The notes beneath the pieces are model-generated. The model did not search any database. It was given only the letters and a program-made list of their open reading frames with translations, and was not told the origin of the DNA. The position numbers were made by a program, and so were the translations under genes. Below, in pieces: positions 1 to 64,000 of a stretch of DNA of 64,000 nucleotides (positions within the stretch are counted from its first letter, which is position 1; each line of letters opens with the position of its first letter). Where the stretch lies: the sequence record ON286975. The stretch is one strand, 5' to 3'. The stretch is from Escherichia phage I29.

Positions 1-1983
1 TTATTTGATGTTATTCTTTGTATCGATCAGTTCACGGTATTCAATCATAGCAGGAGTGTCCCAATATTTCAAGCCCACATGCTTCAAAAGTGGATATTTC
101 TTTTCCAATCTTGCAATATAGGCCTTCCCGCACTTAACCCGGTTGGCGATTAAGATTTTGGCACGATGATTTAGCTCACTGTGCTTCCACGCGGTGTTAC
201 CTTCCCACTTGTGGAAATGTGGCCGATAATTTCCAAAATCCTGCATGGGGATAATTTTCCCTAATTGTCTATACAGGCTGTCATATGAAGTTTCATTTGC
301 TGCGCGAGTCAGTAAGAATTTCCAGGCGTCCTCTTTCAACAAATGTTCCACATTTTTCTCTGTAACATACTGGCAATCAGGATCAGTCCAAAGCAGACGG
401 GATTCTGATACCAGGTACAGGTCTTCCCCTTCAGGAATCTGGAGTGCCGCACGCACACGGTCATAATTTTGCTGGTAGATGTTACTCAGCTGTCCCAGCC
501 AACAACTTCCACGTTGGATATCACCCTCATAAGGAATGCAGTGCTTAATCTTCTTGAACTCTGCCTTAGTAATACGTTCACGACGGAAGTAACCATCCTT
601 CTCAAGCTTTTTAACCCAATAACCTGGCTCGTAATGAGTTTTTGTTTCACCTTTCTTCGCAGGTCGGCGAGGGAGCTCTGATAACAATTTGACAGTATCT
701 GCAAAGAACGGATGGTGTGCCGCCTCTTTAAACTCTTTCACTAGATCCGTGTTCCGGCAATAGAAAACGTTGCGTCCGGTGATTTCGCTTAAATAGTTAC
801 ACTTATTTCGGTTATATTTGCCATCTCCGTCGTTAAATACAAGGTATACACCTCGTAAGAACTCCGACTTTCCGTAACGAGCATAGCCTATGCGGCCTTT
901 ATTTAAGCCTCCAGCGAAAATTTCACAATCGCCTAAGTCGCCAAGCCCTGTTTCTTCCCATCTGTCCCACATAAAATTCTTACCGAAGATGTGCCCGAAC
1001 ACTCCACTGTTCTTCATCATCTCACGTGCTTCTGAGGATGTTTTTGCTGTCTCCAATTCCGCAACAACTTCTGCCCCACGAAGACGGATACCCTCTTTGA
1101 CAAAAGCCTCCAGACGCTCTTGGAATCCACCATCGTCGTGCCCCTCTATGGTCCATTCGCGCCCAGGGTTAATATTGCAATCCCCGATAGGGATCTCTAC
1201 ACAGATTGCAGGGTAGTCTGTCAATGTTTCCAGAAACTTAGAGCGGTAAGGTTGGTGTCCCATCACCACACGGCTCTCATCAGAGCTGGTATAACCTTTC
1301 AGGATGGTCATTTTCCAACCATCCTTCTCGTAGTGATACTGCGCCTCAACCTTGTCACCTTCCAGCATCTTACTGGTCATAGGGTCGGTAACGGTAAACG
1401 GAAACTTTGCATAGCGTAGGCATGACGCAATAGCAGTGCGATATTTCAGGACATGCTCTTTCTTAACATGGAACTGAACTTTTACCCCGTTGTGCTCTTC
1501 AGTCTTCCGCTCGCGGATCTTGGTAACGTTTGGGATACCCTGATCCAAGAACAATAGATATGTGCTTTCAACACCATTGTGCACACTGATAACATCGAAA
1601 GTGTCCACCATGCTGAACGGAGCCTTTGAACCAACACCTTTATTACCTACCAGAGCGTTGCTGTTGCGCTTGGTTGACTCACCGAGGTTCATGAAAGTGT
1701 TGCGGACCATCTCTTCTGACATGCCCAATCCAACGTCCTGCACAAAGAAGTATGGTTCAAGGTCTGTAGGAGAGTGAATAATGATCGGCACATCACCCCG
1801 TCCAGACTCAACATGAGAGTCCACAGCATTGAAGATTGGTTCACGGCAGCTTGCCAGCACCTTATCTTCGTAAATCCCTTTAATGATTAGCCCAAAAGTC
1901 TCTTTGTTAAGAGAAATTGAGCCCCTGGTGACCTCCATATTTCCGGTTAGCACTGCTTTAGTTTCATTACTGTTTACAATCAT
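1..1983 (-). CDS. GHKL-type (HATPase_c-like) ATPase domain protein, 660 aa
   Basis: Complete ORF; AAGGAG 8 nt upstream of ATG at 1983; N-terminal motifs FFVQDVGLGMSEEMV and GNKGVGSKAPF resemble the Bergerat/GHKL ATP-binding fold; C-terminal ~400 aa unassigned. Confidence 0.55.
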   Translation of the reverse strand: MIVNSNETKAVLTGNMEVTRGSISLNKETFGLIIKGIYEDKVLASCREPIFNAVDSHVESGRGDVPIIIHSPTDLEPYFFVQDVGLGMSEEMVRNTFMNLGESTKRNSNALVGNKGVGSKAPFSMVDTFDVISVHNGVESTYLLFLDQGIPNVTKIRERKTEEHNGVKVQFHVKKEHVLKYRTAIASCLRYAKFPFTVTDPMTSKMLEGDKVEAQYHYEKDGWKMTILKGYTSSDESRVVMGHQPYRSKFLETLTDYPAICVEIPIGDCNINPGREWTIEGHDDGGFQERLEAFVKEGIRLRGAEVVAELETAKTSSEAREMMKNSGVFGHIFGKNFMWDRWEETGLGDLGDCEIFAGGLNKGRIGYARYGKSEFLRGVYLVFNDGDGKYNRNKCNYLSEITGRNVFYCRNTDLVKEFKEAAHHPFFADTVKLLSELPRRPAKKGETKTHYEPGYWVKKLEKDGYFRRERITKAEFKKIKHCIPYEGDIQRGSCWLGQLSNIYQQNYDRVRAALQIPEGEDLYLVSESRLLWTDPDCQYVTEKNVEHLLKEDAWKFLLTRAANETSYDSLYRQLGKIIPMQDFGNYRPHFHKWEGNTAWKHSELNHRAKILIANRVKCGKAYIARLEKKYPLLKHVGLKYWDTPAMIEYRELIDTKNNIK

Positions 1984-2480
1984 TTATTGCGCTCCTTGTA
2001 GTAGATATGGCTCCCGAATTGAGCTGTCCTCTGCATCTTTTTTGCCCATTTCGGTCGTACTTTGGTTGTATGGTAGTGTGTTGCTCCACCTGTTATGTCC
2101 ATAGCCATGTATGCAACATGGTTGTTATTATAGACCTTTAGAAGCATCTTTGCAAGACTTTTAGCGTGATCCCATGAATCTTTTTCTGTCACCTTAAAAG
2201 TTTTGCCGTGGTTTGTCCACGAAAACTGGTTAGGTTGGTAGACAATCTTTCTTATGGTGTCTGGGTATTTGGGGTGAGATTTCCTGTTTAGGGTGGCAAA
2301 CCCAGATGCCAGCATACCCATCGTGCCATCCCCTCTAGCTTCCCTGTAGATATTGCATGCTAGAATGTTTTCCTTAGTATCTGATGGCTTGCAAGTATGG
2401 TATACTTTTTGTTTTGGTGCTGCAACAACAGGCAGCGATAAAAATGCGCTCAAAATAATAGCAAAGATCTTAATTTTCAC
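1980..2480 (-). CDS. secreted SleB/CwlJ-like cell-wall hydrolase
   Basis: GTG start with GGAG SD; N-terminal signal peptide MKIKIFAIILSAFLSLPVVAAP; NIYREARGD...VYQPNQFSW core typical of SleB-family hydrolases; stop overlaps next start (ATGA). Confidence 0.65.
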   Translation of the reverse strand: MKIKIFAIILSAFLSLPVVAAPKQKVYHTCKPSDTKENILACNIYREARGDGTMGMLASGFATLNRKSHPKYPDTIRKIVYQPNQFSWTNHGKTFKVTEKDSWDHAKSLAKMLLKVYNNNHVAYMAMDITGGATHYHTTKVRPKWAKKMQRTAQFGSHIYYKERNK

Positions 2481-2488
2481 AATAACTC

Positions 2489-2518
2489 CAAATAGAAAAT
2501 CCCCGCCGAAGCGGGGGA
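2489..2518 (-). terminator. intrinsic terminator, UUCG-tetraloop hairpin
   Basis: Minus-strand RNA CCCCGC-UUCG-GCGGGG (2501-2516) followed by AUUUUCUAUUU; same hairpin recurs at 28749 and 34014. Confidence 0.6.
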
Positions 2519-2529
2519 GGTCTTAGAAA

Positions 2530-2910
2530 TTAATCGTAGTGTGCCAAAATCTCTCCATCGTTGCAAGTTCCCTCTACAAAGTTATGAAGATTCATGCACT
2601 CATCTTGATAGAAGAATTTACCGCTTTTCAGCCGTAAGCCAAACAACTCCGCATCTCCACGATGGCAAGCCTCTACAAGTTCATAGATTTCATACGGCAA
2701 CTCTCCGTCGTCATGGAAGAACCCAGCCTTATCGTTGACATAGATGAAGAAATAATCACTGCTGTCGCAAGCGTCCAATATTTTAAACCAGATTTCATCT
2801 ACATCTTTTTCTCGGATATCGATCACGCAAGTGGAGCTGCATTCGTACTCCTTCTCCGGCTCCTCGGTCAATACCACCAGGTAGTTTCCCCGCTTACCTA
2901 CTTTAGCCAT
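2530..2910 (-). CDS. hypothetical protein, 126 aa
   Basis: ORF in co-oriented block, ends just upstream of terminator hairpin; no motif recognised. Confidence 0.5.
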   Translation of the reverse strand: MAKVGKRGNYLVVLTEEPEKEYECSSTCVIDIREKDVDEIWFKILDACDSSDYFFIYVNDKAGFFHDDGELPYEIYELVEACHRGDAELFGLRLKSGKFFYQDECMNLHNFVEGTCNDGEILAHYD

Positions 2911-2919
2911 ACAACCCCC

Positions 2920-4104
2920 TTAAGCTTTAGCCAAAATGGCGCTAAACTCTTCACCAAACTCTTTTACAATCTTCATCAGGTTTGGGTATGCTTTGATCAG
3001 CTGAGCAACAATCTTGTCACGCCCTTTGCCGATAAGCAAGGCATTTCCTAAGGCATTAGGTTTCATCATCGCCATAAAGACTGAGAATACAAAATCTCGG
3101 TTCTCGTCCTTGAAGTTTTCCCAAAGGAAATCGAGGAAGTTTGCCACGCAGCTGACAAGATCTTCGTCTGAGATACTTGCATTTTCCATCATATTACGAA
3201 TAGCGATACAACCTTCAGATCCAAGAATCCACAAAATGTCTGGCTGCTTAGGACCTACGTATTCTTTGCAACCACCTGCCATAATCCGACCGATTTCAGG
3301 TAAATTGCGTTTCTTGGTGTGGTATGTCCAGATCTCTACCGCTGCAGTGTGACCAATAGCACCTTGCAGAAGAACACGGGCCATAGCGTCAGAAATAATA
3401 CCGCTGTCAAAATCGTGCAAGATATCAGATGCAGCAACCCAAGATCGCGGTGTGGCAAAAGATGGACAATTAATCTCAGCCATGGCCTCATAATTATCGA
3501 TAGCTGATGGAACTCTTTTCAGATATCCAATTACAGAGGAGTGCACCCCATTAAGGAATGCGTAGTCCTCAATAAACACCTCTGCATTGCTTGTAACCTC
3601 TACAATGATAAAACGGTTAGCCAGAGGGGCTTCGAGCGCCGAAAGAACCGCACCATCTGTAGAACGGTTACCAGCAGCCACAAAAACAGAACCCTTAGGG
3701 AATGCATAGGTACCGCACTTGTGGTCAAGCATAATTTGCATTGCAACCTTTTGCAGGTAGTTATCTGCATGAGTGAGCTCATCCAGAAAGATAATTCCGC
3801 CCCAGTCAGGATCCGCAGGCCAAAATTCTGGAATTGCAAACACTGTACGTGTAGTTCCATCCGCCTCTACAGGGATAGGTAGCCCAGATAAGTCGGCAGG
3901 ATCTTTATCTGACAGTCGCACGTCAACAAGGTTGTCATCTCGCTCACCGAACATATTATCAGCGATCTGCTTCATCACCTGGCTTTTACCCACACCCATT
4001 GGTCCCAAAATTAGGACAGATCGGCTATGACGTTGGGCAAACTGAATAATAGCTGGCAACTCACGGACAGTGATTTGACCACTTTCGAATACGTTTCTTG
4101 ACAT
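2920..4104 (-). CDS. MoxR-like AAA+ ATPase
   Basis: Walker A LILGPMGVGKSQ and Walker B IIFLDELTHAD in a ~390-aa single-AAA protein, typical of MoxR/CbbQ-type ATPases. Confidence 0.8.
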   Translation of the reverse strand: MSRNVFESGQITVRELPAIIQFAQRHSRSVLILGPMGVGKSQVMKQIADNMFGERDDNLVDVRLSDKDPADLSGLPIPVEADGTTRTVFAIPEFWPADPDWGGIIFLDELTHADNYLQKVAMQIMLDHKCGTYAFPKGSVFVAAGNRSTDGAVLSALEAPLANRFIIVEVTSNAEVFIEDYAFLNGVHSSVIGYLKRVPSAIDNYEAMAEINCPSFATPRSWVAASDILHDFDSGIISDAMARVLLQGAIGHTAAVEIWTYHTKKRNLPEIGRIMAGGCKEYVGPKQPDILWILGSEGCIAIRNMMENASISDEDLVSCVANFLDFLWENFKDENRDFVFSVFMAMMKPNALGNALLIGKGRDKIVAQLIKAYPNLMKIVKEFGEEFSAILAKA

Positions 4105-4373
4105 TAGTAAAAGTCCTCTACTTGTGTGTAAGTGTTTTCAAAGTTTTCCAAAACAGATATCACATCGGATCTGTCAATATCATACGTGACTCTCCAGTTG
4201 TACGCAACCCTTTCTGCTGTTGCCTCTTCTGGCGCTAGTCGTCTGCTGGCATAAAAGAGTGTTGGAGTACACTTTCTTGCTTGCCCTCTAACTTTCCCAT
4301 AATAATATCTGTGAATATCTTTGTCAAAATTTAACTCTTTTTCTGCACGAAGTTCATATTGCTGGTATAACAT
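4104..4373 (-). CDS. hypothetical protein, 89 aa
   Basis: ORF whose stop overlaps the MoxR start codon; no motif recognised. Confidence 0.45.
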   Translation of the reverse strand: MLYQQYELRAEKELNFDKDIHRYYYGKVRGQARKCTPTLFYASRRLAPEEATAERVAYNWRVTYDIDRSDVISVLENFENTYTQVEDFY

Positions 4374-4417
4374 CTCTACTACTCCTTAAGCAGCATCCTT
4401 GCCGCCATTCCTGCCCA

Positions 4418-4798
4418 CTAAAATGCAGTCCGAATCCAGACAAGGTTCTTATCTGCCCAATCATAGAGGCAAGTCATTGCACTATTGAATTGCTCACACG
4501 GAGGATAATCTTCTTCCATCTGACGCATAGCAGAGCCTTGTGGGTAAAGCTCCCGTGCTGCAAACCACGCGTCGTAGTCATCAACGGTGTCGAAGTAGTA
4601 TACAACATCCTCCAACTCAGGATCGAACTTTGAACTATCAGGATCCAGTTGTTCAGGGAACTTGGAGCGTAACTTGCCAGCCACAATACTTGCCAACTCG
4701 CTAACATGCTTATTGTCCCACTCCACTAGCTTCCCGTCTTCAGTGATGCGTCCTAACCACTGATCATGAAGGTCAACTGTTGTCTTCCACCGAGCCAT
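4418..4798 (-). CDS. hypothetical protein, 126 aa
   Basis: ORF in tightly packed minus-strand block; acidic, no motif recognised. Confidence 0.5.
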   Translation of the reverse strand: MARWKTTVDLHDQWLGRITEDGKLVEWDNKHVSELASIVAGKLRSKFPEQLDPDSSKFDPELEDVVYYFDTVDDYDAWFAARELYPQGSAMRQMEEDYPPCEQFNSAMTCLYDWADKNLVWIRTAF

Positions 4799-4800
4799 TA

Positions 4801-5058
4801 TCAGTCCACCTCTTCTTCTCGTTGTAGTTCAAGATACCCGTAGGTCTGGACATCTTCAAGGGTGTGGAACTCCCCATCTGCCGCTAATGCACGAACAACT
4901 TGGCACAAAACCTTATGAGGAACTTCATCCAGACCAAGATTCAGTGCAGGGAACACCTTATCTAAGTCAACAAAATAAATGAACTGGAGCTCACCAGCTT
5001 CAAAAGGTGTATCTTCAATAAACATCTTCTCGGCATTAGTCAAGATCTGCACTTTCAT
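4801..5058 (-). CDS. hypothetical protein, 85 aa
   Basis: ORF in tightly packed minus-strand block. Confidence 0.45.
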   Translation of the reverse strand: MKVQILTNAEKMFIEDTPFEAGELQFIYFVDLDKVFPALNLGLDEVPHKVLCQVVRALAADGEFHTLEDVQTYGYLELQREEEVD

Positions 5059-5435
5059 TATTCTACCTCCTCTTCTTTTTCTTCGGCATTAGTTTCATGG
5101 CTACCCCACTCTGGAGTTTCCACCTCGATAGTAAACTCACGCACTACACGGTAATTGCCCATGAAGCGCTCCACTTCGTCAAGGCTTATGGAGAAGCCAT
5201 TGGCAACCAGGTCTGCAGCACCCTCTTCTACCAGGTAGTCCAGATTGGCTTCCAGAGCTTCAGGTTCAAACCCTGTCAATGCAATCAGATAACCTTTCCC
5301 TTCATCAGGGAGGACAATACATCCCAACTGATTTTCTTTAAAAAGGCAGTGACCATCATTGTTGATTGGGTGTTCATTGCAGTAAATAGCTGCACGATAA
5401 GTAACTTTAGACATCGGTAAGGTCTCCTTAGGCAA
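5058..5435 (-). CDS. hypothetical protein, 125 aa
   Basis: ORF in tightly packed minus-strand block, acidic C-terminus. Confidence 0.5.
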   Translation of the reverse strand: MPKETLPMSKVTYRAAIYCNEHPINNDGHCLFKENQLGCIVLPDEGKGYLIALTGFEPEALEANLDYLVEEGAADLVANGFSISLDEVERFMGNYRVVREFTIEVETPEWGSHETNAEEKEEEVE

Positions 5436-5706
5436 TTGTCATTTTACATTCTTGAAATTTTAACACAAGACGGTGATTGTGTCTAGTGTCTAAAAAGATT
5501 TTTTCAACCATCAGGCACACGGTATAACCGTCCATCTTGTTGACAACAAAATCTCCAGGATGAGGGAGGATGTCTCCCGGATTGGGGAAACATAGTCCAC
5601 TCAGAAAGGCATCGTCAGTGGTGGACTTAATAGATTTCCACACACTGTCTGCCTGAACATGTTCACCGACGTAATATACATTACCACATGCCTTCATCAT
5701 AGTCAA
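5428..5706 (-). CDS. hypothetical protein, 92 aa
   Basis: ORF overlapping neighbours by a few nt (operon-like packing). Confidence 0.45.
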   Translation of the reverse strand: MTMMKACGNVYYVGEHVQADSVWKSIKSTTDDAFLSGLCFPNPGDILPHPGDFVVNKMDGYTVCLMVEKIFLDTRHNHRLVLKFQECKMTIA

Positions 5707-6602
5707 ACCCTCGCATAAATTAAACTTGTATCAGTATACTTCTTTAATGGGTAAATATCCTGTCCATAGATGCAATCATTAAACACCTCATCTACCCAAA
5801 GGCTACACTTATATCCCATCATTTCTAAAACACTCATCTCTTCTTCGGTAAACTTATCACCACTCTTGCAAGATGTCAATACCTCATTCTGAACTCTTGC
5901 TACCTCGAATCGGTTATTGGCAATATCGCTATTGGCGATCAAATACTCACCTAGAGGGTGTGCGGCATTAAAGATGCACAGTGGACGGCTGACGTAATAG
6001 TCTCCGGGTGTATAAAAATTGTTGAGGTCTTTCACTAGAACATTCTTATCAGTCACTTCATTTATAACATCATGCATATCGCACATCTTTATATGTTTGA
6101 GGATTCCATCTCCCATCACAAAATAAAAACTTGCTGAGACACTTTCGGCATAGATCTTACTAGATCCGTTGTAGTTGTATTTTACTCGGATGCTAACGGG
6201 GGTTTTTCCTGTCGCGTTAGCCATCATCCAAAGAAATGGCAGCTCATACTTCTCCTCTGAGGAAACAAAAGGTGAGGTAGCCAGAGATCGAAAACCTCCA
6301 GAGAAGTTGAAAGTTACAGAACCGCTCCGGCGGTATGATACCGCGTATTCTACTTTTATATCGACGTACCCATTGGAATAGGTGTGTCCTTCATTATCTA
6401 AATATGTCCACTTATCAGACCCAGATACCAATCTACGCTCAATAACCTTCATCACTACAGGAATTAGCGGGTTGGTACAAACCGCTTTTGAAGTAGCTTT
6501 ATCATCTAAAGCCTCGTAAATTGCAGAAAGGATGTCCCCAGCTGAAAGATTGGTTGTTATGTCCTGTTTCCACCGCGTACTAAAACTGTTAAGATTTGCC
6601 AT
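5703..6602 (-). CDS. hypothetical protein, 299 aa
   Basis: First gene of minus-strand block next to divergent intergenic region; no motif recognised. Confidence 0.5.
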   Translation of the reverse strand: MANLNSFSTRWKQDITTNLSAGDILSAIYEALDDKATSKAVCTNPLIPVVMKVIERRLVSGSDKWTYLDNEGHTYSNGYVDIKVEYAVSYRRSGSVTFNFSGGFRSLATSPFVSSEEKYELPFLWMMANATGKTPVSIRVKYNYNGSSKIYAESVSASFYFVMGDGILKHIKMCDMHDVINEVTDKNVLVKDLNNFYTPGDYYVSRPLCIFNAAHPLGEYLIANSDIANNRFEVARVQNEVLTSCKSGDKFTEEEMSVLEMMGYKCSLWVDEVFNDCIYGQDIYPLKKYTDTSLIYARV

Positions 6603-6684
6603 AAGTAAGTGCTCCTATGTTAGTTTTCTTTCGAATGGGTGCACTATATTGTAGAGTTAGAGTAAAGTCAACACGTTTTTGATG

Positions 6685-6713
6685 TTGACATCTGTTGAGA
6701 CAATTGATACGAT
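6685..6713 (+). promoter_or_regulatory. putative sigma70-type promoter
   Basis: TTGACA (6685-6690), 17-nt spacer, TACGAT (6708-6713) in the divergent region, upstream of ATG 6745. Confidence 0.4.
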
Positions 6714-6744
6714 TTCTTCACTTACAGAGCACGAGAGACGACTC

Positions 6745-7722
6745 ATGAATCTTGAAAAATATTATACACCAGAAGAGTTAGAGCGCTTGCTCAAAAAATA
6801 TAGACGCAAACAGAATAACGCACGGAAACGAGATATAGAGTTCGACCTGTCATGGGAAGAATACCTCCTATTTGGTAAAAAACTTTTAGGAGATGGAGTA
6901 TGCGACTATACCCTTATACCTTTTGACATGCACACAGATGAAAACGGGCTGGGGAATCCTTTCTACCCATCTTTGGAGCGTATAGATGATGAAGGCCCTT
7001 ACGCAATTGACAATTGTTGTGTGGTAGGGTTGAGGTGCAATGCTCTGAAAGACTGTCTGGTAGATAAAAAGACTGCAATCCTGATTAAAGACGAAACTGA
7101 TCGAAAAATTGTCCAGCAGATGATGCTCCACCTGAGCGAAGAGCGTATGGAGAAATTGAAAGGTGATTATACTTTTGAAGATTTCATCTTGCAATATGGA
7201 ACGGAAGAGGATAAACTAGCACTATTTGACGAAGAGGAAGAAGATATGTCACCAATGCAGGACTTTAAAAATTTCATGGCTGATCGTGCAGCCAACAAAC
7301 ACATTTCAGACATCGTGAACGAGACTGTGACAGAAGAAGTTGAAGAACAGAACTCTGAAGAGGAAAAAGAGCCTCAGGAGGTCGAAGAGGGGATTGCAGA
7401 AGAGGTTCCTGCACTGCCTGATGATGTTGAGATTGCTAAGGCTTACACTTTCTATTGTCAAACGTTCTACGATGCAGGTATGAAAGTTGATCTGTCGTTC
7501 AGCCAATTTAAGAGTTCGTATATTCGCAAATGCTGTGCTTTAACTGGTGAACGTCTCGGAGCTGGACTTAAACCACTGTTGGTGACCGACTGGAATAAAG
7601 GTTTCACTAAAGGAAACTTTATGGTAGTATCTCCAATTATGGAGAAAGCTATGACAGATCTTATGAAGACCACCCGCATGACAATGACCGAGTTGGCAGG
7701 TATTTTCAAACACGTTAAATAA
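6745..7722 (+). CDS. protein with two degenerate HNH-like segments and an acidic linker
   Basis: ORF track starts at TTG 6679; ATG 6745 lies downstream of the putative promoter; segments CDY..PSLERID..NCC..CNALK and CALTGERL..DWNKG..KGN flank an E/D-rich linker; no canonical catalytic His seen. Confidence 0.45.
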   Translation: MNLEKYYTPEELERLLKKYRRKQNNARKRDIEFDLSWEEYLLFGKKLLGDGVCDYTLIPFDMHTDENGLGNPFYPSLERIDDEGPYAIDNCCVVGLRCNALKDCLVDKKTAILIKDETDRKIVQQMMLHLSEERMEKLKGDYTFEDFILQYGTEEDKLALFDEEEEDMSPMQDFKNFMADRAANKHISDIVNETVTEEVEEQNSEEEKEPQEVEEGIAEEVPALPDDVEIAKAYTFYCQTFYDAGMKVDLSFSQFKSSYIRKCCALTGERLGAGLKPLLVTDWNKGFTKGNFMVVSPIMEKAMTDLMKTTRMTMTELAGIFKHVK

Positions 7723-7727
7723 TGACA

Positions 7728-7742
7728 GGGGCCAATGGCCCC
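7728..7742 (+). promoter_or_regulatory. GC hairpin GGGGCC-AAU-GGCCCC
   Basis: 6-bp GC stem directly after stop of upstream gene; contains the first in-frame ATG (7735) of the VWA ORF. Confidence 0.4.
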
Positions 7743-7755
7743 TTCTGGAGTTTTA

Positions 7756-9216
7756 ATGGATAGCAGAAGTTCAGAAATCATTGCCTCACAGAAAGATGAT
7801 GCCCTGAGAATGTTGCAGGCTGCACGTATGTATCTCCTTGAAAAGCTGCCGTTTTATGGCACACTACTGTCAGGGTTGCAGTTCGTAGAAAACCACACAT
7901 GGTGCTCCACCATGGCAACCGACCATAAACGCATCTATTACAGTCCTGAGTTCATTATGGGATTGGCTGATGAACGCAAGGCTATTCTTAAGGCTTCTCT
8001 AACTGACGAGCAGTTTGAGATGGCTGAAGTTTTCTATTCCCCAAAATCTGTGAAAGAGGTGGCCTTCCTTCTGTCACATGAGGTGGGGCATATTATCTGT
8101 GATCACCTGGTCCGTGGTAAAAGCTTTGAGCCGGAACTGTTCAATATTGCTTGTGATCACGTTATCAACACAGGCCTTGTGGTTGACTTTAGCAAACCTC
8201 CTTGTGTTTTCTTCCCGAAGGGGAAAAGCACTACGTTCGTGAAAGGTAAGCCTTTTGGCTTCTTAGCCAGCTGCTACTGCGACATGAAGTTTCATGGATG
8301 GATTGCTGAGAACGTTTATGCAGTTCTTGATAAGCAAAGAGATCAGAATAACGGTAAAAGTAAGAGCGGTAAAGGTGAGAACTCTCAAGGTGATAAGCGA
8401 CAAACCGATGATCACATGAGTGGGAATGGTGGCACCAGTGATAATCTTGGAAAGGCTATGGGGTATGATCAGCCACAACCTGTAATCAGCCAATCTGATA
8501 AAGATCAGGCCATGCAGGACTCTGGCGATATGCTGGAGGCAGCAATGCAAGCGTCCGGAGGCCGTTGCCCTGAGGCGGTGCGTGAGTTTGTCAAGAACAG
8601 AGGTAAGCCTGTAATCAACTATATAGACATCATTAAGCAACGCATGTTGTCTAAAAGAAAGGCCGAACTGACCTACAGAAAACCTGGTCGCCGATCTGGT
8701 TCTTTGACCAGCACAATGCGAAAAGTTGGGGCTATAAACAAGAACCAGCACGTTATTGTTCCCGGTCGTAATCCTGAAAACACTATAGATATTGTTGTAG
8801 CTTTAGACGTTTCTGGCTCGATCTCTCAAAGAACTTTAAAGAAAATGTTCAATGAAATCACCGGACTGTGCAATCTGTATAAAGAGTTTAAGGTTACGAT
8901 GTTCTGTTGGTCAACCGAGGTTGGAGAGGTCAAAGTATACACTCGCGGCAACATAGACGAGATGATCAACTATGAGGTCCACTCAACATGGGGCACAACA
9001 GCTGCTTGCGTGTTCGAGTATCTGGATGCCAATATACCGAATGCAAAAGATGTCATCGTCCTGACCGACCTATACTTTGAGCATAACTTTGAACAAAAGG
9101 CTGTTGACAACAAGTGGAAAAAGTACGATACTTTATGGGTTCTCACCGAGGGGTATAATAAAAATTATATCCCGAGCTTTGGGAAAACTGTGGAATTAAT
9201 CGAGTACGCCAAGTAA
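7756..9216 (+). CDS. VWA domain protein with N-terminal metallopeptidase-like segment
   Basis: MIDAS-type motif ALDVSGSIS in C-terminal half; N-terminal HEVGH...CDH segment; ATG 7756 preceded by GGAG, preferred over hairpin-buried ATG 7735. Confidence 0.7.
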   Translation: MDSRSSEIIASQKDDALRMLQAARMYLLEKLPFYGTLLSGLQFVENHTWCSTMATDHKRIYYSPEFIMGLADERKAILKASLTDEQFEMAEVFYSPKSVKEVAFLLSHEVGHIICDHLVRGKSFEPELFNIACDHVINTGLVVDFSKPPCVFFPKGKSTTFVKGKPFGFLASCYCDMKFHGWIAENVYAVLDKQRDQNNGKSKSGKGENSQGDKRQTDDHMSGNGGTSDNLGKAMGYDQPQPVISQSDKDQAMQDSGDMLEAAMQASGGRCPEAVREFVKNRGKPVINYIDIIKQRMLSKRKAELTYRKPGRRSGSLTSTMRKVGAINKNQHVIVPGRNPENTIDIVVALDVSGSISQRTLKKMFNEITGLCNLYKEFKVTMFCWSTEVGEVKVYTRGNIDEMINYEVHSTWGTTAACVFEYLDANIPNAKDVIVLTDLYFEHNFEQKAVDNKWKKYDTLWVLTEGYNKNYIPSFGKTVELIEYAK

Positions 9217-9231
9217 GAGAGGACGTTATTT

Positions 9232-9489
9232 ATGGCAACAGAAGTAGTAATCAAATCTGAACGCCCAGTTAAAAAAGCTATCAACACGTTCCCTGTGGGA
9301 ACCATTGTGAGCATGATCACAGAGTCAGGCCGTGTATCTACGCTGCTGATTGTGAAATCTGCATGTTCTTCTTGTGTGTGGGCTTACGATCTGGACGAGA
9401 AAGAACTAAAAGATTTTGTTGGGGAGCTGAAAGCAACCGAGCTCGATGCTCGTATCGAAGTATTTGGTGAAACTATGGAGGAAGAGTAA
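9232..9489 (+). CDS. hypothetical protein, 85 aa
   Basis: ORF in plus-strand small-gene array. Confidence 0.5.
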   Translation: MATEVVIKSERPVKKAINTFPVGTIVSMITESGRVSTLLIVKSACSSCVWAYDLDEKELKDFVGELKATELDARIEVFGETMEEE

Positions 9490-9752
9490 TGACCACGAAA
9501 ATCACTATTGCAGAACCGAAAGCTAACACTCAACCCATCGAAAAGTTTAAATGCGGTGAGGTGGTAACATTTACGCCAGATAATGAAGATGCTAAGATTT
9601 TCGCCATGGTCACAGCTGAGTGGATGTGTGACAACACCACACAGGTTCTGCGTTTTGACACCTACCTTACAGATGAAATCAGGAACGATAAGATCGTGAC
9701 TGGTGTAGATACTGAAATTATTTTCTACAAGAGCTTTTTAGAGGGTTTCTAA
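9489..9752 (+). CDS. hypothetical protein, 87 aa
   Basis: ORF with start overlapping upstream stop. Confidence 0.5.
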   Translation: MTTKITIAEPKANTQPIEKFKCGEVVTFTPDNEDAKIFAMVTAEWMCDNTTQVLRFDTYLTDEIRNDKIVTGVDTEIIFYKSFLEGF

Positions 9753-9753
9753 T

Positions 9754-9990
9754 ATGGCGAAAATTCGTAAATTATCCAACAATCAGGTTGTTAAAGATTT
9801 TGAACCCGGGGAGATTCTGTATGTTCGTGATGCAGATGACGAAGGAGAAGATCTTGTTATGCTGCTAGGACACGCTGCTGAGGACGGATGCATCCAGGCT
9901 GTTTTTCTTGAAACAGCTATGGTGCACTGGATAGAGCTGGACATGAAAGCACGAAAACCTAAAGCAGAAATCCTGATTTACGAAGATTAA
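9754..9990 (+). CDS. hypothetical protein, 78 aa
   Basis: ORF in plus-strand small-gene array. Confidence 0.5.
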   Translation: MAKIRKLSNNQVVKDFEPGEILYVRDADDEGEDLVMLLGHAAEDGCIQAVFLETAMVHWIELDMKARKPKAEILIYED

Positions 9991-10006
9991 CAAAAAGGAG
10001 AGAGCC

Positions 10007-10456
10007 GTGTTGAGCAAACGTGAATGCGACAGCATTAGCCTGAATTCTTATAAGAAACAATGGTTTGGGGTAGAAGTTTGCCGACTGCGGCTAGGCTCCT
10101 ACCTGAACTTCGTTTATTACGAGAGCGACAGTCGTATCGTTTCTTATGAAGTGTTCTACACTAAGAACACATTCGAACTGCGCCGTAAAGTAGAGGGAGG
10201 GAGAACTACCACCCAGAATAATTGGGAAACTATTCTGCCTCCAGATGTTATAGGAAGTCCCCTGAATGTATCTGAAGATGAAAATCTTATGGTTCATGCT
10301 ATGATGGGACTTGACAGCTTAGAGCTGGCGATCTATGATATGTCCATCGAAGCAGTTAAGCTGGACTACATCGAAAACACTTTAGAGGAAGGTATCAAGA
10401 AGTTTCTCAGTGAGAAATTAAAAGATCACTTTCATAAGGAGCTATACCTGTTATGA
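10007..10456 (+). CDS. hypothetical protein, 149 aa
   Basis: ORF in plus-strand small-gene array. Confidence 0.5.
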   Translation: MLSKRECDSISLNSYKKQWFGVEVCRLRLGSYLNFVYYESDSRIVSYEVFYTKNTFELRRKVEGGRTTTQNNWETILPPDVIGSPLNVSEDENLMVHAMMGLDSLELAIYDMSIEAVKLDYIENTLEEGIKKFLSEKLKDHFHKELYLL

Positions 10457-10698
10457 AGACCCGTAAAGAACGTAACAAAATTTTACCTGGGGCTCTCGAA
10501 CACCTGATGAAGTGCAGATCTATTTGGCACTCTGCCAAGGAAGGGCAGAAGGTGGTTGTGGTTAGTGACAATACCAACCCGTTTGGAGATTATACCACCA
10601 TGATGGCCCCATATGTCCGTGATGGCGTTGTGGAAGTGGTCCCTTACAACGGTCTGCATGAACGTCACTTTGAAAGCACTTTGCTAGTGGAGCTATAG
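10453..10698 (+). CDS. hypothetical protein, 81 aa
   Basis: ORF overlapping upstream stop by 4 nt. Confidence 0.5.
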   Translation: MKTRKERNKILPGALEHLMKCRSIWHSAKEGQKVVVVSDNTNPFGDYTTMMAPYVRDGVVEVVPYNGLHERHFESTLLVEL

Positions 10699-10700
10699 TC

Positions 10701-11267
10701 ATGGCGGTCAATGTGGCTTACAACACAGGAAAGCTTGACAGAGACATTGGGTGTCTTGTCCTTTCAGATACAGAAGAGTATTGGGGTCATGGGTTGCTGT
10801 CAGACCCACACCCGAGCAACCTTGTATCAACAGTGCTATACCGCTACGACCCTGTGCCAACGGTACACGACAAAGACATTCACGACCTTCGGATCAAGTG
10901 TCTGGAAGATCTGCTGAACAATGGTTGCAACGATCTGCGGGTAGCCAAAGAGAAGCTTACAAACATTCACAAAGAGGAAGTGATGAGCACCCTCAGTAAG
11001 AGATCAGTGCACAAAAAGATGATGCTGAACTTTGCAATGGGTATCTACATGGACGGGTATAAGGGAGGTGATCCGGTCCTCAAGCTTCGCTGCCCGACAC
11101 TGTGGGAAAGAGTGGTTGACAGTAAGGACGGCACTGCCCTGCTCGAACTCCACACCGCAGGTTGGATTTGGCGGTATGTAGACGGATACCCTCTGTGGGC
11201 ATGTGGGCCTGGGGAATTTGTTGACAGACCTAGCGCGGTAGTGGACTTGCTATTACAGTTTGAATAA
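10701..11267 (+). CDS. hypothetical protein, 188 aa
   Basis: ORF in plus-strand array; no motif recognised. Confidence 0.5.
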   Translation: MAVNVAYNTGKLDRDIGCLVLSDTEEYWGHGLLSDPHPSNLVSTVLYRYDPVPTVHDKDIHDLRIKCLEDLLNNGCNDLRVAKEKLTNIHKEEVMSTLSKRSVHKKMMLNFAMGIYMDGYKGGDPVLKLRCPTLWERVVDSKDGTALLELHTAGWIWRYVDGYPLWACGPGEFVDRPSAVVDLLLQFE

Positions 11268-11326
11268 AAGGTGAGTTATAAGGTATTCATGCACCTACCA
11301 ACAACAATACAACAGGAGAGACTGAG

Positions 11327-11602
11327 ATGACGAAAGAAGAGGCCGACGTATTAGATTTTGCACTAGAGGCTACGCAGGAGGCTTTGGTGTTAGCTTGGAA
11401 AATGAACCAGCGTGCTGCAGAATGCAACCGCCGCATCAATGAGATTCTGGGCATGTCTATGTATGATTTTACCATGCATGCCGGAGAGATTCCTGAATTA
11501 ACTGCAGAGATGAATGATCTTGACAATAAAATTAATATCATTCTGAAGACAGCAGAAACAACTCACCAAACCGCCCGTAAATTTATCAACGAGAAGGTGT
11601 GA
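11327..11602 (+). CDS. hypothetical protein, 91 aa
   Basis: ORF in plus-strand array. Confidence 0.5.
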   Translation: MTKEEADVLDFALEATQEALVLAWKMNQRAAECNRRINEILGMSMYDFTMHAGEIPELTAEMNDLDNKINIILKTAETTHQTARKFINEKV

Positions 11603-12069
11603 ATATGGACTACAGCTACTGCGGGGAAGAAGTTCCTTTTAACTACAGCAATCTTACCACGAGCAATCCATATGAGACTCGCCACGGCACGCACATCATC
11701 GCCATTGACTTTGATGGAACGTTTAATGCGAGCCCTTTCATCTTCTCCCGCCTGATCAGGGATCTGAAGAAAGAGGGGTGGACAGTCTACCTTGTGACTT
11801 TCCGATTCATTACTCAAGACAATGTAGACATCGAGTATTGGCGCAAGGAGCTCAATGTTGGTGTGTTTTATACTGGTGGTGTTCAGAAGGCAGCCTATCT
11901 GGCGCAGTTTGATATCTACCCAGATATCTGGATTGATGATTCTCCGGCATGTATCCCGGCTAAGAATCAGTTAGAGTTTGCAATGAAGGAGATCGAGTAT
12001 AAGTCTGAGGCTAAGCGGAACGGATGGCCCTTTATTATTGAAGATTACCCAGATCCTGAACCGGAGTAA
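11599..12069 (+). CDS. HAD-superfamily phosphatase-like protein
   Basis: DxDGT motif (IIAIDFDGTF) near N-terminus and DD motif (IWIDDSP), typical of HAD phosphatases. Confidence 0.55.
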   Translation: MNMDYSYCGEEVPFNYSNLTTSNPYETRHGTHIIAIDFDGTFNASPFIFSRLIRDLKKEGWTVYLVTFRFITQDNVDIEYWRKELNVGVFYTGGVQKAAYLAQFDIYPDIWIDDSPACIPAKNQLEFAMKEIEYKSEAKRNGWPFIIEDYPDPEPE

Positions 12070-12074
12070 GAGCC

Positions 12075-12245
12075 ATGAGGCGAAGATATCATTACCTGAT
12101 GTGGAAGTTATATCAAAATGCTGCCAAAGCCTATCATACCATGTTTGGCAATGACGATCACTACATCATGCTACATCTCACCGCTATTGAGCATCACAAT
12201 GAGTGGATTCATGCAATCGTGGCAGGTGATAAAGACTTTAAGTAA
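12075..12245 (+). CDS. possible small protein, 56 aa
   Basis: ATG 12075 with GGAG 8 nt upstream; His-rich; below the ORF-track length cut-off. Confidence 0.3.
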   Translation: MRRRYHYLMWKLYQNAAKAYHTMFGNDDHYIMLHLTAIEHHNEWIHAIVAGDKDFK

Positions 12246-12370
12246 GATATGACTTAAAACGCAACGAGCCCCTGCAGCGCACTTAACTCACCGCAGGTAT
12301 AAGATTGCATTGCTAGGTAGTTTTGTGCGTCATTTTTAGTTACATAGCTTTCTAGACAGAGACTGATTAA

Positions 12371-12751
12371 ATGTGCAAGTGTAAATCCTATAATTGGAAA
12401 GTGAAAGGTGCCAAGCATCCAAATGTTATCGTTGATGTGCCTAAAAAGCTCCGTGACGGCAAAAAACGTGTGTGCCTTGATAAGTGCATGGTTAAGCCTA
12501 TTATGAGTCTATGGGCAGCAGGATTGAAAACTCTAAACTGCTGCTGTGGTCACAACAAAGATGTTCCAAGCATCATTATCCCAGAAGATGCAGACCCTAA
12601 AGCTTATGCCAAAATACTGACCCGCTACCCAAGCACCTTTCTGATCGGAAAATGGTGTCACGATGAACTTCAATGGTGGATAGCGTACGGTAGTGTAGGT
12701 GCTGCTTTTGGCTTCCCAGCTTTGTCAGAGCGCTACGTCAAAGCGTCATAA
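12371..12751 (+). CDS. Cys-rich hypothetical protein, 126 aa
   Basis: ORF with clustered Cys (CKCK, CLDKC, CCCGHNK). Confidence 0.5.
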   Translation: MCKCKSYNWKVKGAKHPNVIVDVPKKLRDGKKRVCLDKCMVKPIMSLWAAGLKTLNCCCGHNKDVPSIIIPEDADPKAYAKILTRYPSTFLIGKWCHDELQWWIAYGSVGAAFGFPALSERYVKAS

Positions 12752-12760
12752 TCTGTTTTA

Positions 12761-12778
12761 AGGCCTCAAACGAGGCCT
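12761..12778 (+). promoter_or_regulatory. RNA hairpin AGGCCUC-AAAC-GAGGCCU
   Basis: 7-bp stem 10 nt after stop at 12751; no U-tract, so more likely a processing or stability element than an intrinsic terminator. Confidence 0.35.
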
Positions 12779-12876
12779 GTGCCTTCATAAATTGCCCTAC
12801 CTTATGTGATTACCCTCCTGAACAAAATACCTCCCCAAAATCGTTTAAAATTAAGCTTGACCCCAACATCAGATCT

Positions 12877-13323
12877 ATGTATGATTATCTCACCAACCAA
12901 ACAGGGGAGATCGTCATGGATAATCTTGCAAATGTGAACGTCGAAATTGTTAAACTAAAGTTTTTGGGATTTCGAGACCCTAATTCTTTAACAGCTATAC
13001 TAATGGATACCCACTTCACGCCAGGGAAAGAGTACACCGCCTTCCGTTATATTTGTGGAGATCACGAATCAGCTTATAGTGTGAATACAAACCTCGGCGA
13101 GGGATATTTCATCAGAGATATCACAGATCACTTATGGGGAATGTGGGAGTTGGTGGAAGAAGAGAATAAATCCCTTCCTAAAGAGATTTGGGTGCACACC
13201 TTCCACACAGGTAAGTTTGGAGGTACGGAACATAAGTCTATCCACTATGATGAAGAAAGTGCCATCAAACAACAAGCTGTGCTTGGTGGATCTGTAGAAA
13301 AATTTGTTAAATGCGAGGACTGA
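12877..13323 (+). CDS. hypothetical protein, 148 aa
   Basis: ORF in plus-strand array. Confidence 0.5.
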   Translation: MYDYLTNQTGEIVMDNLANVNVEIVKLKFLGFRDPNSLTAILMDTHFTPGKEYTAFRYICGDHESAYSVNTNLGEGYFIRDITDHLWGMWELVEEENKSLPKEIWVHTFHTGKFGGTEHKSIHYDEESAIKQQAVLGGSVEKFVKCED

Positions 13324-13326
13324 TAA

Positions 13327-13527
13327 ATGGCTGATTTTTGTAAAGATTGCTCTGAAGAGTTGTTTGGCTTTGACTGCAAAGATTTGGAAGGTCTGATCAC
13401 TGAGGATCAGTGGAAGGAAGGCTATGCAGCACCTGTTATTTGTGAAGGTTGTGGCTATACCTATGTTGACCATAAAGGTAAGCGCGTCAAGCCGTCTGAA
13501 GATGGGGCATGTTGGGAGTATTACTAA
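13327..13527 (+). CDS. small zinc-ribbon-like protein, 66 aa
   Basis: Two Cys pairs (CKDC ... CEGC) in a 66-aa ORF. Confidence 0.45.
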   Translation: MADFCKDCSEELFGFDCKDLEGLITEDQWKEGYAAPVICEGCGYTYVDHKGKRVKPSEDGACWEYY

Positions 13528-13540
13528 CTATAAAAAGAAA

Positions 13541-13565
13541 GGGGCCAAACGGCCCCTTTTTTATT
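13541..13565. terminator. bidirectional intrinsic terminator
   Basis: GGGGCC-AAAC-GGCCCC hairpin flanked by A-run upstream and T-run downstream, between convergent gene ends 13527 (+) and 13576 (-). Confidence 0.7.
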
Positions 13566-13575
13566 TACCCCCTTG

Positions 13576-16500
13576 TTAACGAGAAAAGGTTGCGTAGGCT
13601 TCTAGACGATACTGCTGGTCACCAGGGAACATAACACCTATAGAGGCTGTCCCTAGAATCCTGCCTTCCTTTCCAGACTCCATTCTGAACCCTACCCATC
13701 CTGAACTCCTTGCAGCCTCGATGTTGTCGCTATACCCGAAAGTGGCAAGATCGTCAACACCAGCCCCAAACAGCAACTGAAGCTGACTTCTAGGAAGCCC
13801 TATAATTTCAGGAATATACGCACCAAAGTACACCATCTGCCCTACCTTAGGACCGCTGCCGTACTCCATCGGTTTGCTTGTAGAGAAAGTCTTCATACCA
13901 GAAGTACCTGCCGGATTAGGGTATGCCCCGTTTGTTGCTGTACCTATCCACATTCTCCACTGTGGTGCCATCTGTTTGACAGTAAAAGATGTTGAAGACG
14001 TTTTGCGCCCTGCATCATCAGTAACTACAAACTTTATGGTGACATTCCCAGTAGCTTTAAATGTTACCAGCCCTGTGGCAGCATCCACTGTTGCAATGTT
14101 GGTATTACTACTTTCCCAAGTCTTTCTAATACCGGATACGTTGGAAGGGGTAATAGAAGGTTCCTGCATCTGCAGTTTACCACCCACAATCCCTATGCCG
14201 TTACCTGGATTATACAGCACACCAACCTCGTCTACAATGTTCCCTGCTTTGAGACTATACTTCCTTGAGAAGTTGTAGGTTCCGTTATAAGTGTGTGTCC
14301 CTGAGAAGGTGACATCTGCCTTCCCGTAAGAGATGCAAACCAAAGCATACTTCCTGTCAGGCAACGTTTCTCCAGTCTCTGGGTGAGTTTTACCCACCTG
14401 GAACACGCTCGGGTCAGTAGAGTCGTGACTATCGCTAATGGAGCTTGGACCGCCCATCAACTGTGACAAACAATTCCTTACCCATGTCCAGTTATTATCA
14501 CTGGAGAAGTCCACAGTCAAATCAAACACAACCCACTCATTCGGCTTCCACACAGGTGTTGCAATGGACTTGCCTGCACCGCCTCCTTGGAGTGTTGCCG
14601 ACTGTTCGGTGATCAGGGCCGCATAGGCCAGAGTCCCTAAACTCAGAGTCTGGCTTGCTGTCCTTACTACCTTAGAATCAGCATCTGTGAAGTTGTTGAT
14701 GATTTGGAATGTGCCATAAGTGTTTTTACAGGTAATTCTGGCGTTCAGTGTGTCAATCTTCCTCACATCTGCCATAGCAGTGTTAGACACAGAGAAGTCA
14801 GAAGCTTTAGCTGAGTTTGCCGCAACAGCAGGATCAACGTTAAGAGTTGCGTTGAACTGACAGGCAGGGGTAACCAGCAGCTTGTTATCACCTATTTGCT
14901 TCCATGAAACACTTTGAACAGGGAGATTCCATTTAATACCTGAGAAAACCTTAGCAACCCTTGGCCCCAAAGCTCCAGTCCTGTTGTCTTTACAGCACAT
15001 AGACATGGTGATCGTTGACGGAGTGGCCTGACCAAATAATTGCTGTGCTTTTGCAGAGGACATGGTGTAGAAATTGTCCTTAACAAACTCATCAGCGGCT
15101 AAAGATCCATCAGCCCTCCACCACTGGACCTGATACCCTGTTTTATCCCAGCCTCCAACCTGCTTCAAGTCCTCCCAAGAGATTTCCAGATCCCCCGTGG
15201 TAGGGTTGATTGCAGCAGTTCCTGGTGTACCGGATGACCACAATGGGATATCAAACCACGCAGGTTTAACAGATTGCACTGCATTAGGACCTATTGCAGC
15301 AGCAAGTTGTTGACCCATCAGCACGCGAGCATCTTTCACCAGGCCCCATTCTATCATAGACCCAGAGTAACCTTCTTTCTTGTAGGCAGAGGATCCGTTC
15401 AAATGGATGAGCCTGCTGCAGTCGAAGCCATACGCTCCACCACCGTTAGGATCTGCAAAGTTGGTTATGATTCTATCCCTAATATTTTTCCATGCCCTAC
15501 CTCCAATCTCGTAGTCATGGTCATAACATCTTTGCAACGTTGTCCAGCAAATGATTGCCATTCTTCTGCCGCCTGTGAACCCGAAAGCGCCGTCATTCAG
15601 CTCTTTCCACAGGTAACAGTTGGTTGTCCACATAGCCCTGTGGATATTGAACCAGTTTATAGATTTGGCTGAGTTGTTCCACTGAGTCCCAGGTAATTCA
15701 GGCCACACTGCATTGACTAGCATGTCCTCTGTACCGGCATCCATTAAGAAGCCTCTTACCTTCTTGCCCATACCTACCCTGTCTTTAGCAATCCAATTGC
15801 CAAACAGTCTCAGTTTTGGACCATAAACAACATCCTCTGGGTGCTCAAAAGAGACATACTTTAAGTAGATTGTTGGGTCACCGTAGGTGCCATCACAAAC
15901 ACTTTTGTGCATGTTTTCGCCAAGGTCTAGACGAAGCCCCGTCACTACTTTAGACGTGTCGGTGAATTTGTCTGTTAAGTCAAATTCATACCACCACCAC
16001 CCACCACCTAGCATAAATTTCTTGCATCGCACAGCGTCTGTGTCAGATATTCTCTTATCCCCTGCAAAAGGTGAATCAGCAAACTGATAGTGCAGAGCAG
16101 TCTCAAATAGGTGGGTGGAAGTTCCGTTCTCTGCAAGAACTTGCTTACCTATCAGATCGCACTTAATGATCATCACAACACGCTTGTATCCGTTTGTTAC
16201 CGGAACTTGCATAGATATGGATGTTCCATCCATGTTCGATCTTAGATCACTCATGATGATATAGGGGTCGACAGCGTTGCCTAAAGTTTCAGGCCCTGGA
16301 ATTATCTTGTATTTCTTGACCTGGCCCATAAATCTGTCACTGGCGTAAGTTGCAGCCTCAAAACAAGAGCCACCACCAGGTAATTCTCCAGGTCCCCAGA
16401 AAAATGCCCCATAGCAGTTATAGAACCACTTATTAGGGTCGTATTTGTTCTTGAAGGTCTGGACCTCGTTGGCCTGTTTTGTCAAGAAAACCTGCGTATC

Positions 16501-19212
16501 TGTAAAGATTGCAGGATTTACCCTTGCCTGACGCGGAGGGTAACCTGTAGTTTGGTTAAACCACAAATTACAAGAGTAATCCCTCATATAGTCATAATCA
16601 GAGTATTTGTTTACATCTTCGTTCCAACACATGTTTAGGTTGGTACCGCCCATGCATACAATATATTCTGCGACATACTTATCACTTCTGGTAGGAATAC
16701 CTATGAACCATCTGTTAACAGGCTCATCCCAAGCTGTGCGCTCATCTTTAACGCAGATAGCAATCCAGTCATGTGTTCCTGTTTTCTTGCACACATCTCG
16801 CTTCATACCGTAGTAGAACTCTTTAGTATTCGGCTCAGGTGCATTTATCAGATAACTCCATGCCTGATTTGCATAAGTCCCATTGGTGCGCGGATCATGA
16901 TCAAAGGCATACATGATGATCCTTTCCCCACCAAGATGTTCGCCAAGAGTAACTTTGACATTCACATCGCCGTAACCGTTGCGAACAACATCTATGTTGT
17001 CAATAGAGATGCCCCTAGGGGTGTAGGCAATTTTCAGGGAGTTATCCTCACTAGTGCCACCAAGGGTGATCCCTATGTTGTTTGTTGTCCCGTCGGCATA
17101 TCTTACTGTGGCTTCCCAGCGTATTCCGAAATATCCTGCATCATGGCTAACAATTTTCAGTGTACGAGCACCAGAGTTAGGTTTTCCAGGATCAGGCCAA
17201 GGATCTGGATGTTCATGGACAGTCAACGATGTCCCGTTTTGCTCGTTGACCTGCAACATTTTACCGCCTCTGCCGTTAGGGTTGAACTCCCACAAGGCTT
17301 GTGTTTTCACAACATTGTCATACGTGGTACGTCTCTGATCGTAGATCTCCTGAGTCACATCGTAGGTTACAGACCCGGCATCCATTCTATGGAGTCGTAC
17401 TATATACGATGTATCGCCTTCTACAGCAGGTTGAGCTGCGTTAAGCCCGAAGTATACAGTATCGTTGACATGGAACTGTTTGTTTCTACCGACAGTATGC
17501 CACTTGCCGTTGGACGGATACGCAGGAACTATGGTGTTCCAGTTCAAAGTCCTTGTCGTATGGGTTCTGCCTGTGCCATGCTTGTCATGATAGGTTATTT
17601 TTACAGAGTACAGGCCACGTCTGTTAACATTTCTGTTATACTGGGTAACAACAACTTCGTTGGCCCCGCCGTGGTTCCAGTTGGTGGAGAATTGGTAATT
17701 TGCATCTGTAACAACCGTACCTGCAGCATTTACCAGTTCAATCTTGTCAATAATGAACGTAGCCCCCTCTGGCTGAGGCTTCAACTTCATCTTGACCGTG
17801 TCACCAATGTAAATATTGCTAACGCTGCTAACACCGTTAACGTCGAAAATATCCTCAACACCCCAACTGTCTACCGGGACATTTTTATACCAATTCTCAG
17901 GAACCTCTGTGAACCCCTGGCTATTAAGTCTGCCTCCAAACAGGTTGTTAGAGCCTGCAAAACTTCCCCTTGGGATGCCTGACCACCAAAGTTTACCATT
18001 AACAACAGTAAAGGTCCCTAAGAAACCTTCTCTATGGATGCCTTGGAAATAAACACTCTCTGTCCAGCTAACTGGCAGGCGTTGCTCAACATATTTAGCT
18101 GTAGCAAGAGCTTGATAGTGGATAAAATCGGACCTAGGACTATTGTTTGCAGATTGTGCACCAATATCATTACACAAGTTGCGAGAGAATCCACGATACT
18201 GCTTGGTGCCATTATTGAAGAAAATGCCACTTGTGCCGTACCCACGAGCCATTATTACCTCATGGGTGTAGGTGATATTCAGTTCCCGCCATGTATCATC
18301 TCCCCAAATGTTTTGACCATAAAATACGTTAACAAGCTGCTGGTCATCGGGTCTATGCATCCTCTGTGTGGCAATTATTGCCCCGTTAGGACCGCACATA
18401 AACCCTTTCCACTCCTCATCTGCAGGAATGCCCCTCAAATCGTTACGAGTAATCTGCACAGGAGGCCAAACAAGGTCGTTTCTACTGTTATTTCTCAGAA
18501 AGTCGTATCCAGCAATCCAGAAACCTCTAGGACCACCGAAAATAACAGAGTTGTCATGCACCTCGCAGTTGATGCTTGGGTTTTTCCAAGGACCTGTTTC
18601 AGGATTTTCCGATGTCTCACCAATCTTTACAGGGGTTGCATGCTGATTTTTGTCAACATGAAGAGAGCCGTAAGTATTATTGCCAGAGCCGTACAGGTGA
18701 AGCATACCATCAGCCTCTGGTGCAGCAATTACCCACACTGTATTGTTTACGCCACCCATTACTTCAACAAGTCTCTCAGGATGGGTGTCCAAATGCAACC
18801 CTGTTACGATCTGTTCCGGCAAAGGTGTCCACTCTCTGACACAAACATCGTTTCCACCTGCTGCCTCCGATCCGATAAGACCAGCTGTGCAACCAATATA
18901 GAAAAATTTATTATCGAATGTGCGGATTACAAATGCACGGTCAGCTCTCCAAACATGGTCTACGTTCCAAGCTGCCTCATTAGGATAGTTTATTGTATCA
19001 AGATCTCCAGTCCGACACTCTCCGAACCTATTATAGCCAGTAATATTAAGCTGACCATCATCAAAAAGTATAGCTAAGCTATTTACATAGGATACTGTGT
19101 TGCTTGTACCATCACTGTTGTCTATTGGGTATGACAGAACAGCAAGTTCCTTAATTCCACCCCTCTTATCGAGGAAATGACGACCAAGTTTTAGCAAAGG
19201 GATTGGAAGCAT
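13576..19212 (-). CDS. giant virion-associated protein, 1878 aa (fibre/adhesin-like)
   Basis: Uninterrupted 5.6-kb ORF at distal end of the fibre block; N-terminal Gly-rich repeat segments of propeller type (LYGSGNNTYGSL); C-proximal Ig-like segment. Confidence 0.55.
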   Translation of the reverse strand: MLPIPLLKLGRHFLDKRGGIKELAVLSYPIDNSDGTSNTVSYVNSLAILFDDGQLNITGYNRFGECRTGDLDTINYPNEAAWNVDHVWRADRAFVIRTFDNKFFYIGCTAGLIGSEAAGGNDVCVREWTPLPEQIVTGLHLDTHPERLVEVMGGVNNTVWVIAAPEADGMLHLYGSGNNTYGSLHVDKNQHATPVKIGETSENPETGPWKNPSINCEVHDNSVIFGGPRGFWIAGYDFLRNNSRNDLVWPPVQITRNDLRGIPADEEWKGFMCGPNGAIIATQRMHRPDDQQLVNVFYGQNIWGDDTWRELNITYTHEVIMARGYGTSGIFFNNGTKQYRGFSRNLCNDIGAQSANNSPRSDFIHYQALATAKYVEQRLPVSWTESVYFQGIHREGFLGTFTVVNGKLWWSGIPRGSFAGSNNLFGGRLNSQGFTEVPENWYKNVPVDSWGVEDIFDVNGVSSVSNIYIGDTVKMKLKPQPEGATFIIDKIELVNAAGTVVTDANYQFSTNWNHGGANEVVVTQYNRNVNRRGLYSVKITYHDKHGTGRTHTTRTLNWNTIVPAYPSNGKWHTVGRNKQFHVNDTVYFGLNAAQPAVEGDTSYIVRLHRMDAGSVTYDVTQEIYDQRRTTYDNVVKTQALWEFNPNGRGGKMLQVNEQNGTSLTVHEHPDPWPDPGKPNSGARTLKIVSHDAGYFGIRWEATVRYADGTTNNIGITLGGTSEDNSLKIAYTPRGISIDNIDVVRNGYGDVNVKVTLGEHLGGERIIMYAFDHDPRTNGTYANQAWSYLINAPEPNTKEFYYGMKRDVCKKTGTHDWIAICVKDERTAWDEPVNRWFIGIPTRSDKYVAEYIVCMGGTNLNMCWNEDVNKYSDYDYMRDYSCNLWFNQTTGYPPRQARVNPAIFTDTQVFLTKQANEVQTFKNKYDPNKWFYNCYGAFFWGPGELPGGGSCFEAATYASDRFMGQVKKYKIIPGPETLGNAVDPYIIMSDLRSNMDGTSISMQVPVTNGYKRVVMIIKCDLIGKQVLAENGTSTHLFETALHYQFADSPFAGDKRISDTDAVRCKKFMLGGGWWWYEFDLTDKFTDTSKVVTGLRLDLGENMHKSVCDGTYGDPTIYLKYVSFEHPEDVVYGPKLRLFGNWIAKDRVGMGKKVRGFLMDAGTEDMLVNAVWPELPGTQWNNSAKSINWFNIHRAMWTTNCYLWKELNDGAFGFTGGRRMAIICWTTLQRCYDHDYEIGGRAWKNIRDRIITNFADPNGGGAYGFDCSRLIHLNGSSAYKKEGYSGSMIEWGLVKDARVLMGQQLAAAIGPNAVQSVKPAWFDIPLWSSGTPGTAAINPTTGDLEISWEDLKQVGGWDKTGYQVQWWRADGSLAADEFVKDNFYTMSSAKAQQLFGQATPSTITMSMCCKDNRTGALGPRVAKVFSGIKWNLPVQSVSWKQIGDNKLLVTPACQFNATLNVDPAVAANSAKASDFSVSNTAMADVRKIDTLNARITCKNTYGTFQIINNFTDADSKVVRTASQTLSLGTLAYAALITEQSATLQGGGAGKSIATPVWKPNEWVVFDLTVDFSSDNNWTWVRNCLSQLMGGPSSISDSHDSTDPSVFQVGKTHPETGETLPDRKYALVCISYGKADVTFSGTHTYNGTYNFSRKYSLKAGNIVDEVGVLYNPGNGIGIVGGKLQMQEPSITPSNVSGIRKTWESSNTNIATVDAATGLVTFKATGNVTIKFVVTDDAGRKTSSTSFTVKQMAPQWRMWIGTATNGAYPNPAGTSGMKTFSTSKPMEYGSGPKVGQMVYFGAYIPEIIGLPRSQLQLLFGAGVDDLATFGYSDNIEAARSSGWVGFRMESGKEGRILGTASIGVMFPGDQQYRLEAYATFSR

Positions 19213-19220
19213 TGTGTTCT

Positions 19221-19253
19221 CCAGATAAGAAAACCGCCCCGTCAGGAGCGGTT
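19221..19253 (-). terminator. intrinsic terminator-like hairpin
   Basis: Minus-strand AACCGC...GCGGUU stem followed by UUUCUUAU, between the 581-aa gene and the giant gene. Confidence 0.45.
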
Positions 19254-19262
19254 AGATATATA

Positions 19263-21008
19263 TTAACGTTGTGCAATTACTACGTCTACGATATCACCAA
19301 CACCACAATATGTTAATTGCAGCAAGGTAACACTATTAGCCTTGTTATTAATAACAGGCGTTGCCGACAGGATAGCATACTTATCGTGCAAAGTCACGTT
19401 GTGACCTACAGCATCCTGAATGACATAGATAACCGCAGTGAATGGATAAGGTTTATCTTCCGCTGATGTACCAGGCCATTGTCCTATTGTAAAATCCCCT
19501 TTCGCGTGGACAACATACATACTGGCCTGCCCGTTAGGTGTCCATGTCCCACTGGACGCGTCAACCTCCTCTAAATCAAAATCTACCTTTCCTGCGTGGA
19601 AAGTAGGGGCAGTAATGGTTTTACCCGCCTCAATTTCTTGAGAGGTGGTTATCTTGCCACTGGAGTTAATGCCATTACAAACAAAGTTGACATTAGAGAA
19701 GTCTGGCAGCCACCCAGTCACTGTGCCGGATATTTCAAGGTTGTGAAGGTAGGTGGTGCCCGTCCCTGCTGCGTTTAAACTAACATCTCCATTTACCTGC
19801 AAGTTTCTGGTAACGTTGCAGTTTTCAGAGTTTGCAGTTGTTGCAGTTAAAGTAGTGGTTGTCAGCTCGGTAATTACACCTTTGTTGGCTGTAAGCCCTT
19901 CCCCTTCAAAAGTTGCACGCTCATTGACTCTTAGGGTATTCAGAGCTATGTTTTGGATAGAGGCTGTACCTCGAATAACTACAGATCCGCCAACTTCTAA
20001 ATCACCATTTATTAATGCGTCCCCCGTGCTTTCAATATAGCTAGGGTAAATCATGGTGCCATCGACAGAGTAGGTTATCCCTGTAACAGTGCCTGTCACC
20101 TCAAGGTTCTTAACCCTGGTGGTTCCATCTACCTGCAATGTCGGTTCGGTTGCTGCCTTCATGGCATTACCACGAATGTACACGTAGTCAAAAAAGTTAT
20201 TACCTAGACCATCAAAATGCACATCGTTATTATTAGCCACTGGTTTCCCAGAAGTTATAGTGTCAGCTATAACCCTGTGGGTGGACACTTCATGAGGTTG
20301 CAGCTCTGTGCTTCTCCAGTCTGCATGCTTAGGATCACTCCACGCAAAAGTAAGTGTAGAAGTATTTGCCGTGAGGATTAGGTTCCTGAAGCGTGCAGTA
20401 GAATCTGCTCCATTAACAGACCCATGTAAGGTGAGTGTGCCACCAACTATAGTGTTAGCAAGTTCTGTAAGACCTTTTACCACCAAAGACCCTACAGTAA
20501 CTTTCATTCCCTCCATGGCTTCAAATATGCTATCCACATAGTCAACAACAAACTCTGTGTTTGCTATAGACTCGGATTTGTCGTCCATTGGAGGCGTAGG
20601 TACTCGCGGGTCACCTTCGAACCTCGGACTGTTAAGTTTTGCGTAGTATTTTGCCATTACTGCAGAATCGGTATATAATCTCCAGTTTGGAGATTGTGAA
20701 GGATCTGCTGGCATTCTAACCGGGTTAGATTTTGATGCTGCGGGAGCGTACCACCACTGAGGGCCTGTGTCCCCTTTAAACTCGTACAGCTGGTTAAAAA
20801 CTGTTGTGGATGCACCATACGCCCAAGGGATCGGTGGCGTTTTAAAATAAAGGGTGTCAAGCATGGCTTTTCGTACCGTAGGGATGGTGGTCCCATCCTC
20901 TACGACAACTTCATCCACAGCGTTACCGTTGACAATCAGGTGCAAACGCTCAGAATCAACAATTACTTGATCTACCGCCTGCTCAAAGCTTGTCATGTCT
21001 TGCGCCAT
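19263..21008 (-). CDS. tail fibre/spike-like protein, 581 aa
   Basis: Repetitive Thr/Gly/Asn-rich beta-type sequence typical of fibre shafts; located in fibre block. Confidence 0.45.
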   Translation of the reverse strand: MAQDMTSFEQAVDQVIVDSERLHLIVNGNAVDEVVVEDGTTIPTVRKAMLDTLYFKTPPIPWAYGASTTVFNQLYEFKGDTGPQWWYAPAASKSNPVRMPADPSQSPNWRLYTDSAVMAKYYAKLNSPRFEGDPRVPTPPMDDKSESIANTEFVVDYVDSIFEAMEGMKVTVGSLVVKGLTELANTIVGGTLTLHGSVNGADSTARFRNLILTANTSTLTFAWSDPKHADWRSTELQPHEVSTHRVIADTITSGKPVANNNDVHFDGLGNNFFDYVYIRGNAMKAATEPTLQVDGTTRVKNLEVTGTVTGITYSVDGTMIYPSYIESTGDALINGDLEVGGSVVIRGTASIQNIALNTLRVNERATFEGEGLTANKGVITELTTTTLTATTANSENCNVTRNLQVNGDVSLNAAGTGTTYLHNLEISGTVTGWLPDFSNVNFVCNGINSSGKITTSQEIEAGKTITAPTFHAGKVDFDLEEVDASSGTWTPNGQASMYVVHAKGDFTIGQWPGTSAEDKPYPFTAVIYVIQDAVGHNVTLHDKYAILSATPVINNKANSVTLLQLTYCGVGDIVDVVIAQR

Positions 21009-21017
21009 GATTTCTCC

Positions 21018-21284
21018 TTAAGCTTTTTGCTCTTCGTTTTTAACGTGGTCAGGGTGCTGGCAACCCCACCGGAGCGAGATGAATTTGCTAATAAGCTGGG
21101 GGCAGGCTACTGAAGGTGCATATATCCACGCATACCATTCAGGAAGCGTATCATTGTACCCCATATGAATAAACACCCCAGTCATCACCGCCATGCCTAT
21201 GTTTGACCATAGCTTAGATTGGGACACTTTCGTAGGGTCATCAGATGCCGCAACCAGTCCCCATAAAAACTGAGTTAGTTTCAT
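21018..21284 (-). CDS. small membrane protein, 88 aa
   Basis: Two to three hydrophobic helices and a charged C-terminus (HVKNEEQKA). Confidence 0.4.
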   Translation of the reverse strand: MKLTQFLWGLVAASDDPTKVSQSKLWSNIGMAVMTGVFIHMGYNDTLPEWYAWIYAPSVACPQLISKFISLRWGCQHPDHVKNEEQKA

Positions 21285-21295
21285 TTACCCTCTTT

Positions 21296-22342
21296 TTAAG
21301 CATAAGATATAGTGATCCATTGACCATTTACAAGTTTTTGGATAGCACCTGTCCAGTAATCACCTTGATAAGGGTGTTTATAAGCGTAGTTACCCGAGCA
21401 CATCACATGTCCAGGGTAGACTCTTGACTCTCTGTAGGTGGTTTTGAAACGGTTTGCTATCCTTACATCATCAACCCCTCTGCTGGGCATAGGGATAGTA
21501 AGGTTACCACTACTGTCTGCGCCGTTACCATTTACCCTGCGGACCACGTTTCTTCCACCAACTGTTGCATATTGACCCCTGACTGTTTCATCGTTACAAT
21601 CAACTCTTCCACCTATTTGAGCGCTTCCACAGGATTGTTGTCCATTAACAGTAGCTCTTGGTATCGTAACTGCATTGGCATTTGCAGAGGAACTTTTTGC
21701 ATCGTTGCATTCAAGATTTCCTTGGATAGCCAGTCTTGCACGGTTGGCAGTTATAGCATTGAGCTTCATAGCCGAAAACACAGGATGCCCGCCAGAAGGT
21801 TGAAATCTCCAACGGAACCCGTCTATTTGGTGAGAAGGATCATCAAGGTCTGTGCCGTCAGCACCACCGATGTTGTCCATAATCCAGAAGTCCATCGTCG
21901 TCTTGTCTGGAGTTATGGTGGTATATATTGCCGCATTGTCTGTTGACGCAGATGCAAACTCGATTCTTTGAAGGCCTAAAGTTTGAGTCTGAGTCATTAT
22001 GTCTCCAGACTTGTCAACATACAGATCGTCCATTTCTTCAGGCGAGTATACATTGAGAACTTGACGTGCAGCAGCTTTGTCTGGAACGTCTGCTAGATTA
22101 TTAGTGACCCTTAAGAATCTATTATCCCATCCTGGGACAACATCTTCTGTTAAATGCTTTAACCACGCAGAAAGCATGTGAAGTTCAAAGTTAACAACTT
22201 CACATGCCACTCTTTGTGTCATATCCCAACCTTTCAATCTCTCTTCTTTTTTTGGTTGAGACTTATTCAACTCTCCCGTATTTTCAAGCACAACATCCTG
22301 ATTGGCCCAAATATCAAGAGGGATAACTGGTTTAGTCATCAC
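21296..22342 (-). CDS. tail fibre protein (paralog A), 348 aa
   Basis: Paralogous to 23354..24394: shared N-terminus (PLDIWA / PLEIWA, KGWD) and C-terminus LQKLVNGQWIT. Confidence 0.6.
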   Translation of the reverse strand: MMTKPVIPLDIWANQDVVLENTGELNKSQPKKEERLKGWDMTQRVACEVVNFELHMLSAWLKHLTEDVVPGWDNRFLRVTNNLADVPDKAAARQVLNVYSPEEMDDLYVDKSGDIMTQTQTLGLQRIEFASASTDNAAIYTTITPDKTTMDFWIMDNIGGADGTDLDDPSHQIDGFRWRFQPSGGHPVFSAMKLNAITANRARLAIQGNLECNDAKSSSANANAVTIPRATVNGQQSCGSAQIGGRVDCNDETVRGQYATVGGRNVVRRVNGNGADSSGNLTIPMPSRGVDDVRIANRFKTTYRESRVYPGHVMCSGNYAYKHPYQGDYWTGAIQKLVNGQWITISYA

Positions 22343-22428
22343 GTTCTCCTGAGAAAATTCCTTAGGACTATTTTAACACTTTAGGGAACAAAATGCAAGA
22401 ACGGAGTCCTTTCCGTTCTGACCTTTGT

Positions 22429-22743
22429 TTACCTTTTACTATGCTCTACAAGCATGTGCAAAATCTTTTGTACATCGGCTCTGATGCCGGAGACATCTGT
22501 CCTGACATCCTGCTTAAGGTCGTTAATATCGGCCTCTAGCTTGCTTAACCGGGTCTCTATAACGGAATCAAGTTTATCTTTTGTAACCATACTGTTTTTC
22601 ACTAAGATGAGGTCTTTCTCCAGCTCATCCAACCTCTTGGAAATGCCTTTCCATTTGGTGTGCCACTGGTTGAAAGCCCATACACAGATCGGGACAACGG
22701 TACCCATGCAGATACCGTACAATGCCGCCAAATCCAACTCCAC
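22429..22743 (-). CDS. membrane-anchored coiled-coil protein, 104 aa
   Basis: N-terminal hydrophobic helix LAALYGICMGTVVPICVWAF followed by charged coiled-coil-like segment. Confidence 0.4.
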   Translation of the reverse strand: MELDLAALYGICMGTVVPICVWAFNQWHTKWKGISKRLDELEKDLILVKNSMVTKDKLDSVIETRLSKLEADINDLKQDVRTDVSGIRADVQKILHMLVEHSKR

Positions 22744-22754
22744 AACACCTCCTC

Positions 22755-23339
22755 TTAGAGGGTAGGTCGCTCCGGGAAGAAAATGTCAGGGGCTTTAGAT
22801 GTATCTATTTCAAGAAGTTTTACCCTGTACATTTTCAAATCTCTGATGTTACGTTTCTGGTCATCAGTAAGATCATATTCAAGGTCAATCATGTCTTGAT
22901 AGGCACCAATTCTAGCAGTAGCCCAAGCAAGTTCTGTCTCTATGACACCCTCTGCCTGTTGAACAAAGAATTCATTGTCTGTGACAAATTCATCACCAAC
23001 TAAACGCAAAGCGTCGTGGTGAAGCATAATGTTTTCTGGTACCTCTTCTTTTTTGGCGATAACCACACGAAGACCTGGAGCAGGCCATAAGGCATCAGGT
23101 TCTTCTGTAGATGTCTTAAGAATTCCCTTCTCGTCAACAAGTAGGAAGATACACCCTGGATTTTCTTGTCGTAATGTTCGTGACTGCACATACCAATCAC
23201 CATCATCATTACGTAAAAAATACCCAGTGTATGCGGTGTAATCCTCGACCTCTTGAGGGGTCAGCTCCTTGGTTTCCTTGTTGGAGTAGTATTCGCCAGA
23301 TCCCGGTTGGTAAAGTTTAAACTCTTGAAGTATTTTCAT
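22755..23339 (-). CDS. tail fibre assembly protein (Tfa-like chaperone)
   Basis: C-terminal segment YRVKLLEIDTSKAPDIFFPERP resembles the conserved C-terminus of tail fibre assembly proteins; lies immediately downstream of a fibre gene. Confidence 0.6.
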   Translation of the reverse strand: MKILQEFKLYQPGSGEYYSNKETKELTPQEVEDYTAYTGYFLRNDDGDWYVQSRTLRQENPGCIFLLVDEKGILKTSTEEPDALWPAPGLRVVIAKKEEVPENIMLHHDALRLVGDEFVTDNEFFVQQAEGVIETELAWATARIGAYQDMIDLEYDLTDDQKRNIRDLKMYRVKLLEIDTSKAPDIFFPERPTL

Positions 23340-23353
23340 GCTAGTCCTCCGAT

Positions 23354-24394
23354 CTATGCATAATTAACAGTGATCCATTGACCATTTACAAGTTTTTGTA
23401 AAGGTCCTGCCCAGTAGGTTGAACCACGCATCTCTTTTTTGTCACCGAAATGCCAGCCTGTGACAACGTAGCCGTTGCGGATTGGAGATTCAGAAACGCC
23501 GTCCACAAGTCTTGCACCGATTCTGATGTCTTGCACACCTGTCTGCGGGATAGTGATCGTTACATCACCGTTACCGTTAGCCGTCACTCCATTCACGGAG
23601 CGCACCACATTTCTGTTACCGACAACACAGTGCTGGCTTCTTACAACCATACTGTCACAACTTGCACCACCATTAACATATACTGACCCAGCCGTCAACT
23701 GACTAGCCACATTACAGTTGGTGAATGTTGCTGTATTGCTGATAGTAAGGTTATTGCACCTCATGTTATCGACAACTTCAACATTGCCTACCACTTTCAA
23801 CAGTGCACGATTAGCCGTGATCGCGTTAAGGTACATCAAAGTGAACTCTGGATTAATATCCGGCTGAGTTGGCTGGAATCTCCAACGAAACGCATCTACT
23901 GTAGATGTACCACCATCATCAAACGACCCGGTATTATCACTTAACCCAAAGTCGAGAGTTGTCTTATCTGGGCCAATAGTTGTCTCTATCCAAGCCTTAT
24001 CTGTCTCGGCAGCTTTAAAGTTGATACGTTGCAACCCCAAGGGGCCTGTCATTGTATCACCTGTAACTTTTACATACCTGGCGTCTGCCTCTTCCTTAGT
24101 GATAATCCCAAGGTTTCTACGGGCAACAGGGATGTTCAAAAGATCGCTCAAGTTATTATCACGTACCAGATAACGGCCTTCTTGAGCGGGGATCTGCTCG
24201 TCAGCAATGTATTTTGCCCAAGTTCCGAGCATATTGAAAATATAGTTAAGTTCTTCACAGGATGGCTTTTGACCAAGATCCCAACCTTTTCTCCACAAAT
24301 CATCAATCGGGCGTAGCCTGTTCTGTCTGTGGGTGTTAGGCAGAACCTGATCCTCCTCTGCCCAAATCTCTAATGGAAAACTAGGTTTTGACAT
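23354..24394 (-). CDS. tail fibre protein (paralog B), 346 aa
   Basis: Paralog of 21296..22342 (see above); followed by Tfa-like gene. Confidence 0.6.
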   Translation of the reverse strand: MSKPSFPLEIWAEEDQVLPNTHRQNRLRPIDDLWRKGWDLGQKPSCEELNYIFNMLGTWAKYIADEQIPAQEGRYLVRDNNLSDLLNIPVARRNLGIITKEEADARYVKVTGDTMTGPLGLQRINFKAAETDKAWIETTIGPDKTTLDFGLSDNTGSFDDGGTSTVDAFRWRFQPTQPDINPEFTLMYLNAITANRALLKVVGNVEVVDNMRCNNLTISNTATFTNCNVASQLTAGSVYVNGGASCDSMVVRSQHCVVGNRNVVRSVNGVTANGNGDVTITIPQTGVQDIRIGARLVDGVSESPIRNGYVVTGWHFGDKKEMRGSTYWAGPLQKLVNGQWITVNYA

Positions 24395-24406
24395 TTTATC
24401 TCCTGA

Positions 24407-26479
24407 TTATGAGAAGTCTGGAGGGACAACATCTTCTACATACCCTTTCAGAGCAACCTGCCCCATATGAAGCACGGTAGAATCTCTGGCTGTAACAGTG
24501 ATGCTGTCAGACATTACTTGCGGGTATGCCCACACATACTGTTTTACCTCAGGGTATCTATACTCTATGGTTGCCATGTTTCCGCAGATACATCTCCATA
24601 AAAATTCTTGGTAATTCCTGGTTGGGTCGTAGCCATATACCGGAGCAAGCTCTTTACTAGGAACGAACCCTGCAAGGTATTGTATTTCAGACGGTTGCCA
24701 ACCTAACTTAACGATAGGTATGTTTACAGACTCTTTTGCCTTTTCAATACCTCCCTGCATCACCCAATCGTAGCACTCGGTGCAGAAGAAATCAAGAGCA
24801 CCTGCTTCCTTTTTATATTGGTCAGCAAGGTTCAGCTTTTGCGTAAGCTCGGTTTCCATGATGGTTGGGAAAAACAGCAAAGCTGTCATCTGAGCTGATG
24901 CAGCGTGTGCCTTTATTGCCTTTGAAATAGCCGCAATACGAGCGCCAAGCTTACCACGACAAAATGCTACATACTTGTCGTAAACACCGCCAGTTTTAGG
25001 ATCGTCAATAGTCCCAATATCTAATGCATACTCACCTGTCTCATCATAAAACGCCTGCTTTGTAGGGTAATCATAAATACAAGGTCTACGAGTATCGGTA
25101 TTGTACCACCACCACGGTTCACCAACCTGCATAATCACTGGCAGGTTGTTTCTCATAGCGGCTGATGCAAAATTCTTAAATACTGCAGTAAGGAAATTCA
25201 TACCCTCTTCAATGGTTGGAGACAGGAGGTAGCTACAGGGTGTATACCCTGTTTTAGCGTAGTTATCGTTCCAGTCTCTTTGGGTCCATTCCAACGGGCA
25301 GGCATCGCTGAAAAGCTCAAAACTTACAGATTGCATAACGTCGAAGTTATGTCGTTTGGCATTGTACATAAAATCATCATGCCATTTATAAGCTGCAGCG
25401 TTTAGCGCCCCTGTTCTGTTTATAGACCATTGGGTTCCTGACCATGTGTAGTCATAATAATGACTCATACCAACATAATGGTTTATGGTTCCGGTATAGC
25501 CCAGACGCTTGATATTGTTCAACACCCTTAAAGGAGATACGTTCCACATATCGTCATATGCGGTGCAGATCCCAACGTCGTGCTCTTTAACCTGAATATT
25601 GTTAAGTTGCATCATTTTCCAGCCTGTGTCTGGCTGGAGCAGATCTAGGCGCAACTCACACTCTACATTTTCCGTTCTCGGGTCTGTGCTATTACTTACC
25701 CAGTCTTTAGGCATAAGCGGTATTAAAATCCTTCTCACCTGTCGAGGATCAACACCCATCATGTTGTTGTTCTGATCCATCCCGACGCAGTCCTCGAAAT
25801 CAATATGAATCTCTGCAACATTCTTATCCTCTGAGATGCTGACAGCATATTGAGCTAAAGGAACATAGATGATTGTGCCATCAACAAGGTCTACAGTCAT
25901 AATCATCTTTTCAGGGGTGGAGAAGTTGCTGGCATTGGTTATTGACATTCTGAACCAAAGCTTGGTGTTTCTCATCTCATAGTGATCATCAAACCCAATA
26001 CCGAAATGGTCATACTTGTCAACTGTTTCCCAAATGCACCCAGCCATACCTCCATATGTTCTTGACACTAAACGGTTAATACAACAGTTGTTATCTGCAA
26101 CAATACAGGTACTTTCAGTCTGCTGAGTAGTTGTAACCCAATACCTTGGGTGAAACATTCTCTCCTCAACAGTATCCCAAGATATCCTGTCAAGATTCTC
26201 ATCTGAAACTATTGTACATTTCGCCCTTTGTGTTCCAATCATCACCCCTTGAGATTTTGATGAAAACTCCATAAAGAAGCTTCTTGGCAACCTGTTGGGT
26301 AATTTGTCAACAATTTCCACAGGGATCTCAATACTGGTTGCCCCAATTGGGATAGTTACATCGCCCTCAACATGATTATAATCCCTACCAGGAACGGCAG
26401 TATCCTGAACTGTTCGGTAATGAAACTGTGCAGCCATTGTAGAGTAATCACGGTAAGGTTTAAAAACAGCTGTTGCCAT
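24407..26479 (-). CDS. tail-associated protein, 690 aa, with Calx-beta-like N-terminal motif
   Basis: N-terminal VPGRDYNHVEGDVTIPIGATSIEIPVEIVD resembles Calx-beta repeat; Trp-rich central region of unknown function. Confidence 0.45.
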   Translation of the reverse strand: MATAVFKPYRDYSTMAAQFHYRTVQDTAVPGRDYNHVEGDVTIPIGATSIEIPVEIVDKLPNRLPRSFFMEFSSKSQGVMIGTQRAKCTIVSDENLDRISWDTVEERMFHPRYWVTTTQQTESTCIVADNNCCINRLVSRTYGGMAGCIWETVDKYDHFGIGFDDHYEMRNTKLWFRMSITNASNFSTPEKMIMTVDLVDGTIIYVPLAQYAVSISEDKNVAEIHIDFEDCVGMDQNNNMMGVDPRQVRRILIPLMPKDWVSNSTDPRTENVECELRLDLLQPDTGWKMMQLNNIQVKEHDVGICTAYDDMWNVSPLRVLNNIKRLGYTGTINHYVGMSHYYDYTWSGTQWSINRTGALNAAAYKWHDDFMYNAKRHNFDVMQSVSFELFSDACPLEWTQRDWNDNYAKTGYTPCSYLLSPTIEEGMNFLTAVFKNFASAAMRNNLPVIMQVGEPWWWYNTDTRRPCIYDYPTKQAFYDETGEYALDIGTIDDPKTGGVYDKYVAFCRGKLGARIAAISKAIKAHAASAQMTALLFFPTIMETELTQKLNLADQYKKEAGALDFFCTECYDWVMQGGIEKAKESVNIPIVKLGWQPSEIQYLAGFVPSKELAPVYGYDPTRNYQEFLWRCICGNMATIEYRYPEVKQYVWAYPQVMSDSITVTARDSTVLHMGQVALKGYVEDVVPPDFS

Positions 26480-27165
26480 TAACCCTCCTGTCTAGTTGCG
26501 TTTACTGTAATACTTTCACAATAAATGGTTGTGGTGTCCCAATCAGGTCTTACGTCAGGAACATATAGCAAAGTAGCCAGCCCACCAACTCCGAATTGGC
26601 TTTCTTCCCACACTGATCCGAAGCCAAGAGCTGTAGAGTCCCCTTCAAAACCAAAAGCTTGCCCTTGCGATTCTGTAAGACGCAAATGACAAGGTAATGG
26701 TAGCATATCTAAGATCTGATCGATAGACTGCAATATGTCAAAGCAAGTTTTTCTAATATTTATGTCAAACCTGAAGTTGTCTCCTTTCCACGTATCGAAA
26801 TTGTCTCTTCCGAACAATTGTCGCAAGGTGGAGATGACATCTTCGCGAGTCCCGCCCCTTGATGCTGCGGCCTGCTGAATAATTAGTGTGGCACGAAAAT
26901 CAGCATCTGAAAGTCCATTCCTAAGAATACCAAGTTGATTACCAACTTCGTCAAGGTATCTTCCGCTGGCATTGTTAAGCAATCTTCCTTCAGCCAAACC
27001 TACCAGCATCTTATCAACATCCTCCAACCTTTTAAGGTATACGGTTAAGAATGTGACTAAATTAACCTTCTCAGCCAGAAAATCTCCAGGTAGGTAGTCA
27101 AGACCTCCCTGAACAAAATCTGGCAGAGCGTGGATGTGGTTAACATCCGACTTAATCTCTGCCAT
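26479..27165 (-). CDS. hypothetical tail/baseplate protein, 228 aa
   Basis: ORF in baseplate/fibre block, start overlapping upstream stop. Confidence 0.45.
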   Translation of the reverse strand: MAEIKSDVNHIHALPDFVQGGLDYLPGDFLAEKVNLVTFLTVYLKRLEDVDKMLVGLAEGRLLNNASGRYLDEVGNQLGILRNGLSDADFRATLIIQQAAASRGGTREDVISTLRQLFGRDNFDTWKGDNFRFDINIRKTCFDILQSIDQILDMLPLPCHLRLTESQGQAFGFEGDSTALGFGSVWEESQFGVGGLATLLYVPDVRPDWDTTTIYCESITVNATRQEG

Positions 27166-27176
27166 ATCTCGCCGCC

Positions 27177-27554
27177 TTAAATAGTTTGTTGGAAAGTTAT
27201 ATTACTTTCGTCGAGGTCAAACACCTCGGTCATGTTCGCAACAATATCGTTTGTAGTGTAAGCTTCATCAGAAGCTCCTACGGATTTAACTTGAATTACC
27301 AGTCTATTAAATCTGCCTATTGACACAGCAGCAGATGCAGCACCTACCAATTGGATATTATACAACGTATCTGCAACATCCAGTCCGTTAACAACCTGCA
27401 AAAGAGCCTCTATAATGGCATCTTTTTCGGTTGTTAACGGACTGGATGTTGCAGATACGTTGTATAATATCCAATTGGTAGGTGTTTGCCTTGGAGTAAT
27501 AAATTCTTTCAGTTTGACCGTCAGATGTAGTGACATCGTAGAAAATATTACCAT
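27177..27554 (-). CDS. ORF fragment, possibly C-terminal part of the split baseplate-J-like gene
   Basis: +1 frame relative to the upstream ORF, overlapping it by 167 nt; reads in frame through both arms of the 56-bp inverted repeat. Confidence 0.35.
   Translation of the reverse strand: MVIFSTMSLHLTVKLKEFITPRQTPTNWILYNVSATSSPLTTEKDAIIEALLQVVNGLDVADTLYNIQLVGAASAAVSIGRFNRLVIQVKSVGASDEAYTTNDIVANMTEVFDLDESNITFQQTI
27341..27484. repeat. perfect 56-bp inverted repeat with 32-bp spacer
   Basis: 27341-27396 is the exact reverse complement of 27429-27484; flanking bases 27340/27485 and 27397/27428 do not pair. Confidence 0.9.
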
Positions 27555-28668
27555 AAGTCCTGTTCGTACAGGCTATAGTTTGGTAAAGTGCTTGGCAAAT
27601 GTCTTCCGTTGCACCACCAAACACAACCACTTGGAACTTGTAAGGAGGTATACCTTTAGCATCAGTTTTATCGGTGTTGTTGGAGAACACTCTCACTTTC
27701 TCAACACCTTTCACCTCGCTTACAGCGCTAAGGATTGCAGGACGGGTAGCCTTAGATGTTAACTGTTTTGTGCTGGAAGCTCTTAAGCGATACTCTGAGT
27801 CTTTCTCAACATCCCTGCCCTCATTGAATCTTTCTCGGTTGGTAAGCTTGATAAATCCACTAGGAGTAGGTGACATTGTTGTCACGGTTTCTGCTTCTCT
27901 TGACAGCTCACCAGCCTCGTTAGCGATAACATCCAGTGTGATAGTTCTTTCCCCTACAATCGGGGATACTCTGAAATCTACCCTGCTGTTAAGCCCAACT
28001 TGATCAAGATTCGAATTGTACCCTATCCACAACGTTCCTGTCAACATATCGATCTGAATCAAATCGTCGTTCAACAGGGTTGTATTATCGACAATGAATT
28101 GCTTAATCTCTCCGTAAAAGCTTGGCAAATCAGAAGAGTCCAGAGACTTATCTGTTAAAACCAGGCTTTTTGTTTTGATACTTCCATCTGTCTGGTTGGT
28201 AATTTGGAAGTTGTATTTCCCAATCCTTAGGTCTGGAGCATTTATTCTGTGAGCAATAAGATTCCCTGCTACTTGCACATCGTTGCTAAGAACAAAGTTG
28301 CCACTGTCCAGCGTATAAGTTTTGGAATCATAAATCATATTGTACGGCACAGTTGTGTTGATTGTCAACTGGCAGGTACCTGATGATTTAGAACGGCCTC
28401 TTCGGTAAATACCCTGTCTTCCAAGAAGCTCATCTAGGTAAATACCTTCTGCCCCATACAGCGTCTGTGATGCGTATACAGATGCTGCCATAAGAATAAG
28501 TTGATACTCTCGCTCGTTGAAGATAGTGGTCAGCTTATCTGCAACGGAGTTACTCTGTACGTTGAAGTTTTCGCCAAAAGCACGGATCAGGCTTTGCTTA
28601 GTTTCAACGATTAGGTCATTTAGGGTTGGTATAACGAAACCAGCCTCTGTCAATCCATACTTAGCCAC
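27388..28668 (-). CDS. baseplate J-like protein (apparently truncated at the inverted repeat)
   Basis: N-terminus MAKYGLTEAGFVIPTLNDL... follows the pattern of baseplate J (gp47/gpJ)-family proteins; stop codon lies 6 nt into the second repeat arm. Confidence 0.55.
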   Translation of the reverse strand: MAKYGLTEAGFVIPTLNDLIVETKQSLIRAFGENFNVQSNSVADKLTTIFNEREYQLILMAASVYASQTLYGAEGIYLDELLGRQGIYRRGRSKSSGTCQLTINTTVPYNMIYDSKTYTLDSGNFVLSNDVQVAGNLIAHRINAPDLRIGKYNFQITNQTDGSIKTKSLVLTDKSLDSSDLPSFYGEIKQFIVDNTTLLNDDLIQIDMLTGTLWIGYNSNLDQVGLNSRVDFRVSPIVGERTITLDVIANEAGELSREAETVTTMSPTPSGFIKLTNRERFNEGRDVEKDSEYRLRASSTKQLTSKATRPAILSAVSEVKGVEKVRVFSNNTDKTDAKGIPPYKFQVVVFGGATEDICQALYQTIACTNRTYGNIFYDVTTSDGQTERIYYSKANTYQLDIIQRICNIQSVNNRKRCHYRGSFAGC

Positions 28669-28737
28669 GTCACTCCTCCGGTATGAAAATCTCTACAAGG
28701 TATTTTACCAAATTTTGTAACAATAGTCAATCTGAGC

Positions 28738-28766
28738 ATAAAAATAAACCCCGCCGAAGCGGGGCT
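28738..28766 (-). terminator. intrinsic terminator, UUCG-tetraloop hairpin
   Basis: Minus-strand CCCCGC-UUCG-GCGGGG (28749-28764) followed by UUUAUUUUUAU, directly after stop of J-like fibre gene. Confidence 0.65.
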
Positions 28767-28773
28767 TTAAAGG

Positions 28774-31700
28774 TTAGTCGTGAGACTCGTTCCAAGGTCC
28801 CTGGAAGCTTGAGTTAGAACGACTAACGATCACAGTGGGACAGGAGATTGTGACACCTGTCACGCTCGACGTTGACCACGGTGTGTAAATCTCGATAACA
28901 ATGTCTATAGTTTGTTCACCCAGACCTGTTATCCCTACCGCACACATGCCGTTGTTGTCGTTAAAATACTTCTTGCCAGCAAGGATCTGATGACCAGCTA
29001 TCCATGCATTCAGTTGGGAGCCGGCAAGAGTACCGTTCAGTTTAAAGAAGAATGTTACGTTCTTACCCTGACCTGAAACGTTATCTACGTATCTCCACCT
29101 CCAACGGCAAACCCTTTGCTGGGAGTTATATACTGGAGCACAATCTCCGTAAGTCCTGTGTGCAACAATCGCACCTTCGAACTGGTTAGCACGGATAACA
29201 GAAGCTTCTACACGACCACGGAAGGTACCTCCGGTTGCATCTATGGTGCCTCTAAAGCTACCATTATTGGCATAAACATCACCACGGAAGGTACCACTGG
29301 TGGCGTTAACTGCCCCTGTGAAGTTACCAGAACTGGCGTTGATGTTACCTTTCACCCACACATCCATAAATTGGGCGTGCCCGTTCTTGTTAATATACCA
29401 ACCGTAGTTATGGTACCCGTTGCTATCGTAGTTGTTTGACGAAATTTCTTGTGCGATCTTGGCAGAGGAGATCGTGCCATTCTCTATAAAAGCGTCTTTC
29501 AAGAACGCTTGGTTATTCTTGATTGCGAAAGCAAGGGTTGCTGTGCCGTTACCAGGGTTGTACACCGCAAAGTTGTTTGCACTAACCATAAAGTATGATT
29601 GAACTTGTCCTCCAGACCCCTCCATGCCCAGCTGGATACCTGCCACATATTTATTACCATGGCTGTCAACCTGAATCTTAGCCCCCCACTGAGCATCTAT
29701 TTTACCCTCAAGTGTTGTTACAGCTTTAGAGGTATTAGATACTGTAGCCCTAAGCTCATCAATATTACCCATTTCGTCAACAATTTCTTGTTTTGCAGAG
29801 GTAAGTTCTTGACGGATCGCTGTGGCTGTATTATTAACAAGATCAACTGTTGTACTATTAGTTTCTTGAATAGATGCTTGCAGATTGGCAACCTCTTTCT
29901 GCACATCATCTTCCAGCTTGGTGATCTTCCCTGTAGCTGCCACCAGATCCTGCTTAATAGCTTCCGTTGTCTTATTTAGCAGGTCGGTTGTTGCCTTGTT
30001 GGTTTCTTGAATAGAGGAGTTAAGTTTGCTCTCAGTGTTCTTCAACTCTTCCCGCAGAGTACCTTGAGTTGCAGTTATTTGCTCACTCAATGCTTGAGTT
30101 TTACGATTAACAAGATCAACGGTTGATCTATTTGTTGTCTCGATTAGTGACCCAAGCCTACCAGACTCTGCTGCAAGTTTATCGTCAAAGGATTGCTGAG
30201 CTGCTACCAGCTTACTGTTAAGGGCAGAAATTTCTCCATTAACCCCTGTAAATTTTTCTGTCGTCTCTCTGACAACACCCTCTATTGTATCTCCAAGCTC
30301 TTCAAAAATGCTAGTAACACGGTCATTGACTGCACCAACATTTTTATCCATTTCCTTGACTGCATTATCGAGATTGGCGGTAAGCTCTTTATAAGTCTCT
30401 GTCTTTTTGAACTCAGCATCAATCTGCGGCATAAGATCTTCTATGGATGTGTAACAGTGGGCTGCACACTCCACAAAAGCAGATGAACCAAAAGCATTTG
30501 TTGTCCTGATATACCAATAATAAATCTTATCGTTCTGCAGACCTTCAGATGTCCAAGTTGAACCAACACCCATACGAGTGGCTTTTGAAGTAACGGTTGC
30601 ATCACTGGTATCTGGCAATCTTGTCATCCCAGATGTCCAAAAGTCATATTGGGTGCTTACACTGGCCAAGGCTCTGCTATGCGGGATCAGGGTAATAGCA
30701 AAGTATCCCTGTTTAACTTCTACAGAAACCGGAGCCTCAGGTGCCTGAATGTTAAACTCACAGTATGCTTCTGGAGATACACCACCTTTATAAGATGTTG
30801 CAACAACAGTGGCTGTGTAGGAACCTTTAGTCAGACCTTCAACACGGACAAACTGCTCAACTGTCTGCGCTGTCCAGACAATCTCTCCGTTTTTCCTGAC
30901 CTGCACAATGTTTTGAGCATAAGTCCCAACGTTGTCCCAAGCCAAAACACCGTGAGTTACTTCTCCAGCTTGGAGAACGGAATATCTGAAGTTTTGCGGT
31001 TGAGCTACACCAGATGGAGATATCGGAATATCTACATCGCCAGAATCCGGAAGTTGCCCTGTGGCATCATTCCACTCTTTAGCATCTTGACGAAGTTTTA
31101 CCTTGACACCACCCTTTTTGGTAAACTCCCATTCAAGAACTCTCATTTCTTGGCCTACTATACCAATACTTGGGAGGTCCATTGTAACGTAACGACCAGG
31201 TTTAAATTTGAAACCTCGCATATTGCAGGTGACTTCAATAATCCTGCCAGCTCTGGCACGTCTTAGGAAGATTGCAGAAACACGTTGAGCTTGATAAGGA
31301 CTGGTAACAAAGCGATAGTCTATATCGATTATCTTTCTTTCTCCATCCTTCCCTATCCACTCTGGGACAAACACTGATGGAAAATCTGTTTCAGAATACC
31401 CTTTGGTCGGACTAGTGAATCTGCCAGTTATTGTGTTGGATCTTTTGTCAAATGAGGCTTCCGGATAGATCTTGACCTCACCACAGACACAATCCTCACT
31501 CAGCGTCATTGTTGCCGGGCCATAGTATGCACCAACCAGCAAACCATACTTACCAGCTACATAGCTGAGATCTGCGCCACAAGCTTTCAGCATCTCTGCC
31601 ATAATGCTTGCCGGAGCCTCGTCCATGTCAAACTCGCCATTAATGGTGTATCGGCGCTCACTGGTTCCGTCTGCGTTTTTTACCGCCTCGTCGCATATGT

Positions 31701-32373
31701 TAGCAGCCTCCTTGAAGGACTCCCAGTTGATGGTTTCGTCAGGACATTTAAGGTACGTTCTTAAATAGTCTAGAATCACCAAGGCCGCGTTATTGGTATA
31801 CACCTCTTTACTGATGCGAGGATCATAGCATTTTTTACCAACCTTAACGAGTGTAACGTTTGGCAACCCAAAAGGAAACTTGTTAGGGTCAAACCTGAAG
31901 CTGGCACGTAGCCAACTGATCCCTCTACCTATCATGTCAGGTGACCATGATGGGCAGTGTGTACCCATGAAAGGATCAGATGTTTTTCTGTCGTTATGTA
32001 GCTCCCACGATACCAGATCTCCATACGAGGAAATAGGATTACCGTCGATGAGTATGTCCTCTATACCTTCCAGAGGATGATTAGCAAGAACAATGGCACA
32101 ATGGAGGGTTCTGTCTCTGTCCTGCTCCAAAAACGCAAGCAGTCCAGACGTGCGTGTCTTCCCATACACTACAGAGCAGGGTGCAGCAGAAGATCTGAGA
32201 AGCTTTTGTCTATCTTGCTGACTTCTGTAAGATTTGTTGCCCTCAAAAATCTTATCCAGAGTTCTGGTGGTAACAGTGTTCAGGCTGTCAGCCAGAGCTG
32301 CCTTGGATGCGTTCCAGTCATAACTTGAAGATCTTGCAGAAGCAACGATGTTATCAATCATTGCAATTGGCAT
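28774..32373 (-). CDS. host-specificity J-like central tail fibre protein, 1199 aa
   Basis: Large ORF preceded by three small tail-tip assembly-type genes; N-terminal region resembles lambda J-type proteins; central coiled-coil-like segment. Confidence 0.5.
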   Translation of the reverse strand: MPIAMIDNIVASARSSSYDWNASKAALADSLNTVTTRTLDKIFEGNKSYRSQQDRQKLLRSSAAPCSVVYGKTRTSGLLAFLEQDRDRTLHCAIVLANHPLEGIEDILIDGNPISSYGDLVSWELHNDRKTSDPFMGTHCPSWSPDMIGRGISWLRASFRFDPNKFPFGLPNVTLVKVGKKCYDPRISKEVYTNNAALVILDYLRTYLKCPDETINWESFKEAANICDEAVKNADGTSERRYTINGEFDMDEAPASIMAEMLKACGADLSYVAGKYGLLVGAYYGPATMTLSEDCVCGEVKIYPEASFDKRSNTITGRFTSPTKGYSETDFPSVFVPEWIGKDGERKIIDIDYRFVTSPYQAQRVSAIFLRRARAGRIIEVTCNMRGFKFKPGRYVTMDLPSIGIVGQEMRVLEWEFTKKGGVKVKLRQDAKEWNDATGQLPDSGDVDIPISPSGVAQPQNFRYSVLQAGEVTHGVLAWDNVGTYAQNIVQVRKNGEIVWTAQTVEQFVRVEGLTKGSYTATVVATSYKGGVSPEAYCEFNIQAPEAPVSVEVKQGYFAITLIPHSRALASVSTQYDFWTSGMTRLPDTSDATVTSKATRMGVGSTWTSEGLQNDKIYYWYIRTTNAFGSSAFVECAAHCYTSIEDLMPQIDAEFKKTETYKELTANLDNAVKEMDKNVGAVNDRVTSIFEELGDTIEGVVRETTEKFTGVNGEISALNSKLVAAQQSFDDKLAAESGRLGSLIETTNRSTVDLVNRKTQALSEQITATQGTLREELKNTESKLNSSIQETNKATTDLLNKTTEAIKQDLVAATGKITKLEDDVQKEVANLQASIQETNSTTVDLVNNTATAIRQELTSAKQEIVDEMGNIDELRATVSNTSKAVTTLEGKIDAQWGAKIQVDSHGNKYVAGIQLGMEGSGGQVQSYFMVSANNFAVYNPGNGTATLAFAIKNNQAFLKDAFIENGTISSAKIAQEISSNNYDSNGYHNYGWYINKNGHAQFMDVWVKGNINASSGNFTGAVNATSGTFRGDVYANNGSFRGTIDATGGTFRGRVEASVIRANQFEGAIVAHRTYGDCAPVYNSQQRVCRWRWRYVDNVSGQGKNVTFFFKLNGTLAGSQLNAWIAGHQILAGKKYFNDNNGMCAVGITGLGEQTIDIVIEIYTPWSTSSVTGVTISCPTVIVSRSNSSFQGPWNESHD

Positions 32374-32810
32374 TAATACCTCCAGACATCAACAACGATA
32401 GAATCTTTCATGTCGAACATAAAGACCCCTTTATCACCTTTCGCCCAAATCTGGTTGTTCCAGAACACACCAGCGGTGAGCCCGTTCAGACCTTCGAAGA
32501 TAACAATATCGCCACGCTGAACCTGTTTAGGAGTATCTAGTCGAGTCATAAAGAGATCAAAAATAGTAGGCAGGTGTGTGGTTTTGAAACGGAGCATGCA
32601 CCATCTTTTGCTTTCCAACTCTGTTTTATACGTTCCTTCGAAGTTAGAAAGAAAATCTGTTCCGTATTGGGCATCAACACACTTAGCTGCAAAGGTGCAG
32701 CAATCGTGGAATCCCCATTCAAAAGGTATGGTGGCCTCTTCGTCAAACACTCTCCACAATCTTTCTTGCCAATCCACTAAACGAGGGTGTGTGCTCATTA
32801 AACCTCCCAA
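32373..32810 (-). CDS. tail-tip assembly protein, 145 aa (possible NlpC/P60-like)
   Basis: Position immediately upstream of J-like gene; FHDCC motif; assignment by synteny with lambda/GTA-type tail tip modules. Confidence 0.35.
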   Translation of the reverse strand: MGGLMSTHPRLVDWQERLWRVFDEEATIPFEWGFHDCCTFAAKCVDAQYGTDFLSNFEGTYKTELESKRWCMLRFKTTHLPTIFDLFMTRLDTPKQVQRGDIVIFEGLNGLTAGVFWNNQIWAKGDKGVFMFDMKDSIVVDVWRY

Positions 32811-33364
32811 ATGATCGGGCGGCTCGCCACCTGATCCACATATTTAAAAAATCTGTCATTATCGTTTCTTGAGCTGTGGCTTTCCTCCGTGTACCGATAA
32901 GGAAAACCTCTTAACCAGCTGTTGAAGATGGAAGAGATGGATATGGACAAAGCACTATTCTCACCTGTCTGAATAGCCATATCTGTTATAAGTCCGTCAA
33001 ACAAGCCATTAGTTGTAACAGGTAGACCATTCTCCATAGCGGTAATGTACAACGTGGCACGACAACCAGAATACTCCGTCTTCAGCAGATCACCCACATA
33101 CTTGGGATCAAACCCGTTTAATGTTGCTACCACAGATCCGAAGTTGGTGGCATCTTTCTCAGACACAGCAGTTAATGTTGCTGATCCACCTATCCCTATA
33201 AAATGTTGCCCCTCAATTACTACAACACCAGTGCCTGAGCACACTCTGACAGTTCCTGTCGGTAGCTCCAGCTTTGCAGCAATTAAGATCTCAACACCAT
33301 CAAGCTCCAGCTTTTCAAGAAATAAATTATCTAATGGCGCTCTGATCATCTTAAAAATCCTCAA
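32798..33364 (-). CDS. tail-tip assembly protein, 188 aa
   Basis: Second of three small genes upstream of the J-like gene. Confidence 0.35.
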   Translation of the reverse strand: MRIFKMIRAPLDNLFLEKLELDGVEILIAAKLELPTGTVRVCSGTGVVVIEGQHFIGIGGSATLTAVSEKDATNFGSVVATLNGFDPKYVGDLLKTEYSGCRATLYITAMENGLPVTTNGLFDGLITDMAIQTGENSALSISISSIFNSWLRGFPYRYTEESHSSRNDNDRFFKYVDQVASRPIIWEV

Positions 33365-33941
33365 AGAAGTTGATAACTATATTATCACCTTTTTGCATAG
33401 CATCGACTTTTTGCTTAATTTTATAAATATCTCTGATATGAAACCTACCCTTCGGAGATTGAGTTATTATCTTCATGGTGTCCCCTGCGGCAATAGGTTT
33501 TCTAAGTCTTGGAGATATGCCTATAACAGCAGACCCAACACCATCACTACGCACTGGAGCTGTTACCACTTTCAACTCATCGTTCACAGATATTTTATCA
33601 CCAGCTCTGGCTATGTCTCTGTTTGGCTCCCACCCGACCGTCTTCAAAAAATCGTCGTTACCAGTAGGCCCAAGGGCGATTGGCTCGTTAGCTGTTACAG
33701 AGTGACCGTAAGTTTTAATAAGAAAGATGTTCCCATCTTTATACACCTGATCAACAAAGCTCTTAAGCTCTAGCAACTGTGACTCGCTGATATTGGAGAC
33801 CGTCAAAGTGCCTTTCCAGTTAGGTGTGGCATAGGTTACTTTTTGCGTTTTACCTGTAAACGGACTTTTAAACGTAACAATATCTGCCAGCAGCTCCAAT
33901 CTAATATCTGGAAGGTATCTAGGCCTTTCCCATAAAAACAT
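33351..33941 (-). CDS. tail-tip assembly protein, 196 aa
   Basis: First of three small genes upstream of the J-like gene. Confidence 0.35.
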   Translation of the reverse strand: MFLWERPRYLPDIRLELLADIVTFKSPFTGKTQKVTYATPNWKGTLTVSNISESQLLELKSFVDQVYKDGNIFLIKTYGHSVTANEPIALGPTGNDDFLKTVGWEPNRDIARAGDKISVNDELKVVTAPVRSDGVGSAVIGISPRLRKPIAAGDTMKIITQSPKGRFHIRDIYKIKQKVDAMQKGDNIVINFFEDF

Positions 33942-34000
33942 TGTGCCTCCAGGTTAAACAATCATGATAGTTATTTTACCAGATTTTGAGTTAATACGCA

Positions 34001-34033
34001 ATACAAACAAAAAGCCCCCGCCGAAGCGAGGGC
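34001..34033 (-). terminator. intrinsic terminator, UUCG-tetraloop hairpin
   Basis: Minus-strand GCCCUCGC-UUCG-GCGGGGGC (34014-34033, one G-U pair) followed by UUUUUGUUUG, after stop of the 1266-aa fibre gene. Confidence 0.65.
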
Positions 34034-34040
34034 AAAACAG

Positions 34041-37000
34041 TTACTTCAGTTTCTCTTGCAACCCAGTAACAACCTCTGTCAATTTTTTAACCTGCTCCTC
34101 AAGGGCGGTTATTTTATCGTCCTGTTCCCTGCAAACCTGGACAAGCAAGCCTGTTACAGCTGCATAGTCAACGTTATAGAATCTTTCCTCAGTCATCAGA
34201 GGGGTGCCGTCTTGAGTAGGCCCTGGAACCTCTTTCCTTTGCACGAAAGACCCAACCGCTTCTGGTAATGCTTCCATAACTTCTTGAGCAATTACCCCTG
34301 CGTAAGGCATACCATTCTCTTTTAAAGTATAGGTATAGCCTTTCATCTTCCGGATAGCTTCTACAGCGTTAGGTATGACCTCGATATTATCCTTCAGGTC
34401 ACGGTCAGAACTTTGACTAACAGTGGTGCATTCTACTGCACCATTGACAGCAAAATATCTTGATTTGGCCTCATCTGTCTTGGCCCCGCAATGGAATACC
34501 CAGTTGGAGAGTGTTGAGTTATCACTTATCTGGAACTCAAGCACATTCTTCCGGTCTGCACCATTGCCCCAATAATATAACCTACCTGTATTAGCAGGTA
34601 TGTTGGAACTGTTGCCAACAGTAGCTCCGCCGCCAGTGTGGATTATAAACTCTGGGTCAAGATTCGAACCTTGAGTTTTCAAAGTGATCCCTTTGCCACC
34701 AAGCTGCTGCCAAGGTCCCCATGTGAAAACACTACCTATTGTTGTTCCATAACGCAGGAATTTTTCCCCAAGATATGATACATATTCCTGCACACAGCTC
34801 TCAGGCACGTTGGCGTAATTCCTGTACACAATAAGTGTACCTGCCTGAGCACAAGGGTAGTTTCTCTCCGGAGTGGCCTGAGCATTGGCCTCTTGGTGAT
34901 AAAAACCCTCTCTATCCCCTTTGTAGTCGTTAAGGTCATTAGTTCCCAACCCTTGACCACGGTGCTGAATAACTTTGTTCCACGCTCTGTGGTTTCCCTG
35001 CTCTATGGAACGAGTGTACAGCTGGTCTAAACGACCTGCCATCTGGAAAGCGTAGTTTCCAGAAAAACCAACCGACAACCCTGCTACAACCATGGAACCT
35101 TCAGGTCCGTTGACGTTACCAGCCATTATTTTAGAAGGGTTGTTATTTCCGAACTGGTTGTTCCAGTCTGCACCTGTGTGGCATACAAAACCACCAGGAG
35201 CTGAGAAAGTGCCATCTTTGTTGAAGTTGTAGAATTTGTGAGCAGAACCTACAACATCACGAACAATAACTTGACCAGCCTCTGGAGTAGATCTGAACTC
35301 TGCCTGTCCTTTGAGACCAGCACCATTACCGCATTTAGAGGTAAACGTACCGTTAGTCAGATCCTCTGTCCCATCTGATGCACACTGGAAGCCTGCATTA
35401 GAGAATAACGCCTTTCTAGGACTGCCGTAGCACAAATAGTTAAGACCGTCTGCCCATAGCTCGACTTTTGGCATATTCATTTTGCTCATCACAGCATAGC
35501 GTTCAGCAGTGCCTATATAGTGCCACTGTGTGCCGCCACCAGTGTAGAACCCTGAAGTCCCTTTGAAGTCAACAATAGGTCTGGTGTTGGTATTATTATC
35601 TCCAAGAACAGCAAGATTCAAATCTGCTGACTGGAGAGGTGCAACGAACTTAACACCGTCCTGATTGTCTGTTACAGAGCCAACCTGGTAATCTTGCTCC
35701 CTGGTAAACACCTCGACAACATTTCTACTTGCGTATATGCTGACAGGGAAAGCACGCGCCTCTGCATAGAAAGCAACATATTCTTGTTTACCCCTTGTTG
35801 GAGCAACCATCCCAAGAAGTGCTTTTTCATTCTGGTAGAAATTTACTACCCCGTAGAAAGAGTCTCCTCTGTCTGTCCAACCACCAGTTCTATAGTGACA
35901 CTGTAAGGTCGCACAGTTCATAGGGTCATTTCCAGATGAAGACCTGGTGACTATAGTAATATCTGTACCTGTCGAAGGGGCGTAATACGGATCTGTTCTA
36001 ACGATGATTGGGTAGTATTTCCCATCTTCCATCCCTGCGGTTCTTGGCAGTGTTAAGAAGTCTTTTACACCTGCTGCTATAGGAACTTTGAACAGATTCT
36101 GAGCATCTGCTAAAGTTGTAGCCCCAGTGCCACCTGCGGCTTGAGGTAGAGGTTCCCACTTGGCCTTCCGGTTGTTATAAACACCCCATTCAAGCGTTCC
36201 TTCACCTTGCTCGTCCATACCGCCATCCCAGACAACCATCTTGGCGGCTTTCTTGGACCCCCAGAAGCCTCTTTCTGCCCCTGAACTACGGATCCACTCT
36301 CCAAGTCCCCAGTTTGCCAGCTGACCGTTCAGATCACCAACCTGCATATATTTAGGACAATCTAAGACCCCATCCTCACGGAAGCCTAAATAGCTATGAG
36401 TTTCAGATCCTTTTGCGCCTTTGTGCAGGTGGATTGTCAACCAAGCCTTATTGTCGTTTCTTACCTCAGAGTAGATCCTATACCCATGCTCAAGGACACC
36501 GTCAGCGCCGTATTTATCCCCATGGAGAATACCTGATGGAGACTTAACCTCAGAAGTGCTTTGAGATAGGTAAAGGTGCCCGAAGGTAGGGGTATTTCTA
36601 GACCCGAGACCGATGTGCGATCTAAAGGTATCATCGTTACGAGGTCTGACCATCGGCTGCCATGCAGTCCACTGATTTGTGTTGGCCTGATAGGTTCTCA
36701 AATACCAAACATCTACGTTAGAGAATGGATAGTATTCCTGACGACAACCTGTACCGCCGTTAGCATTGTTCTGCCAGACAATCAAGTGACCAGCACCAGA
36801 ACCTGCAGGGTAACCATTTGCCTCAGTTGCATAAGCAGTCATCGGCTGGTAGTATACACCATCCTGATTACCAGTCAAGTTATTGATATTGAAATTTGGC
36901 TCAAGGGCTGCACGTTGCTTATAGAAAGCACCGATATTGATACGGACTCCAGCGGCATCTCTAGCCCCTGTGCCGCCTTGCTCTATAGCAAGAGGTTGCC

Positions 37001-37841
37001 ACGAAGCTGTTTGTTGGTTCCACATACCCCAACGGCCTGTTGCATCAAGCTGCAAGTACCCTGCCGTATTTAAATCATCTCCAGCACGGATAACTGTTCT
37101 TGTTGGGTTGTTTGCCTCTAGGCGTTTAAATTCATCACGAAGTGCTATTCTTTTCGTTGTTGCTACACCGTTGGTTACTGCAATGGTGTACATGGCTCCG
37201 GTGGTAGCGCCACGGAAAATACCATCAACAGTTGTAGTATCACGACGAGATACCACACCGTTCAGAAATTTTTCACCAGCTGCTACAGAAGGGTAGTTGG
37301 TAGTTCTTCCCTCTTCAATAACTGCAGGGCCAACAAAGTTATCAAGGTGAATAACATCGCCTACAGTGTGCACTGTACCAAAATCTACACGCTGTGCAAG
37401 TGCTTTGGCATCGTTAGCTGTCTGAACAGTAACATCCATTACATCCTGGACAGACTGCCCTTCGGCTGTCATGATCATAGATGCGCCAATGGTAGATTCC
37501 AGCTCCTCCCTTAAGGACGGGTCAGTATATACCATCCATGCAGCATCAGTGATCCCACCATCGGAGTACGGTGAAGACAGTGCAGGAACAGTGTGCGGAA
37601 ATTCGCCTTTCCAACGTAGGTAGAGGTCTTCCTCTTCGAAGTAGGCAAAATCCATTGGGCCGTTTAACTTACCACCTTCCTTAAAGGAGATTACATGAGA
37701 AACAGTCCCATCAACATGGACAACATCGCCAATTTTTACACGACGGGTCAGGTCTGGTTGTTGAACAACCAGGTAATCATCCTCTGTCACTGCGGTAGTG
37801 GCAGGAAGAGATTCAATTCTGACAACTTTAATATCAGCCAT
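34041..37841 (-). CDS. tail fibre protein with C-terminal intramolecular chaperone (S74-type)
   Basis: C-terminus DRDLKDNIEVIPNAVEAIRKMKGYTYTLKENGMPYAGVIAQEV matches the self-cleaving chaperone domain of tail fibres/endosialidases; Gly-rich shaft. Confidence 0.75.
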   Translation of the reverse strand: MADIKVVRIESLPATTAVTEDDYLVVQQPDLTRRVKIGDVVHVDGTVSHVISFKEGGKLNGPMDFAYFEEEDLYLRWKGEFPHTVPALSSPYSDGGITDAAWMVYTDPSLREELESTIGASMIMTAEGQSVQDVMDVTVQTANDAKALAQRVDFGTVHTVGDVIHLDNFVGPAVIEEGRTTNYPSVAAGEKFLNGVVSRRDTTTVDGIFRGATTGAMYTIAVTNGVATTKRIALRDEFKRLEANNPTRTVIRAGDDLNTAGYLQLDATGRWGMWNQQTASWQPLAIEQGGTGARDAAGVRINIGAFYKQRAALEPNFNINNLTGNQDGVYYQPMTAYATEANGYPAGSGAGHLIVWQNNANGGTGCRQEYYPFSNVDVWYLRTYQANTNQWTAWQPMVRPRNDDTFRSHIGLGSRNTPTFGHLYLSQSTSEVKSPSGILHGDKYGADGVLEHGYRIYSEVRNDNKAWLTIHLHKGAKGSETHSYLGFREDGVLDCPKYMQVGDLNGQLANWGLGEWIRSSGAERGFWGSKKAAKMVVWDGGMDEQGEGTLEWGVYNNRKAKWEPLPQAAGGTGATTLADAQNLFKVPIAAGVKDFLTLPRTAGMEDGKYYPIIVRTDPYYAPSTGTDITIVTRSSSGNDPMNCATLQCHYRTGGWTDRGDSFYGVVNFYQNEKALLGMVAPTRGKQEYVAFYAEARAFPVSIYASRNVVEVFTREQDYQVGSVTDNQDGVKFVAPLQSADLNLAVLGDNNTNTRPIVDFKGTSGFYTGGGTQWHYIGTAERYAVMSKMNMPKVELWADGLNYLCYGSPRKALFSNAGFQCASDGTEDLTNGTFTSKCGNGAGLKGQAEFRSTPEAGQVIVRDVVGSAHKFYNFNKDGTFSAPGGFVCHTGADWNNQFGNNNPSKIMAGNVNGPEGSMVVAGLSVGFSGNYAFQMAGRLDQLYTRSIEQGNHRAWNKVIQHRGQGLGTNDLNDYKGDREGFYHQEANAQATPERNYPCAQAGTLIVYRNYANVPESCVQEYVSYLGEKFLRYGTTIGSVFTWGPWQQLGGKGITLKTQGSNLDPEFIIHTGGGATVGNSSNIPANTGRLYYWGNGADRKNVLEFQISDNSTLSNWVFHCGAKTDEAKSRYFAVNGAVECTTVSQSSDRDLKDNIEVIPNAVEAIRKMKGYTYTLKENGMPYAGVIAQEVMEALPEAVGSFVQRKEVPGPTQDGTPLMTEERFYNVDYAAVTGLLVQVCREQDDKITALEEQVKKLTEVVTGLQEKLK

Positions 37842-37877
37842 TCTTTCTCCTGAAAGGGGGCAAACAGCCCCCCTATG

Positions 37878-40475
37878 TTAAAGGTACAATCCACGGTATT
37901 GAGCATAAAGGCCCAGACCGCGAAGGATTTCGCCAGAGTGATAGCCAACCGGATCAGAAACTGCCCAGCAGCCGTTTAAAATATTATCCCCATTAATGAA
38001 GTGGTGCTTTTGCAGTAGCTTCACACAGGCTTCCACAACAATATCTATTTGAGGTATTGTCTCTGAATACCCGCACAGACCTAGCCAGCAGCAACCTGCA
38101 AGCCATTCACCTACCACCCACATCCTGTCTCCTCTGTCCTGATAAGAATATCCCCCAGAGGTGTTAAAGTCTGTAGGCAGATTTCCTGAATGAGATGACT
38201 GGAATCTGTTGAGGAACCATGCCCATTTCTGGCAGAACAGGAATAGTCTTTCATCAACAGGTTCTTTATGTTTCTTGAGCTCATATATTGTGCGGCACGC
38301 AGCAACAAAAGATCTTGACTGGAGCTTAGAGTTATCTACCATCTCCCACCAACCAGTCAACCCTTCATTACCTCTTTGCCATACATAACGTGAGGCAACT
38401 GGACCCTCTGTCTTAAATGTATTATTATACCAGACTTGAGCGTCATACAGAAAGCCTATTGTATTTGACAATCTATGGCGATCTATGTTTTCTGCACCCA
38501 TGCAGTAGACTGCTGGGTATTGCATGCCAGGGTAGGGCCAATTTGGCCTTTCCTCTAAGAGATAGTTTTCCTTATCTATCACCTTTCCGGCAGGGAACAC
38601 ACCTGGTGTGTGCCTGTATGCACCTTGCTTGTAGTTTCTGACATAGCAATCACCAACCTTGGCGGTTGATTCTGTCTTGCTTGCCATCCATACGCTAAAC
38701 CAGATTAGATAAGCATCCCTATCTGCAATATAGAATTGCGGCAGTGTGTTGACGCAATATAGATCAAACAAGCCATTACCTATCTGCCTGTCGCTTAGGC
38801 TGAAATCTACAGAGGTGAGTCCCTTAGGATTAGCAAAGAAAGGTTTAATCTCTTCTTCAGTGTGATGAGGTTGTGTCGGATCTAGTTTGAAATCTCCTAG
38901 AGTAAGAGTTTCTGTTATCCATTGTCCATTAGTGGCATATAGATCAGCATACCATAACCACCTGTCTTTGTCAAGAAATTTGACCCTTACCATCTCATCA
39001 TCTGATCGATAAGTTACTGAGTTTAAAGAAATCTCTCTTCCAAAGTTGAAAGTTACTTTGCCTCTTGCTATATTACAACGGGTGAAGTTGTCAGAGTGGT
39101 TGTAAATGTCAGTATCGTACTGCATACTAACACTGGCACCACCGCTCACGGCAATGTTTTCCTCTTTAGGTAAGAGGTACGGATTACCGTCTTTACCAAC
39201 TACCTCTACGAAATCAGTAACCTTGGCAACTATTTCTGTTACCTCTGCCCCTCCAAAAGGAACCCCTATCCTGTACTGTTTTTTGTTATTGTTGCCATCA
39301 TTAAGGATGAAATGTGGCTGGAACAGAACCCCTTCTCCTCCGAAATTCATAACAATTTCAGCATCTCTGCCTATTTTGTATGTAGTCCCTTTTTGAATTA
39401 TTTCGCAAGGCTGGCGTGCGTTCATTCTAAAATTGATATACCCGTCACTGTCTCTGCTCATGACAGGAACTGTTCCTGCAACAAGACAAGTACCGTCTGT
39501 AAACGGTGCCTTAATCAACGTGGTCTTTCTAAACAACTTGTCGTAGGCGTTTATATCACTGAAATTAAGCAACTTGTTGTAAGACTGTTTAAACGCGGTG
39601 TAATACTTTTCCTCACCTGTCAAGGTGTAGAGTTGATAACAAGCGTCACACCACATTTCTTCCCCGTCCAACTCTGGGGCCTGATTATCTGCAACCACGT
39701 TTATAGGATTTACAATTACAGGGGATCCAGCAGGTATCACCGATCCACCCTGCTCTTGAGGTAATCTTACACAATAGGTCACCTTGTGGCTTCCTGTAAC
39801 ACCCTTATCTTGTAATTGGATTGTGCCGAACTCTATAGACGTATGCCCACTGTCGGCTATGCTCCCGTTAGCCCAATAGCGGTTACCATCCCATGCTATG
39901 TACCACTCAACCCACCAACTTAATCCTGATGTTGTCCAATCTGGGTTAGCATCTGTGCCACCGTAAACATCAGAGTCTACAGTGTTTCTTCCTAACACAC
40001 CGTTATACGCTTGGAATGCCTTGTCCAGGTATTCCCCCCATGTCGGAGATCCAGCTGGGATTTTTCCTCTACCGTTGGTAAAAGACACTACCACATCTTT
40101 AAACCCACCGTGTGATGGAACCCCATCTGTGGATAGAGGGTAGTGGGACAATCTTTGCATTTTACTTTCTACGGCATATGCACCCAGAAGATGACTATTG
40201 TAAGCTTCCCAAGCATCTTTTGCCCTATCCAGATAGAAATCGCTTTTCGATGCCCTGTATGCTTCAATGTATCCCAGAATCAACACAGCTTGGGACTCAT
40301 GCATTGCCCAATCGTTATTTATCTTATTACCTGCCCACCCTGCAGCTATAAGACCATCAGGGTTTACTAGCTTATTTTGTGTAGGTGTGTTGGTAATACC
40401 TGTGTTGTTATCGAGGCACTTCCTGTGCCCCTCAATCATCTGAAATACGTTATCAATGTTGTGTTGAATACGCAT
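37878..40475 (-). CDS. large tail-associated protein, 865 aa (possible glycan-active spike)
   Basis: Trp/Tyr-rich sequence with helical N-terminal segment reminiscent of alpha/alpha-barrel glycosidases; assignment tentative. Confidence 0.4.
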   Translation of the reverse strand: MRIQHNIDNVFQMIEGHRKCLDNNTGITNTPTQNKLVNPDGLIAAGWAGNKINNDWAMHESQAVLILGYIEAYRASKSDFYLDRAKDAWEAYNSHLLGAYAVESKMQRLSHYPLSTDGVPSHGGFKDVVVSFTNGRGKIPAGSPTWGEYLDKAFQAYNGVLGRNTVDSDVYGGTDANPDWTTSGLSWWVEWYIAWDGNRYWANGSIADSGHTSIEFGTIQLQDKGVTGSHKVTYCVRLPQEQGGSVIPAGSPVIVNPINVVADNQAPELDGEEMWCDACYQLYTLTGEEKYYTAFKQSYNKLLNFSDINAYDKLFRKTTLIKAPFTDGTCLVAGTVPVMSRDSDGYINFRMNARQPCEIIQKGTTYKIGRDAEIVMNFGGEGVLFQPHFILNDGNNNKKQYRIGVPFGGAEVTEIVAKVTDFVEVVGKDGNPYLLPKEENIAVSGGASVSMQYDTDIYNHSDNFTRCNIARGKVTFNFGREISLNSVTYRSDDEMVRVKFLDKDRWLWYADLYATNGQWITETLTLGDFKLDPTQPHHTEEEIKPFFANPKGLTSVDFSLSDRQIGNGLFDLYCVNTLPQFYIADRDAYLIWFSVWMASKTESTAKVGDCYVRNYKQGAYRHTPGVFPAGKVIDKENYLLEERPNWPYPGMQYPAVYCMGAENIDRHRLSNTIGFLYDAQVWYNNTFKTEGPVASRYVWQRGNEGLTGWWEMVDNSKLQSRSFVAACRTIYELKKHKEPVDERLFLFCQKWAWFLNRFQSSHSGNLPTDFNTSGGYSYQDRGDRMWVVGEWLAGCCWLGLCGYSETIPQIDIVVEACVKLLQKHHFINGDNILNGCWAVSDPVGYHSGEILRGLGLYAQYRGLYL

Positions 40476-40476
40476 C

Positions 40477-41145
40477 TTAGATAGCTCCTGCGATAATCAA
40501 TGCCCCGTACCAAGTTAACCCGTTGTCGTAGGTTTCCAACTTGAAAATGTCTGTTGCACCAGCTGTAAATGTTAGGATAGGATCTCTTCCGTAGGACCAT
40601 TTAACATTACCAGGCCAATAGACTTTGTTGCCGCCAGAGGTCTGAGTAATGCATACGGTTATAGTTCTCGCCACCCCTTCAAGACCTTCTGTTTGATTTT
40701 CAAAAGAGATTGTGGTATTTGAAGTTAGTCGAACCTTAAAGGTATCCGCAACTTCAAGATCCATATCAAGCTGACCACCGATAGATCCGTAATCAACTAT
40801 TCTGCCAGAAGAAGTTGCAGCAAGCTCACCAAAAACAGACCAGGCGTTTGCAGACACACCCCCAGCACCCTCTACAGTGGAGTCTGGGAGGATTATTTTA
40901 GGATAATCCCCGTTCCACGTGTAGTAGCGCTTAGTTTCTGGATCATAAGCAAAGTCCTTCTTGCTCTTAAGATAACCACCCTCTGTGAAATAGACTATCT
41001 TAGTAATGCTAAGATCGTTGACAACATCGTCAATCTTAGCCTTTCTTGTCCCATCAGTCTGGTTGACAACCAAGAAGTCATCACTCAGGACTGTTTCTGC
41101 ATCTTCAAGATCTGGAATTGGTATTGTAGGATAAGCTACAGCCAT
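40477..41145 (-). CDS. baseplate-attached fibre-like protein, 222 aa
   Basis: N-terminal ~100 aa homologous to the N-terminus of the 1266-aa fibre (DDFLVVNQTDGTRKAKIDDVV vs DDYLVVQQPDLTRRVKIGDVV; FTEGG..DFAY vs FKEGG..DFAY). Confidence 0.5.
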   Translation of the reverse strand: MAVAYPTIPIPDLEDAETVLSDDFLVVNQTDGTRKAKIDDVVNDLSITKIVYFTEGGYLKSKKDFAYDPETKRYYTWNGDYPKIILPDSTVEGAGGVSANAWSVFGELAATSSGRIVDYGSIGGQLDMDLEVADTFKVRLTSNTTISFENQTEGLEGVARTITVCITQTSGGNKVYWPGNVKWSYGRDPILTFTAGATDIFKLETYDNGLTWYGALIIAGAI

Positions 41146-41154
41146 GATTTCTCC

Positions 41155-41871
41155 TTAGTTAACATCAATAGCACGACCAGACTGGTTGGCAATAGCCTCA
41201 TCATTGGAGGTAGCAATAACACCAGAGTATTCGCGCTCATCTGGAGCAAGAGTCCAGGTATTGCGGTTAATGGTTTGTTCTGCCTCGGTCATCAGCAGAT
41301 CTTTATCCTGAGTCAACAGAGAGCCTACAGGGATAGGGTTTTCCATCTCAGGACCAGCATACTGGTTCCACCATGTGGCATCTCCGGTTCTAGGCAATCT
41401 GAAGTTGATCAGGTAGTACAGTTTATTGGCCCACTTAATCCAACCTTCATCATCACAGAGAGAGGTTGTCCCAGAATCAGGCTGTGGGTAGGTAAACTGA
41501 TCAAGACCTACGAAAGCCAGCCTTACAATCTCGTTCTCTTTGGTAACAACCTCAAAGAACGCTTGGTATGTTCTCGATCTTCGATCCATGGTAGACTGGA
41601 AGTTTACGATGTTTAGCACATCCGGCTCTTGTCTTGCCACTTCCATAATCTTGTTATCAAGAACAGTCTTCATGACCTTCTTACTGAGAAAGTCCATATA
41701 AGGGAAGCCAAACAACTCGTCAAAGTACCAGCTCCCCTTCCACGTATTAAACCTCATCCACAAGCGCTGGCGCAGACTTACCTGGTTTGAATCTATCAAC
41801 TCAAGACCTTTGTCTATCGCCAAATCGCCTGTCTGTGGGTCCATCAATATATCACTATAAAGCGTAGCCAT
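41155..41871 (-). CDS. baseplate-associated hypothetical protein, 238 aa
   Basis: Located between spike-like gene and fibre genes. Confidence 0.4.
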   Translation of the reverse strand: MATLYSDILMDPQTGDLAIDKGLELIDSNQVSLRQRLWMRFNTWKGSWYFDELFGFPYMDFLSKKVMKTVLDNKIMEVARQEPDVLNIVNFQSTMDRRSRTYQAFFEVVTKENEIVRLAFVGLDQFTYPQPDSGTTSLCDDEGWIKWANKLYYLINFRLPRTGDATWWNQYAGPEMENPIPVGSLLTQDKDLLMTEAEQTINRNTWTLAPDEREYSGVIATSNDEAIANQSGRAIDVN

Positions 41872-41883
41872 GAAAGCCCTCTA

Positions 41884-42561
41884 TTAGTGCGGTCCACTTG
41901 TCTCGCCATCAGGGCAAGAGTGGGTATGACCTTTATATTCTGCATAGAATGAATCCAAATCCACACCAGCAGCAGTTATAATTCTACCAGATGGGTCTAT
42001 TGTGGCACCATTCATTCTGATATTTCCATCCACAGCAGCTCGCAAATTGGCAGCACCGTTAGTGAAAGAAAACTCCCCGCTGCTGTCGCACCGTAATGTC
42101 CCACCCGGTGTTTGAAGCTCAAAATCTCCAGAAGGTGTCAGTTTAAAATAGACCTTATCATTCCATAACTCTACGTTATCAGGATCGATCTGTAAAGCGT
42201 TTGAGTCTGAATGAACAGAGGTTATTGCCCACCCAGGAAACAGGCCGTGAGTTTGTTGATCGTCGTTATTGTTTTCATTTCTCTCTGAAAACTGCAATCC
42301 TACAACATCACCAGCTTTAATAGGAAGTGTTAACCTTGCCTTTCCACTGTTTGCAGACATCACTTGAATTGGAACGTCATAGATAAGAGGGTATCTCTCC
42401 ACATCTCCATCATCAAACGTGGTTTCAGCTATTGGCTGCACGGCTGCAGAAGGGATACTGTAGTCTACACTGACAACTCTGGCCCTGATACTGGTGTGGT
42501 AGTCCCTCATTATTTTTTCTATAAAGGATCTTACAGCAGCATCTTTCCTATTTATTGCCAT
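41884..42561 (-). CDS. baseplate central spike protein (gpV/gp45-like)
   Basis: 225 aa; beta-rich with C-terminal apex motif KGHTHSCPDGETSGPH resembling metal-binding tips of P2 gpV / Mu gp45-type spikes. Confidence 0.55.
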   Translation of the reverse strand: MAINRKDAAVRSFIEKIMRDYHTSIRARVVSVDYSIPSAAVQPIAETTFDDGDVERYPLIYDVPIQVMSANSGKARLTLPIKAGDVVGLQFSERNENNNDDQQTHGLFPGWAITSVHSDSNALQIDPDNVELWNDKVYFKLTPSGDFELQTPGGTLRCDSSGEFSFTNGAANLRAAVDGNIRMNGATIDPSGRIITAAGVDLDSFYAEYKGHTHSCPDGETSGPH

Positions 42562-43565
42562 TATACCTCCTCAGTTTTGTCAACAACCCCACCGACTGTT
42601 TCCCCAAGGCCAAGCTCTGTGATGTAATCACCTCCTTCTATGGTTCCTTTATGATGCACCGTGATCACCTTATAGAAGCCTGTATATTGCTTGCTTTTAA
42701 GATAAATAGTGGACTCTGGGAGGATAGCTCCGTTAAGGCATGTGGTTACAGTAAGGCCAACATCCTCTCTCGGGTTTTTCTTTTTCTTTTTAGATGTCGA
42801 ACCACCTTTGGCAGCAGCTTTAGCTTTTCGTTTTTTAGCAGGTTCTGGATTTTTAGGGGTAGGAGATCCGTGCATCCCAGACTCTGCACTTATTTCAAAC
42901 ACAGAGTCTTTGAACCTTTTTCCAACCTTGGTCCAATACAAAGCCCCATCCTGAACGCTAAATGTGGAGTTGGTCAGCCTTGCAAACCTGCGGAGGTTCT
43001 CTGCAGTGTTTCCAGAGAAAGCCATAGAGTATTGTAAAGTCTGGTTTCCAAAACCAACAACCCTACCTTTTGGCAAGTTCATATCCTTCAGTAGGTCATT
43101 AAGCACAGAGTTCAGAGGCGTGCCTTTCTGATAAGATCTTGTGCTTTGGCACTTAATGATGTTCTCAGTGCCATCCCCAAAGATGAACTTAGTTTTTCTG
43201 GTAGGGCCTTCCCATCTGTCTTCAACAAACTCCACAGTTCCGGAGAATATCAACTGGTTCTCATTATCATAGCCAGCTTCAAACATAACTGCAAGGGCAT
43301 CAGCCTGATGCATATCCAAGTAGTTAACTGTATCGTCAGACAGGTTGTAAACTGTCACATAACCTTTGTTTGGCTCTTTGGTATTGTCCTTTTGTATGTC
43401 AAACTCTATATTGGCAGCACCAGTGTCCGAGCTAACTTCATAAACTCCGGAATCACTCTCCCCTTTCTTTTCAACAGATTTTGGGATATTGGTTTTTGAT
43501 TTGCCGCCATGTTCTACAGGACGACCAAACAATAATCGCCATGTTCTACGTCTGTACTCTGCCAT
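42561..43565 (-). CDS. baseplate/tail protein, 334 aa
   Basis: Lys-rich linker KKRKAKAAAKGGSTSKKKKK between two domains; between tape measure region and spike. Confidence 0.4.
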   Translation of the reverse strand: MAEYRRRTWRLLFGRPVEHGGKSKTNIPKSVEKKGESDSGVYEVSSDTGAANIEFDIQKDNTKEPNKGYVTVYNLSDDTVNYLDMHQADALAVMFEAGYDNENQLIFSGTVEFVEDRWEGPTRKTKFIFGDGTENIIKCQSTRSYQKGTPLNSVLNDLLKDMNLPKGRVVGFGNQTLQYSMAFSGNTAENLRRFARLTNSTFSVQDGALYWTKVGKRFKDSVFEISAESGMHGSPTPKNPEPAKKRKAKAAAKGGSTSKKKKKNPREDVGLTVTTCLNGAILPESTIYLKSKQYTGFYKVITVHHKGTIEGGDYITELGLGETVGGVVDKTEEV

Positions 43566-43945
43566 TATTCTAACCCTTGCTGTTCCTTGTAAAGATCAAC
43601 CGGGGTGCCGTATACAAGTTGTAGCTCAGATCTCGCCCCAAGGTTATATCTTCCAACCCTGCCCCAATATTGATCGTCTTTAAACGACAGCGCCATCAGT
43701 CTACCTTTCGGTAAATCATCTCTGTAATGCAGTCCGTCTAAAATATCTTGACAAGCTGTTACTTTTCTGGTTACTAAAGGACTGTCACCTACTGGACCAA
43801 GAGATAACCACCAGGACTCATCCCTCTCATTCCATTGCATACGCATTTCATACGTTTCATTGTCTAAAACAACACGCATGGTTTGATCAGGAAAGCCGTC
43901 AATGTCCCACACAAAGGTGATTATGCACCAATCTTTAAGCTCCAT
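43565..43945 (-). CDS. hypothetical tail protein, 126 aa
   Basis: ORF with start overlapping upstream stop in tail block. Confidence 0.4.
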   Translation of the reverse strand: MELKDWCIITFVWDIDGFPDQTMRVVLDNETYEMRMQWNERDESWWLSLGPVGDSPLVTRKVTACQDILDGLHYRDDLPKGRLMALSFKDDQYWGRVGRYNLGARSELQLVYGTPVDLYKEQQGLE

Positions 43946-43957
43946 TATACGCTCCCC

Positions 43958-44842
43958 TTATTTCCCGTTAACTTTGTTGTAGTTTCCCTGCTCAGATGGG
44001 ACTATGGTAGAAGGTCTTCCATATTCCTGATAATACCAATCCGCAGCCGATTGGGTAACACCGTTTTCATCTGTCCACATCATAGATTTGTATGGCTGCC
44101 ACTCCTCTGCAGCGTTTGTGGATGCAGTGTCTGCGAATGCTCCTGTGTCCCTCTTGTTACCTACGTTACTACCATTCTTACAGTCGTTGACAGCGCCTTT
44201 TTGTTGGGTCTTGCCTACTTTCTTAGGATTGCTGTATACAGTTGCATTAACAACCTTATTCAAGTAGAATGTGCGGAACTCTGTAAGTTCTACATCAAAC
44301 ACCATTGCAGCGCCTTCACCAACAGACTTGTTGGCAGAAAGACTGGTTATGATGTAGTTCTCAAGAAGTCTCTCCTCGGTAACCAAAGAAACCAACTGGC
44401 GCTTATTAATGATCTCAGTCAAAGCCTCCAGTGCAGCGCCCGGTCGCATAGATGCTGCAGGGTTTTTAGAGTCAGTATTCCTGTCAATGTAGTTTTGCTC
44501 ATAGATTATATGTGGAGATGTATTTACCCTGCCAGTAAAAGAAAATACACCATCTTTAATTACAGCGTGGTCTGACAGGGTAGATTTATCTTCCACCGCA
44601 AACCCAGTCTTATCAACAGAATGTTTGAAAGAGTAATTCTCAACCTGATCGAAGATAATGGCAAGATCGTTAGTAAAGTTTTTACCCTTCATCTCCGTAT
44701 TGCGACCACCATAGTTAAGACCGCTGACAAACATAGTATACTTTACATCGCTTTCAGTTTGCTGCTCTGCCTTTTCAGCCTTTGGAGATTTAACCTCTTG
44801 AGGCTTGTACAGGTCTTTTTCATCAACTATATTGCTTGGCAT
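43958..44842 (-). CDS. tail/baseplate protein, 294 aa
   Basis: First gene downstream of tape measure gene. Confidence 0.4.
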   Translation of the reverse strand: MPSNIVDEKDLYKPQEVKSPKAEKAEQQTESDVKYTMFVSGLNYGGRNTEMKGKNFTNDLAIIFDQVENYSFKHSVDKTGFAVEDKSTLSDHAVIKDGVFSFTGRVNTSPHIIYEQNYIDRNTDSKNPAASMRPGAALEALTEIINKRQLVSLVTEERLLENYIITSLSANKSVGEGAAMVFDVELTEFRTFYLNKVVNATVYSNPKKVGKTQQKGAVNDCKNGSNVGNKRDTGAFADTASTNAAEEWQPYKSMMWTDENGVTQSAADWYYQEYGRPSTIVPSEQGNYNKVNGK

Positions 44843-44907
44843 AACCTCTCCAGGACACTCCTATACCATCTAGATATTGTATCATAAAATAGCCGTTTTT
44901 ACAACAC

Positions 44908-44935
44908 CGATAAAATAAAGGGGGCCGGAGCCCCC
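44908..44935 (-). terminator. intrinsic terminator-like hairpin
   Basis: Minus-strand GGGGGC-UCCG-GCCCCC followed by UUUAUUUUAUCG, after tape measure stop. Confidence 0.5.
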
Positions 44936-44946
44936 TGCACAGTTTA

Positions 44947-47283
44947 TTACCAAAGGTCGGTAGACATGAAGTTGATATCTTTATTGTTCTCCCACTCAAG
45001 TTTTGCATCAAATATTTTGTTAAACTCACCCTCATCTATTGAAATCGTGATTTTCCCATCACTGATCTCTAAAGGTAGCATTTCCATAGTTCTTAATTGA
45101 GAAGCAAAACCAGGGCCACCCGGCAACGGAAGAGTCCCGCCCGGTAAGGTGTCCAAAGGATTAACAAACCCGTTACCTCCCGATATGATATCTTTGCGAA
45201 TCATATCGCTGATAGTGTCCAGCTGCTGATTTCTTTCACTTAGTGGGTTGTAACGGTCATTAAATAATTCCCCGGCGCTTAGTATTGTACCGATAATGCC
45301 CAGCTTACCGAGCAGACCAACTTTGCCACCAGGTGTCTTGAGGCCACCCCCACCTTTTCCTGCCGGAGCTCCACCACCAGATCCTTCTGTAGTAGCGGCA
45401 CCCGCTGCTCCGGCTGCACCCCTTAGAGAGTTAAGGAATTTAAAGGTTTTTACAAGCATGGATGCCATGACAAAACCTTTTGTTAGGGCATTGACTACCA
45501 GCATGATGGCAGCAGCAAACCCTGCCCATTTAGCATAGCTAAAGGTGTCATGAAGCTCTTCAGAATATTCCTTCGTCTTAGCTGTTATGAATCCCCATTT
45601 AATCCCCCATTCAAGGAAAAACATGCGGATCTTGACTATGGTGTTGTTTAGTTCACCAACTACCCAGTTAAGGCCTCTCACAAACCCGCTAACAAAATCA
45701 CCAGAGGCATCCCACACAAATTGCAGAGTCTCACCAGTGCGGATTAGTGTATAATAGAACTCTGTTAGTTCGTCGGACCAACGGGTGAACAGTTTCTGAC
45801 GAGTCAGTTCGATGAAGGTTTTCAGTCTGTTTTCTGCCAGCACGTTAGACTTCTGCATTCTTTCATAACCAGCTGCAGATGCCTCGTTCATGTACTTAGC
45901 CACATACTTCATGATCTTGGCTGTTTTAACCTCACCTTTCTTCATCATGTCCATGAACTGATCCATGGAGAGTTCAGAAAGACCAAAAGCCTCTTTGGTG
46001 GCCTTGATAAAAGGTTCGTATGCACCGGGCAATGCTTCAGCAAGTTGTTGCTTCAGTTCTTCGGACATTACTTGTCCCTTGCCAAGCATCTGTTGGATAG
46101 CCATAATACCGCGCTGGTATTTTACCTCATCGGCACCATAAGCAGCAGCATACTGTGAGTATGCAGAAAACAGCTCATGCACTTCCTGATTTGTCATCTG
46201 GTTTTTGGCGTTTACCGACATCTGGGCGTAACCTTGAAGACCAGATTTGAGATCAAAACCAAGACGCATAGCCTCTTGCTGGACAAACGCAACCTCACTG
46301 TTGGCTTTGTTTGGATCTCCAGTAACAGCAGTAAGAGCAGCACTTGCCCCCTCCATCATGTGACCGGATCTGTTAACCGCAGCAAATCCAGAAAAAGCCG
46401 TATACGCAGCTGTTGCATTAATAACAGATCTACGTAAGTCTCTCATGGCATCGCCTAGTGTAAGCGTTTGGCTGGTGGCGCTTTTAAACCCAGACTGCAG
46501 CGCTGACAGGTGGGCGTTAAAGGTTGACTTCTTCATCTCCCCGCGAGCAAACCTGGACTCTAACTCTGAGTATCCTGGTAAGCTTCCACGGAATCCGGCC
46601 CCATACTTGGCAGAAAGTCTTATCGCGGAGTTGTAGAGGTGGGTTCTCCTTGCCTCACGATCCGACATAAGCTTATTATCCATACCAGCTTTACTGTCTC
46701 TTCTTAGCTGTCTATGATAACGATTCATAGCGGCTGTCTGAGCTTTCACAAGGTTAGGGTCGGAAGCCACACCACCCATATTAGGGTTACCGGGGATATA
46801 TTTGAAAGATTTGGCATTAGCCAAAACTCTTGCCTTAGGTGCCTTATAACCACCGTAAGACACTGGTGCAGATTTGGCAGCCTTTTTGGCCTCTTTAGCT
46901 TGCTGCTGGTAGAACTTACGCATCCTAGCCATTTCTGGATTTTTAGCGGTAAGATTACCTACAGCTTGTTTACGTCTCGCATTCTCCCTACGTTCTATTG
47001 CAGCCCTTACTGCAGCCTCTTTCTTGGCCTGTGCTACGCTCTCTCTGTGCAGTTTAGCATTTGCCTGAGATTGCTGTCTGGCAACCCGCTGCATTGTCTG
47101 CTGGGTTTTAACAGCTACCGCCTGCCATCTGCTCATGGGGTTGGCTGAGTTAAAATCTTCGCCCAGTTTCCTGAACTCCCTCCCAATACTGCGAATTTTC
47201 TCTACAGCTTTTTTGTAGGAGGAGTTCTCTATCTCAAAGCCAATCTTGTTGACTGTTGTGGCAACTATTTTGTTTGTAGCCAT
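44947..47283 (-). CDS. tail tape measure protein, 778 aa
   Basis: Long helical Ala/Gln/Lys-rich protein with hydrophobic segment and Gly-rich stretch; follows sheath, tube and chaperone genes. Confidence 0.8.
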   Translation of the reverse strand: MATNKIVATTVNKIGFEIENSSYKKAVEKIRSIGREFRKLGEDFNSANPMSRWQAVAVKTQQTMQRVARQQSQANAKLHRESVAQAKKEAAVRAAIERRENARRKQAVGNLTAKNPEMARMRKFYQQQAKEAKKAAKSAPVSYGGYKAPKARVLANAKSFKYIPGNPNMGGVASDPNLVKAQTAAMNRYHRQLRRDSKAGMDNKLMSDREARRTHLYNSAIRLSAKYGAGFRGSLPGYSELESRFARGEMKKSTFNAHLSALQSGFKSATSQTLTLGDAMRDLRRSVINATAAYTAFSGFAAVNRSGHMMEGASAALTAVTGDPNKANSEVAFVQQEAMRLGFDLKSGLQGYAQMSVNAKNQMTNQEVHELFSAYSQYAAAYGADEVKYQRGIMAIQQMLGKGQVMSEELKQQLAEALPGAYEPFIKATKEAFGLSELSMDQFMDMMKKGEVKTAKIMKYVAKYMNEASAAGYERMQKSNVLAENRLKTFIELTRQKLFTRWSDELTEFYYTLIRTGETLQFVWDASGDFVSGFVRGLNWVVGELNNTIVKIRMFFLEWGIKWGFITAKTKEYSEELHDTFSYAKWAGFAAAIMLVVNALTKGFVMASMLVKTFKFLNSLRGAAGAAGAATTEGSGGGAPAGKGGGGLKTPGGKVGLLGKLGIIGTILSAGELFNDRYNPLSERNQQLDTISDMIRKDIISGGNGFVNPLDTLPGGTLPLPGGPGFASQLRTMEMLPLEISDGKITISIDEGEFNKIFDAKLEWENNKDINFMSTDLW

Positions 47284-47337
47284 GGTTTCCTCATAATAAA
47301 AAGGGCCAGATCCCAGAAAAGGAATCCGGCCCTTAGA

Positions 47338-47586
47338 TTATCCTCTCCTGCGCTTAGCTTTCGCAGCAGCTGCGGCAGCCTTCTGCTCCCGCTCCATTTC
47401 CCTGTTTTGGACGGTATCTAGGAATTCTTCGATATCAAGATACTCACAGAGCTTCAGGAAATACGCCATATCTGCAAGATTTAGCGATTCAAAATTTTCC
47501 CCTTTGAAATTCTTGAGCACCCTGCACCAAAGAAAGTCGAACCAGTTGAGTGAACTGTTCTTGGCTGCCCACTCACTGGCCCTCAC
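47338..47586 (-). CDS. tail assembly chaperone, -1 frameshift extension (GT-like)
   Basis: ORF in the -1 frame relative to 47598..48071; this frame is open from 47712 and joined via slippery site. Confidence 0.6.
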   Translation of the reverse strand: MRASEWAAKNSSLNWFDFLWCRVLKNFKGENFESLNLADMAYFLKLCEYLDIEEFLDTVQNREMEREQKAAAAAAKAKRRRG

Positions 47587-47597
47587 AACAACCTTAC

Positions 47598-48071
47598 TTA
47601 TTCCTGCTCTTCCGGAGTCTGATCCAGGTTGTTCACCTGCTGAATCATACCCATCTGCTGTAACATCTCCAGAAGGCTTCCTAAACCGTCTTGTGTGAAA
47701 AAACAGCCGTAGTTAACCTCCAGAACCTTACCTGCCAGCTTAATCATCTCCAGCAGATGCCCTGCAAACACAACATCCGGGTTAAGCTTATCCACACCAT
47801 CTACGGTAATATCTTCGAACAAGATTTTAAATAACTCTTCAATAGAATTATCATCAAGTTCTTGGAACAGGTAAGCCAGAGCAGTAGGAAGGACCTCTGC
47901 CATATTCTGACCACCAGAGATAATAGATCCACCGATAGCACCTAGCGGGACAGCCACAATCTTACCGATTTTAGGCATGTTTTTCATTGCTTTCATCGGT
48001 CCCCAGTGGGTGATCACAAAGTTGTGCCCTGCTAAATCAATCTCTGTTGTAGGTCTAAAGTTTATAGCCAT
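47598..48071 (-). CDS. tail assembly chaperone (G-like)
   Basis: 157-aa acidic protein between tube and tape measure genes; contains slippery heptamer near its 3' end. Confidence 0.65.
   Translation of the reverse strand: MAINFRPTTEIDLAGHNFVITHWGPMKAMKNMPKIGKIVAVPLGAIGGSIISGGQNMAEVLPTALAYLFQELDDNSIEELFKILFEDITVDGVDKLNPDVVFAGHLLEMIKLAGKVLEVNYGCFFTQDGLGSLLEMLQQMGMIQQVNNLDQTPEEQE
47697..47703 (-). promoter_or_regulatory. -1 programmed frameshift slippery site U_UUU_UUC
   Basis: Minus-strand T TTT TTC in zero frame (codons Cys-Phe-Phe); -1 frame continues into 47338..47586. Confidence 0.6.
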
Positions 48072-48180
48072 TTTATAGCATCCTTATTAGTCATGTTGTG
48101 CACCATATTTGTGTATTTTACCATGATTATGGTGCATTGTCAATTTAACCTTTCAAGCAATTCAAGAACGTGTGTCAAAA

Positions 48181-48217
48181 CCATAAAAGCAAAAAGCCCC
48201 ACCCTAAGGTGAGGCTT
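48181..48217 (-). terminator. intrinsic terminator-like hairpin
   Basis: Imperfect GC stem followed by UUUUUGCUUUUAUGG on minus strand, after tail tube stop. Confidence 0.45.
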
Positions 48218-48233
48218 ATGCTAAAATGTGCCC

Positions 48234-48707
48234 TTAGATAATACCTGCAAGACCTGCGAGGCCAGTGAGAGCACCAGTAATGTTATCACGGTTGAGCCAT
48301 GCATCCAGAATACCGATATCCCAGTCCAGTTGACCTACTTCGGTTCCGTAAGTCAGGTCAGGCTGTTTCTGGATCCAACCGATTGTGGAAATACCAGGGC
48401 CCTGGCTACCTTCCAGCAGAACCGGGAAGAATACCAGGCCAGTAATAGATGCCTGTTTCTGCCAGTCAGAAAGGTAAGCGTTCCATACAGAAGTGTTCTG
48501 CAAAGACACAGTCATAACACCAGATTGGTTACGGGACAGAGCTGCAGACATTTCACCATCCACACCAACGTGAGGATAAATGTTGTCTTCGTTTCTTGAA
48601 ACAACAATCTTGGTGTCAGCAGCGAAGCCAGTGACACGCTGCTGCATCAGATACAGTTTGACCTTTTTAGGGTCATACGCATAAGGAGTTAAAATTTGAG
48701 TTTCCAT
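48234..48707 (-). CDS. tail tube protein
   Basis: 157-aa ORF immediately downstream of sheath gene. Confidence 0.6.
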   Translation of the reverse strand: METQILTPYAYDPKKVKLYLMQQRVTGFAADTKIVVSRNEDNIYPHVGVDGEMSAALSRNQSGVMTVSLQNTSVWNAYLSDWQKQASITGLVFFPVLLEGSQGPGISTIGWIQKQPDLTYGTEVGQLDWDIGILDAWLNRDNITGALTGLAGLAGII

Positions 48708-48717
48708 CTAGGCTTCC

Positions 48718-50094
48718 TTATTCAGTCATTGCAACAGCATTGGTGGATTTAGAACCAACTTTGTCCAGAAGGACGTTGATCCGGATACGAACGAAGTGCA
48801 GGGCGTTGTTATACACCAGTTCTACTTTCACACCTTCCAGAACACGAGCAGCCAACTGATTGGTTGGGATTTCTGCACGTTTAGGAACTGTGATGATCGG
48901 GTCGTAGAACACATTGTTGTCTTCGTCAAAACCTGTCAGGATCGCGCCATTCTTAATGCCAGTATTGATCGGGTTGTTCATCAGAACAGACTTGATAACC
49001 GGAAGATCATCATCAGACATCTTCATGCTTAAACCCATGTTGGAGCGACGATGCATGTACCCAAACATAGATTCTTCAGATCTGAACTTGATCCAGTGTG
49101 CAAAACGAATAGCGTCTGCATACTGACCTGAAGCACACTTACCTTCCCAGAAAGCGCCAACACCGTTAATCATTCTGTAGAAGTTAACGTGGTTTTCCCA
49201 AATAGCCATACGCTGAGTTAAAGTCAGAGACGGTGCAATCACACCTGGCATCTGTTTTAAGTGCAAGCTGTCGCCGTAAGACGGATCGTTGGATGCCATA
49301 GCACCTATGATACCACCCTCCGGGAAGTCCTTATCTGCACGAGGATCGTACATGCCGACACTGTCATATTGTGCAGATTTCAGTTTGGTGGCGATGTTAT
49401 TATCTTTACCAGTCACATCTTCTGCAGTAGAGTAGACATGCAGCTTGTAGTTAGCCTGAGCCCACTTAGCACATGCTTCAATGTCGGTGTGGTCTTCATG
49501 GCACAGGAAGTACCAATTGTCACGCTCAGCATTGATCTTATCAACTACTGTAGAAGGTTTTTCAGCATTGGCGATATTTTTGATTGTATAGTTACCAGTA
49601 TGGTAACCAACAGTACAGTCACCAGTGATGGTGATAACACCATCAGCAGCCTCTACAGTGATATCGTCCAAGTTATCATCTGCTTCGATTTTAGTCTTCA
49701 TTGACTCTGCAATCTGAGTTGCAGCTGTTCCACCAGAGATAGGGACTATCAAAGAGGTATTGTAGCTACCTTTTGCAATAGTCATTACGACATCGGTATC
49801 AGCTGCGGCAGCAATACCTTTAAAATCTACAGTGGTCTTTTCTTTGGCCTGTCTGCCGATCATAACGTATTGTGGAGGGAATACACCACCAAAAGCTTTT
49901 GCTGCAAACTCATACGCTGCAGAGCCTTGTGCGAAACCATCTTCCACCATCTGATCCAGCTCTGCATATACGCGAGCTCGCTCAGTAAAGTTGTTGTGGA
50001 TAGCGATGAACAGGGGAGTTTCGAAACCTACAGTGTCAATAGGCTGGGTTCCGAGGTTAACTGTAACATCTACCACTTTATCTAAATATGGCAT
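48718..50094 (-). CDS. tail sheath protein
   Basis: 458-aa ORF upstream of tube, chaperone and tape measure genes; position and size typical of contractile-tail sheath. Confidence 0.65.
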   Translation of the reverse strand: MPYLDKVVDVTVNLGTQPIDTVGFETPLFIAIHNNFTERARVYAELDQMVEDGFAQGSAAYEFAAKAFGGVFPPQYVMIGRQAKEKTTVDFKGIAAAADTDVVMTIAKGSYNTSLIVPISGGTAATQIAESMKTKIEADDNLDDITVEAADGVITITGDCTVGYHTGNYTIKNIANAEKPSTVVDKINAERDNWYFLCHEDHTDIEACAKWAQANYKLHVYSTAEDVTGKDNNIATKLKSAQYDSVGMYDPRADKDFPEGGIIGAMASNDPSYGDSLHLKQMPGVIAPSLTLTQRMAIWENHVNFYRMINGVGAFWEGKCASGQYADAIRFAHWIKFRSEESMFGYMHRRSNMGLSMKMSDDDLPVIKSVLMNNPINTGIKNGAILTGFDEDNNVFYDPIITVPKRAEIPTNQLAARVLEGVKVELVYNNALHFVRIRINVLLDKVGSKSTNAVAMTE

Positions 50095-50166
50095 TTGTTT
50101 CCTCTTAATATCTGTGCACGGATATCAAACACGCAGTGTAATCATTACACTACACAATTATAACGA

Positions 50167-50718
50167 TTACTGACCACTGTCTGTAACCGCTTTACCAGAA
50201 TTGGGTGAAGGGAAGTGTGTGGTTATTTCAGCCTTAATTCCCTGAAGATCCTCAAAAGCCCCAATGTCTGTTTCAACAAACCTTACGTTAAATGTCAGCA
50301 TCACAGTGGCTCTATTTTCATACGTCTGCTTATTCAACGGCACTCTTTGAGGTGAGATTGTTGAATTGTTAGAGTAGGCAAAGCACGATCCCAGAGGGAA
50401 ATACTTGTCATAAAACATTGGAAGGTTTATTGCTTGCAATACTCTGCTAAGTGCAGCATATGCCCTGCCACGATAAGCTGTTAACAGATAAGTAACAGTG
50501 TAGCTGTGGGTGACGTAAGCATTACCCTCCGCATCTTGAAACTCATTATCTTCCCAAGTGGTGGGATTGATCGCCAAGGTTTGTAAGAGTACAAACTCAC
50601 CTTCCGGCTTCGGTATGGTAGAGCTTTCTGCCAGAACTACAGTTCTTCCTGTGGCAACCTTGACAAGCTTAGCAATGGTTGTTTCAAGATCAGAAAAAAC
50701 TTTTTCGAAAGCTTCCAT
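50167..50718 (-). CDS. neck/tail completion protein, 183 aa
   Basis: Between head genes and sheath gene. Confidence 0.4.
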   Translation of the reverse strand: MEAFEKVFSDLETTIAKLVKVATGRTVVLAESSTIPKPEGEFVLLQTLAINPTTWEDNEFQDAEGNAYVTHSYTVTYLLTAYRGRAYAALSRVLQAINLPMFYDKYFPLGSCFAYSNNSTISPQRVPLNKQTYENRATVMLTFNVRFVETDIGAFEDLQGIKAEITTHFPSPNSGKAVTDSGQ

Positions 50719-51143
50719 CAGTTTTCTCCTTCAGGCTCTTCTACCACAAAAAATCTATATCTCCCACCACCAGAGGTAACATATGCATCGCATTTTAAAA
50801 CAGTAAACCATTTCAAGTCACCACGGATGTCAGGCAGCTGAATTTGGTCAGCCATTGCATATGTTCCTTCGTCCGGACTATACAACTTGGTTGAGGAGTA
50901 AACTGTAAAAGCCTCGTACTGTCTGTCACCTTCAGGGTTTATTTGAGAGGAGTAATCTTTAGCTGCCCTTCCTGTCAACGGCTGCACAACACACTCTAAG
51001 ACATCAAACTCTTCATACTCAAGTTCTAACCCCTCGTTGGCAAAAGGGCCACCAACTGTTTTGTTATACACTCTGTGGCGACCTTTGAATGTTTTACGAG
51101 GTATTAGTCTGTTCTTTCCTATCAGCTTATAACCTGCTGCCAC
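50718..51143 (-). CDS. head-tail joining protein, 141 aa
   Basis: Start overlaps upstream stop; neck region. Confidence 0.4.
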   Translation of the reverse strand: MAAGYKLIGKNRLIPRKTFKGRHRVYNKTVGGPFANEGLELEYEEFDVLECVVQPLTGRAAKDYSSQINPEGDRQYEAFTVYSSTKLYSPDEGTYAMADQIQLPDIRGDLKWFTVLKCDAYVTSGGGRYRFFVVEEPEGEN

Positions 51144-51159
51144 TCAACCCCCTTATTTT

Positions 51160-51630
51160 TTACTGTCCGATTTTAAAGGTTGCAGATTCAAGCAGCACAT
51201 CGTAATGCCGCATAGCCTCGTTGAAGCCTTTCTCTTGTGCCCACTGCTCGCTAACAGTAGGATTACTAAACTGCCCAGCCTCAATAACAAACTGGATAGC
51301 TTTGGCCCCTGTGTCCCCCATCTGCTTAAGAATAGCCTCTGCACTTGATCCTCTAGCCATAGCTCTCAACAATTTTTCTGTCAAGGTCTGTAGTTGAGTG
51401 CTGTGAAATGCAAAGGCTGTCTCCATGAAATTGCGAACAGGCAGCCCGTTCCAACCGAAGTTGTGAATGGCTGCCAATGTTGCCATATTTAAGCCTGACG
51501 GGTGAGGTTCATCATAAAAGCCGTAGGTTATTGTTTTACTTTCAAGTCTCACAAGTTCTTTGTAGAAGCTATCTAAACGCTTTAGGTTGAACCTTGTTTG
51601 ACATTTAACCTTTAGCATTATATCCCTCAC
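51160..51630 (-). CDS. head-tail connector-type protein, 156 aa
   Basis: Neck region ORF. Confidence 0.4.
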   Translation of the reverse strand: MRDIMLKVKCQTRFNLKRLDSFYKELVRLESKTITYGFYDEPHPSGLNMATLAAIHNFGWNGLPVRNFMETAFAFHSTQLQTLTEKLLRAMARGSSAEAILKQMGDTGAKAIQFVIEAGQFSNPTVSEQWAQEKGFNEAMRHYDVLLESATFKIGQ

Positions 51631-51671
51631 TAATGTATTTTACCACAAAGATACATCAAAAGCAACAATTT

Positions 51672-52292
51672 TTAAAAACTGCGTTTGCGTCTTGGGTGGC
51701 GGGGAGGTTGGTTATTTAGACCACTGATAGGTGTAATACCCTGGACATCGAACGGCCCGTTGCTGTTTTCATTAAATTTAACCCGAATTCCTTCATCTAC
51801 ACGAACACCACCAATGATAATCATTCTGCTGTAAGCATCTAGCTCAGAATCTACATAGTCTGGGTGTGCCAGCAGCCAATCAAGGAAATCTTTCCATTGG
51901 GCGTAGGAAGATCCACCACGAATCTCTATGGTCTCATCACCTATTTTTTCCAGACGGGAAGTTATACTTGCATTACCGCTGGACACTTCCTGCATCATCA
52001 GCCACCGCACAAGCTGCACAAGCACATTGTACTTAAGCAGGGGCAGCTTATCAGGATCTGCCGGATAATTTAGTTTCAACTTCTCCATGTCAAGGAATGT
52101 TTTAATTACCTCATCAGGGAGGGTTTCCTCATCAACATTGCCAAGCAACAACCTCATAATATTAATAAGAGGTTGGTCTGGATCAGGTTCCGGAGGTACA
52201 GGATCTTCTTTTGGTGGTTCTTCTGGGGTATCGACTACACCATCATGGTTAGGCGGGGACGGGATAATCTCTTCATCTTCATACCATGCCAT
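51672..52292 (-). CDS. neck/head completion protein
   Basis: ORF track starts at TTG 52349; ATG 52292 (MAWYEDEE...) lies after a hairpin and U-tract and is preferred; Pro/Glu-rich N-terminus. Confidence 0.4.
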   Translation of the reverse strand: MAWYEDEEIIPSPPNHDGVVDTPEEPPKEDPVPPEPDPDQPLINIMRLLLGNVDEETLPDEVIKTFLDMEKLKLNYPADPDKLPLLKYNVLVQLVRWLMMQEVSSGNASITSRLEKIGDETIEIRGGSSYAQWKDFLDWLLAHPDYVDSELDAYSRMIIIGGVRVDEGIRVKFNENSNGPFDVQGITPISGLNNQPPRHPRRKRSF

Positions 52293-52351
52293 TTGAAAAT
52301 ACCTCGTAAAAATAAAGCCCCATTCCTGATTTGGAAGGGGCCTTAACAAAA

Positions 52352-53197
52352 TTATGCCAGTGCAGCCTCAAAATCTTTCATCATATTTTGGAAAGTTTTT
52401 GCCTTACTTAAGGTAACACCGTGCTCTTTGGCGAAGGTTTGGAGTGCATCTTTTGAACCACTTTTGTCATCTTCGTTGTTAAGAGCTGCGGCCTGCTGCA
52501 GTATGGCATCAATATCACTGCGAGAAGATCTTGATTCTTGTGCCTGTTCAGGATCCTGCTCAGTACCTCCCGGTGCAGCCGGATCTGGGGATTCTTCACC
52601 GTCACCACCAGGTTCAGTAGGACCTACAGGCAGCTCCGGTTCTGGTTCAGGCGGTGGAGCTATCGTAGAAACCAGTCCAAGATTTACAACCTGAGAACGT
52701 TTCTTAGGCCACTCAATGGTGAAAGTTTGGGTATCTTCTTCATAAACAATGTTGCATTGCTCATCGTTTATGGTCACTTTTTTAGGCATCCCTACAGGGT
52801 CCCATAGATGGCCCTCTGCCACGGAAACTTGGAAAGCAGCATCTACCTCTTTAAACACTGACGGGGTGAGGGTGATATTGACATCCCCGCTTTGCAGTGT
52901 TAAAGTGCTTTCATCAAGGTTCTCTGTGAAGAACAGAAGAATAACACCCATACGGATAGTTGAAATACCAGTATCAATTGGCAGGCCTGTATGTTTTGCA
53001 ATCTTCTCGAAGAAGTCTACAATCGTTCTACATGGATAGTGAACACTGCCAATAACGAATTCTGTTGGTGGCAGCAGAGCTGATAAACCAACATTGATTT
53101 CTTGATTGTATTGTGCTAAAAATTGATAAAAACTTAATTGATTGTTGAAAACTCTTAATAGAGGATCATACTCAACTGGATATACAGCTCTCTTCAC
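52352..53197 (-). CDS. structural protein, 281 aa
   Basis: First gene downstream of major capsid terminator; Pro/Glu-rich segment PPPEPEPELPVGPTEPGGDGEESPDP. Confidence 0.4.
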   Translation of the reverse strand: MKRAVYPVEYDPLLRVFNNQLSFYQFLAQYNQEINVGLSALLPPTEFVIGSVHYPCRTIVDFFEKIAKHTGLPIDTGISTIRMGVILLFFTENLDESTLTLQSGDVNITLTPSVFKEVDAAFQVSVAEGHLWDPVGMPKKVTINDEQCNIVYEEDTQTFTIEWPKKRSQVVNLGLVSTIAPPPEPEPELPVGPTEPGGDGEESPDPAAPGGTEQDPEQAQESRSSRSDIDAILQQAAALNNEDDKSGSKDALQTFAKEHGVTLSKAKTFQNMMKDFEAALA

Positions 53198-53220
53198 GGG
53201 ACACTCCTGTTAAACCCTAA

Positions 53221-53253
53221 TAAATAAAAAGGGGAGGGGAGAACCCCCTCCCC
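53221..53253 (-). terminator. strong intrinsic terminator
   Basis: 9-bp stem GGGGAGGGG / CCCCUCCCC followed by UUUUUAUUUA on minus strand, directly after capsid gene stop. Confidence 0.7.
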
Positions 53254-53277
53254 ATATGGGATGAATCACCTTAGTGA

Positions 53278-54288
53278 TTAGCCACCGTTTTTCAGAGTTA
53301 CTTTAACAACCAGCTCTGGGCGGGTGTTAACTGCCAGCATAGAAGTTTCAGATTCAATCTTCTCTTCACGCAGGTATGCAGAGTGTTTATACCACATATA
53401 CAGTTCCTGTGCTGGGGTATTTGCTTCGTTAACATCGTCTGCCGGAGCAAAGTGCAGCTGGAACATCTGATCAATACCCATCGGCAGAATGCGAGCTTCT
53501 TTCTTAGGAATATTGCCAGAGATATCTTCGATAAAGGTGATACCTTTATGCTCAAACACACGGTATACGCTGTCTTGACCGCCAGCACCCAGACGGCGAC
53601 GCAGAGGTTCCTGAGCAGAGCCGTAATAGGTGTATGCCAGTTCTACCAGCGGGTGATGGGTAATAGCACTGAAGAACTCTGGTGAGCACAGGGCTACAAT
53701 ACGATAGCCAGCTGCATTATCACCAGCTTGCAGTGCGATGTGCAGACGAGCTTCTTCCAGAACCTCCATAGGATCCTGATCTGCTTTTGCAGGGTCAATT
53801 TCAACAGATTTCTGAGACACACCCCACAGAGTGTAGTAATCATACTGACAGGTGGTGTCACCAGGTGCATAGGATTTACCCAGAATAGCCTGGAACAGCG
53901 CTTTCTCACGCAGTGCTTCATGAGAAACACGGATACGGCGAACAACGCGGGTTACTACGTCCTGAACAGTTTTCGGAGCATCAGGAGTGAAGTAACGACG
54001 GAAGTTCTGAACATCTGCGGCAGTGATGCCTTTGTCCAGAGGGAAGAACGGGATGTTCAGGTTTTTAACCTGAGCACGTTCACTACCAACGTAGTTACGC
54101 TCACCACCACGACGGCGTGCCGGAATGTCGGTTACAACTTCATCAACACGTTCGATCTGAGCAATTGTTGAGGTGCCGAGACGAGTTTCGAACAGATCCA
54201 TACCAGTAATCAGGCGGAATTGACGCGGAACAAGGTCCAGAGTAGCACCTAAATCAACAATGCCAAATTCATCTTTACGAGTAATCAT
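53278..54288 (-). CDS. major capsid protein
   Basis: 336-aa ORF downstream of scaffold and small head protein, followed by strong terminator; assignment by position and size. Confidence 0.55.
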   Translation of the reverse strand: MITRKDEFGIVDLGATLDLVPRQFRLITGMDLFETRLGTSTIAQIERVDEVVTDIPARRRGGERNYVGSERAQVKNLNIPFFPLDKGITAADVQNFRRYFTPDAPKTVQDVVTRVVRRIRVSHEALREKALFQAILGKSYAPGDTTCQYDYYTLWGVSQKSVEIDPAKADQDPMEVLEEARLHIALQAGDNAAGYRIVALCSPEFFSAITHHPLVELAYTYYGSAQEPLRRRLGAGGQDSVYRVFEHKGITFIEDISGNIPKKEARILPMGIDQMFQLHFAPADDVNEANTPAQELYMWYKHSAYLREEKIESETSMLAVNTRPELVVKVTLKNGG

Positions 54289-54336
54289 TTATTTCTCCAA
54301 AATAAAACTTAAATATTTTCCCGAACAATTTAGGGC

Positions 54337-54726
54337 TTACTCTTCACCAAGAGTCTGGACCTGAACCTTGTTGCCCAGAGCCTCAAGCTTGTCTAACACA
54401 GCCTGTTCTGCTTTAGCGCCACCAGTTGCCAGCAATTTATCCTTGGCAAAAGTAACACCACGCACAGCAACAACCAGTTTATATTTCTTTGTGCCAAGAG
54501 GTTCAGCGATATGTACTTTACCAGCAGAGTCTGGAATTAAAGCACGATCCACCAGAACGCCGTAGGCGTCTGAACCGTCCTGATTAGCAATGCTGCCATC
54601 TTTGGTCACAACCGTGCCAGCATGATGGTGCTCTGTCAGTGTAATTTCCATCTCTTTAAAATTGTAGCCAGCATCGCTAGAATCAACTTTGCCGAGCACG
54701 ATATCAGAATATTGAGCGGTAATCAT
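54337..54726 (-). CDS. small head protein (decoration-type), 129 aa
   Basis: Between scaffold and capsid genes. Confidence 0.35.
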   Translation of the reverse strand: MITAQYSDIVLGKVDSSDAGYNFKEMEITLTEHHHAGTVVTKDGSIANQDGSDAYGVLVDRALIPDSAGKVHIAEPLGTKKYKLVVAVRGVTFAKDKLLATGGAKAEQAVLDKLEALGNKVQVQTLGEE

Positions 54727-54746
54727 TTATTTCCCCCGTTAATGTC

Positions 54747-55724
54747 TTATTTGTTAGATTCTGCACGTGCACGAGCAAGTGCTTTTGCAACGTTTTCAGC
54801 AAGAATTTCTTCTGCGGATTTTGCAATATCATCCACAACAGGTTCGCCATCATTACCATGTTCAGTGGTGGCAAACTCTTCTTTGGTTTTATGAACCTCT
54901 GCTTCCAGCTCTTCAATTTTTGCTTGAGCTTTCTCCAGCATAGCTACGATAGGTTCGTTAGCTTTTTCCAGCATGAAGTCAACCAGGGTTGCGTGATCTT
55001 CTTCACCAACAAAGCTTAAAGCTTGAGCCTTAGTCAGCATTTTAGCTTTTTCAACTTCAACCTGGGCCTTGATAATTTCTTCAGCTTTACTCTGGGTTGC
55101 TTTCAGCTCTTCTACTTGCTTCAGCAGATCCAGATACTCTTTAGTTTTGGTTACGTCCACCGGATTCTCCTCGGTATTTGCGGATTTTGCAACATCATCC
55201 ACCTCGGTAGTTTTATCCACCTCAGCAGGTTCCTGTACCGCCTTGATCAGGTTCCCTTCTTTATCGAAGAGATCAGCGGTTACTTGTTCAAAAATCTGTT
55301 GTGTTTTTAACAGACTGTACTGATCTACCACACTAAGCTGCTTGCCTTCTTTTGCAGCTTTATGAATGGTCACGTTATCACAACGCTCTTCCAGCCATGC
55401 AATACAAGACTCTGCGTCAGCTTGCGCCCATTCCCAATCGGGGTGCTCTTTAGCCCAAGCCTCTTCTTCAATCTCAAAACCAAGCATGTGTGCAAGTGCT
55501 TTAGCATCATCATACCACATATCGAAGAAACGACGCAGGTATTCTTCAAAACTAAGCTCCACAGTAACTTGGCGAAGTGCCTTAACAATATCGTCTGTTA
55601 ACTGCTCCGGCTTAAGATCACTCTTCATCAAAAGAGATACAGGTCTGTTGTTAGCGCTATAGCCTTGCGCCTTATGGCACAGGGCGATCCCCTTCTCTTT
55701 AATAGTAATCGTTTTTTCAGACAT
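54747..55724 (-). CDS. scaffolding protein
   Basis: 325 aa, long acidic E/K/A-rich helical C-terminal half; between portal region and capsid. Confidence 0.5.
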   Translation of the reverse strand: MSEKTITIKEKGIALCHKAQGYSANNRPVSLLMKSDLKPEQLTDDIVKALRQVTVELSFEEYLRRFFDMWYDDAKALAHMLGFEIEEEAWAKEHPDWEWAQADAESCIAWLEERCDNVTIHKAAKEGKQLSVVDQYSLLKTQQIFEQVTADLFDKEGNLIKAVQEPAEVDKTTEVDDVAKSANTEENPVDVTKTKEYLDLLKQVEELKATQSKAEEIIKAQVEVEKAKMLTKAQALSFVGEEDHATLVDFMLEKANEPIVAMLEKAQAKIEELEAEVHKTKEEFATTEHGNDGEPVVDDIAKSAEEILAENVAKALARARAESNK

Positions 55725-56155
55725 TATTCATTGCCCTCTTCTACAACACTGATCCCGAAGTTTACGTTGGTAATTTCACCAGTTTCTTCATCAACATTAC
55801 CTGTTGCCTGAATGCTTAGGCCACCGACAATGCCAGCCTTCTTAGCTTCCCATAGTTCAGGATTATTGTATTTAACTTTAGCAACCCAAGAGCCAGCCTT
55901 GATGACCTGCTCAGTGCCAATTACTACAACATCAAACTCTTCTTGAATCCACGTCTTTTCAATAGTGAAAGCATCTGTAGAGGTCAAGTGGAAAAGGTTT
56001 TCAGAAACTAGGCCTGCAGCGTATGCTGCGTCCCAGTTATCTTTAGCCTTTTTGATGGTGTCTTTACTCATCCACTCACCGTGAGCATCTTTAGTGTCAG
56101 GCTCGTAGATGATTTCGTAGGAAATCATTTCTTCCTGTGGCATCTTATTCCCCAT
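55724..56155 (-). CDS. putative prohead protease / head maturation protein
   Basis: ORF track start 56299 overlaps portal gene; internal ATG 56155 or 56143 more likely; position between portal and scaffold. Confidence 0.35.
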   Translation of the reverse strand: MGNKMPQEEMISYEIIYEPDTKDAHGEWMSKDTIKKAKDNWDAAYAAGLVSENLFHLTSTDAFTIEKTWIQEEFDVVVIGTEQVIKAGSWVAKVKYNNPELWEAKKAGIVGGLSIQATGNVDEETGEITNVNFGISVVEEGNE

Positions 56156-56210
56156 GTGGATTATTTTATCACGCCAAAGGAGGTTTTGCAACCCCCTGTG
56201 TTGATAATTT

Positions 56211-57767
56211 TTAATTTTCCATGTTGGATATGGAATTATCTCTGGTTGATGATATCTTAGAAGTGCCGTTGCCAGTGGATCCTGCAGCCATTCCATCACC
56301 AGCTCTACTGATGTCCTGGCCCAAGAGCTTCATCAGCTCTTCCTGATCCATGTCCTCGTCAAATCTTTCATCAAACCCGCCTACTTCAAGAATCTTATTA
56401 ATTACTGCAGGAGTTTTTGGCAAGTAACCTACAGCACCGATCCTCTGGACAAACTTGGAGAAGCTCTCCATATCCACTTCTTCAATCAGACCAGGTTTCA
56501 GTTTAGGCATATCATCATCTTCAAGGATGATACCATTCAATGCCAGAAGCTGTGGAATAAGATCCTTATTGAAGGCTTCAGTGATAATATCTATATCACG
56601 CTGAACAAAATGACCATGGATAGACTGTTTTGACTCAGACAGAGAGAAGGATCCAACGTTATCGTTACCGAGGTTAATAAAGCCAGCACCGAAACGGTCA
56701 AGAATCGCCTTCTTACGGGCATCAATCAAATCTTTAGTGGAATACTGCTTACCCATACCGTCAACCCCCTTCAGGGTCATGGAGTAAAGCTCTTTACCAG
56801 ACTTATCTCTATCAGACGGAAGTATAAAGAAACTTTGCTCACCACTATGGGCGTTTGCTGCGTCAAGCATAAGGTCTGCAACCATTCTCCCTTCCATTGA
56901 ATTCGGGTCAATGCTGGCCTTGTTCAAAATATTGGAAGGAATTTTCAGCTCAAGCACACCACCAAGGTCTTTGGAACAGCCAACAACCTCAAGGTTTTCA
57001 ATCAGAACTTTCTCACGGAAAGATCTGTAGCAACCTATCATAGGTGACACACCTGCAGGGTTAGATTCTGTTCCTGACAGGGTCATGAGCATAAGCTTTT
57101 TAGCAGGGATGAAAATTTCAGGCTCATTAAAGCCTTTTGAAGGCATTGCAGCAAGAGGTCCAGCCCAGCGTGCATTCTGAGTGTTTAGAAATGCATTAGG
57201 TGACTGATAAATACCTGTCAGTGTTCTGCTATTCTTATCAAAAACAAACGGCTCTGATCTGGACAGGCTGGCCTGAGGCCGGAATGCAATTTTATCGATA
57301 AGAAGCATCCCGGCATATTTACCTTCTTTCTCTCTGCGGTATACTTTCTCAAACAGTGAAAAACCATACTCGTTAAAGGTAGCTGCGCTTCTTGCAATAT
57401 CTCGAAGAGTTTGTTGGTTTGCCAAATTACGCAAAGAATACTCTATAAGCTCGGCAGCTTTCTTAGAGTCTTCACTTTTAACATTATAAAGGATCTTAAA
57501 ATCATTGAATGCTTTCGTGATGAAAACATATTTTGTATCTAAGGCAGTAGCAACTGTGGAATCACATTTCATAGTCTCCACTGTGGCAATCAGCTGAGGC
57601 CAACGCAATTCCTCAACCATCATAGATTGCGATTCTGCCATAATTTGGGAAAGTGCGCCAGAACCGATCTCACTCATACGAACATTATGAGTTGGTGCGC
57701 CTGCGTTCCCAGATTTATTCACAGTTTTGGCTGTGGCGTTGTGTTTCCTGCGGTTCTTTTTGGACAC
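56211..57767 (-). CDS. portal protein
   Basis: 518-aa ORF (GTG start) immediately downstream of large terminase gene. Confidence 0.6.
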   Translation of the reverse strand: MSKKNRRKHNATAKTVNKSGNAGAPTHNVRMSEIGSGALSQIMAESQSMMVEELRWPQLIATVETMKCDSTVATALDTKYVFITKAFNDFKILYNVKSEDSKKAAELIEYSLRNLANQQTLRDIARSAATFNEYGFSLFEKVYRREKEGKYAGMLLIDKIAFRPQASLSRSEPFVFDKNSRTLTGIYQSPNAFLNTQNARWAGPLAAMPSKGFNEPEIFIPAKKLMLMTLSGTESNPAGVSPMIGCYRSFREKVLIENLEVVGCSKDLGGVLELKIPSNILNKASIDPNSMEGRMVADLMLDAANAHSGEQSFFILPSDRDKSGKELYSMTLKGVDGMGKQYSTKDLIDARKKAILDRFGAGFINLGNDNVGSFSLSESKQSIHGHFVQRDIDIITEAFNKDLIPQLLALNGIILEDDDMPKLKPGLIEEVDMESFSKFVQRIGAVGYLPKTPAVINKILEVGGFDERFDEDMDQEELMKLLGQDISRAGDGMAAGSTGNGTSKISSTRDNSISNMEN

Positions 57768-57780
57768 AAGCTTTACCCCT

Positions 57781-57818
57781 CAAAACAGTATAACAAAATA
57801 GCCCTCGTCAGAGGGCTA
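57781..57818 (-). terminator. intrinsic terminator-like hairpin
   Basis: Minus-strand UAGCCCUC-UGAC-GAGGGCUA followed by UUUUGUUAUACUGUUUUG, between terminase and portal genes. Confidence 0.45.
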
Positions 57819-57867
57819 GTATCTCCAATTACTTTATTGTACCACATCTAATTAAGATTGGCAACAC

Positions 57868-59415
57868 TTAGATAAAACGCTTGAACATAGAAGGTGATGA
57901 GATTGATGGAATCACACAAGGAAGTGCTACCTCCTCTTTCTCTAGGAAATTAATCGCAGAAGCTACACAGTCGGCCCAGTCGTCTTTTCTGTTAAATGTT
58001 GATCTTTCCCCGTTGAATTTTTCAAGTTCAGTCAGAAATGCTTCCAGAGTATCAGGATGGAAACTGGATTTTACAATCCTCACCATTCCTTGTTGGGCAA
58101 GATTGGCAAAAGGTGAGAACCTTGTCAGTTTAGACTTGTTGGAAGGCATTGGGTCTTCTTCAACCCTGAACCCTTCGGCAAGCAAGGATCTGGAGGAGGT
58201 TAAGAACTCACTCTTACCTGCCTGCCCTGGGTCCACAGAGAAGACGATTATGCAATCATCACCATCGAACTGCGCCTGTTTCCTGATGATCACATCTCGT
58301 TCACCAGCCTTTTTACAGAACTTGCCTTCCAGACCTGTGGAATACCTCCCGTCATCCACGTTCTCAGGACAATAATCACCGGACAGGTAATAAAAGCCGT
58401 CGCTATCTTTACTTACCTTAATACTGGCAGTAAAGTCAGGAAATTTATTACCGGAAGTTCTCTCGGTTCCTGCCTTATCCCATGCCCTGCAAGATACTGA
58501 CCCAAGAGGTACTCTATCGGCATCACGAAGGAAAGATCTTTGAAAATAGTTTGCACCCTCAGGCTTTGCAAACCAGTTACCATGGAGAAGCTGAGCTTTT
58601 TCCAGCTCTGGTAGACCTTCGAGGAAAGCAAGGTATTCTGGGTTGTCTCTCAAACAGACAGGATTATCGAATATTGTTGCGCCTATGAACGAGAATGACA
58701 ACGGTCTTGGCTTGATCTCTACGCCAAGTCCGTTAACCGTGGTGTATTTCTCTATCAACTCTTCTTTAGAGTCTCCCCAGATAAATTCACCGTCGCGTCG
58801 GATAAAATATCTTTTCTTACCGCATTTCTCCGGATCTGGATACCCTTCATCGTCCAACCACCATCTAACCAGTTTGGCAAGCATGTGTTCTGAATCGGGG
58901 TTACAGCTGATAACCATTCTTGATGGATACTTTGACTGAGATCGCAGACGAGACATCAGATAGTCTATCTGCTCCCATTCGAACTGCGTGCCCTCATCGA
59001 AGCAAACCATGGTGTACTCAAGCCCCTGATGGTTAAGCTTATCTTGTACATACTCCATATGGCAGTATTTTACAACAGCTCCCTTTTTGCTTCTATCCCA
59101 CTTACCAGTGTTCGGATCAAACCGTGGAAAAATGAACTTATGATCCTTCTCTCTGAACTTTGGCTTAATGTTTTCAGGCAGATCACTGTAAATAGCTACT
59201 GCTTTAGGCCATAGTCCACCCTCACCTTCCAACTGTGGGGTTGTTCTTCGGAACATAACCACAGAGCTGTGGGGGTCATCAATAATTTTAAGTGGCATCA
59301 ACTGCAAGAGGAACGACTTGCCAGACCCTGCGGCACCGCCGATTACCAAAATATCTGCATCGTTTTCTAGGATCATCTTCTGCTTTTCAGAACACGGTCC
59401 GTAAATCTTAGACAT
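57868..59415 (-). CDS. terminase large subunit
   Basis: Walker A ILVIGGAAGSGKS near N-terminus; 515 aa; upstream of portal. Confidence 0.8.
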   Translation of the reverse strand: MSKIYGPCSEKQKMILENDADILVIGGAAGSGKSFLLQLMPLKIIDDPHSSVVMFRRTTPQLEGEGGLWPKAVAIYSDLPENIKPKFREKDHKFIFPRFDPNTGKWDRSKKGAVVKYCHMEYVQDKLNHQGLEYTMVCFDEGTQFEWEQIDYLMSRLRSQSKYPSRMVISCNPDSEHMLAKLVRWWLDDEGYPDPEKCGKKRYFIRRDGEFIWGDSKEELIEKYTTVNGLGVEIKPRPLSFSFIGATIFDNPVCLRDNPEYLAFLEGLPELEKAQLLHGNWFAKPEGANYFQRSFLRDADRVPLGSVSCRAWDKAGTERTSGNKFPDFTASIKVSKDSDGFYYLSGDYCPENVDDGRYSTGLEGKFCKKAGERDVIIRKQAQFDGDDCIIVFSVDPGQAGKSEFLTSSRSLLAEGFRVEEDPMPSNKSKLTRFSPFANLAQQGMVRIVKSSFHPDTLEAFLTELEKFNGERSTFNRKDDWADCVASAINFLEKEEVALPCVIPSISSPSMFKRFI

Positions 59416-59702
59416 TAACCTCTCTCCTTTGGAAACAGTGTTCTAATATAGTCTTGCAAAATGATCAATTTAGCTCTATCATTGCTACAAGACAGATTAT
59501 TATCCCTCATAATGCCAGAATTCACTGCATCTGGCGCACCTTTCTTCAAAGGCATAGCTTTAGCAGGTGGTTTCATGGCACCTTCCGGGGGTTTAACAAT
59601 CAACCTTCCTACATCCGGAGGGTCAATCTTGTATTCTCTCTCAACGCTGGTTGCACACCCACATAATAACAAGCACACAATAAACAGTGTAGCAACTCTC
59701 AT
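59415..59702 (-). CDS. o-spanin (outer-membrane lipoprotein, Rz1-like)
   Basis: Signal peptide ending in lipobox-like LLCGC; Pro-rich mature part; C-terminal ...ERG; start overlaps i-spanin stop. Confidence 0.6.
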   Translation of the reverse strand: MRVATLFIVCLLLCGCATSVEREYKIDPPDVGRLIVKPPEGAMKPPAKAMPLKKGAPDAVNSGIMRDNNLSCSNDRAKLIILQDYIRTLFPKERG

Positions 59703-60097
59703 CTACCCTCCTGATTAATACTCTCATTATAAATATCTATAAGCTGATCAGGGAGTGTTGACTTCTTACCCTCAGGTGACTGGAGGTAAATAATCTGCTT
59801 TTCTTTACCTGCCTTCTCAGCCATATTTAATTTATCCTGTAGATCAGAAAGGGATTTTTCAAGGTTTTTAACCTCCTCTGCGTGGCCCATTTTAATTTTG
59901 TCGGCCTGCTTTTGTTGCTGATCAAGGATCCGTTCCCACTTTAACTCTGTTGCTGACACACCTTCTTGGTAGGCATCATTAAGCTTAGAGTTAAACCAAT
60001 ACACGGCCCCAAGATAAGCTGTACCTATCGCAGCTGCAAAAACTAAACCTTTTATGATCCATCTATACCTGCTCAGCCATGTTAAAACTGAAATCAT
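59699..60097 (-). CDS. i-spanin (Rz-like)
   Basis: N-terminal transmembrane helix IIKGLVFAAAIGTAYLGAVYWF followed by coiled-coil-rich periplasmic domain. Confidence 0.6.
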   Translation of the reverse strand: MISVLTWLSRYRWIIKGLVFAAAIGTAYLGAVYWFNSKLNDAYQEGVSATELKWERILDQQQKQADKIKMGHAEEVKNLEKSLSDLQDKLNMAEKAGKEKQIIYLQSPEGKKSTLPDQLIDIYNESINQEGR

Positions 60098-60202
60098 TTT
60101 AAGGCTCCAGAAACGAAAAAACCCCGCAGCTATACAGCTAACGGGGCGGGTTAAAATTGAGTAACCTAAATAGATCGAAACTAACTAAAAGGAGACTAAT
60201 AC

Positions 60203-60472
60203 TTATCGAGGCACTCGGTGGATGATTCTAACAGTAACTGCATTTTCATTCATCAAGTATGCATCTACATCTCTGTAAATATAAAACTTCTGCTCACTAT
60301 CAACAACACAAGCTACCGCCCCTTCAGAGTTGTCTTCAAAAAAGACCACCACTGCATCGCAGCTGAGTTCATGATATGACTCTCGAAGATTTACAGCCAG
60401 AGGATTGAAATCGTCACGAAAATCTACGGTATGGGTTGGATTTACACGCTCTACAATTTTAAGTGTATACAT
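60203..60472 (-). CDS. hypothetical protein, 89 aa
   Basis: ORF-track start 60562 (TTG) overlaps tRNA-Pro; ATG 60472 with AGGAA SD taken instead. Confidence 0.45.
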   Translation of the reverse strand: MYTLKIVERVNPTHTVDFRDDFNPLAVNLRESYHELSCDAVVVFFEDNSEGAVACVVDSEQKFYIYRDVDAYLMNENAVTVRIIHRVPR

Positions 60473-60518
60473 TTTAAAGGTTCCTTTTGTTTGTATATGT
60501 TTAAAGTATAACTGAAAG

Positions 60519-60595
60519 TGGTCTCCACGGAGTGATTCGAACACTCGACCTCCTGATCCCAAATCAGGCGCTCTACCAAGCTGAGCTACGCGGAG
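60519..60595 (-). tRNA. tRNA-Pro (anticodon UGG)
   Basis: Cloverleaf read by eye on minus strand: 7-bp acceptor, T-loop TTCGAAT, anticodon loop UUUGGGA, CCA encoded. Confidence 0.8.
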
Positions 60596-60606
60596 TATTT
60601 ATTATT

Positions 60607-60681
60607 TGGTGGCCCTGGGTGGAATTGAACCACCGTCTGGCGATTATGAGTCGCTTGCTTGAACCTTCCAGCTACAGGGCC
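60607..60681 (-). tRNA. tRNA-Met (anticodon CAU; elongator or Ile2 not resolved)
   Basis: Cloverleaf on minus strand; anticodon loop CUCAUAA; CCA encoded. Confidence 0.75.
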
Positions 60682-60682
60682 A

Positions 60683-60758
60683 TGGTGCTGATGGCAGGAC
60701 TTGAACCTGCAACCTATTGATTACAAATCAATTGCACTACCAATTGTGCTACATCAGC
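60683..60758 (-). tRNA. tRNA-Thr (anticodon UGU)
   Basis: Cloverleaf on minus strand; D-stem GCAC/GTGC, anticodon loop UUUGUAA; CCA encoded. Confidence 0.8.
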
Positions 60759-60763
60759 AAAAA

Positions 60764-60862
60764 GGTGCTAGGTGATGGAATCGAACCACCTATGTATTCA
60801 ACGACTACCTCGTCTATTTTCAGGATTAAAAATCCTCGCCCTTGCCAAAGGGCTTACCTAGC
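60764..60862 (-). tRNA. atypical tRNA-like gene (possible anticodon UUU, not resolved)
   Basis: Good acceptor stem, D arm and T arm, but 30-nt insert between anticodon arm and T arm; CCA not encoded. Confidence 0.4.
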
Positions 60863-60960
60863 TCAGTATGTTGACCATGTTGCTAGTCGGCGATGACGAC
60901 TGTAACATTTGATAATCCGGTTCTGCTTCCGGCTTTCGCTTAATTACAAGGTCAACAATA

Positions 60961-61051
60961 TGGCTGAGGGTAATGGAATCGAACCATCATCAAGTCATCC
61001 TCAACGGGACGGTTTTCAAGACCGCTTGAGCACCATTGCTCCCTACCCTCA
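60961..61051 (-). tRNA. tRNA-Ser (anticodon UGA)
   Basis: Class II cloverleaf with long variable arm; anticodon loop CUUGAAA; G73 and CCA encoded. Confidence 0.75.
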
Positions 61052-61165
61052 TTTATAAACAATACTGATAATGACACTGATTTTCGAGCAGTTAGTGACT
61101 AGTATAAACGACGATAAATATCAATGCCATTATCTGTATGATTTATGCATTTAAAACTATAAATT

Positions 61166-61252
61166 TGGTGGGGAGTGGTGGAGTCGAACCACCCGAGTCG
61201 CAATGACAATAGATTTACAGTCTACACCGCTACCCCTACGGGATAACTCCCC
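61166..61252 (-). tRNA. tRNA-Tyr (anticodon GUA)
   Basis: Class II cloverleaf; anticodon loop CUGUAAA; 15-nt variable arm; CCA encoded. Confidence 0.8.
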
Positions 61253-61256
61253 AATT

Positions 61257-61331
61257 TGGCACCCCGTACTGGACTCGAACCAGTGTCAACGGCTTAGAAG
61301 GCCGCTGCTTTATCCACTAAGCTAACAGGGC
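61257..61331 (-). tRNA. tRNA-Arg (anticodon UCU)
   Basis: Cloverleaf on minus strand; anticodon loop CUUCUAA; acceptor stem with two G-U pairs; CCA encoded. Confidence 0.75.
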
Positions 61332-61427
61332 ACTGGGTGGCTTTCTTTTACACCTTAGCCGCCAGAAAAGGTGGGAGACCATGTTTACAATATTACACTG
61401 TTAAGCAAAGTTTGTCAAGAAAATATT

Positions 61428-61766
61428 TTAGCTATTGCTAACAGGTTGTATTTCTGTGGTAAATGGCATAAAAGGTGCTGGTTTTTCAGCCTCTTCTACT
61501 ACCACCTCTTCCTCTTCACCAAACATCTCATCATATTCTTCCTGCATTCGGTCTGCCTTATCAAGAACATACTCTGCAATGCTTTGACGAATATTTTGTT
61601 TGGTTTTCGGGTCCAACATCAGCTCTCTTAAAACTTTGTGAGCTTCTGGAACCATCGCTATAAAAGATTCCTTCATATCAAGGATGTTCTTCTCTAGCTG
61701 AATGGCGTTGGACTCCTCTTTCAGAGGTCTGCCTCTACGGCGACGCTTTTTAGTTGTATCCGCCAT
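61428..61766 (-). CDS. small basic protein with AT-hook-like motif
   Basis: ATG 61766 with GGAGG SD (ORF-track start 61886 lies in non-coding DNA); N-terminal KKRRRRGRPLK; acidic C-terminus. Confidence 0.5.
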   Translation of the reverse strand: MADTTKKRRRRGRPLKEESNAIQLEKNILDMKESFIAMVPEAHKVLRELMLDPKTKQNIRQSIAEYVLDKADRMQEEYDEMFGEEEEVVVEEAEKPAPFMPFTTEIQPVSNS

Positions 61767-61777
61767 GTTTCCTCCAT

Positions 61778-61789
61778 TATCACGTGATA
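61778..61789 (-). promoter_or_regulatory. perfect 12-bp palindrome TATCACGTGATA (operator-like)
   Basis: Between the -10 element and the SD of the 61766 gene, around the predicted transcription start. Confidence 0.4.
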
Positions 61790-61794
61790 GGTGG

Positions 61795-61823
61795 ATTTTA
61801 TCATAGCAAATACTGATTGTCAA
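61795..61823 (-). promoter_or_regulatory. near-consensus sigma70 promoter
   Basis: Minus strand TTGACA (61818-61823), 17-nt spacer ending in TGA, TAAAAT (61795-61800); upstream of AT-hook gene and the tRNA cluster. Confidence 0.6.
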
Positions 61824-62110
61824 GTTCGCCGCAGGGTGGTATTCCCTGCGACTTGTCCAGCGTCCTGGACCAGAAAGACCCAACAAGTGGGTTACCAGAG
61901 CCCATTACCGCACTTTGGCTCGACCTTATTACAGGTTGGCTGGGGTCACATCGTCATGTGCTGGCTGCCCCTACCATTTTAAGTGTGGTGCACTATCAAG
62001 CCCTCTAAGGGGAACTCAGCCTTCTCCGAACCCTGTTTCAAAGCATCCGGAGATAAAGCCATCAAATTCATCTTTAAATTGGATATTCATCATGATACAC
62101 GAAAACAACC

Positions 62111-62353
62111 TCATTGTAAAGCACAAATAAATAAAACATACTTAATTTGTTTGTTATCAGGCTCAGGGTAGAAGTAGAAGATCTTGCTATCACCGATCTG
62201 AACACCACCATCCCAACAGCATAGCCCATAACCCGTATTCATACAAGCTAAGTCGTTGGCAAAATCTATTGCATCATCCAGTGCACGAAATTCACCTTCA
62301 TCTTCTAAATAATCCTCATTCATGGAACGAAAAACGAGCTTAACCTTAAACAT
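62111..62353 (-). CDS. hypothetical protein, 80 aa
   Basis: ORF, acidic, several Cys. Confidence 0.45.
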   Translation of the reverse strand: MFKVKLVFRSMNEDYLEDEGEFRALDDAIDFANDLACMNTGYGLCCWDGGVQIGDSKIFYFYPEPDNKQIKYVLFICALQ

Positions 62354-62429
62354 AGCATTACCTGTAGACCTCGTAAGTTAAAATTGCATCACATCATATT
62401 GCAGATCTTATCAGGTAACACTATTTTTG

Positions 62430-62639
62430 TCAACAGATTCCGGCCTTATCCTTCCTGTCTGCGTATTCTTTAATCGCAACCTCATCTGCATTAGTGACCA
62501 GGTCTTCAAAGTAACTCTCAAGCTCCTCGTCAATGTCAGGAGACCAGCTCTTTTTCCTGTCAGTGTGAATTGCAGACTTGTTGAACTTATTACAGTTCTT
62601 TGCTACCGGGTTGTTCATTAAGCGCTCCTCAGCGTTCAT
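62430..62639 (-). CDS. hypothetical protein, 69 aa
   Basis: ORF overlapping upstream stop. Confidence 0.4.
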   Translation of the reverse strand: MNAEERLMNNPVAKNCNKFNKSAIHTDRKKSWSPDIDEELESYFEDLVTNADEVAIKEYADRKDKAGIC

Positions 62640-63207
62640 AGTAAATCTTATTTAACATTACCTCATCCTTTGCAGAAAGGATATCAAGATATGCATCACC
62701 AAATCTTCCTGCAACAACCTCTGCATGATACATCACTTCGTTAACATCGTCAAGAGTGATAACCGGATGACCATATCTTTCTGAATATTGTCTCAGGGTG
62801 CGATGTAACGAGTCGTCATCATATGCAGACTTTTTAATATCACAAACACGACGAATAGCCTTGATGTCGAAAAAACCTGTGCGATACCACCCAAGAAAAA
62901 GGTTTCGTGCAGTGTCAACATCTACATTGATACCATCAAGAACCTTATCTACAAGATAGCTGTCATCCTTTGGACCAGCGTCCTTAGTGCGAATGTAGTT
63001 GCCATCTTTTCCAGGCGACATCTCCTTCTCATCCCCAACCTGCATGCCATCATTTGGCGGTGTTAGCCACTTATCCGGATGCTTACGATCACGAGCGTTA
63101 GAATGATTACGCTGGAAACCGGGCTTCCACTTGAAAGTTTTCTCCATCTGTTCTTCATTCTGATAACGTTTTGCAATCTTTTCACGGTCATCTTTGCGTG
63201 AACCCAT
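62629..63207 (-). CDS. hypothetical protein, 192 aa
   Basis: ATG 63207 preceded by GAGGAGG; preceded by ~350-nt GC-rich leader. Confidence 0.5.
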   Translation of the reverse strand: MGSRKDDREKIAKRYQNEEQMEKTFKWKPGFQRNHSNARDRKHPDKWLTPPNDGMQVGDEKEMSPGKDGNYIRTKDAGPKDDSYLVDKVLDGINVDVDTARNLFLGWYRTGFFDIKAIRRVCDIKKSAYDDDSLHRTLRQYSERYGHPVITLDDVNEVMYHAEVVAGRFGDAYLDILSAKDEVMLNKIYYER

Positions 63208-63711
63208 AGCTGCCTCCTCTTCAAGTTATAGAAAAACTAACTGTATCGCTTTGTAACGAGCTTTTCTATCAAACTGGTGCGATTGCATTACCTGGTATAG
63301 TTTATATAGCTGTGGAGCGATTTAGGGGCCTTCTTGTCAGTTTCCACACATAAACTTCATCCAAGCTCGCGCGGGAGACTCTCAACCGACTCCTTACGGC
63401 GCTGGCAAGCTTTCGTCGGTGGTCCACATCAGTGCTCGGCCTTTGGCCTGCGCTATCGCTTCGCTCCCACACATGTTAACAGACCTGTATGTATGAACTT
63501 CTGTTATTGTGTGCACCAAAGAGGCCCGGCATCTCGCCCCTCGTAGGCGAGTGCCAATGAAGGGCCGACACTGCCCATAGTAAGTAATAAATTTAAAACA
63601 TGGTACTTAGGATCTAGTATATTCTACATAAGTTAAGTATATGTACTTAGTACCATAAGTACTAGATCTTTTATTTTTTTATTATTTAGTTATTTTAGTT
63701 ATATTCTTTAT

Positions 63712-63794
63712 GTGTCCGTATCACGGACAGCTAGTGTCCGTATTACGGGCAGATGTGTCCGCGTGACGGACAGTAGTGTCCGTATCACGGACAG
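63712..63794. repeat. four tandem 19-bp palindromic sites GTGTCCGTATCACGGACAG
   Basis: Units at 63712, 63734, 63755, 63776, spaced 21-22 bp; each a 7-3-7 dyad TGTCCGT-N3-ACGGACA; units 1 and 4 identical; degenerate fifth copy near 63801. Confidence 0.85.
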
Positions 63795-64000
63795 TTAATA
63801 GTATCCGTTCCATGGCGAACATAAAACATACGAATCCTTATAGTACAGATATTTAAGTTTTTACTGGTCTAACCAGTTGTTGACATCCGAATAACTTCTT
63901 CTGGTGGCAAAACTTTGGAAAATGTGCATCTTTTACCTCTCCCTTGTGTGGATGTTTCAACCACTCCTGCACATTCTAAAGTTTTAACGCACGCTGCTGC

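Follow-up and report, generated by a model that had tools for sequence, protein, structure and literature searches.

The fibre of phage Mu (S; structures 5yvq and 8ju3) binds the LPS core, and the gene directly downstream encodes its Caudo_TAP chaperone, U. Mu has two tips per genome, each with its own chaperone, and Gin-mediated inversion between S-U and S'-U' leaves each particle with one fibre type. Fibre III (gp147) of phage phi92 is Mu-like and sits on the wedge protein gp145. In the cryo-EM structure of phage phiTE, the joint by which the short tail fibre (STF) attaches to wedge 1 consists of residues 1-111 (PMC11972413). The phi92 and phiTE fibres are wedge attached and point downward, whereas the T4 short fibres are retracted against the baseplate (PMC11972413). 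Both phi92 and phiTE have a single copy of the fibre, and in both the fibre gene is followed by a tail fibre assembly (Tfa) gene and a gene for a transmembrane-plus-helical protein. The phiTE fibre differs in being 554 aa long and in containing a coiled coil and Ig-like domains; the phage itself is flagellotropic and does not depend on LPS. T4 gp12, the chaperone of which is gp57A, provides a further parallel as a baseplate-attached short fibre that binds the LPS core irreversibly.

Studies of rV5 and its relatives come closer still. Kropinski 2013 (PMC3606486) reported 42.3% identity between gp30 and gp33 of rV5, suggested that the two proteins recognize two LPS chemotypes, and detected gp30, gp32, and gp33 in virions by mass spectrometry. 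Maffei 2021 (PMC8594841, S5D Fig) described two short-tail-fibre paralogs and a chaperone homologous to Mu S/U in the Vequintavirus phages of the BASEL collection. LL12 and the BASEL Vequintavirinae require waaG and the outer-core Glc I of LPS. The idea of two receptor-binding tips has been in print since 2013, and the basic finding described here adds nothing to the 2013 and 2021 literature. What is added is that the STF-B cassette lies at the position which a polytopic membrane-protein gene occupies in six related genera and, from sequence comparison, that STF-B evolves faster than STF-A and that the Mu-S-like tips of the paralogs undergo gene conversion.

The window, 64,000 nucleotides of Escherichia phage I29 (ON286975), derives from a Vequintavirus, an rV5-like E. 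coli myophage. It shares 99.5% identity with phage A6-1 over positions 19000-27000 and 99% nucleotide identity with DrSchubert, in which STF-A is annotated as 'short tail fiber protein'. The gp30 gene of the window has about 30 substitutions relative to that of A6-1. The locus is the known short-tail-fibre locus of rV5-like phages, with two putative LPS-binding paralogs, one chaperone, and a small membrane protein. The order and sizes of its genes (346, 194, 104, 347, and 88 aa) match those of rV5 and the BASEL Vequintavirus phages; nothing essential is different, and the published reading is the one at which the initial annotation had arrived. The features are as follows.

23354..24394, minus strand: STF-A, short tail fibre, 346 aa, ortholog of rV5 gp33 (phrog_4465 'tail fiber protein', E 2e-171)
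22755..23339, minus strand: Tfa, tail fibre assembly protein, 194 aa, ortholog of rV5 gp32 (Pfam PF02413 Caudo_TAP)
22429..22743, minus strand: 104-aa protein, N-terminal transmembrane helix followed by a helical hairpin, rV5 gp31 (phrog_5345; KD19; AlphaFold2)
22398..22419, minus strand: terminator-like hairpin followed by TTGCATTTTGTT, between gp31 and STF-B (terminator scan, RNA fold)
22369..22378, minus strand: late-promoter-like motif TGTTAAAATA, equivalent to rV5 P030, directly 5' of STF-B (late consensus match)
21296..22339, minus strand: STF-B, short tail fibre, 347 aa, ortholog of rV5 gp30 (phrog_4465, E 8e-166)
21018..21284, minus strand: conserved small protein, 88 aa, rV5 gp29 (phrog_1322 'membrane protein')
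21297..21358, no strand assigned: 3' end of STF-B, repeat family D1 (62-nt direct repeat with 23355-23416)
28701-28710, strand not given: late promoter motif 5' of the wedge gene, the probable start of a long late operon

The explanation that best accounts for the whole locus, to which we assign a probability of about 0.72, is that it provides two separate fibres, one chaperone, two LPS-core specificities, and split transcription. On this view the locus supplies the terminal-receptor apparatus of the phage. STF-A and STF-B, which are homologs of phi92 fibre III (gp147) and more remote ones of Mu S, would each assemble as a homotrimer and so give two kinds of short tail fibre.

Both fibre ORFs are present on the minus strand where the initial annotation had placed them, and its claim that they are paralogs was confirmed. 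BLASTP aligned the proteins over their full length, rather than over short motifs only, with 153/356 identities (43%), 59% positives, and an E value of 1e-94, and each matched phrog_4465 'tail fiber protein' from end to end. The start of STF-B had been set at a GTG at 22342, a codon that is not retained in rV5, where GCG stands in its place. The start that is conserved in gp30 is the ATG at 22339, 6 nt past AGGAG, which yields the 347 aa annotated in rV5 and DrSchubert. The description of shared termini and a divergent centre was inaccurate. Identity in 30-aa windows ranged from 27 to 67%, with its maximum in the middle of the protein (aa 105-200, 50-67%) and minima at aa 45-75, 204-240, and 290-325, and the C termini were near-identical only in the last 14 aa. 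Of the C-terminal motif LQKLVNGQWIT that had been attributed to both proteins, QKLVNGQWIT is common to the two, and the leading residues differ (LQKL... in STF-A, IQKL... in STF-B). The phi92 and phiTE fibres have the motif QK.VNG.W.T in common with them.

A recent duplication was rejected as the origin of the pair. Third-codon positions are near saturation (65/153 identical) outside two short patches, and both copies occur in lineages whose neighbouring genes are 50% divergent. The view of STF-B as a decaying duplicate was also rejected, on the grounds of its promoter, its detection by mass spectrometry, and its conservation; both paralogs are kept at at least 95% identity in about 115 public Vequintavirus genomes. 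Against the single-copy fibres of Av-05, AV124, and R7, identity was 44-48% for STF-A and 37-39% for STF-B. With the orthologs in two further genomes, L013 and L012, identities were 87% and 73% for STF-A and 78% and 49% for STF-B. These comparisons indicate that STF-A is the ancestral-type copy and STF-B the derived, faster-evolving one. Monophyly of A and B was recovered at 81% with the full alignment and at 29% with residues 1-285; duplication of STF-A and acquisition from a relative are both possible origins of STF-B.

Both fibres have a three-part architecture, with an N-terminal baseplate-docking domain, a shaft, and a Mu gpS-like tip; in STF-A the docking domain covers about aa 1-108 and the tip aa 287-346. 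Because Pfam gave no family above noise for either fibre, these assignments were made from PHROG and PDB sequence matches together with a single fold search. In phmmer searches of the PDB, the phiTE short tail fibre 9cuy was matched by residues 1-108 of STF-A (chain 9cuy_c, E 1.4e-19) and residues 2-84 of STF-B (E 1.2e-9), and Mu S (5yvq, chain 5yvq_A) was matched by residues 286-343 of STF-A (E 1.7e-6). The docking-domain match corresponds to residues 3-92 of the phiTE fibre, within its wedge-binding joint. By BLASTP, STF-A and Mu S were 36% identical over 61 aa (E 1e-6); the sequence similarity of STF-B to Mu S was weak (28% identity, E 0.009), and overall identity to Mu S is limited to ~60 aa. 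The AlphaFold2 model of the whole STF-B chain had low confidence (pLDDT 54.5, pTM 0.23), as expected because a monomer of a trimeric fibre was modelled, so only the tip (pLDDT 65-87) was used. Prediction of this distal domain bore out a Mu-like fold: the Mu fibre 5yvq_A was the sole significant Foldseek match (E 3.9e-6, probability 0.99), and superposition on 8ju3 gave an rmsd of 2.9 A with 62 columns aligned. HHpred had earlier indicated similarity of gp30 and gp33 to gp12 (probability 98% to 1PDI, one domain; Kropinski 2013, PMC3606486). No gp12 chain was found among the PDB phmmer matches at E up to 1 or among the Foldseek matches. The probable role matches that of T4 gp12, the chaperone of which, gp57A, belongs to another family than the Caudo_TAP protein of this locus. 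On this architecture each fibre would dock on a baseplate wedge via its N-terminal domain of ~100 aa and would bind the LPS core via its C-terminal Mu-S-like tip.

The proposal in the initial annotation of two alternative receptor-binding tips stood in that the tips differ, both proteins are found in rV5 virions, and two specificities are plausible for this genome. Apart from the last 14 aa, the tips of STF-A and STF-B in the window (aa 287 to the end) were 27-33% identical and among the most divergent parts of the proteins. Since the tips differ in the window genome, the virion probably carries two LPS-core specificities. Receptor genetics in K-12 revealed a single requirement (Glc I), and all of these phages may share a secondary receptor (Maffei 2021, PMC8594841).

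A particle with only one of the two fibres, chosen by inversion as in the Mu G segment or by another on/off control, might be expected because the fibre and chaperone are homologous to S and U of Mu, a phage with two alternative tip-and-chaperone sets. However, the orientation of the genes effectively refutes such a switch: unlike in Mu, both are complete, full-length, and codirectional, each with its own N terminus and its own promoter. Furthermore, no inverted repeats flank 21296-24394, there is a single chaperone gene, no invertase is encoded among the ORFs between the fibre genes and no recombinase ORF is present in the annotated neighbourhood, and both products were detected in rV5 virions. 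A switch of this kind is therefore extremely improbable. A putative 56-nt inverted repeat lies at 27341-27484, outside this interval.

The Tfa-like gene noted between the fibre genes proved to encode a Caudo_TAP protein (45.6 bits versus a cut-off of 22.1, E 1e-11). It also matched phrog_136 (E 1e-36) and was 23% identical to Mu U over its full length (E 0.004). The gene lies directly downstream of STF-A; the gene downstream of STF-B encodes the 88-aa protein, and STF-B is without a chaperone gene of its own. As the sole chaperone gene in the locus, Tfa presumably serves both fibres. Use of gp32 by STF-B is suggested because the C-terminal segment is common to both paralogs; a single Tfa (gp32) would fold both tips by recognizing ...QKLVNGQWIT. 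To judge from Mu U, Tfa probably remains bound in virions.

The 3' ends of STF-B and STF-A contain a 62-nt direct repeat (21297-21358 and 23355-23416) with 84% identity and a 29-nt identical run. At the repeat, third-codon positions were identical in 11 of 12 conserved codons versus 65 of 153 overall. In the window, as in L013, A and B have the same 29-nt 3' core, yet the window core and the L013 core differ from each other at 3 synonymous sites. In L012 the A and B tips were 80-93% identical while the bodies remained distinct. The tree of tips grouped L012 A with L012 B in 100/100 bootstraps, and residues 1-285 gave separate A and B clades, each in 100/100. Such patterns point to the 3' tract as the site of concerted evolution, or gene conversion, at the fibre tip. 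In L012, where Tfa has diverged from that of the window (48% identity), both tips changed in concert; this, like the 29-nt core, counts in favour of a single chaperone for both fibres.

Because the L012 tips are 80-93% identical and the bodies distinct, differing tips are not the sole reason for keeping both copies. Both might instead be kept for structural reasons, at different or alternating baseplate positions or with different length or geometry, such that the N terminus and shaft differ and the tips are interchangeable. The near-identical tips of L012 combined with separate A and B clades for residues 1-285 are what such a division would produce, as is an N terminus that differs between the copies (27-50% identity over 75 aa) and is conserved among A orthologs (67-97%); a promoter of its own would also allow STF-B a different dosage. 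However, both N termini match one phiTE docking domain, phi92 and phiTE carry a single fibre of this type, with a single site on each wedge, and the strongly diverged tip bodies in the window and L013 look like specificity divergence. Structural retention is, on balance, unlikely. The explanation based on two separate fibres has a difficulty of its own, in that two fibres with homologous docking domains would have to share six wedge sites.

Concerted evolution of tips within a genome would also be required if gp30 and gp33 coassembled as heterotrimers, giving one mixed kind of fibre with a common tip architecture. Such coassembly would fit the 50-67% identity at aa 105-200 and the nearly identical last 14 aa, but the tip segment at aa 290-325 and the docking domain are just about 27-37% identical in the window, and the two genes have separate promoters. 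To our knowledge, all solved relatives (Mu S and the phiTE STF) are homotrimers. Mixed fibres are thus very unlikely.

Transcription of the two fibre genes appears to be divided between gp31 and STF-B. The hairpin at 22398..22419 had a folding energy of -17.5 kcal/mol (z -3.47), and 0 of 200 shuffles folded as well; its stem is retained in L013 and L012, with changes on both sides at 4/7 pairs. The STF-B promoter motif departs from the rV5 late consensus TGGTAAAATA at one position, and matches of this quality numbered 20 in the window versus 6.2 expected. The promoter core TGnTAAAATA does not vary among the window, rV5, L013, and L012, and P030 is a late promoter listed in Table S4C of Kropinski 2013 (PMC3606486). 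STF-A, Tfa, and gp31 would be transcribed as part of a long late operon from the promoter 5' of the wedge gene (28701-28710). The hairpin after gp31 would attenuate transcription, and P030, as a separate late promoter, would drive STF-B, gp29, and a 581-aa fibre.

The 104-aa product of the gene after Tfa, gp31, is a membrane-anchored helical protein, in agreement with the initial annotation. It has one strongly hydrophobic N-terminal segment (residues 1-26, KD19 maximum 1.91) and, in the AlphaFold2 model (pLDDT 87.6), two long helices at residues 5-50 and 55-103; rV5 gp31 has been listed as 'membrane protein, 1 TMD'. An N-out, C-in topology is favoured by the acidic N terminus and the basic C-terminal flank of the predicted TMD. 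The protein matched phrog_5345, a PHROG without a functional label, and has homologs in 223 phage records. A search of large databases returned only close relatives (at least 83% identity), all 'hypothetical'. Pfam gave only coiled-coil noise below cut-offs, and the Foldseek matches in the PDB were just generic helical hairpins, all with E values of at least 0.4.

Two lysis-related assignments of gp31 were considered and rejected. The Mu gp25 releasin is similar in size (99 versus 104 aa) and layout (~4 residues, an N-terminal TMD, and a cytoplasmic helical domain of ~75 aa), and both are encoded by late genes. However, gp31 had no match to DUF2730 (no PF10805 at E up to 0.1; hhalign probability 5.9% with family alignment A2) and is not encoded near an endolysin: the rV5 lysozyme gene, gp89 (at 71.6 kb), is separated from gp31 by about 49 kb and is not within ~5 genes. 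The N terminus of the gp89 endolysin (MKLDKNVQRKAFLDM...) had no hydrophobic segment and no SAR. As an Rz-like i-spanin, gp31 was rejected on an hhalign probability of 2.3% against Mu gp23, and a search for an o-spanin partner revealed no other minus-strand ORF of at least 50 aa within or adjoining its gene. The spanin pair of rV5-type phages has been assigned beside the terminase gene (PMC7344957).

A gp31 homolog is found directly after Tfa in six genus-level relatives, and in the phi92-like phage EmilieFrey the gene after Tfa had only a weak gp31 match (22% identity in family alignment A2; phrog_5345 E 0.0018). In the six related genera (Avunavirus, Mydovirus, a Seunavirus-like phage, Certrevirus, Septuagintavirus, and Henunavirus), the region 3' of Tfa holds a module that encodes, in order, the membrane-tethered helical-hairpin protein, a polytopic protein of ~157 aa, and, as its last member, a highly conserved protein of ~88 aa. 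The 88-aa protein (gp29) has 34 invariant columns in 8 relatives and occurs in 373 phage records. It was not called a holin because no 19-aa window reached KD 1.2, which leaves it below the transmembrane hydropathy threshold. Neither the polytopic nor the 88-aa module protein belongs to a Pfam family, and their PHROGs are without function. In the window, the slot of the polytopic membrane-protein gene is taken by STF-B together with the hairpin and late promoter that precede it. One speculative and rather improbable reading of the whole is that the STF-B cassette displaced the middle gene of an ancient module, possibly a holin or lysis-timing system or a membrane platform for fibre assembly. 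Gene conversion of the tips would in parallel keep both fibres compatible with one chaperone, in some lineages erasing the difference in specificity, and the paralogs would perhaps be kept for baseplate position or as heterotrimers.

Phages of the rV5 type are frequent candidates for therapy and biocontrol; the irreversible step that completes host recognition depends on their short tail fibres. If the two separate fibres do carry two specificities, a wider range of E. coli core types would trigger irreversible adsorption. Two fibres served by one chaperone, an independently promoted second cassette, and tip exchange by gene conversion may be of use for the engineering of host range, and a tip swap without a change of chaperone may be possible if the last ~14 residues are kept.

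The region from 19000 to 27000 matched 118 phage records by megablast, 110 of which covered most of the query at 90-99.5% identity. Almost all were Vequintavirus (rV5-like) E. coli myophages, the closest being A6-1 (99.5%) and DrSchubert/Bas50 (99.2%). The minus strand carries every gene of the region. The order in DrSchubert is baseplate protein, 228-aa protein, 690-aa lateral tail fibre with glycosidase/deacetylase domains, short tail fibre, tail fibre chaperone, hypothetical protein of 104 aa, short tail fibre, hypothetical protein of 88 aa and 581-aa lateral tail fibre, a series whose rV5 counterparts are ORFs 36 to 28. The genes of interest in I29 are as follows.

23354..24394, minus strand: short tail fibre STF-A, 346 aa, ortholog of rV5 gp33
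22755..23339, minus strand: tail fibre assembly protein (Tfa), gp32
22429..22743, minus strand: 104-aa protein, gp31
21296..22339, minus strand: short tail fibre STF-B, 347 aa, ortholog of rV5 gp30
21018..21284, minus strand: 88-aa protein, gp29

Between 16 and 21 records in the range MG065645-MG065689 that are titled 'Campylobacter phage' (host C. jejuni) were 99% identical to E. coli rV5-like phages at this locus, which suggests that their hosts are mislabelled or that they represent coliphage contamination. The 690-aa gene upstream of STF-A (24407..26479, minus strand) encodes Calx-beta, NCTSP_N and NCTSP TIM-barrel domains (E 4e-80) and is an N4 gp65-like deacetylase fibre; the ligand assigned to this type of fibre is an NGR/ECA-type glycan, the primary receptor (Maffei 2021, PMC8594841).

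The two short fibres are paralogs, as the initial annotation had proposed: they aligned over their full length (BLASTP, 43% identity, 59% positives, E 1e-94), and both matched phrog_4465 end to end. However, its description of shared ends around a divergent centre was not accurate. In a sliding window, identity peaked in the middle of the protein (50-67% at aa 105-200), with minima of 27-30% at aa 45-75, 204-240 and 290-325, and near-identity at the C-terminus was confined to the last 14 residues. The GTG at 22342 from which STF-B had been read is not conserved, rV5 having GCG there; the annotated start is the ATG at 22339, 6 nt past AGGAG, which gives 347 aa. The gene between the fibres, previously called Tfa-like, encodes a genuine assembly protein of the Caudo_TAP family (45.6 bits versus a cut-off of 22.1; phrog_136, E 1e-36) with 23% identity to Mu U across its full length.

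Much of this was known. In rV5, gp30 (347 aa) and gp33 were likened to T4 gp12, mass spectrometry of virions detected gp30, gp32 and gp33, gp31 appeared as a one-TMD membrane protein, and the late promoter P030 was listed upstream of gene 30 (Kropinski 2013, PMC3606486). Vequintavirinae sensu stricto were reported to encode a pair of short-tail-fibre paralogs together with a chaperone, a set with homology to the phi92-like locus and Mu GpS/GpU, and all of these phages need the waaG-dependent first outer-core glucose (Maffei 2021, PMC8594841); genetics showed that LL12 needs it as well. Thus, the observation is real and its interpretation as two receptor-binding tips is reasonable, but both were already in the literature. 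The additions made here, namely cassette replacement, rate asymmetry and tip gene conversion, are incremental.

Residues 1-108 of STF-A (E 1.4e-19) and 2-84 of STF-B (E 1.2e-9) resembled the N-terminal part of the short tail fibre of phiTE (PDB 9cuy), of which residues 3-92 form a trimeric joint that binds wedge protein 1 in cryo-EM (PMC11972413). At the other end, residues 286-343 of STF-A resembled the tip of Mu S (5yvq; E 1.7e-6; 36% identity by BLASTP). Because STF-B matched Mu S only weakly in the same register (28%, E 0.009), its structure was modelled from a 51-sequence alignment. The model was poor overall (pLDDT 54.5; tip, 65-87), and its sole significant Foldseek match in the PDB was the Mu fibre-chaperone complex (5yvq_A, E 3.9e-6, probability 0.99); it superimposed on the Mu fibre 8ju3 over 62 columns at 2.9 A. 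A rival reading, a Mu-like switch between the two fibres, is ruled out by gene orientation and by the lack of inverted repeats around the fibre locus. In phi92, unlike I29, the homologous fibre, gp147 (fibre III), is single.

A single short fibre is also found in Av-05 (Avunavirus), AV124 (Mydovirus), a Seunavirus-like Salmonella phage, W70 (Septuagintavirus), CR3 (Certrevirus) and an Erwinia Henunavirus. The order in those six genera is short fibre, Tfa, 104-aa homolog, polytopic protein, 88-aa homolog and large fibre. The three genes between Tfa and the large fibre form a conserved module.

Module gene 1: TM-plus-helical-hairpin protein, ~104 aa, phrog_5345
Module gene 2: polytopic membrane protein, about 130-157 aa, phrog_7451
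Module gene 3: ~88-aa protein, phrog_1322
Module loci: 5638-6701 of L008 (Av-05); also in the relatives' loci L003, L004, L005, L006 and L010; counterpart in the window, 21018-22743

The start of the polytopic gene overlaps the preceding stop in five of the six module loci, with a 68-nt gap in CR3. No functional assignment of the three proteins was found in Pfam or PHROGs. The 88-aa protein is unusually conserved for a small phage protein, with 34 invariant columns, including WSN.G and EWY.W.YAP.V..P.L.S..I.LRWG, across eight relatives that are only ~50% identical overall; homologs occur in 373 phage records, phi92-like and phAPEC8-like phages among them. It has been labelled a membrane protein, but none of its 19-aa hydropathy windows reached KD 1.2.

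Av-05 and the window share the upstream 690-aa gene, and the sole difference between them is that the polytopic gene of Av-05 is replaced in the window by an 86-nt spacer and STF-B. The spacer contains a hairpin followed by TTGCATTTTGTT (-17.5 kcal/mol, z -3.47), the stem of which is retained across three lineages with changes on both sides at 4 of 7 pairs, and the late-promoter motif TGTTAAAATA, the core of which is invariant across lineages. The polytopic member was lost in Vequintavirus and STF-B took its place. Therefore, STF-B is a self-contained late transcription unit, which displaced a gene for a membrane protein in the ancestor of the Vequintavirus group.

The two-fibre arrangement extends to more distant metagenomic relatives, L012 and L013. 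Identity to the respective orthologs was 73% and 87% for STF-A and 49% and 78% for STF-B, and identity to the single-copy fibres of other genera was 44-48% for STF-A versus 37-39% for STF-B. These values point to STF-A as the ancestral-type copy and to STF-B as the derived copy, which evolves faster. Both fibres are nearly invariant in public phage isolates (at least 95% in ~115 records), consistent with Maffei 2021 (PMC8594841); STF-B alleles at 78% and at 46-49% were found in a wider sequence collection.

A 62-nt direct repeat is made up of the 3' ends of the two fibre genes; the copies are 84% identical and share an unbroken match of 29 nt. Third codon positions at conserved residues were identical in 11 of 12 codons within the repeat versus 65 of 153 overall. 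The 29-nt core is the same in both genes within the window, and again within L013, whereas the window and L013 differ from each other at three synonymous sites. In L012 (Logan SRR24653873 contig, 135 kb; fibres at 3913-4953 and 6001-7065), the last ~60 residues of the two fibres were 80-93% identical, compared with 28-52% for the same segments in the window, and both fibres end in ...QKLVNGQW.T.QTL. A tree of residues 1-285 separated the A and B clades (100/100 bootstraps each), but in the tip tree the two L012 fibres joined one another (100/100 bootstraps). Gene conversion between paralogs produces such a conflict, and the sequences indicate that the whole receptor-binding tip of the L012 pair was converted. 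The L012 Tfa is 48% identical to that of the window, and conversion fits a single chaperone obliged to recognise both tips. The L012 similarity also means that not all lineages keep the two tips distinct. In codons ~31-50 of both genes, around KGWD...Q...CE in the docking domain, third positions were identical in 8/8 conserved codons versus 42% overall; this patch, with marginal statistics once the number of windows is corrected for, may be a second gene-conversion tract or reflect nucleotide-level constraint.

The 104-aa protein is, as initially described, membrane anchored and helical: it has one strongly hydrophobic N-terminal segment, and AlphaFold2 placed helices at 5-50 and 55-103 (pLDDT 87.6), predicting a membrane helix that continues into a helical hairpin. 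Its homolog follows Tfa in the six genus-level relatives. The phi92-like phages also have a TM-plus-helical gene behind Tfa, but it matches only weakly (22% identity; phrog_5345, E 0.0018), and neither of the other two genes of the module is adjacent. The reported virion proteins of rV5 do not include gp31 (Kropinski 2013, PMC3606486). In size and architecture the protein resembles the Mu releasin gp25 (99 aa, N-out/C-in, cytoplasmic helical domain). However, membership of the DUF2730/releasin family was rejected, with no Pfam DUF2730 match and an hhalign probability of 5.9%; the gene also lies ~49 kb from the endolysin, and the rV5 endolysin is without a SAR segment. An i-spanin was likewise rejected, a spanin pair having been assigned beside the terminase gene (PMC7344957). 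Foldseek returned only generic helical hairpins. At low confidence, our best guess is that the protein is non-structural and sits in the inner membrane with its hairpin in the cytoplasm; it might act in lysis control or serve as a membrane tether for short-fibre/baseplate assembly.

The baseplate wedge gene (27177..28668, minus strand), an intact 1491-nt CDS in A6-1 and DrSchubert, contains in I29 a perfect 56-nt inverted repeat (27341-27396/27429-27484, 32-nt spacer). The second arm stands in for a different 55-nt sequence of A6-1 and DrSchubert, and the net gain of 1 nt breaks the gene into ORFs of 426 and 125 aa. The microhomologies CACCTACC and ACAACC mark the edges of the patch, which was absent from phage records (best, 80.5% identity) and has the appearance of either a quasi-palindrome (template-switch) mutation or an artefact of assembly. 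The split protein is the one on which the short tail fibres are expected to dock.

In the proposed mechanism, two homotrimeric short fibres would dock on the wedge via homologous N-terminal joints, and gp32 would fold both via their common C-terminal segment; STF-A/STF-B heterotrimers are a rival arrangement. STF-A, Tfa and gp31 would be transcribed from the late promoter that precedes the wedge gene and has its motif at 28701-28710, and STF-B, gp29 and the 581-aa fibre from P030. The homologies, synteny, promoter, hairpin and gene conversion come from this analysis, and virion presence and LPS dependence from the literature; homotrimers, a shared chaperone and two specificities are what we infer. 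The two fibres might instead divide labour positionally or structurally. With regard to specificity, because the Mu-S-like tips of STF-A and STF-B differ in I29, its virion likely carries two LPS-core specificities.

Follow-up and report, generated by a model that had tools for sequence, protein, structure and literature searches.

A perfect inverted repeat that splits a Vequintavirus baseplate wedge gene is the probable scar of a polymerase template switch

The window, i.e. the entire 64,000-nt stretch of DNA analysed here, encodes a baseplate wedge gene that is broken by a perfect 56-bp inverted repeat. The geometry of the repeat is very probably that of a single two-hop polymerase template switch, in which the interior of one arm was copied from the other. 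We hold with moderate confidence that the switch was a spontaneous error of phage replication, which is the most likely origin. The allele is an instance of a long-known class of mutation, or an in vitro mimic of one, and represents no new element, regulation or protein.

The phage of the window is a Vequintavirus, an rV5-like E. coli myophage. A search with 2.4 kb of surrounding sequence gave 117 matching phage records at 90-99% identity, the best of which was DrSchubert (99.0%). Where the window spans 1492 nt on the minus strand (27177-28668), the relatives have a single 1491-nt CDS of 496 amino acids. In DrSchubert, Murica and rV5_ev146 this one annotated CDS covers both ORFs into which the window gene is divided, and it is flanked by a tail-fibre gene and a second baseplate gene. 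The intact homologue and the larger window ORF (ORF1) both match the Pfam family Baseplate_J (36.5 bits, gathering cutoff 21.1). The wedge protein aligns end to end (residues 3-495, E 2e-158) with Wedge 2 of phage phiTE (PDB 9CUY, 9cuy_T) and also aligns with gp145 of phi92. A Foldseek search with the AlphaFold (AF2) model of the intact protein (pLDDT 85) recovered wedge proteins of phiTE, Bas63, Mu, P1 and T4 (9cuy_S, E 4e-63; T4 5iv5_B, E 7e-11). An earlier note on this DNA had taken the two ORFs for halves of one baseplate-J-like gene, and the single CDS of the relatives, the Pfam match and the alignment with 9CUY bear this out.

In phiTE, one wedge 1 and two wedge 2 proteins make up each wedge. 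They form a trifurcation unit and a helical bundle, by which the baseplate ring is held together (PMC11972413). In its undamaged form the gene is a typical representative of this Baseplate_J wedge family (phiTE Wedge 2, phi92 gp145, T4 gp6, Mu gp47, P2 J), located in the module of baseplate and tail-fibre genes. The window copy belongs to the family but is damaged. It is frameshifted at codon 398, has no contiguous C-terminal module and, instead of an intact single polypeptide of ~495 amino acids, encodes ORFs of 426 and 125 amino acids. The neighbouring tail-fibre gene (1199 aa) carries in its C-terminal part two adjacent 62-nt direct repeat copies (29210-29337; 71% identical, 66-nt period), which are likely a repeated structural motif.

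The two arms of the inverted repeat, 27341-27396 (downstream in gene sense) and 27429-27484 (upstream), are 56 nt each, complementary at all 56 positions (100%) and 32 nt apart, exactly as the earlier note had described them. Such a repeat cannot have arisen by chance (4^-56 per placement). A search of the whole 64-kb window for inverted repeats (20 nt or longer, arms at most 400 nt apart) yielded this one alone. The note had also proposed that the mRNA would form a perfect 56-bp stem, and the predicted RNA fold of the 186-nt region does contain the full stem (-117.8 kcal/mol, compared with -52.6 for the ancestral sequence).

Alignment with the relatives reveals that most of the repeat is old. 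The downstream arm is wholly ancestral, and the spacer (27397-27428), which has a small internal stem of its own, has the same sequence and orientation as in the relatives. Both ends of the upstream arm, together 14 nt, are ancestral as well. Only the interior of the upstream arm has changed: 42 nt at 27435-27476 replace 41 unrelated nt found in all relatives (in gene sense GCCTGGATATGAGAATTACCTACTCCGGTGCTGCGCTTTCT, coding RLDMRITYSGAALS). These 42 nt are the exact reverse complement, with 0 mismatches, of 27349-27390, a donor tract within the downstream arm that is conserved in the relatives and encodes part of VVNGLDVADTLYNIQLVG. In gene sense, the two novel junctions are GGCAAACACCTACC joined to AATTGGATAT (AATTGG... 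directly after the junction) and CCGTTA joined to ACAACCGAAAAAG.

The net change in length against all relatives is +1 nt. The ancestral arms measure 55 and 56 nt and share 36 identical columns in a 58-column gapped alignment, and making them identical accounts for the gained nucleotide. As judged from this alignment, the ancestor was a weak quasi-palindrome that in the window has been made perfect and 1 nt longer, through a replacement rather than an 88-nt insertion. The earlier note had read the site as a foldback insertion or inverted duplication of 88 nt, since removing one arm plus the spacer fuses the two ORFs. That arithmetic is right (29 x 3 + 1) and is what a foldback insertion or a small palindromic mobile element has in its favour. 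It does not describe the origin of the allele: the orthologous gene of the relatives is one intact 1491-nt CDS with the ancestral tract, shorter by just 1 nt and not by 88, and the sequence that predates the change comprises the spacer, one arm in full and 14 nt of the second. Neither a target-site duplication nor other copies of the repeat were found in the window or the relatives. We regard the probability of such an element or insertion as practically negligible.

Other kinds of rearrangement fare no better. We rejected recombination with a divergent allele (mosaicism) on the grounds that the tract exactly matches the reverse complement of its neighbour. An invertible segment or phase switch was likewise rejected, since the spacer points the same way in every relative and the upstream arm no longer has its ancestral sequence. 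A promoter and terminator scan returned a single site within the repeat region, a sigma-70-like plus-strand match at 27388-27416. It lies in ancestral sequence common to all relatives and is therefore unrelated to the lesion.

The borders of the changed tract coincide with short complementary words. The tract begins directly after GGTTGT (27429-27434), which pairs with ACAACC at 27391-27396, and ends directly before GGTAGGTG (27477-27484), the complement of CACCTACC at 27341-27348. Both the inner (6 nt) and the outer (8 nt) pair of words were present beforehand in the relatives, in register; in the closest lineage a third word, TGGATAT (7 nt), matches as well. In the predicted ancestral fold these words are paired. 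Complementarity of the arms ends exactly at the outer microhomology (27484/27341). The pre-existing imperfect repeat, the exact templating by the other arm and the bounding microhomologies are the features of a Ripley-type switch. Among the candidate explanations of the earlier note, a recent template-switch mutation is the one best supported by the exact templating, the microhomologies and the +1 nt.

In the simplest version of this mechanism, the nascent strand (the plus strand of the window) would have been extended through the downstream arm, the spacer and GGTTGT before folding back, so that GGTTGT paired with ACAACC atop the small spacer hairpin. Synthesis would have proceeded for 42 nt along the nascent downstream arm (27390 to 27349) and on into CACCTACC, and the new 3' end, GGTAGGTG, would have re-annealed to the original template in register. 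Under this order GGTTGT would be the first switch point and GGTAGGTG the point of return. An alternative cross-fork (intermolecular) route would start at CACCTACC and return at ACAACC, exchanging these roles and giving the same product. The non-inverted spacer is compatible with either path.

Folding of the ancestral sequence favours such a course of events. The folding energy predicted for ancestral 27392-27434 with DNA parameters is -8.6 to -10.2 kcal/mol, compared with -2.2 +/- 1.4 for shuffles, and in this fold the 3' GGTTGT pairs with ACAACC above the small spacer hairpin. According to this prediction the ancestral hairpin stood ready to prime fold-back synthesis. Although the site permits such a switch, it does not stand out statistically as a hotspot: only three loci of the ancestral-like window combine complementary words of 6 nt (inner) and 8 nt (outer), and shuffled sequences have a similar number. 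The other two (41404-41503 and 54232-54361) are potential sites for similar template switches, and neither shows a switch here.

Switches of this type are well described. At a short complementary word the polymerase departs from its template, and it returns after copying the opposite arm of a quasi-palindrome (Ripley 1982 per PMC7202029; PMC8604942), which perfects the repeat and often shifts the reading frame (PMC7202029, PMC8604942). Classical cases include T4 rIIB, yeast CYC1, the E. coli thyA hotspot and the lacZ QP reporters (PMC7202029). The window allele resembles these systems in the passage from an imperfect to a perfect repeat, in bases templated by the other arm, in two switches at short words and in a one-step complex multi-base change that includes a frameshift. 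A phage gene also provided the first described case of the class. It is larger than the classical events, with 42 nt copied and a 56-bp arm compared with the 18-bp lacZ quasi-palindrome; in natural yeast coding events the arms are 7-16 bp (PMC8604942). It also differs in that the ancestral arms are only weakly similar and that its in vivo origin is a presumed one.

Template switches identified by comparative genomics (Loytynoja; PMC9435742, PMC7954356, PMC8794818) provide a second comparison. They too combine substitutions with an indel on a terminal branch and consist of a reverse-complement copy of adjacent sequence that makes a perfect hairpin. Human genomes carry 192 such events of at least 25 bp, which reach up to 90 bp in complex sequence (PMC9435742), and the 42 nt copied here lie within the reported size range. 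Those events are overwhelmingly non-coding, eukaryotic and validated by segregation or reads, whereas the window event affects an essential phage structural gene and comes from a single assembly.

The shortness of the shared words also bears on assembly. A pure graph artefact, in which k-mers were mis-joined at the repeat and no read contains the sequence, could be suspected because three public contigs stop in or near the arm, suggesting that the region can trouble assemblers. These metagenomic contigs (ENA ERZ14213585 NODE_319, Logan SRR9161515_357 and Logan SRR18825470_1450) match the window at 100% identity and end at 27359, 27343 and 27269, inside the downstream arm or close to it. None of them reaches across the lesion, and the intact haplotype matches them just as perfectly. 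Their ends do not fit the k-mer geometry of a 56-nt perfect repeat, and the breaks could come from strain SNPs at 27342 and 27345 or from a local problem of assembly or coverage. We therefore did not take them as read-level support for a hairpin. The longest exact word common to the two ancestral arms is 8 nt, below any assembler k; both novel junctions must therefore occur in reads or molecules. A graph artefact is thus exceedingly unlikely, and of the assembly artefact raised in the earlier note only a form at the level of molecules, made in vitro, is still to be weighed below.

The replacement has clear consequences for the reading frame. The gained nucleotide shifts the frame, so that residues 412-496 are severed from the rest of the protein. 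ORF1 (27388-28668, minus strand; 426 aa) encodes native residues 1-397 followed by 29 aberrant residues (QLDIIQRICNIQSVNNRKRCHYRGSFAGC). The downstream arm contributes the last 6 nt of its sense codons and then its stop codon (27390-27388). ORF2 (27177-27554, minus strand; 125 aa) starts at an out-of-frame ATG that is present in the relatives too, and encodes 40 out-of-frame residues before native residues 412-496. It overlaps ORF1 by 167 nt and contains the mirrored peptides PTNWILYNVSATSSPLTT and VVNGLDVADTLYNIQLVG. The end of ORF1, the overlap and the mirrored peptides had all been noticed before and are confirmed here. Fourteen codons (residues 398-411) are missing from both frames.

In the structural model of the intact protein, a beta-strand at residues 395-407 is followed by helices at 412-427 and 437-446 and strands at 453-462 and 481-495. 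The break is thus predicted to interrupt the folded C-terminal module rather than a linker. In 108 protein clusters that extend down to 29% identity, the wedge protein is 494-500 amino acids long in all but five (253, 274, 396, 486 and 521 aa), which include fragments from short contigs, and no member of these clusters is split at this position. We infer that the window carries a loss-of-function allele, encoding a truncated wedge protein and a detached C-terminal piece rather than a functional element, and that it is probably lethal or strongly deleterious. In addition, a 56-bp RNA duplex would be expected to impede translation of the operon and attract RNase III.

Two observations could be read in favour of an allele that is real and tolerated or even exploited, whether because the two fragments assemble, because ribosomes shift frame at the hairpin or because the hairpin regulates downstream tail genes. 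The ATG of ORF2 is preceded by AGGA, and if the source was plaque-purified, an allele at consensus level implies viability. We consider a tolerated split very unlikely. It is conserved in none of the relatives, it cuts a beta-strand of a confidently modelled domain and removes fourteen residues from both frames in a family that is never split, and the RNA duplex would act as an RNase III substrate and translation block. The earlier note had listed a recoding or regulatory hairpin among its candidates. We rejected programmed recoding and a regulatory RNA hairpin, as the hairpin is absent from all relatives and matches no curated RNA family: an Rfam search of both strands yielded just generic long-hairpin miRNA-precursor matches far below threshold.

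The lesion is recent and, so far as the public records examined extend, unique. One intact 1491-nt wedge gene of 496 amino acids occurs in all relatives examined (116 GenBank records and ~29 other public contigs). The ancestral tract is present in 19/19 full-length comparators, and ten further assemblies have the 496-aa gene. The best match of the mutant arm in the 116 phage records is no higher than 84.6%. The nearest intact haplotypes are public contigs from three different sequencing runs (L006, L012 and L019). Outside the tract they differ from the window by 2 SNPs (29022 and 29120) over 6-10.6 kb, both with alleles that also occur in other strains, and inside it by 22 aligned differences. 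The changes are therefore clustered on a terminal branch between unchanged flanks, in a singleton among more than 140 relatives, as expected of a single recent event. This agrees with the reading of the earlier note that the lesion is recent.

Wider collections returned no further copy. In an index of 153 billion gene positions, exact look-up of the ORF1 and ORF2 products and of the 1199-aa product of the upstream gene found no record, which indicates that the source assembly is absent from that collection. A scan of IMG/VR gave 0 matches for the mutant junction and likewise 0 for the ancestral junction, so this collection lacks the phage group. A scan of JGI metagenomes for the mutant junction, run without a positive control, also gave 0 matches.

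The singleton status and the predicted lethality are difficulties for an origin in phage replication. Only one assembly carries the allele, a polymerase in vitro could make the same geometry, and the consensus status of a probably lethal allele is hard to explain without complementation or bottlenecking. The same two-hop switch may instead have happened in vitro, during whole-genome amplification (e.g. phi29 MDA of a low-input or single-particle sample) or during library PCR, while the gene of the phage itself is intact. Its product would then have come to dominate locally and entered the assembly. This would account for a probably lethal allele in the consensus. The allele occurs in none of the other relatives, and three other runs contain an essentially identical haplotype with an intact gene. 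The fold-back-priming hairpin, moreover, forms in single-stranded DNA in any setting. Typical amplification chimeras have one inverted junction and no in-register return after 42 nt, and the in-register double switch seen here would be unusual for them. Elsewhere, the 64 kb contain neither a second chimeric or inverted junction nor an excess of indels, and consensus status would need an early jackpot event. We regard an in vitro origin as possible but doubtful, and favour a spontaneous error of phage replication.

Comparison with the relatives produced several observations apart from the wedge gene. There are no further indels against DrSchubert across 13957-34380. A single-base insertion at 51162, 9 nt before the stop codon of a bas50_0012 homologue, would change the last few residues and could be natural variation or an error. 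Four segments (9243-9476, 12246-12346, 12851-13956 and 34467-35040, the last in a large tail-fibre gene) have no megablast counterpart in DrSchubert and are flanked by sequence of 92-99% identity; they look like mosaic replacements. The large terminase gene (57868-59415) is an uninterrupted 515-aa ORF in the window, with the corresponding junction near 58989-58991. In DrSchubert the terminase CDS is annotated in two pieces around ~884 nt with a putative homing endonuclease (record 1108-1991), so the window carries the allele free of the intron and homing endonuclease gene. Lastly, 17 unannotated 'Campylobacter phage' records (MG065635, MG065644, MG065653, MG065690 and others) are ~98% identical to E. 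coli Vequintavirus genomes around the wedge gene. The stated host of 15 of the 17 is Campylobacter jejuni, and the records are probably mislabelled or contaminant assemblies.

The assembly carries a broken essential gene, and 27177-28668 is best annotated as one disrupted wedge gene and not as two genes. If the allele is real in vivo, it is a natural phage example of quasi-palindrome correction that is unusually large and clean. Since a near-identical haplotype preserves the exact ancestral allele, it can serve as a teaching case and as a defined substrate for measuring template-switch rates in Vequintavirus replication. A viable clonal phage with the allele, which we deem highly improbable, would have to build its baseplate with a two-fragment wedge protein or recover the frame ribosomally at the hairpin. 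Its existence would imply that a virus can survive the splitting of an essential structural gene by one template switch.

Follow-up and report, generated by a model that had tools for sequence, protein, structure and literature searches.

A siphophage-type tail-tip cassette in the contractile-tail gene set of Escherichia phage I29

Escherichia phage I29, an rV5-like E. coli myophage of the genus Vequintavirus, carries among the genes of its contractile tail a cassette of four genes of the kind that forms the tip of non-contractile tails and of gene transfer agents, as recognized by homology, collinearity and predicted folds (T5 pb9 for one product; gpL/g13/pb3 for another). The explanation that we consider probable is that a siphophage tail tip was acquired horizontally and is reused as an accessory adhesin or receptor-binding fibre, which would be docked peripherally and would no longer close the DNA tube. 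A siphophage tip and a myophage baseplate are normally seen as alternative solutions built from homologous parts; Vequintavirus keeps both, the second under strong selection. The four genes already carry database annotations, and our search of the literature found no paper on the origin of the cassette or on the puzzle of a siphophage tip in a myophage. The window referred to below is the whole 64,000-nt stretch of record ON286975 that was analysed.

Gene content of the cassette

Positions 28774-33941 are filled by four co-directional and tightly packed open reading frames on the minus strand (Table 1), whose order of Dit, hub protein, peptidase-like protein and J is that of the siphophage tail-tip complex. 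A first, sequence-only reading had proposed three small genes and a J-like protein of 1199 aa, and these are real genes, judging from the strong PHROG or Pfam match of each, their annotated relatives and their dN/dS, with J confirmed by both Pfam and phrog_31. In related records the annotated start of the hub-domain-I protein (p188) is the ATG at 33349, giving 183 aa, and that of the small DUF6950 protein (p145) is the ATG at 32798, giving 141 aa; the stop codon of the latter gene abuts the start codon of J. Two intrinsic-terminator-like hairpins form the edges of the cassette, the upstream one between the gene of a 1266-aa fibre and the Dit gene, where the record of phage Gotham has an annotated terminator, and the downstream one 7 nt past the J stop codon. 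Gotham also has a predicted promoter annotated at the place of the candidate cassette promoter, which was matched by eye, scored under the threshold in a promoter scan and should be taken only as a lead.

Table 1. Coordinates of the cassette, its flanking elements and the native tail genes in the window
Feature	Position	Strand	Remarks
Sheath	48718-50094		
Tube	48234-48707		
Tape measure protein	44947-47283		Myophage type
Tube initiator	43958-44842		With Pfam Dit_like
Hub	42561-43565		
Spike	41884-42561		phi92-gp138-type
Sheath initiator	41155-41871		
Intrinsic-terminator-like hairpin with T-run	34014..34033	-	8-bp stem, 7 GC pairs, then TTTTTGTTTG
Candidate cassette promoter	33973..34001	-	TTGCGT, 17-nt spacer, TGgTAAAAT (extended -10); read by eye
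GGAGG ribosome-binding site	33950-33946	-	3' of the candidate cassette promoter
Dit, 196 aa	33351..33941	-	Predicted T5 pb9-like two-domain type; equivalent of rV5 gp40
Hub-domain-I protein (p188), 188 aa as maximal ORF	32798..33364	-	Predicted lambda gpL/RcGTA g13/T5 pb3 N-terminal type
Small DUF6950 protein (p145), 145 aa as maximal ORF	32373..32810	-	Position of lambda gpK/GTA g14
J-type hub and central-fibre protein, 1199 aa	28774..32373	-	Equivalent of rV5 gp37
Intrinsic-terminator-like hairpin	28746..28767	-	9-bp stem, then ATTTTTAT
Promoter-like TTGACT-17-TAAAAT	28730-28702	-	After the downstream hairpin, ahead of the wedge gene
Baseplate_J wedge	27177-28668		

The 196-aa protein is predicted to have a Dit fold, its best structural match being T5 pb9, and p188 is predicted to be a separate hub-domain-I protein of the gpL/g13 type, both from AF2 models of moderate confidence (pLDDT 69 for each; pTM 0.65 for p188). 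Besides its match to phrog_2048 ('tail protein', 8e-68), p188 was paired by Foldseek with pb3 (3e-7), the 272-aa JBD30 chain 8rk3_O (2e-5), lambda gpL (7e-5) and the 292-aa RcGTA chain 6tba_7A (E 3e-4, TM 0.50), which we take to be RcGTA g13. The p145 protein matches Pfam DUF6950 (4e-33) and appears weakly NlpC/P60-like: the NLPC_P60 profile was found below threshold in 3/7 family members (best E 0.037), MepS/Spr proteins matched at E of about 1 only, and the D-C-C of the invariant F-x-W-G-x-x-D-C-C motif of the family aligns, without significance, with the 'TDCY' motif of lambda gpK. No conserved histidine was found among the p145 homologues; the size of the protein and its position between the hub protein and J fit an NlpC/P60-type tail-tip protein.

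By its sequence, the largest product is a protein of the J/Tal type with hub domains II-IV, Ig/FN3 domains and a central-fibre tip domain. A polar N-terminal segment (1-47) precedes the hub domains (about 48-490) and the Ig/FN3 domains (493-652), followed by a variable coiled coil (about 650-900), the lambda-J tip domain (878-1017) and about 155 C-terminal residues whose fold is unassigned. Matches were obtained to Pfam Phage_Tail_Tip (2e-38), Ig_J_second (2.5e-30) and Ig_J (3e-5), to phrog_31 'central tail fiber J' (2.5e-164) and to lambda J in the PDB (2e-27), and the N-terminal profile matched T5/DT57C pb3 (7e-18), T1 (3e-13) and lambda J (1e-3). Of the families named beforehand for this search, DUF2460, PF09931 (presumably DUF2163) and Phage-tail_3 gave no match to any protein of the window, with cut-offs of E <= 0.1 for J and E <= 10 for the small proteins; one p188 homologue matched PF09931 below threshold (E 0.065). 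The profiles gave instead sister families of the same functional classes rather than unrelated families.

Likeness to siphophage tail tips

The lambda/GTA-style label first given to the cassette holds for the class of structure but not in the strict sense, the nearest relatives being those of the Queuovirinae and of T5-like phages. The same four genes occur in the same order in Seuratvirus CAjan (gp15-gp18) and Nonagvirus FritzHoffmann (bas20_0016-0019), the products being almost equal in size (194/194/144/1040 aa there, 196/188/145/1199 aa here), and the stop of the p145-type gene abuts the J start in the Queuovirinae as well. BLASTP identities to CAjan are 32% for Dit, 40% for p188 (gp16), 45% for p145 (gp17, annotated as 'putative peptidase') and 54% over aa 48-754 for J, with E-values from 1e-27 to 0. 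All sampled homologues outside Vequintavirus lie in siphophage-sized genomes, and the synteny comparison that had been suggested as a check found the four genes collinear and homologous with a siphophage cassette. That cassette comes immediately after the tape-measure gene in CAjan, FritzHoffmann, VLCpiS6a, Vibrio 1240 and PSA-2T, and is separated from it by two other genes in IME_AB3. Whereas the Queuovirinae cassette serves a non-contractile tail, that of I29 is detached from the tape-measure gene, flanked by hairpins and part of a myophage. It also differs in the longer coiled coil and unrelated last 155 or so residues of J, and in having no receptor-binding protein (RBP) or lipoprotein locus downstream of J.

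Similar comparisons can be made with the three best-known tips. In T5 (pb9 Dit, pb3 hub, pb4 central fibre), the N-terminal hub domain of pb3 matches p188 and its residues 390-776 match the N-terminal profile of J, so that, as in lambda and RcGTA, two genes here encode what is one chain in T5. The tip of T5 both holds the tape measure protein pb2 and closes the tube, and that phage is not known to have an NlpC/P60-like small gene at the p145 position. The lambda tip (gpM, gpL, gpK, gpI, gpJ) shares the logic and order of Dit, hub-domain-I protein, small protein (of NlpC/P60 type in lambda, putatively so here) and J, with Ig_J, Ig_J_second and Phage_Tail_Tip common to both J proteins, but its three small proteins have no sequence-level similarity to those of I29, in which Dit has an extra C-terminal domain and a separate gene I between K and J is missing. 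The C-terminal 4-Cys [4Fe-4S] domain of gpL (PMC10721106) is likewise missing from p188, and comparison of homologues revealed no conserved cysteine cluster in the p188 family. RcGTA (g12 Dit, g13 hub, g14 peptidase, g15 megatron) has a comparable four-gene layout with a peptidase-like protein of about 150 aa ahead of the large J-type protein; the match is in the predicted fold of p188 only (6tba_7A), p188 being without the C-terminal half of the 292-aa chain, and no protein of the window matches the GTA-associated Pfam families.

The likeness to the siphophage type is uneven along the complex. Identity to CAjan is highest in the J hub (57%) and falls through p145 (46%) and p188 (40%) to Dit (31%), which is disproportionately diverged, whereas in pairs of siphophages Dit and the J hub diverge about equally; divergence from the donor type thus appears to grow towards the tube-facing side, a gradient that could also reflect a mosaic donor rather than adaptation. 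The N-terminus of J differs as well, with a mean Kyte-Doolittle value over aa 1-45 of 0.01 against 0.65-1.6 in homologues. A hydrophobic, Gly/Ala-rich segment is found there in 6/6 siphophage homologues examined (about 45 aa and Gly/Ala/Ile-rich in Queuovirinae), in VLCpiS6a after correction of the start, and as a TM-like window in 28/28 nearest database representatives, whereas in I29 the segment is polar, its residues 11-46 being identical between both Vequintavirus lineages. In the siphophage homologues a gpI-like hydrophobic segment is seemingly fused to J, although its similarity to gpI is not significant; in lambda it is gpI, a hydrophobic plug, that holds the tape measure protein, and contact of this plug with the outer membrane has been proposed (PMC10721106). 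The polar J N-terminus and the rising divergence together suggest that the cassette no longer caps the DNA tube.

Insertion beside a complete native baseplate

The cassette had been described as coexisting with a sheath, a tube, a spike and a Baseplate_J protein, and all of these were found, the spike being of the phi92-gp138 type. The standard baseplate core is complete, with tube initiator, plug, hub, spike, sheath initiator, Baseplate_J wedge and wedge partner. The tape-measure gene lies 11 kb upstream, so the cassette is not directly downstream of it, and 10 genes stand between the two: an 81-aa ORF just after the tape-measure gene (annotated in both relatives), six baseplate genes and three fibre genes. 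No siphophage-type tape-measure-like partner for the cassette was found in the 64-kb window.

All of the approximately 118 Vequintavirus records contain the cassette, the stretch analysed here being 97-99% identical to their annotated genes, and it is kept even in a Vequintavirus lineage with only 76% DNA identity, across which the proteins are 83-87% identical, except for p145 (61%). The dN/dS values of the four genes (0.02-0.05) equal those of the native hub and sheath initiator; by this measure the cassette is under strong purifying selection and functional. Outside the genus, tblastn of the four proteins against the tail regions of Seunavirus and Justusliebigvirus gave no match, while all neighbouring genes did match. 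From the sheath to the last fibre, all other tail genes have a collinear orthologue in Seunavirus, except that of a 690-aa protein, and most have one in a phi92-like phage. The same genomic neighbourhood and native baseplate core are present in phi92 and other Vequintavirinae relatives, known for a multi-fibre 'Swiss army knife' adsorption apparatus whose wedge carries a variety of fibres and spikes (PMC13450770; PMC8594841), and the cassette is missing from phi92-like and Seunavirus phages; the cryo-EM baseplate of phi92 is complete without parts of this type (PMC13450770).

These observations bear on the 'mosaic baseplate' of the sequence-only reading, which stands at the level of gene content but not as a replacement of parts: because the native core is complete and common to sister genera that lack the cassette, the latter is an accessory insertion. 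A vertically inherited component of a truly mosaic core, in which standard parts have been replaced, would agree with the location of the genes, which are surrounded by baseplate and fibre genes and stand immediately ahead of that for the wedge. It is nevertheless very improbable and already largely refuted, given that every standard core part is present, that sister genera have the same collinear core without these genes, and that the relatives sampled outside the genus are all of the siphophage type.

Possible role in the virion

Under the explanation that we favour, a Vequintavirus ancestor would have acquired a complete four-gene tail-tip (tail initiator) cassette from a Queuovirinae-like siphophage of the T5/lambda class, and the inserted cassette would form a transcription unit of its own, with a fibre gene on one side and the Baseplate_J wedge gene on the other. 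Its products most likely still assemble siphophage-style, with a Dit ring on a trimeric cone made of p188 and the N-terminal hub domains of J, from which the Ig domains, coiled coil and tip domain of J would project as a fibre, the DUF6950 protein being an assembly factor or a minor component. Because the phage encodes a tube initiator, hub, spike and tape measure protein of its own, such a complex would no longer close the DNA tube, having presumably lost the plug and conduit functions, and may serve as one accessory receptor-binding fibre in the multi-fibre apparatus by which Vequintavirus adsorbs. Its proximal face, remodelled in Dit and in the polar N-terminus of J, would attach it to another fibre or to the periphery of the baseplate. 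Against peripheral docking, it is not obvious where on the baseplate periphery a hexameric Dit ring could dock. No fibre of the multi-fibre apparatus localized so far has a Dit/hub base.

In a rival arrangement, one Dit-hub-J complex would occupy the tail axis as a central fibre, below or around the native spike and hub, from where it would sense the receptor as in siphophages and need to open or detach before firing of the spike. By its construction the complex suits a 6-fold/3-fold axis, of which the central one is the sole example in the tail; Dit normally forms a ring stacked on another, tube-like ring, and Pfam Dit_like is found in the native tube initiator; moreover, the hub domains of J are well conserved in comparison with the siphophage protein (57%). 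We regard this arrangement as rather unlikely, since the spike and hub have full-length counterparts (orthologues of about 60% identity) in Seunavirus, which lacks the cassette, and carry no additional domain for docking, the plug-like hydrophobic segment of J has been lost, and the phi92 spike ends in an iron-binding apex for piercing (PMC13450770). The C6 baseplate maps of Bas49 and Bas54 report no central fibre, in a study that was not seeking one (PMC12143355). The more specific version, in which the complex caps the spike as a siphophage-style receptor sensor that is opened or shed before sheath contraction drives the spike through the envelope, is doubtful to a greater degree; if true, it would be a true hybrid of two tail mechanisms.

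It is also conceivable, although unlikely, that J alone is a virion fibre, while the three small proteins help in assembly or act as chaperones without being structural and have been kept because folding or trimerization of J depends on them. In lambda, gpK was not detected in virions and is regarded as non-structural (PMC10721106), hub-like N-termini require partner proteins for proper trimerization according to RBPseg, and the faster evolution of p145 would fit a helper. J itself was detected in virions, as rV5 gp37, by mass spectrometry, although the support is thin (four peptides, 4.2% coverage); in the part of the protein table that was covered there is no evidence of the three small proteins, gp38-40 (PMC3606486). 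The data set comprises 19 proteins only, and their absence therefore says little. Against a merely auxiliary role, Dit and the gpL-type protein are structural in all solved siphophage tips, and purifying selection on Dit and p188 is as strong as on J.

Should the free-standing adhesin proposed here be confirmed, it would show that phages can transfer an entire tube-capping machine en bloc from one tail type to another and put it to a new use as a fibre, a natural example for the engineering of portable receptor-binding modules, and it raises the question of what a Dit ring and hub require for assembly without a tape measure protein. The cassette would also explain one fibre gene, so far unplaced in the virion, of the rV5-like phages used in therapy and biocontrol: cryo-EM of Bas49 and Bas54 placed three fibres only, and that of the J cassette is not one of them (PMC12143355). 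In line with a fibre role, the authors of the BASEL collection treated the J gene as a variable lateral fibre component (PMC8594841), and the allelic variation of J within Vequintavirus is confined to residues of about 650-920, the coiled-coil shaft.

Proteins of the cassette and their gene neighbourhood

The cassette shares 97-99% identity with the corresponding DNA in ~118 records from Vequintavirus, a genus of rV5-like myophages of E. coli with genomes of ~137 kb. Among these, ~18 of the MG0656xx series labelled 'Campylobacter phage' are E. coli Vequintavirus sequence (~97-100% identity); A135, the one inspected, is flagged UNVERIFIED, and these host labels are probably wrong. The minus strand holds all structural genes (Table), and two Dit-class proteins are encoded in the genome, the native myophage tube initiator and the siphophage-type Dit of the cassette.

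Features of the tail gene region of phage I29, following the direction of transcription
Feature	Coordinates	Strand	Remarks
Sheath	48718-50094	-	First in transcription order
Tube	48234-48707	-	After sheath
Chaperone		-	Between tube and tape measure protein
Tape measure protein	44947-47283	-	After chaperone
Tube initiator	43958-44842	-	Pfam Dit_like 2e-22
Plug	43565-43945	-	After tube initiator
Hub	42561-43565	-	After plug
Spike, phi92-gp138-type	41884-42561	-	After hub
Sheath initiator	41155-41871	-	After spike
Sheath initiator extension	41155-41258	-	Residues ~205-238
Three fibre genes (222, 865 and 1266 aa)		-	Between sheath initiator and cassette
1266-aa fibre gene	34041-37841	-	Directly upstream of cassette
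Terminator-like hairpin	34033-34014	-	Cassette flank
Four-gene cassette	33941-28774	-	Between 1266-aa fibre gene and wedge gene
Cassette Dit	33351-33941	-
p145	32373-32810	-
J C-terminal segment	28774-29253	-	Residues ~1040-1199
Terminator-like hairpin	28767-28746	-	Cassette flank
Promoter-like site	28730-28702	-	Precedes wedge gene
Baseplate_J wedge gene and its partner	27177-28668 (wedge)	-	After cassette
Inverted repeat arms	27341-27396, 27429-27484		Inside wedge gene
Wedge partner extension	26479-26565	-	Last ~25 aa
Further fibres		-	After wedge gene and partner
690-aa 'lateral tail fiber'	24407-26479	-	NCTSP domains

All four open reading frames described in the sequence-only reading are present, and each has a strong family match: the 196-aa protein (Dit) to phrog_1302 'distal tail protein' (5e-50), the 188-aa protein (p188) to phrog_2048 'tail protein' (8e-68), the 145-aa protein (p145) to Pfam DUF6950 (4e-33), and the 1199-aa J to Pfam Phage_Tail_Tip (2e-38), Ig_J_second (2.5e-30) and Ig_J (3e-5) as well as phrog_31 'central tail fiber J' (2.5e-164). 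J also resembles the solved structures of lambda J, the F2-pyocin fibre and T1 tip proteins. Sequence searches of the PDB with single sequences and 6-7-member profiles of the three small proteins gave nothing significant, and two structures were therefore predicted from homologue alignments (pLDDT 69 each); for p188, a word-indexed search returned only 3 homologues and an alignment query was required. The p188 model matched the N-terminal hub domain of T5 pb3 (3e-7) and lambda gpL (7e-5), whose residues 1-166 are hub domain I, followed by the T1 gpL-like protein and the 292-aa RcGTA chain 6tba_7A (3e-4), which we take to be g13, with weaker matches to the wider gp27/VgrG/Mu gp44 class. Given that a profile of J residues 1-520 in turn matched residues 390-776 of T5/DT57C pb3 (7e-18), the T1 tip protein (3e-13) and lambda J (1e-3), p188 and the J N-terminus therefore constitute one pb3-like hub, split across two genes, an arrangement also seen in lambda and RcGTA. 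Family alignments compared by hhalign with single lambda gpM, gpL, gpK and gpI sequences gave no significant match.

The p145 family has an invariant F-x-W-G-x-x-D-C-C motif that aligns, not significantly, with the lambda gpK cysteine motif; 3 of 7 members match NLPC_P60 at a level below threshold, MepS/Spr matches reach only E ~1, and the family alignment has no conserved histidine. We therefore name it a DUF6950 protein and a putative peptidase. Its counterpart in a divergent Vequintavirus lineage (L014, 10553-10978) keeps the D-C-C motif at 61% identity, the neighbouring proteins standing at 83-87%. The C-terminal ~155 aa of J have no homologue in the J of the Queuovirinae siphophage CAjan, and this stretch of ~155-160 aa found no match in Pfam or the PDB; a TonB C-terminal domain was rejected as non-significant at E 0.3. 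The stretch might act as a receptor-binding domain built into J.

Siphophage origin of the cassette

We place the cassette with the siphophage tail tips, and among these with the Queuovirinae type. It differs from the lambda arrangement in that its gpL-like protein, p188, lacks the Fe-S domain of gpL and in having no separate gene I. None of its proteins matches DUF2460, DUF2163 (PF09931) or Phage-tail_3, the Pfam families linked to gene-transfer agents, which the sequence-only reading had named for profile searches. Moreover, the cassette is without the context that defines a siphophage tail tip, namely a place immediately behind the tape-measure gene in a non-contractile tail module.

Outside Vequintavirus, identity of Dit and p188 falls straight to <60%, and all the matches sampled there lie in genomes of 40-83 kb, from Queuovirinae and from Providencia, Serratia, Klebsiella, Vibrio, Pseudomonas and Acinetobacter phages; J homologues are distributed in the same pattern. 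In CAjan, FritzHoffmann, VLCpiS6a, Vibrio 1240 and PSA-2T the tape-measure gene is followed by Dit (~195 aa), a tail protein (~190 aa), a protein of ~135-150 aa and J/Tal, and in IME_AB3 two other genes separate the tape-measure gene from the cassette. Identity to CAjan gp15-gp18 is 32, 40, 45 and 54% for Dit, p188, p145 and J, respectively, and the J match begins at residue 48 and takes in the hub region. In the sister genera, a Seunavirus has collinear orthologues of all the window's tail genes, starting at the sheath and ending with the last fibre, except the 690-aa protein and the cassette, and the phi92-like Justusliebigvirus has collinear orthologues of most of them; the four cassette genes had zero matches in the members of both genera compared. 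On this synteny we reject vertical inheritance. In the W70 virion table, too, the phrog_6 baseplate protein is listed beside the phrog_4233 one without a J module (PMC11370258), and the phi92 baseplate seen by cryo-EM is complete without any Dit/J-type part (PMC13450770). Terminator-like hairpins flank the cassette, and the annotation of phage Gotham places predicted terminators and promoters at matching positions. Because of the siphophage homologues and their synteny, the lack of the cassette in the sister genera and the hairpin flanks, we conclude that it was inserted specifically in this genus and came from siphophages.

Public records already annotate these genes as 'distal tail protein', 'tail protein' and 'central tail fiber J'; our literature search found no paper on a siphophage origin of the Vequintavirus cassette, on the loss of a hydrophobic J N-terminus or on the puzzle that the cassette poses. 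The 1266-aa fibre resembles CAjan gp20 (13467-16550 of the CAjan record, L003), the lateral tail fibre of the siphophage group nearest to the cassette, in repeated shaft domains (35-39% identity, E 4e-29), which may mean that host-recognition genes were exchanged more broadly, or just that fibre domains are mobile.

Probable role and remodelling of a proposed Dit-p188-J complex

All four genes are under purifying constraint comparable to that of the hub and sheath initiator, with dN/dS of 0.017-0.053 against three other Vequintavirus genomes (0.022-0.025 for the latter two), and on these values we reject a relic or pseudogene. The divergent lineage, with only 76% DNA identity, retains the arrangement, with amino acid identities of 83% (Dit), 87% (p188), 61% (p145) and 84% (J). 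In the rV5 study, gp37, a 1279-aa J allele, was detected in virions by mass spectrometry, with 4 peptides only, and the authors reported a COG4733 and a MuSO2 hub-like match (PMC3606486).

We consider it probable that a Dit-p188-J complex persists as an accessory receptor-binding fibre that closes no DNA tube and is docked by a remodelled proximal face. A Dit ring would sit on a p188/J cone from which the J fibre extends; released from closing the DNA tube, the complex would serve within a multi-fibre apparatus, docking through its altered proximal face. The BASEL authors counted the J gene as one of the variable genes for large lateral fibres and described the assignment of genes to fibres as unclear (PMC8594841), and RBPseg, which grouped the Vequintavirinae protein with a siphophage central fibre, was able to position no more than three fibres in Bas49 and Bas54, with unassigned density at the end of one of them (PMC12143355). 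That J alone forms the fibre and the small proteins act as its helpers is unlikely, as is an axial central fibre seated on the spike. A cassette serving as a native part of the baseplate core is essentially refuted.

Changes relative to the siphophage homologues bear on the accessory-fibre reading. A hydrophobic, Gly/Ala/Ile-rich N-terminal segment of ~45 residues occurs on J in 6/6 siphophage homologues inspected, VLCpiS6a being counted after correction of a mis-called start: at 7988-8222 of the Klebsiella phage record, L005, the start of its 'baseplate hub protein Tal' is annotated too far downstream, and an ATG upstream in the same frame lengthens the protein by 78 residues, among them the ~45-residue segment typical of the family. 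A TM-like window is present in the 28 nearest of 150 J database representatives, and the median best 20-aa Kyte-Doolittle score of all 150 is 1.94; residues 1-45 of Vequintavirus J are polar (mean 0.01). This polar segment is constrained, since residues 11-46 are identical in both divergent lineages. In lambda, a hydrophobic stretch of gpI is a plug supporting the tape measure protein and is thought to contact the outer membrane like the T5 pb3 plug (PMC10721106). That siphophage J N-termini may be a fused gpI equivalent stays only a lead, because both the hhalign comparison and a local HMM built from the J N-terminus and run on lambda proteins fell short of significance.

Identity to CAjan declines from the J hub (57%) through p145 (46%) and p188 (40%) to Dit (31%), whereas in siphophage pairs Dit and J hub diverge about equally (e.g., 69.6 vs 68.9% and 39.6 vs 34.2%), and the greatest change therefore lies on the tube-facing side. 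A siphophage-type tape measure C-terminus, tail terminator and tube protein, sought in the window as docking partners, were not found. Among Vequintavirus J alleles, variation is limited to the coiled-coil shaft (~aa 650-920), including an 80-aa length difference, and in the hub and tip domains the window and Gotham share ~99% identity.

Other observations in the baseplate region

In the wedge gene, two 56-nt arms separated by a 32-nt spacer form a perfect inverted repeat; the second arm puts 42 nt in place of 41 native nt (net +1 nt), and this splits the gene into ORFs of 426 and 125 aa. The repeat occurs in 0/108 related genomes, where the gene is intact (496 codons), and resembles either an artefact of assembly or reads or a rearrangement that would be lethal. 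The 690-aa protein carries Pfam NCTSP_N (9e-13) and TIM-barrel_NCTSP (4e-80) domains, those of a non-contractile tail sheath protein, plus Calx-beta; a PDB chain named 'Non-contractile tail sheath' is from phage N4. Its phi92-like orthologue is 42% identical, and Seunavirus has none. Lastly, the sheath initiator and the 228-aa wedge partner each bear a short C-terminal extension, conserved in the divergent Vequintavirus lineage and missing from the Seunavirus orthologues; when the sheath initiator is aligned by tblastn with Mydovirus, Certrevirus and phi92-like records, the alignments end before its extension. These extensions are possible docking sites for genus-specific parts.

Follow-up and report, generated by a model that had tools for sequence, protein, structure and literature searches.

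Phages of the rV5 and phi92 type have exceptionally broad host ranges and carry a "Swiss-army-knife" set of fibres, and even in the 2026 phi92 structure the assignment of fibres to genes is still unresolved. In phages CBA120 and G7C an N-terminal head fixes one trimeric receptor-binding protein (RBP) to its partner in a branched multi-RBP complex (PMC8825819; PMC6872550). In phages K1E/K1-5, with the adaptor gp37 and the RBPs gp46/gp47, and in Klebsiella phages with "conserved peptide" RBPs (KP32 type, Menlow, PhiK64-1, Mydovirus) several RBPs of the same phage have a short conserved N-terminal peptide for attachment in common and the distal domains are swapped (PMC6872550; bioRxiv 10.64898/2026.05.12.724579). 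A conserved N-terminal anchor combined with exchangeable distal domains is a principle which is already well established, and the finding made here is thus unsurprising to specialists. What is new in this work is the reading of a 222-aa protein as an adaptor, a further case of a known type of system.

The stretch of DNA analyzed here, called the window, comprises 64,000 nucleotides from Escherichia phage I29 (ON286975) and is that of an rV5-like Vequintavirus. Three of its genes, all on the minus strand, are considered: those for the 222-aa protein (40477..41145), for an 865-aa protein (37878..40475) and for a tail fibre of 1266 aa (34041..37841), which correspond to rV5 gp43, gp42 and gp41, respectively. 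In rV5, gp43 has been found in virions by mass spectrometry, and gp41 and gp42 are virion proteins as well (PMC3606486).

Homology of the two N-termini

The original prediction had stated that the first ~100 residues of the 222-aa protein and the fibre align closely, and had proposed pairwise and profile alignments as a check, a non-significant similarity being the outcome that would speak against it. Both open reading frames are present on the minus strand at the coordinates given there. BLASTP gave a single significant alignment between aa 8-105 of the 222-aa protein and aa 7-105 of the fibre with 38% identity, 55% positives and one gap (E=3e-18). The Smith–Waterman score was 176, compared to 41.4 +/- 5.7 for 300 shuffles with a maximum of 62 (z=23.8). 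The close alignment is therefore confirmed, and also in the profile comparison both proteins score above the cut-off with Pfam PF18668. Both motifs quoted in support of the similarity were found (DDFLVVNQTDGTRKAKIDDVV / DDYLVVQQPDLTRRVKIGDVV and FTEGGYLKSKKDFAY / FKEGGKLNGPMDFAY), the second one, though, with four and not three residues from L to DFAY, which is a trivial miscount in the original reading.

The aligned codons of the two genes have a nucleotide identity of 48%, and at identical residues the third codon position is the same in 19 of 45 codons. Since the DNA identity of the aligned region is only ~48%, the similarity is, as judged from the sequences, an old protein-level paralogy and neither a recent duplication nor the result of gene conversion. 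No third copy of the module was found in the 64,000-nt window with phmmer or with an HMM of the first 45 residues derived from 17 sequences.

The N-terminal module consists of two parts

The N-terminal module is bipartite and its parts are separable. Part A (aa 1-45) is encoded at 41011..41145 in the 222-aa gene and at 37707..37841 in the fibre gene, part B (aa 46-105) at 40831..41010 and 37527..37706, all on the minus strand. Part A has the consensus ..V.I.dLP.a..v...DyLvv.Q.D.TrK..i.dvv and is present in rV5-like, Seunavirus, phi92 and Mydovirus phages. With an HMM of part A only we find exactly two copies in the window with E-values of about 1e-19 each (7e-20 for the 222-aa protein and 1e-19 for the fibre), and likewise two copies per examined locus in the loci fetched from Seunavirus and phi92. 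The Klebsiella Mydovirus KpS11 has four copies, all of them on RBPs. Part A alone is common to all paralogue pairs that were compared, those of rV5-like phages, Seunavirus and phi92. Phi92 gp140 and gp143 carry part A without part B, phi92 gp151 carries part B without part A, and in the Mydovirus-type proteins an insert separates A from B. Part B is dispensable in phi92.

In both proteins part B belongs to Pfam family PF18668, Tail_spike_N (TSP1/Gp66 N-terminal domain), and scores above the gathering score of 25 (41.0 bits at aa 51-105 of the 222-aa protein, 40.9 bits at aa 46-103 of the fibre). This family occurs in more than 600 tailspike clusters. Its placement is N-terminal of the body in both cases, namely before the shaft, tip and Peptidase_S74 domain of the fibre and before the C-terminal domain (C-domain) of the 222-aa protein. 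Part B of the 222-aa protein aligns to the CBA120 TSP1, TSP3 and TSP4 and the G7C gp63.1 chains, and the PDB matches of the fibre part B are 9occ_G, 9lna_A, 9d84_A, 4qnl_A and the CBA120 TSPs. Judging from the residues with which it aligns in CBA120 TSP1, part B is probably the second half of the "head" of the tailspikes, and, placed behind the docking end, it would probably form a head that is trimeric and stable. Part A is probably the docking peptide of the rV5/phi92-type myophages; no PDB chain gave a significant match to it (best E=0.23). In 18 tail proteins of the window there was no Pfam match to a T4 gp10-like docking platform (XD2/XD3) like that of the partner RBPs G7C gp66 and CBA120 TSP4, and in such systems gp10-like domains have been detected only at HHpred-level sensitivity (PMC6872550).

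Distal domains behind the module

The module had been suggested to be a common baseplate-docking unit which is reused on different distal domains, and the reuse is borne out by fusions in relatives. In Seunavirus the same module heads a colanidase, and in phi92 both the endosialidase gp143 and the small gp140 begin with its first 45 residues. At the extreme N-terminus the module is found in about 20 protein clusters (214-1599 aa) with unrelated distal parts. The distal domains on this anchor in related phages include colanidase, endosialidase, pectate-lyase spikes, beta-helix spikes and S74 fibres. Some of the tips look LamG-like or HxH-needle-like, judging from sequence motifs and not from profile matches. 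From synteny and the literature we infer that the module docks to the baseplate.

The 1266-aa fibre (PHROG 6578) is strongly mosaic, as seen from its homologies and its allele profile. The module is followed by a neck (aa 106-168, 37338..37526), which extends to the inter-family mosaic boundary given by the limits of homology. Residues 1-134 are shared with the Seunavirus colanidases and the alignment with 9occ_G reaches aa 138; for the body (aa 168-1261) the homologues are lateral fibres from siphophages, T5-like ones and others, which do not have the module. Among the alleles the N-terminal 400 aa are 98-100% conserved and identity in the tip is down to 44-60%. Self-alignment detected an internal repeat of ~80 aa (score 112, z=16). 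Its copy 1 (aa 318-397, 36651..36890) coincides with a recombination breakpoint within the genus, where the variants P0015 and P0016 part ways and past which, beyond aa 400, the allele identity falls. Copy 2 (aa 969-1047, 34701..34937) coincides with the C-terminal swap point, and Bas49-type alleles match the fibre over aa 1-1046 only. The proposed hotspot for modular exchange is thus supported by the mosaic fibre and the varied fusions, but within the genus the breakpoints are at ~aa 400 and ~aa 1046 and not at the module boundary.

The fibre ends with a C-terminal intramolecular chaperone (34041..34409), a Peptidase_S74 domain with a Pfam match at aa 1145-1196 (52.4 bits, cutoff 22). In addition to the profile score, the Ser-x4-Lys motif of this family is present (S1145-x4-K1150, SDRDLK at aa 1145-1150) at the predicted cleavage site, and autocleavage is predicted. 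Just past the fibre gene lies an intrinsic-terminator-like hairpin (34014..34033, minus strand) with an 8-bp stem containing 7 GC pairs, followed by TTTTTG.

The 222-aa protein and its probable partner

The 222-aa protein is labelled as tail fibre in the databases and matches PHROG 7760 over its full length (E=8e-120). Its C-terminal connector domain of ~100 aa (40480..40779) is conserved in nine lineages with differing N-termini and, unlike receptor-binding tips, is 99% identical within the genus. The distal part of the 222-aa protein is a conserved connector linked with the 865-aa protein and no variable receptor-binding domain. Comparison of six alleles gave 323 synonymous versus 40 non-synonymous codon differences, and 32 versus 0 in part A; the gene is under purifying selection. 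AlphaFold2 predicted a beta-rich C-domain with pLDDT values of 63-76, and with an input alignment of four sequences aa 1-114 were left unmodelled (pLDDT <50). The sole significant fold match is the capsid spike of phage Pa223 (9ny6_C; Foldseek E=3.6e-5, probability 1.0). The C-domain also ends a 1086-aa PHROG fibre family. We rejected a role as tail-fibre assembly chaperone, as there is no Caudo_TAP-type Pfam match, the gene is located upstream of that of the partner and not downstream, and the rV5 counterpart gp43 occurs in virions. The real tail-fibre assembly protein (TAP) of the window is encoded at 22755-23339.

The 865-aa protein, an orthologue of phi92 gp141, is glycosidase-like with an (alpha/alpha)6 toroid fold and has identities of 8-14% to its structural matches. 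It has no Pfam match, no gp10-like platform in its fold and no anchor of its own. Its gene starts 1 nt downstream of the 222-aa gene. The C-domain of the 222-aa protein is found in 525 phage records and the 865-aa family in 524, with genus counts that agree. In all nine lineages examined (9/9) the small and the large gene adjoin, with overlapping or abutting stop and start codons. The N-termini of the small proteins are lineage-specific; among the large proteins the homology begins with the first residues. In the T7-like Serratia phage Kaonashi (Autographiviridae) the small protein bears a Phage_T7_tail N-terminus (Pfam), and this gene pair is all that occupies the tail-fibre gene slot of the fetched locus. 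In Erwinia phage Roscha1 the adaptor N-terminus is paralogous to the N-terminus of the neighbouring fibre (E=1e-12). The locus of Mydovirus KpS11 contains neither an 865-aa homologue nor the C-domain. Because the C-domain co-occurs with and adjoins the 865-aa family while the N-terminus varies with the virion type, the 222-aa protein is most likely an adaptor which carries the 865-aa protein and no fibre in its own right. The location on the virion is less certain, as in two lineages, Rosemountvirus and Grimontviridae, the cassette adjoins head and neck genes and as the fold match is a capsid spike.

Proposed explanation and alternatives

We propose that the bipartite anchor docks the mosaic fibre directly and the 865-aa protein via the 222-aa adaptor, and give this explanation as a whole a probability of about 0.65. 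Through the module, two distinct receptor-binding arms, both trimeric, would be inserted at the periphery of the baseplate into sockets which are equivalent or paralogous. In one arm, the 1266-aa fibre, the anchor would be fused straight to the mosaic shaft with its variable tip and self-cleaving S74 chaperone. In the other arm the conserved C-domain of the adaptor would hold the anchorless (alpha/alpha)6-barrel protein. We infer the trimeric state and the contact between adaptor and cargo, and the C-terminal domain of the wedge protein is the probable socket, in analogy to what cryo-EM shows for phi92. More tentatively, and at somewhat less than even odds, the 222-aa and 865-aa genes could form a portable adaptor/glycosidase-like host-recognition cassette which moved among at least nine lineages with contractile or short tails, the anchor of the adaptor being lineage-specific and the rest homologous, and which in the rV5/phi92-type phages (gp43-gp42; gp140-gp141) accounts for one of the unassigned fibre densities at the baseplate, either fibre II or the arm of the L-shaped fibre I.

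That the similarity of the N-termini is due to chance or to composition, or stems from a recent duplication or gene conversion devoid of functional meaning, has a negligible probability. Nothing beyond the shortness of the match (about 100 aa) speaks for it, and it is refuted by the alignment statistics (E=3e-18, z=24) and by the nucleotide identity of 48%, which rules out a recent copy; moreover each protein independently matches the same curated Pfam family and the paralogue pair is kept in three genera. It is unlikely, too, that both proteins are docked by the module to the 865-aa protein encoded between them, as a gp141-type arm or branching scaffold, instead of to a core baseplate protein. 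The genes bearing part A do flank the 865-aa gene in rV5-like phages, Seunavirus and phi92, and according to its description fibre I of phi92 is an L-shaped arm whose distal end bears the endosialidase. However, KpS11 manages with four A-bearing RBPs and no 865-aa homologue in the locus, podophages and other lineages with the 865-aa family have a different N-terminus on the small partner and no detected A-type protein, and the fold is that of an enzyme-like barrel with no gp10-like platform.

We also give little credence to the 222-aa protein being an independent mini-fibre or spike which itself binds a host or virion surface with a C-terminal knob, the linkage to the 865-aa protein then reflecting co-transfer or a chaperone-like role. 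The database annotation, the presence of the same C-domain at the end of the 1086-aa fibre family and the sole fold match, a trimeric spike which is attached by an N-terminal arm and bears a knob at the distal end, would fit such a protein. Yet it leaves the near-perfect co-occurrence and the 9/9 adjacency with translational coupling unaccounted for, and within the genus the C-domain does not vary, in contrast to receptor-binding tips. In Kaonashi the small protein fills the tail-fibre position and the large protein is the sole RBP candidate in the fetched locus. A chaperone-like role is at odds with a virion component encoded upstream, unlike tail-fibre assembly chaperones.

With exactly two part A proteins, one of them the presumed adaptor, there are concrete constraints for fitting cryo-EM densities. 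For host-range engineering, aa 1-45, or 1-134, should be retained when new receptor-binding domains are grafted, and the pair of adaptor and enzyme could be transferred together if the N-terminus of the adaptor alone is altered.

Comparison with known systems

The genes for phi92 gp140, gp141 and gp143 are direct syntenic counterparts of the genes for the 222-aa protein, the 865-aa protein and the variable RBP, and gp140 and gp143 share part A. In contrast to the window, gp140 and gp143 have no part B and the variable slot is occupied by an endosialidase and not by a long fibre. Neither the paralogy of gp140 and gp143 nor gp141 is mentioned in the 2026 phi92 structure paper, and gp140 was not assigned to the fibre II density which the phi92 cryo-EM study tested.

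N-terminal docking at the baseplate periphery is likewise the case in T4 gp10-gp11-gp12, for a small trimeric protein of ~220 aa as well as for a long fibre (PMC6872550, PMC8825819). However, no sequence or Pfam relationship to T4 was detected, and the intervening protein of the window is an enzyme-like (alpha/alpha)6 barrel and not a gp10-type scaffold. The Pa223 capsid spike gp52, a small homotrimer with a ~40-residue N-terminal attachment arm, resembles the 222-aa protein in fold but has only 13% identity and no sequence-level match to it, is located on the capsid and not on the tail and has no partner enzyme. The N-terminal tail-attachment domain of T7 gp17 (PF03906) is absent from the window and replaces A and B in the Kaonashi adaptor, and therefore the N-terminus of the adaptor is a virion-specific anchor.

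The CBA120 TSP1/TSP3 head and the N-terminal domain of G7C gp63.1 belong to the same family (PF18668) as both part Bs of the window. Where TSP1 has D1, the domain contacting XD3 of TSP4, the window proteins have the 45-residue part A, and the gp10-like XD platform of the partner RBP was not detected in the window with Pfam. In other tailspikes part B is located 48-380 residues from the N-terminus. K1E/K1-5 and the Klebsiella conserved-peptide RBPs are alike in organization, but part A is longer (about 45 aa versus 7-29 aa) and differs in sequence. Two hallmarks of these multi-RBP systems are found here, namely the shared N-terminal peptide in the window phage and the varied distal domains in its relatives.

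N-terminal similarity of the small protein and the fibre

The original prediction held that the first ~100 residues of a 222-aa protein (40477-41145, minus strand) and of a 1266-aa fibre (34041-37841, minus strand) are closely similar. The pairwise comparison bears this out: in BLASTP aa 8-105 of the small protein and aa 7-105 of the fibre align with 38% identity and one gap (E=3e-18), and outside these residues no further significant segment was found between the two proteins. The local alignment score of 176 is 23.8 SD above shuffles (300 shuffles, maximum 62), and the similarity is thus significant. The two motifs quoted in the prediction are found in both proteins, the second being off by one residue through a miscount. 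The aligned codons of the two genes have a nucleotide identity of just 48%. We therefore regard the likeness as an old paralogy which has been kept at the protein level and not as a recent duplication.

On the DNA level the 8-kb region shares 92-97% identity with over 100 rV5-like Escherichia phages (genus Vequintavirus). In Bas58 (BASEL) the 222-aa gene is annotated as 'sialidase domain protein', the 865-aa gene (37878-40475, minus strand) as 'lateral tail fiber protein with glycosidase domains' and the 1266-aa gene as 'lateral tail fiber protein', and the three genes are bordered there by the sheath initiator on one side and by a set of lambda-J-like tail-tip genes on the other. In rV5 the proteins are named gp43 (222 aa), gp42 (865 aa) and gp41 (1266 aa), and mass spectrometry detected all three in virions (PMC3606486). 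The same study compared the N-terminus of gp43 to that of the P22 tailspike and makes no mention of a paralogy of gp41 and gp43. Which genes are behind the three fibre sets of rV5/phi92-type phages is explicitly left unsettled in the literature (PMC8594841; phi92 structure PMC13450770).

Several further features of the locus were noted. The baseplate locus of this phage, whose tail is contractile, contains a siphovirus-type tail-tip gene set (28774-33941, minus strand): a lambda-J-like 1199-aa protein with the domains Phage_Tail_Tip and Ig_J, a DUF6950 protein, and genes assigned by PHROG to 'tail protein' and to 'distal tail protein'. The Baseplate_J-like wedge gene (27177-28668, minus strand) is divided over two reading frames, 27388-28668 and 27177-27554, which overlap; its Bas58 counterpart is one 497-aa ORF, from which it differs by a divergent patch of ~30 nt at ~27436-27465 with a net gain of 1 nt. 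An error in sequencing, a pseudogene or a genuine frameshift may account for the split. The 690-aa lateral fibre protein (24407-26479, minus strand) contains NCTSP_N and TIM-barrel_NCTSP, which are 'non-contractile tail sheath' domains of the N4 gp65 type, as well as a Calx-beta domain, and is 42% identical to phi92 gp142; this fits the ECA-targeting deacetylase fibre which the BASEL paper discusses. Directly 3' of the 1266-aa gene there is a strong intrinsic-terminator-like hairpin (34014-34033, minus strand; 8-bp stem with 7 GC pairs, followed by TTTTTG). The weaker GGGGGGC/GCCCCC hairpin between the 865-aa and the 1266-aa genes (~37850-37870) was dismissed, being like shuffles (z=-1.4) and receiving no terminator flag. 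Finally, ~18-25 GenBank records named 'Campylobacter phage' with the host C. jejuni (e.g., MG065662, MG065682) match the window at 33900-41900, with fibre proteins ~88% identical and identical C-domains (the ~100 C-terminal residues) of the small protein, which suggests mislabelled hosts or coliphage contamination.

Two separable parts and their distribution

The shared module consists of two parts, A (aa 1-45) and B (aa 46-105). In both proteins part B is Pfam PF18668 Tail_spike_N, scoring over the gathering score, and it aligns with solved tailspikes (CBA120 TSP1, TSP3 and TSP4, G7C gp63.1, 9occ_G and others). For part A no Pfam family was found, and a profile of it retrieved nothing significant from the PDB; the best match, crAss001 gp22 (E=0.23), was dismissed as noise. 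The two parts are separable: phi92 gp140 (157 aa) and the endosialidase gp143 have A and lack B, phi92 gp151 begins with B and lacks A, and in a group of Klebsiella-phage proteins an insert of 55-80 residues separates A from B. The head of the CBA120 tailspikes is made up of D1 and D2, D1 contacting the XD3 domain of the partner (PMC8825819). Part B aligned to TSP1 residues ~105-158, which are probably D2, and judging from the aligned residue ranges part A would stand where D1 stands in TSP1.

With a part-A HMM built from 17 sequences, exactly two matches were obtained in the window. The locus of Seunavirus SalP219 likewise has two (in proteins of 224 aa and 712 aa, the latter a colanidase), as does the phi92 locus (gp140 and gp143), and no other match was better than E=0.46. 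In all three the pair flanks a gp141-type gene, which in the window encodes the 865-aa protein. In the Klebsiella Mydovirus KpS11 (locus positions 6720-15365) part A begins four consecutive receptor-binding protein genes (632, 901, 278 and 680 aa), and homologues of the C-domain and of the 865-aa protein are absent from this locus. When 1.84 billion representative proteins were searched with an A+B profile, 611 clusters were obtained at E<=0.001; about 20 of them have the entire module at the extreme N-terminus of proteins of 214-1599 aa, and most others have only B at internal offsets of 48-380.

A candidate for the partner into which part A would plug was the 865-aa protein itself, which would then serve both anchors as a gp10-like platform. 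A Pfam search with this protein gave no match. Its fold is that of an enzyme-like (alpha/alpha)6 barrel, and the KpS11 locus has four part-A proteins and no homologue of it, which makes the 865-aa protein unlikely as the partner. By analogy with the phi92 cryo-EM literature, the C-terminal domain of the wedge protein is the probable socket.

The small protein as a probable adaptor

The 222-aa protein is nearly invariant in the genus (99.3% identity), and among six alleles its gene has 323 synonymous versus 40 non-synonymous codon differences, part A having 32 and 0, respectively. Neither a remnant in decay nor a receptor-binding protein of the variable kind would fit these figures. Comparative genomics suggests that the protein is probably an adaptor for the 865-aa protein. 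By tblastn record summary counts, which together with nine loci form the basis for their co-occurrence, the C-domain is found in 525 and the 865-aa family in 524 phage records, with almost equal counts in each genus (Escherichia 239/242, Salmonella 101/101, Vibrio 60/62, Erwinia 33/33, Campylobacter 23/23, Cronobacter 12/12, Aeromonas 7/7 and Klebsiella 6/6). In nine of nine lineages (rV5-like, Seunavirus, phi92, a T7-like Autographiviridae phage, Grimontviridae, a 157-kb Vibrio phage, a 348-kb jumbo phage, Rosemountvirus and Kolesnikvirus) the gene directly upstream of that for the large protein encodes a small protein of 157-269 aa which ends in the C-domain, and stop and start overlap or abut, the junction in the window being TAA-G-ATG. 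The C-domain is the sole part common to the small proteins. Their N-termini vary by lineage, being A+B, A alone or, in Serratia phage Kaonashi, the T7 tail-fibre N-terminal domain PF03906, and in the fetched Kaonashi locus the gene pair occupies the canonical tail-fibre gene slot. In the large proteins homology begins at the first residues and there is no lineage-specific N-terminus. The pattern of the window recurs in Erwinia phage Roscha1, where the N-terminal ~140 residues of the adaptor are paralogous to the N-terminus of a neighbouring 502-aa fibre protein (E=1e-12). In the Mydovirus locus of KpS11 both members of the pair are absent.

Homologue searches of large databases for structure prediction returned only 4-6 sequences and the AF2 model of the 222-aa protein is therefore unreliable over aa 1-114. 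Its sole fold match is the Pa223 capsid spike, a small trimer attached via an N-terminal arm of ~40 residues (bioRxiv 10.1101/2025.06.11.659172). This match is in agreement with the published findings on phi92 gp140 (PMC13450770). Synteny in the rV5-like lineage suggests that the adaptor-enzyme complex would be located at the baseplate rather than at the neck or the capsid.

Modular exchange

The distal parts found on the same N-terminal module include S74-chaperone fibres, a pectate-lyase-type beta-helix and a colanidase; some tips look LamG-like or His-x-His-needle-like by their motifs, with no profile match. The colanidase domain is on an A+B anchor in Seunavirus SalP219 (locus positions 12001-14139) and in phi92 gp150 (13479-15893) on a different, helical N-terminal module, which also occurs in a 581-aa protein of the window (19263-21008). 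One enzyme has thus moved between anchors. The 1266-aa fibre itself is a mosaic: it has aa 1-134 in common with Seunavirus colanidases, and over aa 168-1261 it shows 34-36% identity with the lateral fibres of siphophages, T5-like and others, that are without the module. Among six Vequintavirus alleles identity is 98-100% over aa 1-400 and goes down to 44-60% around aa 1000-1150, and in Bas49-type alleles the final ~220 residues are substituted. The C-terminal S74-to-lectin swap described for the cryo-EM-visualised 'TC12' fibre, a candidate orthologue, agrees with these alleles.

Breakpoints within the genus fall at an internal repeat of ~80 aa (aa 318-397, 36651-36890, and aa 969-1047, 34701-34937; z=16) with the core motif NGYP..AG.LIV..N.AN...C.QEY, which is also the junction in P0015, a 617-aa deletion variant. 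The repeat may be a recombination substrate and may correspond to 'D42', a mobile domain in the RBPseg paper. The varied distal parts, the moved colanidase and the mosaic fibre support the predicted hotspot of modular exchange, with the qualification that the recent swaps lie downstream of the module, those at its boundary being older and between genera.

Comparison with known systems

That phage receptor-binding proteins share N-terminal anchors and exchange their distal domains is textbook knowledge. The documented systems of CBA120, G7C, K1-5 and Klebsiella phages are of the same kind as the pair formed by the 222-aa protein and the 1266-aa fibre, which is a previously undescribed instance. 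In a 2026 preprint with Mydovirus phages in its dataset the 'Orf210 N-terminal domain' is the most widely shared anchor (bioRxiv 10.64898/2026.05.12.724579). We infer from comparative genomics the A/B split, the fixed copy number of part A and, above all, an adaptor-plus-enzyme cassette across morphotypes, and found no description of any of the three in the accessible literature.
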